Positions 1 through 26,044 of a DNA stretch of 26,044 bases are shown piece after piece (position 1 is the first letter of the stretch; every line of letters begins with the position of its first letter). The DNA lies in NCBI GenBank assembly GCA_040752415.1, contig JBFMGU010000151.1:1-26044 (forward strand), in the 5' to 3' direction. The notes under the pieces are model-generated. The model was not told the origin of the DNA, did not search any database, and was given only the letters and a program-made list of their open reading frames with translations. Origin of the DNA: Myxococcota bacterium (GTDB lineage Bacteria; Myxococcota; JACRCW01). A program made the position numbers and the translations under genes.

Positions 1-100
1 GCCCGGCCACGCAGCCCGGCTTCATTCCGCCTCCGCCCTCGCGCCCGGCCACGCAGCCCGGCTTCATCCCGCCTCCGCCGTCGCGTCCGGCCACGCAGCC
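1..100 (+). repeat. 42-bp coding tandem repeat (at least 2.4 copies) encoding RPATQPGFIPPPPS
   Basis: Units at 1-42 and 43-84 differ at 2 positions; partial third unit at 85-100. It may extend beyond the window start. Confidence 0.9.
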
Positions 101-1001
101 ATCCGTCGTGGTGCAGCCCGACCTGCTGCCCAGCAACGCGGTGATGCCGCCGGACATCCCCACCACCATGCCAACGGTGATGCCGCTTCCCTCCGCCGGG
201 GAGAGCGACTCGCTGAGTGGCCTGCTGGTCCTGTTGTGCGAGCCCGACCCCATCCTCAGCGCGGCCATGGTGGCGCGGCTGAAGGCGGAGGAGCTGCGCG
301 TGGTCGTCGTCACCGACGGAACGCAGGCGCGTCAGGCGGTGGAGCGTGAGCGGCCTTCCGCCATTGTCAGCGAGGTGGCGCTGCCCAAGGTGGACGGCTT
401 CAACCTGCTGCTCGGGGTGCGCGCGCGTGACGCCACGCGGGAGATCCCGTTCTTCCTGATGTCCTCACGCATGGACACGCAGCAGAGCGCCAAGGCGCTG
501 GAGCTGGGCGCGGACGACTTCGTCCACAAGCCGCTCAACATGGATTTCCTCGTCGGGAAGCTCAAGCGCGCCATCCAGCGCTTCGAGAGCGCGGAGCGGG
601 CGCGGCGCGAGGTGGAGGAGAGCCGTCGCCAGCCCGCGGTTCCCGCCACCGTGGCCAGCGTGGGAACCGAACACACCGGCGTGGTGGGCAGCCTGCAGCA
701 GATGGGCGTGCCGGAGATCGTCCAGAGCCTGGAGTTGGGACGCAAGACCGCGGTGGTGACGTTGTCGTTCGCCACCGGCGAGAGCGGGACGGTGACGTTC
801 GTCGAGGGTGAGGTGGTGCACGCGGTGTTGGGGCAGCTCACGGGTGTGGACGCGTTCTACGAGATGGCGCCGCGCAACCAGGGCAGCTTCCGCATCCGCT
901 ACGGCGCCCACGGCGACGGAACCCGCAGCATCACCGTCAGCACCACGTTCCTCCTGCTCGAAGCCATGCGGCGCATCGACGAGGCGGGTGGCGCGTCCTG
1001 A
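1..1001 (+). CDS. Response regulator, 5'-partial: Pro-rich linker, atypical receiver domain, C-terminal DUF4388/PatA-like domain
   Basis: The frame is open from base 3, upstream of the GTG at 108. Receiver motifs LLCEPDP, SEVALPKVDG and GADDFVHKP are present, followed by a DUF4388-like segment GSLQQMGVPEIVQSLELGRKT...LLLEAMRRIDE. Confidence 0.8.
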   Translation, partial: PATQPGFIPPPPSRPATQPGFIPPPPSRPATQPSVVVQPDLLPSNAVMPPDIPTTMPTVMPLPSAGESDSLSGLLVLLCEPDPILSAAMVARLKAEELRVVVVTDGTQARQAVERERPSAIVSEVALPKVDGFNLLLGVRARDATREIPFFLMSSRMDTQQSAKALELGADDFVHKPLNMDFLVGKLKRAIQRFESAERARREVEESRRQPAVPATVASVGTEHTGVVGSLQQMGVPEIVQSLELGRKTAVVTLSFATGESGTVTFVEGEVVHAVLGQLTGVDAFYEMAPRNQGSFRIRYGAHGDGTRSITVSTTFLLLEAMRRIDEAGGAS

Positions 1002-1004
1002 CGC

Positions 1005-2009
1005 TCAGTCGTCGCGTTCCAGGATCAGCACCTCGGCGAGATCCCGGGAGCCGGTGAGCAACAGCAGCACGCGGTCCAAGCCCACCGCCATCCCCGTGGC
1101 CGGCGGCATGGTCCGCAGCGCGCGCAGGAACAGCGGGTCGATCGGGTACACGGGCTTCCCGAGTCTACGTCGACGCTCCTGCTCGGCACGGAAGCGGCGC
1201 TCCTGCTCATCGGCGTCGGTGAGCTCGCCAAAACCGTTCCCCAGCTCCAGGCCGCCCGCGTACAGCTCCACGCGCTCCGCCACCCGCGGATCCTTCGGGC
1301 TGAGGCGCGACAACGCCGCCAGGGGCGCGGGCCACTCGTAGAGGAACGTGGGACGGGTCTGGCCAATGGCGGGCTCCACGCGGGCCAGCATGACCTCGTA
1401 GAACGCGCGCTCGAAGAGGTCCTCGGGATCCTCGTCGGGAGGGGAGACCACGGAGATGCCCGCGCGCGCGGCGGCCTGCTGCAATCCGCGCCCGTCGACG
1501 GGATCCAGGTAGCGCAGCAGATCCACGCCCGCGTAACGCTGGAAGGCCTCGGCCAGCGTGAGCCGCTCGTAGGGCGGGGTGAGGTCCAGCGGGCCCAGGT
1601 GCATGCGACCCAGGATCTGCGCCGCGGCGGAGATGAATCCCTCGCAGTCGCGCATCAAGGCCTCGTAGTCCTCGCGGGCGCGGTACCACTCCAGCATCGT
1701 GAACTCGACGCGGTGATTCGGTCCGTGCTCCCCGGCGCGGAACACGCGCGGCAGGGCGTAGATGCGCAGCGCGCCCTCGGAGAGCAGGCGCTTCATGGCG
1801 AATTCCGGGGAGGTGTGCAGGTAGCGTCGTCGGGGCGGGCCGCGGCCGTCGTCGACGTCCAGGGAGAGCGCGGTGATGTGCGGCTCCATGCCCGGGGCGG
1901 GCACCAGCGTGGGCGGCTCCACCTCCAGGAACTCCTCGCGCTCGAAGTAGCGGCGAATGGCGCGTCTCACCGCGTCGCGCGCCCGCAGGCGCTCCACCGT
2001 GTCCATCAT
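1005..2009 (-). CDS. epmA: EF-P lysine aminoacylase EpmA (GenX/PoxA)
   Basis: Class II aaRS-like motifs [40 protein letters not shown] and GMAVGLDR. No anticodon-binding domain. Confidence 0.93.
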
Positions 2010-2587
2010 GGCGTGTTGGTCAGCTCTTCCACGACGATGTTGTTGTTGGTGTAGACGCAGATGTCGGCGGCAATGCGCATGGCCTCCTCCGCCACCTTGC
2101 GCGCGTCCAGCTCGGTGTGCACCAGCAGCGCGCGGGCCGCGCTCAACGCATACGGCCCGCCCGAGCCGATGGCGTGCACCGCGGCGGGACCGTGGGGATG
2201 GCCGGCGGGGAGCAGCTCGTCGGGCTCCAGCACGTCGCCATTGCCGCTGATGAGCAGCAGCTTCTCCGCGTTGCCCACCAGCAGCATGGCCTCCAGCCGC
2301 TGGAACACCTTCTCCGTGCGCCAGTCCTTGGCCAGCTCCACCGCCGCGCGCACCAGCTGTCCGCCGTGATCCTTCAGCTTCGTTTCAAACCGCTCAAACA
2401 GCGCGAACGCGTCCGCCGTCGAGCCGGCGAATCCGGCCACCACCTTGCCGTCGCCCAGGCGGCGCACCTTGCGGGCTCCCTGCTTCACGCGGGTGGCGCC
2501 CAGGCTCACCTGCCCGTCGCCGGCAATCACGGTGCGGTTGCCCCGACGCAAAGCCAGGATGGTGGTGCCGTGCAGGGTCTCGGTCAT
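2006..2587 (-). CDS. hslV: ATP-dependent protease peptidase subunit HslV
   Basis: Motifs [39 protein letters not shown] and [11 protein letters not shown] at 2587 is preceded by an AAGGAGG SD. The stop overlaps the epmA start. Confidence 0.95.
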
Positions 2588-2715
2588 GGTGGGGCCTCCT
2601 TCGGAGATGCGCAGCATAACCGCGCGGGGTGGTTGTAGCGTCCTGCTTCCCGTCATGGTGTGACGCTGGCGGGGCCCAGGCGTTAGAACCCCAGGCCAGA
2701 ACCTCGAGGACGCCT

Positions 2716-4809
2716 TTGCATATCACCGACGTCATCCTGTGGTGGCACCATCACCAGCCCTGGTACCTGGACCCCGTGACGGGGCACGCCCGCCTGCCGT
2801 GGGTGCGCCTGCACGCGTGTCGTGGGTACCTGGACATGGCCGCGGCGGCCGAGCACTCCACCGCCGACGGCGTGATCCACACCTTCAACTTCGTCCCGTC
2901 GCTGCTGGACCAGCTGGAGCACTACGCGCAGCCGGATCACTCGGACCTGTGGTTGGACCTCAGCCGCCCGCACCCGCGTGACCTGGACGAGCAGCAACGC
3001 ACCGAGCTGATCCGTCGGATGGGCGGCGGCGGTCCCACGCCTACGCGTCCGCTCCCCCGGTTGGATGAGCTGCGCGAGAAGGTCTCCCGCCAGGAGAAGC
3101 TCTCCGACCACGACGTGTTGGACCTGCAGGTGCTGGCCCACCTGGGCTTCATGGGATCCACGCTGGCGCACCGGCCCGGCGTGGTGCGGGAGCTGCTCGA
3201 GAAGGGGAAGGACTTCACGCAGGACGAGAAGCTGGCGCTGCTGCAGGCCACGCGTGAGGTCTGCGCCGAGGTGCTGCCGCGCTACCGCAAACTGCAGGAA
3301 GCGGGGAGGGTGGAGCTGACCGCCACGCCGTATTTCCATCCCATCCTGCCGCTCGTCGTCGACACCTCCGCCATGGCCGACGGATTGCCTGGCCACGCGC
3401 AGCCGCCGCCGTTCCGCTTCCCGGAAGACGCGCGCTACCACGTCACCGCCGCGCAGGATCGCTTCCAGCAGGTGTTCGGGAAGAAGCCGGTGGGCATGTG
3501 GCCGGCGGAGGGCAGCGTGAGCGCCGCGGCGCTGGGCATCCTGGCGGAAGCCGGCGTGCGCTACTGCGGCACCGACGAGCAGGTGCTGCGCCGCTCCGAG
3601 GTTGCCGACGAGGGCGCGGTGCACCACCACGAGGCGTACCTGGATCCCAGCGGCAAGGTGGCCATGTTCTTCCGCGACCACGCCGCCAGCGACCAGATCG
3701 GGTTCAGCTACCGCTACAAGACGCCGGAGGCCGCGGCGCACGACCTGGTCGGACGCGCGCGTTCGGCGGGGCACGGCATGGGGGGGCGGGTGATGGTGGT
3801 GATCCTCGACGGGGAGAACCCGTGGGAGCACTACGCCAACGCGGGCCGGGAGCACCTGCGCGCCATCCAGCATGCGTTCACCCACGCGCGTGACGTGCGG
3901 GTGGTGGGCCCCTCGCGCTTCCTGGAGAAGCACCCGCCCCGACGACGGATCTCACGCCTGCACGCGGGCAGCTGGATCGACGGGACCTTCGCGATCTGGA
4001 TTGGCCACGCGGAGGACCGGCACGGGTGGCGGCTGCTGGGGGATTGTCGACGAGCGATCGAGCGCGCGCGACGTCAGGGCGCGCCCACGGAGCAGGTGGA
4101 AGCGGCGCTGCGGAAGCTCTACCCCGCCGAGGGCAGCGACTGGTTCTGGTGGTTTGGCGAGGAGTTCCACGCGCGCGAGGCGGATCTCTACGACGAGCTC
4201 TTCCGCGGACAGATCAAGGCCGCCTACGTGGCGCTGGGGGAGAAGCCGCCGGCGGAGCTGGATCGCCCGGTGCGCCACGCGCGGCACGTGGGGGCGCCGG
4301 GACGTCGGATGGGCTGGCTGCAGGCGCCCTGGCTCACGGGAGGCACGCCCAGCGCCATGACCTGGCACGACGCCGTCCGCGTCCGCCCCGGCGAGGCGGG
4401 CGCCATGGCCATGGCCACGTCCACCGGACCCATGGGGGAGCTGTTGGTGGGCTGCGACGAGCGCGCGCTCTGGTTCTGCGCGCTGTTCCCCGACAAGACC
4501 GTGCCGCGGGGCACCCTGAGCCTGCACGTCACCCAGCGCGCCGAGGAGCACGTGGTGCAGGTGGAACTCCCGTCAGGAAAGGTGCACGCGGAACATCCCC
4601 GACGTCAGGGCAAGCCCCTGGCGGACGTGGGGGAGGTGGTGATGGTGCAGTGGCCGCTGGCGGGCGCGTCGCTGCAGGGCGGCGAGCGCTGCGAGATTCA
4701 TGCGGTGCTGCAGGTGGAGGGCGGGGGGAGCCAGCGGCTTCCTGCGTCGGGAGCTGCGGAGGTGGAGCTTCCCGACGCTGAGCTGCGCTGGCGCGCGGCG
4801 TGGTGTTGA
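2716..4809 (+). CDS. Glycoside hydrolase family 57 (amylopullulanase-like)
   Basis: GH57 motifs [35 protein letters not shown] (Glu nucleophile), [11 protein letters not shown] (Asp acid/base) and AEGSDWFWW. Start placed at TTG 2716 after GAGGA; the ORF is open from 2629. Confidence 0.9.
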
Positions 4810-4816
4810 CGCCGTC

Positions 4817-5161
4817 TCAGCGGGAGCGCAGCTGCGAGATGATCTTGTCCTTGGGAGAACGCGCCGTCGACTCGTCCTCGTCGTCCTCGTCGCGCTGCTT
4901 GTAGCGACCGGTGGCCTCGTACGCGCGCAGCTCAATCTCCAACAGCTGCTGCCGGAGCGCCGCATTGATGGCGTTGGTGGGCAGCGGCTGGTGCAGGCCC
5001 GCGTCCAGACCGAAATGCATGCGGAGGGTGTTCTCCTCCTTGGAGGTCAGGGTCTGACCCTCGCGCGGCTCCACCTTGGTCAGGCGACGCTTCCGCGTCG
5101 TGGTGGTCACAGCAGTCTGGGTGCGGGTGGCCGTCTTGGTGGCGGGTGCTCTGCGCGTCAT
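4817..5161 (-). CDS. Small hypothetical protein with sigma70 region-4-like segments
   Basis: LTSKEENTLRMHFGL and the terminal KDKIISQLR resemble the two ends of sigma70 region 4. Start chosen at ATG 5161; the ORF is open to 5203. Confidence 0.65.
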   Translation of the reverse strand: MTRRAPATKTATRTQTAVTTTTRKRRLTKVEPREGQTLTSKEENTLRMHFGLDAGLHQPLPTNAINAALRQQLLEIELRAYEATGRYKQRDEDDEDESTARSPKDKIISQLRSR

Positions 5162-5539
5162 GGATGAGGTCTCTCCGCTTCGCCCTCGTTGAAGTTGTCG
5201 CACCGTAAGGTCCCGCCAAGTGGAGGGTCAAATTTGAGACCGCACCTCACGTAATGGATGCGTCGCAAGCCGTGGAATCTGCGAGGGAATTACCTGTCGC
5301 CGACGCGTCGCCGGAAACACGTTGGAGAGACCCTCGCGGCCACGGCGGGGAAGGCGATCGGGCACGGTCTGGATCGGGAGAGCGCAGGAGCGGGCCGTGG
5401 TGGGCGGAAATCTCGCCCGACCTTCGATTTTGGCCCTTTCTCGCCCGCTAGCGCCCATTTGATAGCGAGTTGAAGGGGGATTTGAGGGGATTGAGGACAG
5501 CCAGGTGGGATGGGGCTGTTGACGTCGTGAAAAAGGCGT

Positions 5540-7660
<2,121 letters not shown>

Positions 7661-7728
7661 GGCCCACACTGGGTAGTGACGTGGGCTTGTGGAGGCAAGC
7701 CGGGGGTGCAGGCGCTATGTTCAGGCGC

Positions 7729-7998
7729 ATGTCCAAGCGCACCTCCAAGCCCAGTGCCCGCAACCCCCGCCCGTTCTTCTCCTACGTCGTCGGTGAGGAG
7801 CCGCCCCGCCGTGCCGCGGGCAAGCCGCCCAAGGAGAAGCCCAGGAAGGGCGGGGACAAGGTCACCACCATGGCGGTGGGCGAGGAGAGCGGCAGCGGCG
7901 GACGTCCCCCCGGTCCCACCACGCCGGCGGTGGGTGAGGAAGGCGTGGGCGACGTCCCCACGACGACGATCGCGAAAGGCGAGGAATCCGGCGGCTGA
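7729..7998 (+). CDS. Putative graspetide (plesiocin-type) RiPP precursor with three TTxxxxEE cores
   Basis: Cores TTMAVGEE (7864-7887), TTPAVGEE (7918-7941) and TTIAKGEE (7963-7986). Leader contains PFFSYVV. Start is ATG 7717 or 7729. Confidence 0.7.
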   Translation: MSKRTSKPSARNPRPFFSYVVGEEPPRRAAGKPPKEKPRKGGDKVTTMAVGEESGSGGRPPGPTTPAVGEEGVGDVPTTTIAKGEESGG

Positions 7999-7999
7999 A

Positions 8000-10159
8000 T
8001 CAGGGCCGGCCGCAGTGCGCGGGCGCCACGTCGGTGGCCTCGCGACACACCAGCTCCGCGTTCACCAGCAGGCAGTCCGCTCCGGACGCACACGCGCGTC
8101 GACACTCCGCCGTCAGCGGTGAGGTGGGAACGCAGACCTCGTCACCCGCGCAGCCGCCGCCGCTGGTGCCGGGGATGCAGCCATCGCGGACGCACAGCCC
8201 GGGCTCGCCGGTGGGCGAGCCGCAGCGGAGTCCCAGCTCACAGTCGTGATCCTGCAGGCACGCCGCGCCGACGGTGGCGTTGGCGGTAAAGCACGCGCCG
8301 CTCGACGGGTCACAGCTGTCGCCCCGGCCACTGCCGAGGCATTCCACGCCGAGGGAGCAGACGTTGAGCGCGGGCGTGAGGGGCCAGCACAGCGGCTGCA
8401 CCAGCGGCGGGGTGTCCTCGTCGGTGGGGACGACGGTGGAGACGGTGCTGCGGCATTCCATGTTCTGCCCACAGTCCGCCGCGGTCTGGCAGCGCGCCGA
8501 GCAGAACGTGCGACGTTCCATGGCGTCGGCGGTGCTGGCGGGGACGCCGTCGCGGTCCATGCACGGTCCGCTGCGGCAGGTGTCACGCGAGCTGCAGCGG
8601 GCGCCCACGTTGAGCCGCTGCGCGCAGCGCATGGTGCCGGTGGCGGTGTCGGGGAGGCAGAGCTGTCCGGGAGGACAGGTGCGCCCGGGGCCACACACCA
8701 TGTCCGCGGGGTCGGAGCTGCCGGTGGCGACGCAGTGCGCGAAGTAGCTGCGGTCCGAGAGGAAGCGGCACCCGAGACCACCGCAGTCCCCCTCCCGACG
8801 ACACGCCTGCGCATTGGGCGGGGGCGCCACGCAGACCGCGAACACGCCGGAGGCCGCGGTGTCGAGGGGGCGCACAGCGCAGAAGGGCAGGGTGCTTGGA
8901 CAATCCACGTCGGAGTGGCACAGCTGCGTGCAGCGGTCCTCGACGCACATGCGGTGATCACAGGTGGCCGCGGTGGAGGGCTCGCACGCGCCGCCGACGG
9001 GGATTCCGGGAGAGACCAGCGGCTCGCAGCGCAGGTTCCACGACGAGGACACCGGGCTCTGCTGCGGGACGCATGCGCCGCCGTCGCCGCACACGGTGTC
9101 CTGGCTGGCGGGCGGAGAGCCACAGTGGGGGCCAAGACAGTAGCCGGTGGGGGGCGCGCCGCCGTCGGCAACGGGGATGATCACGCATTCTCCGTCGTGG
9201 GCGCAGGGCGTCTGCTCGTCGCAGTGGGTGCGACAGATTCCGCCCACGCAGCTGGCCGCGCCGGGCTCGAACACCTCGCAATCCGCGCTGAGGGTGCAGC
9301 TGCCGCCGGGTTTCTTCCCGCCCACGCGGTTCGCGGTGCAGCGACGCTGCGTGACCAGGCCCCCGCCGTCGGAACGCGCGTAGGCGAACACGCAGGACTC
9401 GTCGTCGGCGCAGCCCTCGTCGTCCTCACAGGGGGCCAGGGAGCCGGGCAGGCAGACGCGGCCGCCGCCCTGGTAATGGTCCACGCAGGCCAGCGTCACC
9501 GACGAGCGGAACGGCGTGGCGGGCGCGGTGACGGCGCAGTGCTCGTCGAGCTGGCAGACCGCGGAGCACATGCCGCGGATGCACATGCCGGAGGCGCAGT
9601 CCGCGCTGGTGCGACAGCATCCCCCCGTGCCGCGCGGGGTGGGCCCGGGGAACGCGCAGCCTTCGGCGCGGAGGAAGCCCACGTCGTGGACCGCGGCGTC
9701 GAGGGAAGCGCCAGCGTCGGTCCCGGCGGCGTCCACGCGGGCGGCGTCGCGGGTGCCGGCGTCGTCGGGGGGAGCGGCGGCGTCGGGGACGGAGGCGTCC
9801 AGCGCGGCGGCGTCGGGCCGCGTGGCGTCGGGCGGGCTGGCGTCGGGGGGGCCGGCGTCGGGGACCACGGAGCAGACCTGGGCCACGCAACGGTAGGGGG
9901 AGAGGCAATCGGCTGTGCGCAGGCAGCTGTCGCCCAGGCCACCGAGGCGAGCGGCATCGGGAGCGCCGGCGTCGGAGGGGAGTTCCACGCAGGTCAGGGC
10001 CACACAGGCCAGGCCCTCCGAGCAGTCCGCGGTGCGCGTGCAGCTCTCGCCCAGGCCGCTGCGCGGTCCGCCGGCGTCTCCGTCGCCATTGCCACCGTTG
10101 CAGGCCTCACAACCGGCCAGCAGCAGCGGCAAGAGCGCCAACGTGAACCGACATCTCAT
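8000..10159 (-). CDS. Cysteine-rich repeat lipoprotein of myxobacterial type
   Basis: MRCRFTLALLPLLLAGC signal with lipobox. Repeated GxxCxxxxDC...C modules and a PDA/DAG low-complexity linker. Confidence 0.82.
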   Translation of the reverse strand: MRCRFTLALLPLLLAGCEACNGGNGDGDAGGPRSGLGESCTRTADCSEGLACVALTCVELPSDAGAPDAARLGGLGDSCLRTADCLSPYRCVAQVCSVVPDAGPPDASPPDATRPDAAALDASVPDAAAPPDDAGTRDAARVDAAGTDAGASLDAAVHDVGFLRAEGCAFPGPTPRGTGGCCRTSADCASGMCIRGMCSAVCQLDEHCAVTAPATPFRSSVTLACVDHYQGGGRVCLPGSLAPCEDDEGCADDESCVFAYARSDGGGLVTQRRCTANRVGGKKPGGSCTLSADCEVFEPGAASCVGGICRTHCDEQTPCAHDGECVIIPVADGGAPPTGYCLGPHCGSPPASQDTVCGDGGACVPQQSPVSSSWNLRCEPLVSPGIPVGGACEPSTAATCDHRMCVEDRCTQLCHSDVDCPSTLPFCAVRPLDTAASGVFAVCVAPPPNAQACRREGDCGGLGCRFLSDRSYFAHCVATGSSDPADMVCGPGRTCPPGQLCLPDTATGTMRCAQRLNVGARCSSRDTCRSGPCMDRDGVPASTADAMERRTFCSARCQTAADCGQNMECRSTVSTVVPTDEDTPPLVQPLCWPLTPALNVCSLGVECLGSGRGDSCDPSSGACFTANATVGAACLQDHDCELGLRCGSPTGEPGLCVRDGCIPGTSGGGCAGDEVCVPTSPLTAECRRACASGADCLLVNAELVCREATDVAPAHCGRP

Positions 10160-10322
10160 TCCAGCTCCCAAAGGCCCCACCAGGTCATGCCACGCGCCCC
10201 ACTGTATCTCGGGCCGGGGCTTCCCCAAGCATGGGCGTCAGCGCGCACGGTGGGGAGGGGCGGGGTGGGATCACGCTGGGCCGCGTCAGGACGCGGAGAT
10301 CTCGGCGGATGGAAAAAGGTTG

Positions 10323-10351
10323 TTGACGGCCGGGGCGGTCATCGGTATCAA
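10323..10351 (+). promoter_or_regulatory. Sigma70-like promoter of the tRNA gene
   Basis: TTGACG (10323-10328), 17-bp spacer, TATCAA (10346-10351), then a GC-rich stretch; the tRNA starts at 10365. Confidence 0.6.
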
Positions 10352-10364
10352 GCCGCTCCCCTGA

Positions 10365-10440
10365 CGCGGGGTGGAGCAGCTGGTAGCTCATCGGGCTCAT
10401 AACCCGAAGGCCGCAGGTTCAAGTCCTGCCCCCGCATCCA
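10365..10440 (+). tRNA. Initiator tRNA-fMet (CAT)
   Basis: 76-nt cloverleaf with C1:A72 mismatch, three G-C pairs in the anticodon stem (GGG-CTCATAA-CCC), GGTTCAAGTCC T-arm and encoded CCA. Confidence 0.97.
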
Positions 10441-10452
10441 AATAACGCAGCA

Positions 10453-10498
10453 AAAACGCCTAGTTGGGAGCAACTTCCTGGCTAGGCGTTTTCTCTTT
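10453..10498. terminator. Bidirectional intrinsic terminator between the tRNA and the convergent integrase
   Basis: AAAACGCCTAG (10453-10463) and CTAGGCGTTTT (10482-10492) are perfect inverted arms with further inner pairing and A/T tails. Confidence 0.75.
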
Positions 10499-11592
10499 CA
10501 TCCAACTTTGTCCATTTCTTGTCCAAGAGCCGGGGTGGTCTCCCGGCTGATGGCCGCCTCGAGCTGCACCACGGCCGCCCGCAGGTCCGCCTCTTCGACG
10601 ATGTTGTACCGGTCGAAGACGGCCCGCGTGCGGTGACCCGACATGCGCATCACTACCGACTCCTGCACGCCCCGACGACGGGCGTTGGTGACGAAGCTGC
10701 GGCGCAGGTCGTGGAACCAGATGCCGGAGAGGCCCGCCCCCACGCACGCCCGGTCAAAGGCACGCTTCATATCCGCCCACGGCTTCTTCGTCGCTGGGTT
10801 CACGAAGACGTACGGGCAGTCCTTGTGCACGGGAGTCTCCTCCAGTGCCGCCTTGGCCCGTGCGGTGAGGTAGATGATGCGAGCCTCGTCCGTCTTCGTC
10901 GCCTCCGCCGGCAGCCGGATCACGCCACGCTCAAGGTCCACGTAGGACCACTCAAGGTCCAAGACCTCCCGCTTGCGCATGCCGGTGTCGAAGGCGACGA
11001 CGAGGATGGGCTTCAGCTCCGCATCCGCCGCGGCGACGAGGCGCTTGAACTTCTCCTCGTCGAGGACGGACGTCCGCACATTGGAGCGGTGCAGGAGCTT
11101 TGCCCTGGCGATGGGGTTCGAGGGCAAGCTCCCGCAGGTAACGGCGTAGTTGAGGAAGCGCTTGAGCAACTCCACTTCCCGGTCCAGCGTGGCTGCGGAG
11201 GGGGCCGCGCCACGCATGGTCTTCTCGCTGAGCCGCTTGCCACGGTACTCGTCCACGTCCTTCACCGTGAGGGTGGCGGCCTTGCGGGGACCTAGCAGGC
11301 GGACCAAATGCGCCGCCCGCCCCACCTCGGTCTGGTGGGTGTCGTTGTCCCGCTCGGACACGGGTTTGTATGCCTCCCACGCTTCCAGCACCGTCAGCTC
11401 CGGGGCCTTGTGTCGCTCGAAGAACCGTCCCTCGAACGCCTCTGCCTTCACCTTCGCCACCAAGGCCATGGCCTGCTCCTTGGTGGGGATCTTGCGCTTC
11501 CTGAACCGCTCCACTTGCCCGTCGGGCATGGTCAGCCACTCGTCGACGAGCCAGTACGAGCGGCCGTTCACGACGTACTTCTTGACGCCCAT
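10498..11592 (-). CDS. Tyrosine recombinase / site-specific integrase
   Basis: Catalytic residues DTGMRKREV (R), TKTDEAR (K), HDLRR (H, R), SGHRT (H) and DRYN (Y). AGGAGG SD before ATG 11592. Confidence 0.95.
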   Translation of the reverse strand: MGVKKYVVNGRSYWLVDEWLTMPDGQVERFRKRKIPTKEQAMALVAKVKAEAFEGRFFERHKAPELTVLEAWEAYKPVSERDNDTHQTEVGRAAHLVRLLGPRKAATLTVKDVDEYRGKRLSEKTMRGAAPSAATLDREVELLKRFLNYAVTCGSLPSNPIARAKLLHRSNVRTSVLDEEKFKRLVAAADAELKPILVVAFDTGMRKREVLDLEWSYVDLERGVIRLPAEATKTDEARIIYLTARAKAALEETPVHKDCPYVFVNPATKKPWADMKRAFDRACVGAGLSGIWFHDLRRSFVTNARRRGVQESVVMRMSGHRTRAVFDRYNIVEEADLRAAVVQLEAAISRETTPALGQEMDKVG

Positions 11593-11594
11593 GT

Positions 11595-11996
11595 TCATCC
11601 TCCTTTCCGGGCAGACGGGCGTCGCGCGGAGGATAGCAGGGCGGGATCTGCGCGTCCGCCCTGAAGGACGGCATCCAGCTCGGCGACATGGAAGCGGAGC
11701 GCTCGACGGCCAACCCGGTGACACGGCACCGCGCCGCGGCGCACGCACTGGTACAGCGCCCGGGTGGTGGGCAGCCGCAGGTACCGTGCAGCCTCCTCGG
11801 CCGTGAGCCAGGGGCCAGTGGGTTCCGGCGGCTGCGCAGGAGGCACGATTGCTTGGTCCGTGCTCCCACCCTGCGGCACGGCAGGCGCATGCATCGGCGG
11901 AATGGGCGCTGAACTGGTGGTGCTCCCGTGCAATTCCTCTCGAACCACCTCCCGGATGATGTCCGCGAGGAACGCCCTGAGCGCGTTCTCAACCAT
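11595..11996 (-). CDS. Excisionase-like HTH (HTH_17-type) DNA-binding protein
   Basis: WLTAEEAARYLRL...ALYQCVRRGAVPCHRVGRRALRF; N-terminal IIREVVREEL helix; lies directly upstream of the integrase. Confidence 0.85.
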   Translation of the reverse strand: MVENALRAFLADIIREVVREELHGSTTSSAPIPPMHAPAVPQGGSTDQAIVPPAQPPEPTGPWLTAEEAARYLRLPTTRALYQCVRRGAVPCHRVGRRALRFHVAELDAVLQGGRADPALLSSARRPSARKGG

Positions 11997-12960
11997 CCTC
12001 GCCTCCCGCGACGAGGCCCGCCGATCCCTCTTGGACAAAGTCCAAGGGCGCGGAGGAGCCACCGTTCGAAGCCGTTGATCTGAAAGCGGATCCTGTCCGC
12101 GTGGCTGCCCTAGCCGCTGGGGCGGGCGGTAGGGGCAGGAGCTGCGGAAGGAGAGGGCGGCCAGCATGAATGCGCCGGCCGACATCTTGGAGAGATCGCA
12201 GCGGTGCCGTGAGGAGGTCGTCACCCCGAAGGAGGTCGAGGGTTCCCGCTCGCCAGCGGTCAGGTAGGAGCCCGTGGAGCGCCACCGCCAGGCTTTGCAG
12301 CCGCCGTTCGCTTGGCGCGAGGAGGAGCGGCGTCCATGGCGCGGCGAGGTCGTAGCAGGGGGCACCCTGGATGAGGATGTCGCGGATGGCAGCAGCCTTG
12401 GCGGCAAGGACGCGTCCGGTTTCTGTCCCGAGATCGACCTCCACGACCAGCCGAATGGGACCCGCGGGCACCACCACCTCCACGAGCGCGTCCGGGAGGA
12501 TGGTCGCGCGCCCAACTCCCAATGCGCGGCGGAGGTCCAGGTCTGCCCGGAAGAGCGTCACAGTGGCGCTGCCCATGCGCTTCACCGCCCGCAGGACTGC
12601 GACCCGCACCCAGTTGATCTCCAAGAGATGCCGCAAGTCTGCGTCCCGGGATGGCGGCGGACCCACGTGAAGGTCCGCCGTCTCGAACCCCGCGTCCAGG
12701 AGCGCATCCCCGCCACGCTTCGTGAGCACGTACACGTTCTCGCCGTTCAGCGCGGGCACTGTGACGTGGAGGAGCTTGGCGGCGAAGAGCGCCCGAAGCC
12801 TTCTGGACGCCACGCTCCGGTCTCCAAAGTAGACGCAGAGCTGGGAGGTGATGGCGGCGCGCATCCGTCCCACCGCGTACAGCAGCTCGAGGTCCCGCTC
12901 CGTGAGCACCACCCGCTTGCCTGCAGGCCGCTCTGCTCGGCTCTGTCGAAATGCGCCCAT
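11989..12960 (-). CDS. Replication-relaxation (Replic_Relax) family protein
   Basis: LTERDLELL wHTH start, then HLLEIN, ILPDAL and VEVDLGTE (PD-(D/E)xK-like core typical of the family). Adjacent to a coupling-type ATPase. Confidence 0.82.
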   Translation of the reverse strand: MGAFRQSRAERPAGKRVVLTERDLELLYAVGRMRAAITSQLCVYFGDRSVASRRLRALFAAKLLHVTVPALNGENVYVLTKRGGDALLDAGFETADLHVGPPPSRDADLRHLLEINWVRVAVLRAVKRMGSATVTLFRADLDLRRALGVGRATILPDALVEVVVPAGPIRLVVEVDLGTETGRVLAAKAAAIRDILIQGAPCYDLAAPWTPLLLAPSERRLQSLAVALHGLLPDRWRAGTLDLLRGDDLLTAPLRSLQDVGRRIHAGRPLLPQLLPLPPAPAARAATRTGSAFRSTASNGGSSAPLDFVQEGSAGLVAGGEDG

Positions 12961-12963
12961 GTC

Positions 12964-13287
12964 TCACACCAAGGGATTCCGCAGCGCATGGCCGCAGCCT
13001 GGACAGGGCATGAAGAGGAGCGCTTCACGCTCCCCGCAGATGGCGCAGCTCCACGCCCAGCCGGTCGAGACCGCCTTGCACGTCGGACATGAGAACCTCC
13101 CGTACTGCGGCACCTGGTGCGCGCATGCCGGGCACGTGAGTGTCGGGGCGAGTGCATGGCGGGCCTTTCGAAAGGCGGAAAGAGCGCCCAAGGACCATGC
13201 GCCGATCGCCACAAGCCCAACGACCCAGCCCATGGCGAGCGTCGCCACCGCGATGATCAACCACAGGAACAGCCTCAGCCGCTTCAT
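12964..13287 (-). CDS. Small membrane-anchored double zinc-ribbon protein
   Basis: Hydrophobic N-terminus followed by CPAC, CPTC, CAIC and CPGC. ATGA overlap with the upstream ATPase stop. Confidence 0.75.
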   Translation of the reverse strand: MKRLRLFLWLIIAVATLAMGWVVGLVAIGAWSLGALSAFRKARHALAPTLTCPACAHQVPQYGRFSCPTCKAVSTGWAWSCAICGEREALLFMPCPGCGHALRNPLV

Positions 13288-14930
13288 GGCATGCCTCCGC
13301 GTCGGCCTTTGGGGATGGGCGCCGCCGATGCGCCTGGAAGGACAGCCGTGCGCTGCCTGCGCGACGGACGGCCGGCGATCGGCTCCGACGCCACCGCCGG
13401 AGCGGGGTCGGTGCCAAGCTCCGCCTCCGCGGCTTCCAGACGAGCAAGCGCCTCGTTGCGCGGGATGCCGATGGCTCCGCGCTCCACCTCGTCACGCACT
13501 GCCATGGGAAGGTTGTCCCAGACCGGCGGGCTGAACTCAGGAGCGATGATGATCCGCGGGGAGAACGGCGCGGTACGGTCCGCGATGAGGAACGACCTCG
13601 TCGGGAGCTTGCCAAGCTCAGCAATCCGCAGCCGCAGTTCCTCGGCGTGTGAGAGGAACGGGCCGCCACGCCCGTCCGCCGCTCTTGCCACGCGTCCGGT
13701 GATGGGCACGTATTCTGCCCCGGCTTTGGCGTCGTCCGCGCCGGTGCGAAAGAGCAGGCGTATCCGGGCGTTTGCAGCAAGGAGTGAGGCGAGTGACGAT
13801 GGAAGCTGCGTCACGCTTTGGTGGCAACTCCAGAGCCCCAGACCGAAGCTGCGGCCAGTCGTGAGGACGCGGGAGATGAGCCTCTCGGTATACGGCGTCA
13901 ATGCTTCCTGCAACTCGTCAGCGAGGATCACGGTGCTAGTCTTGCGACCACCCGGCGCATCAAATCCCGCCCAGATCACGCGCGTGAGAAGCAAGGATGC
14001 GAGGAGACGCCGCGCTCCATCGGCGCCGAGCGGCGCGCCCGAAAAGTCCAGGATGGTGATGGCGCCGGGGAGAAACATGCGCCGAAAGTCCACGAGCCCC
14101 GGTCCGTGGAGAGCCGCCCGGATGGCGCGGACGCTGAGGAGAATGTCGGCGCGCGCAGCGAGACCGTCCAACGTGGCGGCGGCCTCCCGGTCCAGCCGGT
14201 GACGGATGAAGAGCCGAACGTCAGGGATCGTAGAACGCTCGCCACGTGCGCGGAGCGCGTTGCGGTCGAGGAGGAGGACCCTGAGTTCCTGAAGGGTGAG
14301 GTTTTGCTCGATGGCGAGGGCAAACAGAATGCGCGTCGCTGCCGCCTGTCGGATGCCGAGGCCGTCGGTGGCACCCTCGAAAACCTCCGCGAGAGCTTGG
14401 GCGTGTGTGAGCGGGTCGATACTTGCGTCCCCCTTCAAGAGCTGAAGCTCAACGACATGCGTTCCGCTGAACGGACGAATGACGATCACACGCTCCGTCT
14501 TCTTCCCGCGCAGCTTGTGTCCGCCAAGGACAGCCATCATGTGCGCTGCGAGATCGCCCTTCATGTCCGCGAAAATGCAACTCGGAGGCTCACAACTCAG
14601 AGGCTCACTGCGAAGGGCAAAGTCGATGACCTGTGCGCCTACTTGGGCGGACTCCTGCGTCTTCCCGCCTCCAGTGGCGCCGGATAACCAGACCATGAGG
14701 CCGTGCAAGTCCTTCAGGGGGAGGAGGTACGGGATCCCTTGCCCGTCTGCGCCGAGCGTCAGGTGCGGAGCGGTGGCGCGTTCCTTCATTGATGCGCGGA
14801 AGGCCCGTTCGTCCTCTTGGTCCGCGGCATGAAGCTTGTCGACTTCTGCTCGGGTGGCATCTTGAGCGAGCCTTCGCTCCCTCGCTGGGCGCCGCCCAGC
14901 AAGCCAAAGAAGAAGGTCACTCATCGGCAT
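13284..14930 (-). CDS. Type IV coupling protein-like (VirD4/TraD/HerA-FtsK superfamily) ATPase
   Basis: Walker A GATGGGKT, DMKGDL, Walker B ILADELQ and GRSFGLGLWSCHQSVTQL. Start is 14936, 14930 or 14924. Confidence 0.85.
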   Translation of the reverse strand: MPMSDLLLWLAGRRPARERRLAQDATRAEVDKLHAADQEDERAFRASMKERATAPHLTLGADGQGIPYLLPLKDLHGLMVWLSGATGGGKTQESAQVGAQVIDFALRSEPLSCEPPSCIFADMKGDLAAHMMAVLGGHKLRGKKTERVIVIRPFSGTHVVELQLLKGDASIDPLTHAQALAEVFEGATDGLGIRQAAATRILFALAIEQNLTLQELRVLLLDRNALRARGERSTIPDVRLFIRHRLDREAAATLDGLAARADILLSVRAIRAALHGPGLVDFRRMFLPGAITILDFSGAPLGADGARRLLASLLLTRVIWAGFDAPGGRKTSTVILADELQEALTPYTERLISRVLTTGRSFGLGLWSCHQSVTQLPSSLASLLAANARIRLLFRTGADDAKAGAEYVPITGRVARAADGRGGPFLSHAEELRLRIAELGKLPTRSFLIADRTAPFSPRIIIAPEFSPPVWDNLPMAVRDEVERGAIGIPRNEALARLEAAEAELGTDPAPAVASEPIAGRPSRRQRTAVLPGASAAPIPKGRRGGMP

Positions 14931-15297
14931 GGTCACGACCTATCGGGATGTTGGGAGTCACTCGCGTTCGAGCCTTGAGCGGCCGAACCGCCTTGGCTCC
15001 CGTGTGGCGGCGCCATGCCGCGCGCATCGCGAGGCCAAGGAGCCCCGCGTGACCGAGCACGACAACGACAAGGAGGGCAGGGTGAGTGCGGAGGTGAAGG
15101 GCGCTCCACCAACGCACCACGATAGGGACGGTGGCGTTCACCACCGCGTTCAAGGCCACGATGAGTAGTAGGAGCAAGAAACCGCCGCGAACCGCGCACC
15201 TCCCGAGGCGCGCGGCGGTCTCCGGCCCCGCCACCATGACCACAAACCCCAGGCCCACAACGCCGAGGATGAGGACGCCGTGGATCAGAATGACCAC
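14917..15297 (-). CDS. Small membrane protein (about 3 TM segments)
   Basis: Three hydrophobic stretches and a basic C-terminus; overlaps both neighbours. Confidence 0.72.
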   Translation of the reverse strand: MVILIHGVLILGVVGLGFVVMVAGPETAARLGRCAVRGGFLLLLLIVALNAVVNATVPIVVRWWSALHLRTHPALLVVVVLGHAGLLGLAMRAAWRRHTGAKAVRPLKARTRVTPNIPIGRDHADE

Positions 15298-16106
15298 GTG
15301 GCCACCACCTTGTCCTGCGTGTTGCTGGTGGCTCCGGACGGCCGACGTGGATTGATGAACTGACCCTTTGGGCAGAAGGGCTCCATCCGGACCAAGTCAG
15401 GCGCGGTGAACACAGCCTTCCATGTCCGCTCCAGCCGCTCCGCGCTCTGCGTGCTGCGTTCCGAGCTTGCGCGTTTCATGGTGGTGCGAGTCTCGGCGAG
15501 CCCGCAGAAGCGAACCGTGATGCCGGTGTTATCCAAGACGGTGGTCAGCTTGTCCTGCTTCTTCGCCTTCCCCAGGACCGCACGGGCGAGCCTGGGCTCC
15601 GTCGTTTCGAGCCCATCCGTGACGACGAACACGGCGCAGGGACGGCCACCGTCGCATCCGTCGGCACGCAGCACCTGAAGCGCCCGGCGGATGCCGAGGA
15701 CAATCGGTGAGGAGGTAGCCCGCCCTGCACCATCACAGCCATCGTGAATGCCACGAAGGAGTGCCGCTCGTTGCTCTTCGAGGTCACGCCGCGCCGACAT
15801 TGCTCGGGTGGCATGTGGCGCCTTGAAGACTCCCAGTTCCAAGGGCTCCATGTTGGTGAAGCTGTCCCCGGTACCAAGGAGCGTGAGCTGCGAGCCCTTC
15901 CGGAAGTCGGGCTTGGAGAGTGCCTCCTCGGTGAGCCCCACGGCGGCGGAACACTGCGTCTCCATGGGCATGGAGGTGGAGCGGTCATTCAGGATGGCGA
16001 CGTGGGCGGGCGGCGCGGCGGACGTCACGGCGTTCACGCGCCATGCGGCGAATCCCCCAACTCCGATGACGCCCGTCATCGCCATGATGAGGGTGCTGGC
16101 CTTCAT
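15285..16106 (-). CDS. Exported or membrane-anchored vWA-like protein
   Basis: N-terminal signal/TM MKASTLIMAMTGVIGVGGFAAW, MIDAS-like DRSTS and VVTDG. ATG 16106 overlaps the upstream TGA (ATGA). Confidence 0.72.
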   Translation of the reverse strand: MKASTLIMAMTGVIGVGGFAAWRVNAVTSAAPPAHVAILNDRSTSMPMETQCSAAVGLTEEALSKPDFRKGSQLTLLGTGDSFTNMEPLELGVFKAPHATRAMSARRDLEEQRAALLRGIHDGCDGAGRATSSPIVLGIRRALQVLRADGCDGGRPCAVFVVTDGLETTEPRLARAVLGKAKKQDKLTTVLDNTGITVRFCGLAETRTTMKRASSERSTQSAERLERTWKAVFTAPDLVRMEPFCPKGQFINPRRPSGATSNTQDKVVATWSF

Positions 16107-17119
16107 GACCGCACCCCCTTGAGGCGGGCGGCCACCTCCGCAACCCCCGCGTGGTATCCGTCGAGAACGGCGCGGGCGCAGGATTCCTCCAGGTCCGCCG
16201 CGTGGGCGGCGCGGAAGTTGCGGTCCTCCACGTACGCCAGGTGCTTGGCGTTCTCTTCGTCGATCTCCTTCACCCGGTCCTTGATGCGAGTGACCTCGTC
16301 GACGGCGGCGCCGTGGGTGGCGGACGCCTCGTCGGAGATGTCCTTGCGGCGCGACCATTCCTGCACCGCGGACGCGTGGTCGCGGGCGATGAACTCGAGC
16401 GCGATGATGGCGCCAAGTTCCAAGAGCGTGAGCCCCACGCCGATGATGACGTCACCGGCGTCACGCGCGGCGCCGAGGCGGATGACGGCAGTCGAAGCAG
16501 CCAGGATGAATCCGGCAATGAGCCCGCCGCGGGATGCCGACGTCCGCTCGCCCTTCGGACCGCAGGTCATGATGGACCAGGTCACGAAGATGCCGGCCAT
16601 GAACGCGAAGATGAAGGAGATGGCCCAACGCGTGGGCTCGTCCTCCATCGGCAGGAAGTCATGCAACGCCGGCGTGAAGCCCGCCGTGAGGATACCGGTC
16701 GCCGGATTCGTGAGGAGTACGTTGGGTTCCGGGCGCTCGTCTCCGAAGCGGACCTGGGCAGCGCGGCCGTTCATGTCCCGCGCCCGGGCTTGAGCGAAGC
16801 GGCCGTGGTCGAGCAGCTCCTCCTTTTCAGCGTTGCGCTCCCGGTACAGACGTTCACGCATAGCGTCCTCGGGATGGCGGTCAGGGTCGTACGGGATGGC
16901 GACGTTCTCCCGGGCGCTCGCACGGGCGTGGTGAACGAGGTTCTCCTCGTCCTGCTTCACCGCGACGGGACTGCCGCGGCGGATGCCTTGCTCGTATCCG
17001 TGGTCGTACAAGCCCTTCATGATGCGCACCGTCGTGGGTTCACTGCCGTCGTCACGCCGGGAGATGAGCTGGGACGTGGTGCCGGCCAAGACTCCGTTCC
17101 GCTTCAGGTCGTTGGTCAT
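16103..17119 (-). CDS. Membrane protein with 3-4 TM segments flanked by predicted coiled coils
   Basis: AGGAGG SD, charged helical N- and C-terminal regions and a central hydrophobic block. First gene of the operon. Confidence 0.8.
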   Translation of the reverse strand: MTNDLKRNGVLAGTTSQLISRRDDGSEPTTVRIMKGLYDHGYEQGIRRGSPVAVKQDEENLVHHARASARENVAIPYDPDRHPEDAMRERLYRERNAEKEELLDHGRFAQARARDMNGRAAQVRFGDERPEPNVLLTNPATGILTAGFTPALHDFLPMEDEPTRWAISFIFAFMAGIFVTWSIMTCGPKGERTSASRGGLIAGFILAASTAVIRLGAARDAGDVIIGVGLTLLELGAIIALEFIARDHASAVQEWSRRKDISDEASATHGAAVDEVTRIKDRVKEIDEENAKHLAYVEDRNFRAAHAADLEESCARAVLDGYHAGVAEVAARLKGVRS

Positions 17120-17242
17120 GGTGCCTCCTGGTGGGCGCGTGTTTCAGCGCTCGTTTCCTGGTGTGCTTGCCTGGGGCGGCGGCGCGGCGGCATCTTGAAA
17201 GAACATCCGGCGCATAAGCACCGGAAAGGTCTGGGGATTTTG

Positions 17243-18679
17243 GTGGCGTCGCCAGTTTCGCTTGTCCTGCAATTGCCCGACGCGGATGCTCGGACCGCGC
17301 CGATTTTTCAGGTCAAGGACGGTCGGCGGGAGCTGTGGCGTCGGGTGCCGACGTATCTCTTCGACGTCGTGCTTGTGCTGCGCGTGCGTGGCGCCCTCGG
17401 CAGCACCGGGCCAGGGGTCCCGCTCTGGGAGTTAAGGCGGGCACTACCTGGACGCCCCAGCGACGACAGCCTCCTCGAATACCTCTCTCGGCTGCTCGAG
17501 TACGACTTGGAGTTGGTCGTTCACCAAAGCGGTGATGATACTGCGCTTACGTGCAATCTCCCCGCGGGTGTTTCGGATCTTACGGTGCCGGAGCGTCTCG
17601 CTTGTGAAGCGTATCTTGAGCGGCGTCGACGACAACTTGCGCGGCGCGGCCGGCGACTGGCGACGGCGGCATCGCCGTCAATAGTCCAGTCCATTATTCT
17701 CAAGGTGAACGCGGCGTTGGCGGACGAGGACATCATACTCGCAGCCAAGTACCTCTCCGAGAGCGCGCTTCAGCCGCAGAGTATCGTCGAATCCGTAACA
17801 AGTTCTGTGCGTCCACGCCTCCTGGGCGAGGTGTACTTGCACCGCGCACGCGTCGCGATGCTGAAGGGGGATCCCGTCGACGCGATAGCCAACGCGAAGA
17901 GAGCCCAACGTCAGCTCATGCGGACAAACGACTGGCGGCGCATCGCGGAGGTCCACGTCGTTTGGTGTGCCGCGGCGAGAATCGCGGGCGACCTCGTTGA
18001 AGCGGCAACTCACGGTGCGCAGGCCCGTCGGCTTGCTGAAGAGCATGGCGCCAACGACGCCGCATGGGCACCCGTTTGGACCTCGACCCTTGCGCCGTTC
18101 TTGGCGCTGGGAACGTCGTCAGAGGCCCGAAGAGTGGTTGAGCGGAGCGTCGACGTCGCAGCGACTGTTGGTCACGTATTTGGCGAGGCGGAAGCAAGGC
18201 TCCGCCTAGCTCAGCTGAACCTCATGGACATCGGTCCCGATGCGGCGCTGACAGACCTCGCCGCTGCGGAGCAGTTGATTCGCCGGTTGCCTCCAAGCCC
18301 CTGGCTTCTGGGATGGTCGAATCGGCTCCGCGTCGAGCTTGCCATCGTCACTGGTGATCGGCGCGAGGCGAGTCCGGCCGAGTTTCTGACGTCTTGGAGG
18401 ACGTATGCAAATCAGGGCAACCGGTTTCAACAGAAGCTTCTCCTGCGTGTCCTGCCGGATCTCCGCACGGCTGGATTCTCAGATTTCCTTCATGACAAAG
18501 CCTTCGTGCACCAGGTGGCCGCACTGCACGAGAAGGAGCTTGGGGTCTTTGGATCGCACTGCCCTCGTGGTCCTCACAAGGACGTGCTGGAGGCTTCCGC
18601 GTGCATTGTGAGGCACGCCGCCGCTCAAAAGCTCGACGCCACGGTACTTCTGCATAAGAAAACGCGGCTCAAGTTGTGA
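17243..18679 (+). CDS. Putative regulator: wHTH-like N-terminus plus TPR-like repeats
   Basis: VPLWELRRALPGRPSDDSLLEYLSRL resembles an OmpR/SARP wHTH. Ala/Leu helical repeats follow (LGEVYLHRARVAMLKGD; GEAEARLRLAQLNL). The 16151-17240 part of the long ORF is treated as an antisense shadow. Start uncertain (17195, 17240 or 17243). Confidence 0.65.
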   Translation: MASPVSLVLQLPDADARTAPIFQVKDGRRELWRRVPTYLFDVVLVLRVRGALGSTGPGVPLWELRRALPGRPSDDSLLEYLSRLLEYDLELVVHQSGDDTALTCNLPAGVSDLTVPERLACEAYLERRRRQLARRGRRLATAASPSIVQSIILKVNAALADEDIILAAKYLSESALQPQSIVESVTSSVRPRLLGEVYLHRARVAMLKGDPVDAIANAKRAQRQLMRTNDWRRIAEVHVVWCAAARIAGDLVEAATHGAQARRLAEEHGANDAAWAPVWTSTLAPFLALGTSSEARRVVERSVDVAATVGHVFGEAEARLRLAQLNLMDIGPDAALTDLAAAEQLIRRLPPSPWLLGWSNRLRVELAIVTGDRREASPAEFLTSWRTYANQGNRFQQKLLLRVLPDLRTAGFSDFLHDKAFVHQVAALHEKELGVFGSHCPRGPHKDVLEASACIVRHAAAQKLDATVLLHKKTRLKL

Positions 18680-18687
18680 GCCGCGAG

Positions 18688-18951
18688 CTATTCCTCGGCG
18701 TTGGGCGCGTGCAAGAGCCCTAGTTTCTGTCGGGCTTCACGAAGGAGCACAGTGCGTCGCCGCCACCAGCGCACACGCGGGTTGAGCGACAGTTTGTATT
18801 TGGCGGACTTCCGCCGATCGACTTTCGTGCAGGTTCTACAGGTCGTCGCATGCCAGCTGAACAACGCGTCGATCTCGTCCTGGGTCAGCAGGTCGCCGAC
18901 GCCACTCCGTATGAGGTGCGTCATCTCTTTGCAGGTCAAGGCAGTTGTCAC
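18688..18951 (-). CDS. Small protein with a zf-HC2 (zinc anti-sigma-like) motif
   Basis: CKEMTHLI...LLTQDEIDALFSWHATTCRTC matches C...HxxxCxxC; basic C-terminal tail. Confidence 0.55.
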   Translation of the reverse strand: MTTALTCKEMTHLIRSGVGDLLTQDEIDALFSWHATTCRTCTKVDRRKSAKYKLSLNPRVRWWRRRTVLLREARQKLGLLHAPNAEE

Positions 18952-19430
18952 CTCCGGGCCGATGCGCAGATACCAACGCCACGATCGGCATCATGGCGTC
19001 GGAGCTGCGAATGGGAGAGACGCTGCATGATGACACGCCATGACGCGGCGCGTCAAACGCGGGAGTCAGCAGTCTCGTCGGCGACGCTGCGAGCCTGTTC
19101 CGGTGAGGATCGCAACCTTCGACCCGCTGGTGACCACGGCCGGCCTGCCGCACCTTCGGGTCGGCAACACAATCCGGTTTGAGCGAGGGGTGCTGCCTCC
19201 TGAGTCAAGGCAAGAAAGACAATAGACATAGGGGGTTTGCATCCGCAGATTTTGCGTGCCTCCGGCCGCTTGACCAGTCGCGTACTCCGCGCCACCGTTG
19301 GCGCCAGCGTTTGGCAGTCGCTGCGCGGGGGAGATTCCAAGTGGCGCATCACTGGGCGTCCAGGCACCTACAGAGGGTCGTTGGCGGGCCTCGACCTGGC
19401 GTGGACCTTCGCATCTCCGGTGGCCAGTGG

Positions 19431-19667
19431 GTGACCGACTCACCGCTCAATTACCTGCTGTTCCGCGCGATCGACGGAGTTGGCTGGCTGTTGCGGATGG
19501 GGTTCGCGGTGTTGACCCTGCCAATCGCCTGGTTGGCCAACCGACTTACCAAGTCGCCTCTTCCGTCAGCCCCGTCGGCGACCCCGGCCGCCCCCCAGCC
19601 CACGGAAACGTTCAGAGTCCCCGACTCTGGAATGAACGCTCTACTCGAGCGTCCCAAGCGCCATTAG
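19431..19667 (+). CDS. Small probable membrane protein with a C-terminal PDSGMxxLL motif
   Basis: Hydrophobic segment GVGWLLRMGFAVLTLPIAWLA, Pro-rich linker and FRVPDSGMNALLE. Start uncertain (GTG 19401 or 19431). Confidence 0.6.
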   Translation: MTDSPLNYLLFRAIDGVGWLLRMGFAVLTLPIAWLANRLTKSPLPSAPSATPAAPQPTETFRVPDSGMNALLERPKRH

Positions 19668-19762
19668 ATTAGATTACACGCGCGACAAGGCGGTCCACGA
19701 GGAAACCGGATGCGCCGCAGATGACCTCCAGGTTCACATAGCCAAACAGAGGGAGAACTTCC

Positions 19763-20521
19763 ATGTCGTCGATCACCCTGAAAGAAGCAACACAGTCCCT
19801 CGTCGCACAAGGAGCTTTGACGCAAGCAACGGCCACTGCGCTCGGTGCCGATTCGCGTAGCGTCGGTGTTGCTGATGTGTCGATGCTGTACGACGACCCA
19901 GTCTTCTCTTGCTTTCTGATCGATGAGTCAGGTTCGATGTCCCCCTACAAGCAGAGTGTCATCGAGGGACAAGCGGCAATGGTCGAGTCGCTCCGTGCGA
20001 GCATGAAGTGCAAGAAGGGGTCGTTGTTCGTCGCCCAGTATCTCTTTTCGAGCACGGTTCGCGCGCTGCACCCGTTCTCGGCACTGCAGCCCAAAGGACC
20101 CGACAAGGTATTGGTGCTTGACGACTCGAAATATGCACCGAGTGGAAATACAGCGCTTTACAAGTCCCTCTACTATCTCCTTCAGGACATGGCAGCAAAC
20201 CTTGCAAGCGCGGCACAAAACCAGGTCAAAGCCAGCCTTACCATCGGGGTCATCACGGATGGGGAGGACACCGAAAAGGGCATCGACCCGGCCGAAATCA
20301 AGAAAGTGATCAGTGAACTCCGCGGACAGAAGTTCTTGCGCAAGTCTGTGGTAATTGGCTTGACGCACTCGAGGTTCACGCAGGGCATGCTCGACGAGCT
20401 GCGGGAACGTCTCGGATTTGACGAGGCTATTTCGCTTACCCAGTCTGATCCAAAGGCGGTCCGACACGCCTTTGTTCTTGCGTCCCAATCGGCGGTGTCA
20501 GGCCAGGGACCACGCCCCTGA
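19763..20521 (+). CDS. vWA-domain protein (TerY/YegL-like)
   Basis: MIDAS residues in LIDESGSM, GNTALY and ITDGED; GAGGGAG SD. Confidence 0.88.
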   Translation: MSSITLKEATQSLVAQGALTQATATALGADSRSVGVADVSMLYDDPVFSCFLIDESGSMSPYKQSVIEGQAAMVESLRASMKCKKGSLFVAQYLFSSTVRALHPFSALQPKGPDKVLVLDDSKYAPSGNTALYKSLYYLLQDMAANLASAAQNQVKASLTIGVITDGEDTEKGIDPAEIKKVISELRGQKFLRKSVVIGLTHSRFTQGMLDELRERLGFDEAISLTQSDPKAVRHAFVLASQSAVSGQGPRP

Positions 20522-20543
20522 CGAACGCGGCAGGGAGCCACTG

Positions 20544-21797
20544 ATGGACATCATTGTCGAACAGAAAACGTATACCTTGTCGGCGCCAATTGCTCAGGGC
20601 GGTGAGGGCGAGATCTTTGTCCTAACGCCCACCTCCGTCGCCAAAGTCTACAAACCCAATGTTCTTGACCAAACACGTCAGCTCAAGGTGTTGGCCTTGT
20701 GCAATCTGTACCATGGTTTCATTGCACGCTTTGGGGAGATGGCCTGTGCATTTCCGCGAACGCCAGCGCACGTTGGCGGCTTCACCGTCACGGACATTGC
20801 AGGTTTTGCAATGAAATACTTCAATGGCTGCGGCACACTCGCGGACCACGGATACGACCTCCGTGCGGCCGCCTTCCGTGCCGTCGGCGCAGGCGCGCCG
20901 ATCAACGACGTAGATGCGGTCAAGGTGGTCTATGACGCGGCCCAGCTGGTGGAGCGGCTTCACTCCAGTCGAGTAATCCTAGGCGATATCAACCCGAACA
21001 ACTTCCTGTACGACGCTGCTTCGCGGTCTGCCATTGTGATCGACATTGACGCCGCACAGGTCGGGTCATTCTCCTGTAAGTCGTTCTCCCCAGAGTACTT
21101 GGACCCGCTTGTTCAAAGCCAAGGGCAGACACTGAGCGGCGGTTATTCCTTCAGCGCAGAAAGCGATTGGTTTTCCTTCGCTTGTGTAATGTTTGAATTC
21201 TTGGTCGGAGCCAATCCATTCTTTTCGAGATCAACGCCGCCGTTCAGTATCGAGGAGAATATCGAAGCTCGCCGGAGCCTTATTCGTACAATCGTTGAGG
21301 GTACGAAGACCATCAACGGAGTAAGTCTTGGCAACTCACCAGTAGACCTAAACATCATTGCCAGACTCCAGAGTCTCCGCAACGCATTTCCGGAACTGTT
21401 CGACTACTTCGTCGCGACCTTTGTTCGTGATGAGCGCCACAGCCTCATGTCGACTCTCACGCGCGATGACCCTCGCCACCCAGCGTATGTCTTCTTTTCT
21501 ACTAGCGGGTTTGACGCCGTGCTGGCCGATCTGGTCGCGCGGAGAAAGAAGGTGACTGCGGCGGCGAAAGCTCACCCACTGACAATTCCAGATTCCGGGA
21601 TGGCAACCTTATTGAGTACCGCGCGCCCGATGCCACACACAACGTTCCCCGACTCAGGGTTCGCAAGCATTCTCGGCATTGTCGGGCAGGGCCGCTCTGG
21701 CGACGTGGGGAGGCCGACTCCTCAGCCGAAGATGGATCCTCCCGCGTTGTCGATGTTCCTCGGTAGTCACGCGATTGGCGTCAACTCGCTCCCGTAG
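20544..21797 (+). CDS. Ser/Thr protein kinase (YegI-like) with a repeat-bearing C-terminal tail
   Basis: Motifs IAQGGEGEIF, VAKVYK, LGDINPNN, IDIDAA, PEY and SDWFSF. ATG 20544 follows AGGGAG. Confidence 0.9.
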   Translation: MDIIVEQKTYTLSAPIAQGGEGEIFVLTPTSVAKVYKPNVLDQTRQLKVLALCNLYHGFIARFGEMACAFPRTPAHVGGFTVTDIAGFAMKYFNGCGTLADHGYDLRAAAFRAVGAGAPINDVDAVKVVYDAAQLVERLHSSRVILGDINPNNFLYDAASRSAIVIDIDAAQVGSFSCKSFSPEYLDPLVQSQGQTLSGGYSFSAESDWFSFACVMFEFLVGANPFFSRSTPPFSIEENIEARRSLIRTIVEGTKTINGVSLGNSPVDLNIIARLQSLRNAFPELFDYFVATFVRDERHSLMSTLTRDDPRHPAYVFFSTSGFDAVLADLVARRKKVTAAAKAHPLTIPDSGMATLLSTARPMPHTTFPDSGFASILGIVGQGRSGDVGRPTPQPKMDPPALSMFLGSHAIGVNSLP

Positions 21798-21806
21798 GCA
21801 GCAACC

Positions 21807-22769
21807 ATGTCACCGCGCTTCTTGAGTACGCCGTTCGCTCATCACTTTGTTCAGCTCTCCTCATCAGAGCGAACTTGTGAGCTTCCCTTCGCGGTCGGTG
21901 GCGCCACACAGCAGGGCACCGCACACGTGGAGGATAACCAGAACAACCAAGATGCTCTTATTGTACGGCTCTTGCCGAACACAATCATCGGCGTGGTCGG
22001 TGATGGGTGTGCTTCAACGCACGAGAGCCTGCGCGACACGATTTCCAACAATGAGGTCGGAGCGAGGATTCTTGGGCACGCTTGCGCTCGGGCCACTGCT
22101 AACCTTGTGGTGCAAGGACTTTCACCAGACGACGCGGCGTTCTGGGGCTTGGTTGAGGACTCGCTGCTTGAGACCAGCCGCGCTCTCCTCGATGTTCTTG
22201 TTGGTCCACAAGAAGAGCAGCGCGCCACGGCAGCCCTGGATTTCCTCACAACGACCCTGCTGGTTTTCGTGGTTACCCCAGTATGTTACTCAGTATACGG
22301 CTGCGGTGATGGGGTTCTGGCGGTCAACGGAAAGATCAGAGTTCTCCCGACCCACGGGGCGTACTTGTCGTCACTGCTGCTCGGAGCAGGAGCTACCCAT
22401 GAGAAAGGTGAGGCCAGACCACGCGCGTTGGCGTGCCTTGCAAAAGGCGCTACGCACTCGCTGAACAGTCTCTTCTTGGCGACGGACGGATTCGCGGATC
22501 TAGTGAATGCTGCTGAGGGCATACTCTTGCCAATGCTTGGCGGCTTGGCGGCACACCCCCGCGAGGGCTTTGACTTTCTTCTTAAGGAGTTTCGCCAGCG
22601 GATTCTCTCAGACTCAAGGATGGAAAAGCATCCAGCGCTCTCCAATTGGCCACGTGACGACGCCTCTTTCCTCCTGCTGCGACGGGTTGCCTCGGCTGGG
22701 GCAGCAACGTTGGCGACGGAATCAGTGCAACAAATGGGTGACTCCAGTGATAAGCCTCACAGCAACTGA
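21807..22769 (+). CDS. PP2C-like protein phosphatase (YegK / PP2C_2 type)
   Basis: Motifs GTAH...NQDA, VGDGC, TTLL, GDG, LATDGF and DDAS. Confidence 0.88.
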   Translation: MSPRFLSTPFAHHFVQLSSSERTCELPFAVGGATQQGTAHVEDNQNNQDALIVRLLPNTIIGVVGDGCASTHESLRDTISNNEVGARILGHACARATANLVVQGLSPDDAAFWGLVEDSLLETSRALLDVLVGPQEEQRATAALDFLTTTLLVFVVTPVCYSVYGCGDGVLAVNGKIRVLPTHGAYLSSLLLGAGATHEKGEARPRALACLAKGATHSLNSLFLATDGFADLVNAAEGILLPMLGGLAAHPREGFDFLLKEFRQRILSDSRMEKHPALSNWPRDDASFLLLRRVASAGAATLATESVQQMGDSSDKPHSN

Positions 22770-24252
22770 CGTTTCGCGTGCTGGGGGATTTCTCGCCGCG
22801 CTGTCCGCAAAGTCCCTGGATTATCTAGGCCGCATCCATCGCCTCACTTGCGATTCGCAGGTAGAGCGCCGGATTCTTCGCCACGTCGTGCACACAGATC
22901 CTCATCTTGATGAATACTGTGCGGAGGCACTTTTCTCGAGCAGCATGAACGCTGCAACGAGGGAATCAATTGATTTTATTGAGGCATCGATCTACTCCCA
23001 AACCAGCGACTTGGGGGCTCAGAAGCTCTGGCCAGACGCCGCCGTGTTCGGGATTGGCGCATCGATAGCATGCGGCGCAACGCCAGTACTCCTGTTTGAC
23101 GAGCACGCGGCCGGAGGAGGGCGTTACTCTCCCTCCTGCACGTCGGCTGTCGCGGATTTCTTGGTGCGACCGAACGGGGCCAGCGTGCCGCCGAGCTTCG
23201 CTCAAGTGTTTCGTGAGGTGAGCGCGATCGACTCGTTTGGTAGGGCGCATCAACAGCACATAGGGAACATAATCAAGACGATGCATAACGCCAGGTTTCT
23301 ACTGAAGAAGGGAATTCAGCCGAAGGACGACATTCGCGACACGCTGACCCCGTACTGGAAACGCGCGGTGATCCAAGCCTGCCTCGCAGCGGTGGTTTGG
23401 GCATTAGAGGAGCACCTCGACATTGTTCGCGACTCCACAAGCGCAAGTGCAGCAACCAAAGCATCAATGCGACGCTATTTTCAAGCATCGCTGCACAGGG
23501 GTGCACGCGGATTTGACGAAGCAATGCACCGAATTCAATCGTTGTACGGCGACCAAGCAAAGGTATTTCAGCAGGCTTCGTTGCCCGCACCAGGCGGCGG
23601 TGCGCAGCGGGACGCATCAGGCAATGAGATTCCTCAACTCATGGTTCTTGGGCGCGTGTGCCGCGCTCTGAATGAGGCTTGGGGGCCGATGGTGGCCGAC
23701 GCCGTCATGATGCACTTTTGGGAGGTTGAGTTGCAGCGGGAACTGAACTTTCGCGCATTTGCGGCGGCGCTGGACAGCCTGCCAGCCGGAGCCGATCAAC
23801 CCGGGCATACTGCGAGTGAACTCGGTCGCGTTCGGAAGGAGGTCATCAAGGGCGTTCGCTGGCAGGAGCAGTCACGCCATCGAAGCTCGAGCAAGGTTGA
23901 GCACACAGTATGGGTCCTGAGCGTCACGCCACGTTCAGGTGTTTTCAACGCTCACCAGGTGGCACTCAATTTCATAAATACCAAGAACAATGGCCTCGGG
24001 CTTGTGCTTCTTGAGGATGGCGTTTTGGGTACAAAGACCGTCTTCAGGGCGCAGTCGATTCCCGAGCCGATTTGGCGGAGCGTCATGGATGAATTGCTTG
24101 GCCGAGAACCTGGCTGCTGGTACGATGCCTCATCCGGAAAAGGAGTTTCTGCACCATTCCTGAGCAATGGAAACAAGGCTCACCAGTACGTTCCACGGAG
24201 TGGCATAGATTGCCAAGCATTGGCCAGCGTCGTAGCGCGCGCATCGGCCTAA
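22738..24252 (+). CDS. MYG1/DHH-like putative metal-dependent phosphoesterase or nuclease
   Basis: HTDPHLDEYCA resembles the MYG1 HxxxxHxDExxA motif, and GIG...FDEH resembles DVGG...FDHH. GTG start at 22738 or 22747 overlaps the PP2C stop. Confidence 0.6.
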   Translation: MTPVISLTATDVSRAGGFLAALSAKSLDYLGRIHRLTCDSQVERRILRHVVHTDPHLDEYCAEALFSSSMNAATRESIDFIEASIYSQTSDLGAQKLWPDAAVFGIGASIACGATPVLLFDEHAAGGGRYSPSCTSAVADFLVRPNGASVPPSFAQVFREVSAIDSFGRAHQQHIGNIIKTMHNARFLLKKGIQPKDDIRDTLTPYWKRAVIQACLAAVVWALEEHLDIVRDSTSASAATKASMRRYFQASLHRGARGFDEAMHRIQSLYGDQAKVFQQASLPAPGGGAQRDASGNEIPQLMVLGRVCRALNEAWGPMVADAVMMHFWEVELQRELNFRAFAAALDSLPAGADQPGHTASELGRVRKEVIKGVRWQEQSRHRSSSKVEHTVWVLSVTPRSGVFNAHQVALNFINTKNNGLGLVLLEDGVLGTKTVFRAQSIPEPIWRSVMDELLGREPGCWYDASSGKGVSAPFLSNGNKAHQYVPRSGIDCQALASVVARASA

Positions 24253-24354
24253 CTCCGATTGCCTGAAGGTCTTGCAGGTTCTTGGTGCACGGAAGCGTCC
24301 CCAAAAGAAGAACGGCCCACAACATCGTGAGCCGTCGACGAGAAGGTGCATCGG

Positions 24355-24573
24355 TCAATTGGCGCGGAGGCACCACTGGCTCGCCCAACTACGAAATGGC
24401 ATGGTCGCGCCGTCTTTGGTGGTTGCCATGAGAACCGATCGCTGGTCAGGGGTCGTGTTGACCGCGGAGGCACCGACGCCGCTCATATCGGCGGAACGTG
24501 AGCCAGCCGGCCGAGCCCTCGCATTCATGATTTCACCAATGATCGACGCAAACCCGCTGTTGGGAATGTGCAT
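24355..24573 (-). CDS. 72-aa microprotein beginning with the PNSGFASIIG motif
   Basis: AGGAGG SD about 7 nt before ATG 24573. The N-terminus matches kinase-tail PDSGFASILG at 8 of 10 residues. Confidence 0.7.
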   Translation of the reverse strand: MHIPNSGFASIIGEIMNARARPAGSRSADMSGVGASAVNTTPDQRSVLMATTKDGATMPFRSWASQWCLRAN

Positions 24574-24600
24574 GTTGTTCCTCCTGTGGAAGACCTAGGG

Positions 24601-24645
24601 TTGACGAAGGCCACTCAGGTTGTTAGTGTGATGGCAACACTAACA
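24601..24645 (+). promoter_or_regulatory. Sigma70-like promoter overlapping a 9-bp inverted repeat, antisense to the serine recombinase
   Basis: TTGACG (24601-24606), 17 bp, then TAGTGT (24624-24629) with an extended -10 TG. Inverted repeat TGTTAGTGT (24621-24629) / ACACTAACA (24637-24645). Confidence 0.45.
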
Positions 24646-25923
24646 CATGACACCGTTTCCGTCAATACCCGGCGACGACAGCAGTTCCTCGGTGCTGATT
24701 CGAACATCCTTCATCACGCTGCACCATGAAAGAAGCTGGGGTGAAAGACCCTGGCTTTTTTCGTTGCCCACCAGCGCGAGTCTCGGGTTCGCGTCCCCGC
24801 CAAACCCGCTCCCATCCCCGCCACCGCCTTTGCCGCGGGTGCCTAGGACTTCCGACGCTCCGTTGAGCGGATTCTCGTCGGTCTCGGGCGGGTTCGCGTC
24901 CCTGGGCGCCGGTTGTCCACTCCACGCTCCGCGCAGCCGCCCGAACGGGTACCGCAAGCGAACCGTCACTTGGCGCTGCTGCACGGTGATGCCTTCACAG
25001 AGGTCGGCGAGCAGCTCTCGCTGCCTGTCTCGGTCCCCACTGTCAAAGGTCTCAGCGGCACTGGCAGCGGCCTCAAGGGCGGTCATGAGGTTGGCGTCTG
25101 CTTCAGTTTCCGTGCCCGAGGGGTCTGAGCTCCGATGCTGGAGATCCTCAAGCTCACCGAGCGCGCGGATGCGGGCCGACACGTACTCATCCTCGGACAA
25201 GTGACCCCTGGCGCACAGCGTGGTCAGGCGCGTCAGCTCCTGCTCCTTGGAGGCAACCTGTTTGCGGAGGTTCTCGGTTGTTGCGCGAATCCTGGTCAGC
25301 CGCTCTTCCCGCTCAGCTTCCAGCCAACGACGGGTCCAGGCAACAAGCCACGCCGGCACCGTGAGATCCCGCAGACATGCCGCGACCTGCGCGTGCACCT
25401 CCCGCTCGGTCACATACCGCTCCGGACAGGTGATGCTGCCCACTTTTCGCCGACCGCAGCGATAGTAGGTGTACTTGGTGCCATACCGGTTCACGTGGTC
25501 CTCGCCGACCACCGCGCGGCCACAGGCACCACAGCGCAGGAGGCCGGCATACGTGAAGGCGTGCTTGGAGGGACGTGGCGCGTCGACGCGGCCAAGGAGT
25601 ACTTGGATGCGCTCGAATTCAGCCTTCGTCACCATGGCCTCGTGCTCGCCCACGTACACCTCGCCACCATGCTTGATGAGCCCGGCATAGAAGGGCTTTT
25701 GAAGCATGGCGTAGAGGTACGAAACGCTGATGGGCCCTGCCGGGTGGCGACGTGACCCACGTGTGCGCAGGTTCAGCTCGTCGCGTGCGGCGAAATAGAG
25801 GTCGTGCACGGAGACCGTACCCGTAAGGTACCGCTTGAAGAGTTCCCGCACGAGGTCGAAACGCTCGGGGTCCCTGATGACCTTCCCAGCACCGCGGCCA
25901 CGGCTCGTGGGTGGCGTCTTCAG
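24640..25923 (-). pseudogene. Large serine recombinase, C-terminal part (recombinase domain, Zn ribbon, coiled coil), cut off from its catalytic N-terminus
   Basis: Motifs VIRDPERFDLVRELF, KPFYAG, GEHEAMVTKAEFERIQ, YAGLLRCGACG and YYRC, then a coiled coil. In-frame TAA at 25945-25947 upstream, and no resolvase domain in the window. Confidence 0.75.
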
Positions 25924-26044
25924 CCTGGATTTCGGGCGACTTGGTTAGCCGACCGTAGCAGCGGGCATGAGGGCGCAAGAACCGCCTTCTCGAGGCCTTC
26001 AGACGCTCTGAAGACGGTTTGAGCGCAGACCTCCCCCTTTCCCC
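25924..26044. mobile_element. Possible end of an insertion sequence (IS1380-like terminus) interrupting the recombinase
   Basis: CCTGGATTT begins about where recombinase-like sequence stops and resembles IS1380-family CCTxGATT termini. Nearby hairpin CTTCAGA-CGC-TCTGAAG at 25997-26013. No transposase in the window. Confidence 0.4.

Follow-up and report, generated by a model that had tools for sequence, protein, structure and literature searches.

What does a switch of a vWA protein, a protein kinase and a PP2C phosphatase act on, when a fourth gene of no named family follows it in the same operon? This question is raised by a 26,044-nt contig (JBFMGU010000151.1, assembly GCA_040752415.1) of a Myxococcota bacterium, which was analysed over its whole length and is called the window here. 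A preliminary description of its sequence had proposed a TerY-P-like triad in a rearranged order, coupled to a MYG1/DHH-like fourth gene, which we call G4. Since the cassette ties the vWA-PP2C-kinase triad to one fixed partner enzyme, the kinase substrate and the direction of control become directly testable.

The four genes lie in an integrative element

The features of the locus are collected in Table 1. The exact ORF coordinates agree with the arrangement proposed earlier, i.e., four genes on the + strand with intergenic gaps of 22 nt and 9 nt and then an overlap, which measures 23 nt. G4 likely starts at the GTG at position 22747, because the protein read from there is identical to the called protein P0001 and this start column is common to 34/36 aligned homologues. 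The overlap of -23 nt between PP2C and G4 is seen again in loci L001, L012 and L024, and the two genes overlap or lie at most 11 nt apart in 18/18 loci.

Table 1 Features of the locus, with positions in the window
Feature	Positions	Strand	Details
tRNA-Met, likely insertion site of the element	10365..10440	+	integrase begins 58 nt downstream
Tyrosine integrase of the operon-carrying element	10498..11748	-	Pfam Phage_integrase, E 4.4e-20
Replication-relaxation protein of the element	11989..12960	-	Pfam Replic_Relax, E 1.2e-7
78-aa ORF with hydrophobic stretch, Pro-rich linker and C-terminal PDSG[MF]xx[LI]L	19431..19667	+	motif in common with the kinase tail
vWA gene, TerY-like with intact MIDAS	19763..20521	+	252 aa; Pfam VWA, E 3.9e-7
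Ser/Thr-type protein kinase gene	20544..21797	+	417 aa; Pfam Pkinase (PF00069), E 1e-7
Two PDSG[MF]xx[LI]L motifs in the kinase linker	21588..21674 (copies at 21588 and 21648)	+	motif search
PP2C phosphatase gene	21807..22769	+	320 aa; Pfam PP2C_2 (PF13672), E 7.9e-14
G4 gene, unnamed family, predicted DHH + DHHA1 fold	22747..24252	+	501 aa; no Pfam match
Large serine recombinase, C-terminal part, near contig end	24640..25851	-	Pfam Recombinase and Zn_ribbon_recom

The genes had also been described as lower-GC DNA inside an island, and this holds as well. The GC of the four ORFs is 0.563–0.578 (~57%) against 0.689 (69%) for the genome, and their GC3 is 0.61–0.67 against 0.95 for uvrB, the values for G4 being those of a long frame from 22507. 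The island is a tRNA-anchored integrative element, which also encodes an HTH_17 protein (Pfam). We searched the window and the genome for an att-like copy of the tRNA 3' end and found none; the contig stops short of the end of the element. Scans for promoters and terminators stayed at chance level.

The vWA, kinase and PP2C proteins

All three proteins of the switch retain their characteristic residues. In the vWA protein, the MIDAS (D54-x-S56-x-S58, T130 and D166) is invariant in 16/16 sequences, and in PP2C the residues D49, D66, D227 and D284 are invariant in 15/15. The kinase has the catalytic set of G-loop GGEG, K34, D148, N153 and D167-x-D169; K34 is present in 19/20 homologues, while D148, N153 and D167 are present in 20/20. 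The kinase model has a pLDDT of 83.7, with PknB as its best Foldseek match (E 6.3e-9). In the tree, the kinase forms a separate clade (SH-aLRT 99), and four sister loci make up the neighbouring kinase group. The vWA profile aligns with an 18-sequence YegL-like profile (hhalign 97.2%, E 3e-11) and is nearer to the four-locus sister group (hhalign E 5.8e-19). One locus of the sister group has a neighbour gene for NAD synthase.

The kinase tail covers ~75 residues, which are mostly modelled with low confidence (pLDDT <50 at residues 351–368 and 383–395); it has two short helices (373–382 and 400–408) and no Cys. According to the model, the kinase is therefore without a folded C-terminal domain, having neither an OB-fold nor a zinc ribbon. 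That is, the earlier reading of this tail as short motif repeats rather than a folded effector domain is right for the window protein, but the repeats are lineage-specific. The PDSG motif has one copy in L001, L002, L004, L024 and L028, and most other loci have none of that form. We have thus rejected the repeats as a conserved feature; the conserved element is the final helix DPxx[LF]xxF, with D398 and F405 in 20/20 homologues.

The same PDSG motif ends the small upstream ORF (GC3 0.77), and its three occurrences in the six frames of the 11-Mb genome are all at this locus. For this ORF we found no significant homologue among the loci up to L114, no counterpart at other loci and no Pfam match; two start choices were tried, and neither product was in the protein collection. 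The ORF is possibly a local fifth component or a decoy.

G4 has a predicted DHH fold with a rebuilt site

Searches with G4 against Pfam, NCBIfam and PADLOC gave no family, and a profile search of PDB sequences gave nothing (best E 0.19). Its structure model (pLDDT 92) predicts the two-domain fold of DHH + DHHA1. The best VIA-align match is PggH (Z 11.3, rmsd 5.9, 264 aligned), and RecJ is matched with a Z of 10.1. For the matches with Z of at least 8 (ranks 1–12), 10/12 are DHH enzymes and 2/12 are chains of the CMG complex, the first two ranks being taken by a pGpG phosphodiesterase and a pAp phosphatase. In addition, the N-terminal part has a TM of 0.55–0.58 to DHH, NrnA and MYG1 models, and the C-terminal part matches C-Ala/DHHA1 in VIA-align. 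All these similarities are remote (best Foldseek E 2.5e-3, TM ~0.33, 7–13% identity to solved structures) and do not define the G4 substrate.

The site consists of H49/H53/D55, E79, G102, D118-E119-H120, D162 and the C-terminal N474-G475-x-x-x-H479. We have compared 108 homologues, with identities of 16–44% to the window protein, and D55, E79, G102, D118, E119, H120, D162, K205 and N474 are retained in 107–108 of them. Motif I is H53-x-D55 with the H-x-D spacing of MYG1-like proteins (D55 in 107/108; His in 95 and Ser in 12 at the first position). The motif II position, aligned with the Asp of V-I-D-I-G-G, is Gly102 in 108/108. Motif III is DEH, not DHH (D118 107/108, E119 108/108, H120 107/108), and the motif IV residue D162 (108/108) falls in the column of the Asp in the MYG1-like FDSRG. 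At the C-terminus, N474-G475-N476-x-x-H479 is found in 107, 97, 77 and 94 of 108, respectively, and from its position this NGNxxH can be inferred to be the counterpart of the DHHA1 GGGH.

Overall, G4 is like the DHH/DHHA1 phosphoesterases (RecJ, NrnA, PggH, pAp phosphatase) in its predicted two-domain fold, in the second Asp of motif I, the Asp and last His of motif III and the Asp of motif IV, and by position apparently also in the conserved C-terminal His of GGGH. On the other hand, it differs from them in DEH, the motif II Gly, NGNxxH, a large helical insertion and a length of 500 aa. Two canonical metal ligands, the motif II Asp and the middle His as defined in the accessible parts of PMC8268124 and PMC4081065, are changed. 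Judged from the sequence, the remodelled site probably still binds metal, and Glu119, which takes the place of the metal-binding middle His, may supply the carboxylate lost at Gly102.

Of the proposed MYG1/DHH-like nature of the fourth gene, the predicted DHH/DHHA1 fold stands, while membership in MYG1 has been rejected. At E 0.1, PF03690 has no match in the window G4, in 36 aligned members or in 37 mostly distant members, and G4 carries DEH where the catalytic DHH motif is the MYG1 criterion used in PMC6582341. Also, hhalign to a MYG1-like profile of only 4 sequences is weak (E 0.02–0.27), a viral scan for further MYG1-like sequences having given one fragment. The HLDE stretch had been named as a mutation target; its E56 is conserved in 92/108 homologues, so that D55, E119 and D162 (107–108/108) are better choices. 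The only near-invariant Ser of G4, S130, follows DEH, and it is not a specific candidate for the phospho-site because its counterpart is a Thr in stand-alone MYG1-like proteins.

Cdc45 is a DHH-fold protein which serves as a catalytically inactive scaffold. G4 might likewise be an inactive scaffold, organising the vWA protein, the kinase and the phosphatase on nucleic acid; the motif II Asp is replaced by Gly and the middle His by Glu in 108/108 homologues, a distant clade with the sequence R-x-x-P-S-L-D-N (12/108) also loses H49 and H53, and chains of the Cdc45 type are among the fold matches. However, the Asp/Glu/His cluster is near-invariant at 16–44% identity, and inactive scaffolds rarely keep such a cluster, so we consider this role of G4 improbable. 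The G4 family comprises about 100 full-length proteins without a Pfam entry, in which the DHH site is rebuilt to DEH; if G4 is active, it would extend the known chemistry of the DHH phosphoesterases.

The four genes are inherited as one block

In GTDB genomes we have found 18 G4 loci (17, with 12 in full order, plus one full-order locus from a profile search): 13 have the full order vWA-kinase-PP2C-G4, 2 are cut by the contig start but consistent with it, and 3 have G4 alone. Counting the window, the order vWA-kinase-PP2C is seen in 19/19 distinct complete loci. The search from the kinase side gives the same picture. Eight of 80 metagenome loci fall in the kinase clade; the eighth ends inside the kinase, and the 7/7 with downstream DNA carry PP2C and G4, two of these being repeats of L007. 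None of the 72 more distant kinase loci has G4 in the DNA fetched. The gene trees agree too, with correlated distances for all four genes (Spearman 0.58–0.79, Mantel p 0.0005, 18 loci). Moreover, G4 is fused to PP2C in P0024 and to a clade kinase in P0030, while a search of low power for G4 fusions of 899–2565 aa found none. The suggested coupling of the fourth gene to the triad is thus confirmed by the fixed order from both search directions, the agreeing trees and the fusions. Together, the genes make up a mobile cassette, inherited as one block across many unrelated bacteria.

The spread of this cassette is patchy. It was found in 1/151 genomes in the genus of L002, a Bradyrhizobium locus, and in 2/201 in the order of L001, and a search of 400 further genomes from the phylum of the host gave none. 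Searches of IMG/VR, PLSDB and INPHARED gave no G4, and the IMG/VR search gave no vWA either.

Comparison with known systems

The cassette shares with the E. coli TerY-P triad a TerY-like MIDAS vWA, a PP2C and a Ser/Thr kinase in one operon, and the homology of its vWA to YegL extends over the full length. It differs from that triad, whose order is vWA-PP2C-kinase (yegL-pphC/yegK-yegI), in the order vWA-kinase-PP2C, in a kinase of a separate clade without zinc ribbon or OB-fold, and in a fixed fourth gene from a new DHH-fold family. The kinase indeed precedes the phosphatase, as noted before, but the order cannot serve as the distinguishing novelty and was rejected as such, since relatives of the canonical triad vary in order as well, kinase-vWA-PP2C being seen at 6 loci that carry the complete triad. 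In E. coli, the autophosphorylation of YegI is reversed by PphC, according to the accessible part of bioRxiv 10.1101/303594.

As far as the accessible text of PMC11090510 goes, TerY-P triads accompany restriction and DNA-processing systems as accessory modules and lie near WXG100/FtsK genes, and the described TerY-P kinases carry an OB-fold or a zinc ribbon, for which nucleic-acid binding is proposed. The same text gives the stand-alone anti-phage TerY-P, after Gao et al. 2020, as vWA + PP2C + STK-OB. Compared with that account, the cassette has the same three enzyme classes and defence-island setting, but its kinase is without an OB-fold and G4 is extra. The window kinase has no match to PADLOC STK_OB at E 0.1, a weak test because YegI has none at E 0.001 either. 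Type II/III-A CoCoNuT systems, as described in the part of PMC11090510 available, also couple a TerY-P switch to separate predicted nucleases, and in them the triad is an optional supplement to cores of McrBC, helicase and HEPN. Unlike in CoCoNuT, the triad clade of the cassette was not seen without G4, and the block has no McrBC or helicase.

PADLOC 2023 gave no match to a described system, and the kinase had only generic kinase hits there and in NCBIfam and Pfam; the silence of PADLOC is weak evidence, as E. coli YegL and PphC are also without a PADLOC match. The literature searched on TerY-P, DHH and phage defence did not yield the four-gene system, though the survey of TerY-P neighbourhoods by Anantharaman et al. 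2012 or its supplements could mention it. The view that the locus differs from described systems agrees with both searches. Based on the above analyses, the cassette is a TerY-P-type system that varies in its fixed partner G4, from an undescribed DHH-fold family.

Proposed function of the cassette

Our tentative reading, held with a little less than even confidence, is that the cassette is an anti-phage or stress module in which the kinase/phosphatase switch would activate G4, predicted to be a DHH-fold nuclease or phosphodiesterase that depends on metal. On binding a phage protein or an acidic peptide as its trigger, the vWA MIDAS would release the kinase, which would dock via its conserved C-terminal helix and phosphorylate G4. 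In uninfected cells PP2C would hold G4 off. Once active, G4 would use its interdomain cleft to cut short oligonucleotides or the ends of single-stranded RNA or DNA. The gating of G4 by phosphorylation, already supposed in the preliminary description, is inferred. In the accessible parts of the literature searched, we have found neither a substrate nor an output reported for anti-phage TerY-P systems. A more specific version would make the four genes a hitherto undescribed anti-phage system, with a new class of DEH-site DHH nuclease gated directly by the vWA-triggered kinase and PP2C, and with the PDSG mini-protein as a tuning decoy; this seems doubtful to us.

The fusion P0030 bears on which protein is the output. 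Its kinase has lost the catalytic Lys, Asp and DxD, but the motifs of the G4 part are retained; this suggests that G4 is the working end. In three genomes of one Desulfovibrionaceae lineage, G4 stands alone and occupies the same position on the chromosome, close to purA. The 16 residues checked are all intact there, and no vWA, kinase or PP2C of the clade was found in these genomes. Together with the dead-kinase fusion, this means that G4 can be maintained without an active partner kinase. Premature stops interrupt the vWA of L028 and the kinases of L011 and L031, whereas no PP2C or G4 was found to carry one. This pattern fits a G4 enzyme that is harmless without the kinase, but a toxic kinase fits equally, and the stops may be assembly errors.

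Such a toxic kinase would arrest the infected cell by phosphorylating host proteins, with G4 upstream of it, binding or trimming the nucleic acid of the invader. G4 would then supply in trans the nucleic-acid sensing that canonical TerY-P kinases have fused to them as an OB-fold or zinc ribbon. This is consistent with the lack of a folded C-terminal domain in the cassette kinase, when compared with the TerY-P kinases in the accessible part of PMC11090510, and with P0030, where G4 sits C-terminal to the kinase, exactly where TerY-P kinases carry that domain. The nonsense codons in kinase and vWA and the tolerance of an intact stand-alone G4 also agree with it. However, the kinase of P0030 is catalytically dead beside an intact G4 and so cannot be the killer there, and the invariant acidic and His residues of G4 suggest catalysis beyond mere binding. 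We therefore regard the kinase as toxic output, with G4 as its sensor, as rather unlikely, yet as an alternative to be taken seriously.

For our preferred reading, in which G4 is the switched enzyme of a defence or stress module, the neighbouring genes count in its favour. Genes of BREX (PglX/BrxL) lie directly upstream of the cassette in L007, where WXG100/FtsK genes are also nearby. DISARM DrmA/B is near the cassette in L004, HerA-DUF4297 in L014, and OLD with type III restriction and SLATT in L118, while L005, L010 and L031 have CARF-AAA-HTH or WYL regulators directly upstream. Matches to defence neighbours occur at 12/21 loci, a raw count without a background rate, for which part of the neighbours were scanned on PADLOC; some matches are generic ATPases or kinases, and the sigma-54 cases come from one Bacteroidota lineage.

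These neighbours also bear on whether the cassette is instead a switch of stress signalling or metabolism, not of phage defence, with G4 hydrolysing pAp, pGpG, nanoRNA or a cyclic dinucleotide under phospho-control. The identity of the top two VIA-align matches fits such a role, as do the vWA, which is nearer to the sister group with its one NAD synthase locus than to YegL, and the stand-alone G4 near purA in three Desulfovibrionaceae. Nevertheless, the very rare and patchy spread, the low GC and the integrative element are more typical of defence cargo, and so are the BREX, DISARM, restriction, WYL and CARF neighbours; the full cassette has no conserved metabolic neighbour. A metabolic switch is accordingly unlikely in our estimate.

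A four-gene operon built on a TerY-P-type triad

The cassette consists of four ORFs, for a vWA protein, a kinase, a PP2C phosphatase and a 501-aa protein of an unnamed family, here called G4. The preliminary description of four co-oriented genes with gaps of 22 nt and 9 nt and then an overlap (23 nt, between PP2C and G4) in low-GC island DNA is borne out: the ORFs have a GC content of 0.56–0.58 versus 0.689 for the genome, in which each gene is present in one copy. They belong to an element that starts at tRNA-Met, encodes a tyrosine integrase together with HTH_17 and Replic_Relax proteins, and extends to a serine recombinase near the contig end.

Coordinates of the cassette and of other features in the window and at homologous loci (L numbers, from GTDB genomes and metagenomes)
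Locus	Feature	Position	Strand	Basis
Window	vWA	19763-20521	+	ORF call, Pfam VWA
Window	Kinase	20544-21797	+	ORF call, Pfam Pkinase
Window	PP2C	21807-22769	+	ORF call, Pfam PP2C_2
Window	G4	22747-24252	+	ORF call
Window	78-aa ORF, unannotated, just upstream of vWA	19431-19667	+	
Window	Co-oriented block of the integrative element, several genes	13284-17119	-	
Window	Protein of this block with vWA-like DxSxS and TDG motifs	15288-16106	-	No Pfam match
Window	Long ORF, start uncertain	16151-18679	+	Weak TPR/MalT-like similarity
Window	87-aa ORF with HxxxCxxC motif	18688-18951	-	No Pfam match
L002 (Bradyrhizobium)	FHA-domain gene (phosphothreonine reader) after G4	9502-10098	Same as G4	
L007	FtsK, WXG100, ADP-ribosyltransferase-like gene, Mrr, PD-T7-5, after cassette	9565-17386		
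L010	Module resembling window block 13284-17119, flanking cassette	12570-16053		
L012	Module resembling window block 13284-17119, flanking cassette	14964-17530		
L012	Radical-SAM, coiled-coil and ClpB-like AAA genes immediately before cassette	1450-4794		
L015	Second vWA-PP2C-kinase triad, NERD, radical-SAM, HerA-like ATPase, right after cassette	5521-13485		
L017	Stand-alone G4	8001-9512		

Pfam assigns families to the first three products. The vWA protein has a full MIDAS, invariant in 16/16 homologues, and hhalign finds it homologous to the YegL-like proteins of E. coli (97.2%, E 3e-11); the four Asp residues of PP2C are kept in 15/15. The kinase, with a predicted PknB-like fold, retains K34, D148 and N153, and DxD stands where DFG is expected. 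The triad is a TerY-P-type module. PMC11090510 describes such triads as phosphorylation switches that accompany restriction systems or, where the kinase has an OB-fold, act on their own against phages; 10.1101/303594 describes dephosphorylation of YegI by PphC. The cassette resembles them in its YegL-like vWA, its PP2C and its Ser/Thr kinase, but differs in a fixed fourth gene and in a kinase that has neither OB-fold nor zinc ribbon and is set off from YegI-like kinases, with the other members of its clade (17 rows), by a branch of SH-aLRT 99 (quick search, midpoint root, 40 rows; L011 omitted as broken).

The kinase tail had been described as short motif repeats. Indeed two PDSG motifs lie in a low-confidence linker without a folded domain, but their number differs among loci, and the conserved part is the final helix, DPxx[LF]xxF, kept in 20/20, which we infer to be a docking element. 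Similarly, the rearranged vWA-kinase-PP2C order holds, but order alone is not distinctive, as kinase-vWA-PP2C occurs in six loci with all three genes among more distant relatives. The 78-aa ORF carries the only PDSG[MF]xx[LI]L in the genome beyond the two kinase-tail copies; no homologue of it was found at other loci, and it is possibly a decoy, a docking mini-protein or a remnant. The vWA genes of eight loci (L003, L005, L006, L010, L011, L014, L031 and L118) encode an additional N-terminal domain of ~130–170 aa, and since one of these shows a weak DUF4145 match, a fused RNase-like or sensor module is possible.

Coupling of G4 to the triad

A GTDB pattern scan for G4 gave 17 loci, from which 12 have the full vWA-kinase-PP2C-G4 order, two are cut by the contig start and consistent with it, and three have G4 alone; a profile search added one genome, again with the full order. 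From the kinase side, 80 metagenome loci were kept, eight of them clade members. PP2C and G4 follow in 7/7 clade loci with downstream DNA (the eighth stops within the kinase); L026 and L027 duplicate L007, which leaves five new loci. G4 was found in 0/72 other kinase loci, many of which are short and only 21 of which show both vWA and PP2C. Overall, there are 19 distinct complete cassettes including that of the window, and eight phyla are represented among the named GTDB loci, the two cut ones counted. The distances of the four gene trees correlate over 18 loci (0.58–0.79, p 0.0005), which shows that the genes travel as a block and says nothing of physical contact. In addition, protein records contain two apparent natural fusions, PP2C-G4 (P0024, two contigs) and clade kinase-G4 (P0030, one contig). 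These observations together uphold the proposed coupling of the fourth gene to the triad in a conserved order.

On the other hand, the three stand-alone genes (L013, L016, L017), from three genomes of one Desulfovibrionaceae lineage, count against strict coupling. They branch from within the cassette-borne copies, grouping with L015 and L029 at 100/98 support, have each of the 16 checked residues intact and share a chromosomal place near purA, a name read from translation. Searches of these genomes, one with two positive controls, found only distant kinases and no clade vWA or PP2C. This G4 looks domesticated.

G4 as a predicted DHH-fold protein with a rebuilt site

G4 has no match in Pfam, NCBIfam or PADLOC profiles, and its relatives form 113 cluster representatives, itself counted. 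The model is confident (pLDDT 92, pTM 0.91). By prediction the fold is DHH/DHHA1, because RecJ, PggH and pAp phosphatase rank top (Foldseek: RecJ, at a sub-threshold E of 2.5e-3; VIA-align: PggH, Z 11.3, rmsd 5.9, 264 aligned, then pAp phosphatase 10.7 and RecJ 10.1) and the N-terminal part reaches TM 0.55–0.58 to DHH, NrnA and MYG1 models; DHH-fold chains make up most of the first 29 VIA-align rows. G4 probably works like a DHH enzyme. The suggested MYG1/DHH likeness survives for the fold but not for MYG1: the motifs align with four MYG1-like proteins at a non-significant score (E 0.02–0.27), and without the DHH that defines the family G4 is not filed there.

In the canonical site, as given in PMC8268124 and PMC4081065, the ligands come from DxD in motif I, the Asp of motif II, the central His of the DHH motif and the Asp of motif IV. 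G4 has H53-x-D55, Gly102, D118-E119-H120 and D162, and its putative active site is rebuilt. Among 108 homologues of at least 400 aa (from 141 found), D55, Gly102, D118, E119, H120 and D162 are kept in 107–108, as are E79, K205 and N474, and H53 in 95. Beside such conservation, an inactive scaffold, which a departure from the canonical ligands might bring to mind, is very improbable. In a distant clade (P0117-P0136), Arg and Ser replace H49 and H53 (R-x-x-P-S-L-D-N), with D55, DEH and D162 retained.

A tentative mechanism

In the fusion P0030 the kinase is catalytically dead and the G4 motifs are intact; this, together with the invariance of its site, suggests that G4 is the working end. Premature stops occur in the vWA of L028 and the kinases of L011 and L031, and none in PP2C or G4; they may be assembly errors and are compatible with two mechanisms. 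In the first, which we tentatively prefer while holding it somewhat short of an even chance, the kinase and PP2C would gate G4 by phosphorylation, and G4 would be the nuclease or phosphodiesterase output of a mobile defence module; tolerated kinase loss suggests that it is off by default. In the second, the kinase itself is toxic and G4 is an in-trans nucleic-acid sensor replacing the OB-fold or zinc-ribbon domain that the kinase lacks; with the dead-kinase fusion on the other side, we consider this doubtful.

Outside the window there are 21 distinct cassette loci, complete or cut, and 12 of them have a neighbour matching a PADLOC profile, with no background set for comparison; the scan covered part of the neighbours, namely one set of 56, drawn mostly from a list of 128, and two further sets. 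The matches are BREX PglX and BrxL directly upstream of the cassette, with Mrr and PD-T7-5 (L007), DISARM DrmA/B (L004), HerA-DUF4297 (L014), SoFic, OLD and SLATT with a type III restriction subunit (L118), CARF-AAA-HTH activators (L005, L010), WYL (L031), and weaker or generic ones (L009, L012, L015, L029, L030). Next to these neighbours, small-nucleotide signalling or a metabolic switch, with which the pAp phosphatase and PggH matches would agree, is an unlikely role, a shade more so than a toxic kinase. At least nine loci are flanked by integrases, recombinases, transposases or coupling proteins, and the cassette is rare and patchy (0/400 other genomes of the host phylum, 1/151 in the genus of L002 and 2/201 in the order of L001). 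In five Bacteroidota loci, which represent one lineage, sigma-54 activators lie immediately upstream.

The four-gene architecture was not found in the accessible text of the literature searched (including PMC7159879, PMC12839542, PMC9503650, PMC6582341, PMC13223576, PMC10542128 and PMC7824862), two primary TerY-P papers lying outside that coverage. The triad is of a known kind; what is new is the fixed partner, which belongs to a so far undescribed family of proteins.

Other features of the loci

L015 has a partial duplicate of the vWA gene upstream. The minus-strand block of the window also encodes a Walker A ATPase, likely a coupling protein, as well as a small protein with a zinc finger and a membrane protein with coiled coils. 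The 87-aa ORF converges with the long TPR/MalT-like ORF, and its motif is reminiscent of zinc anti-sigma factors.
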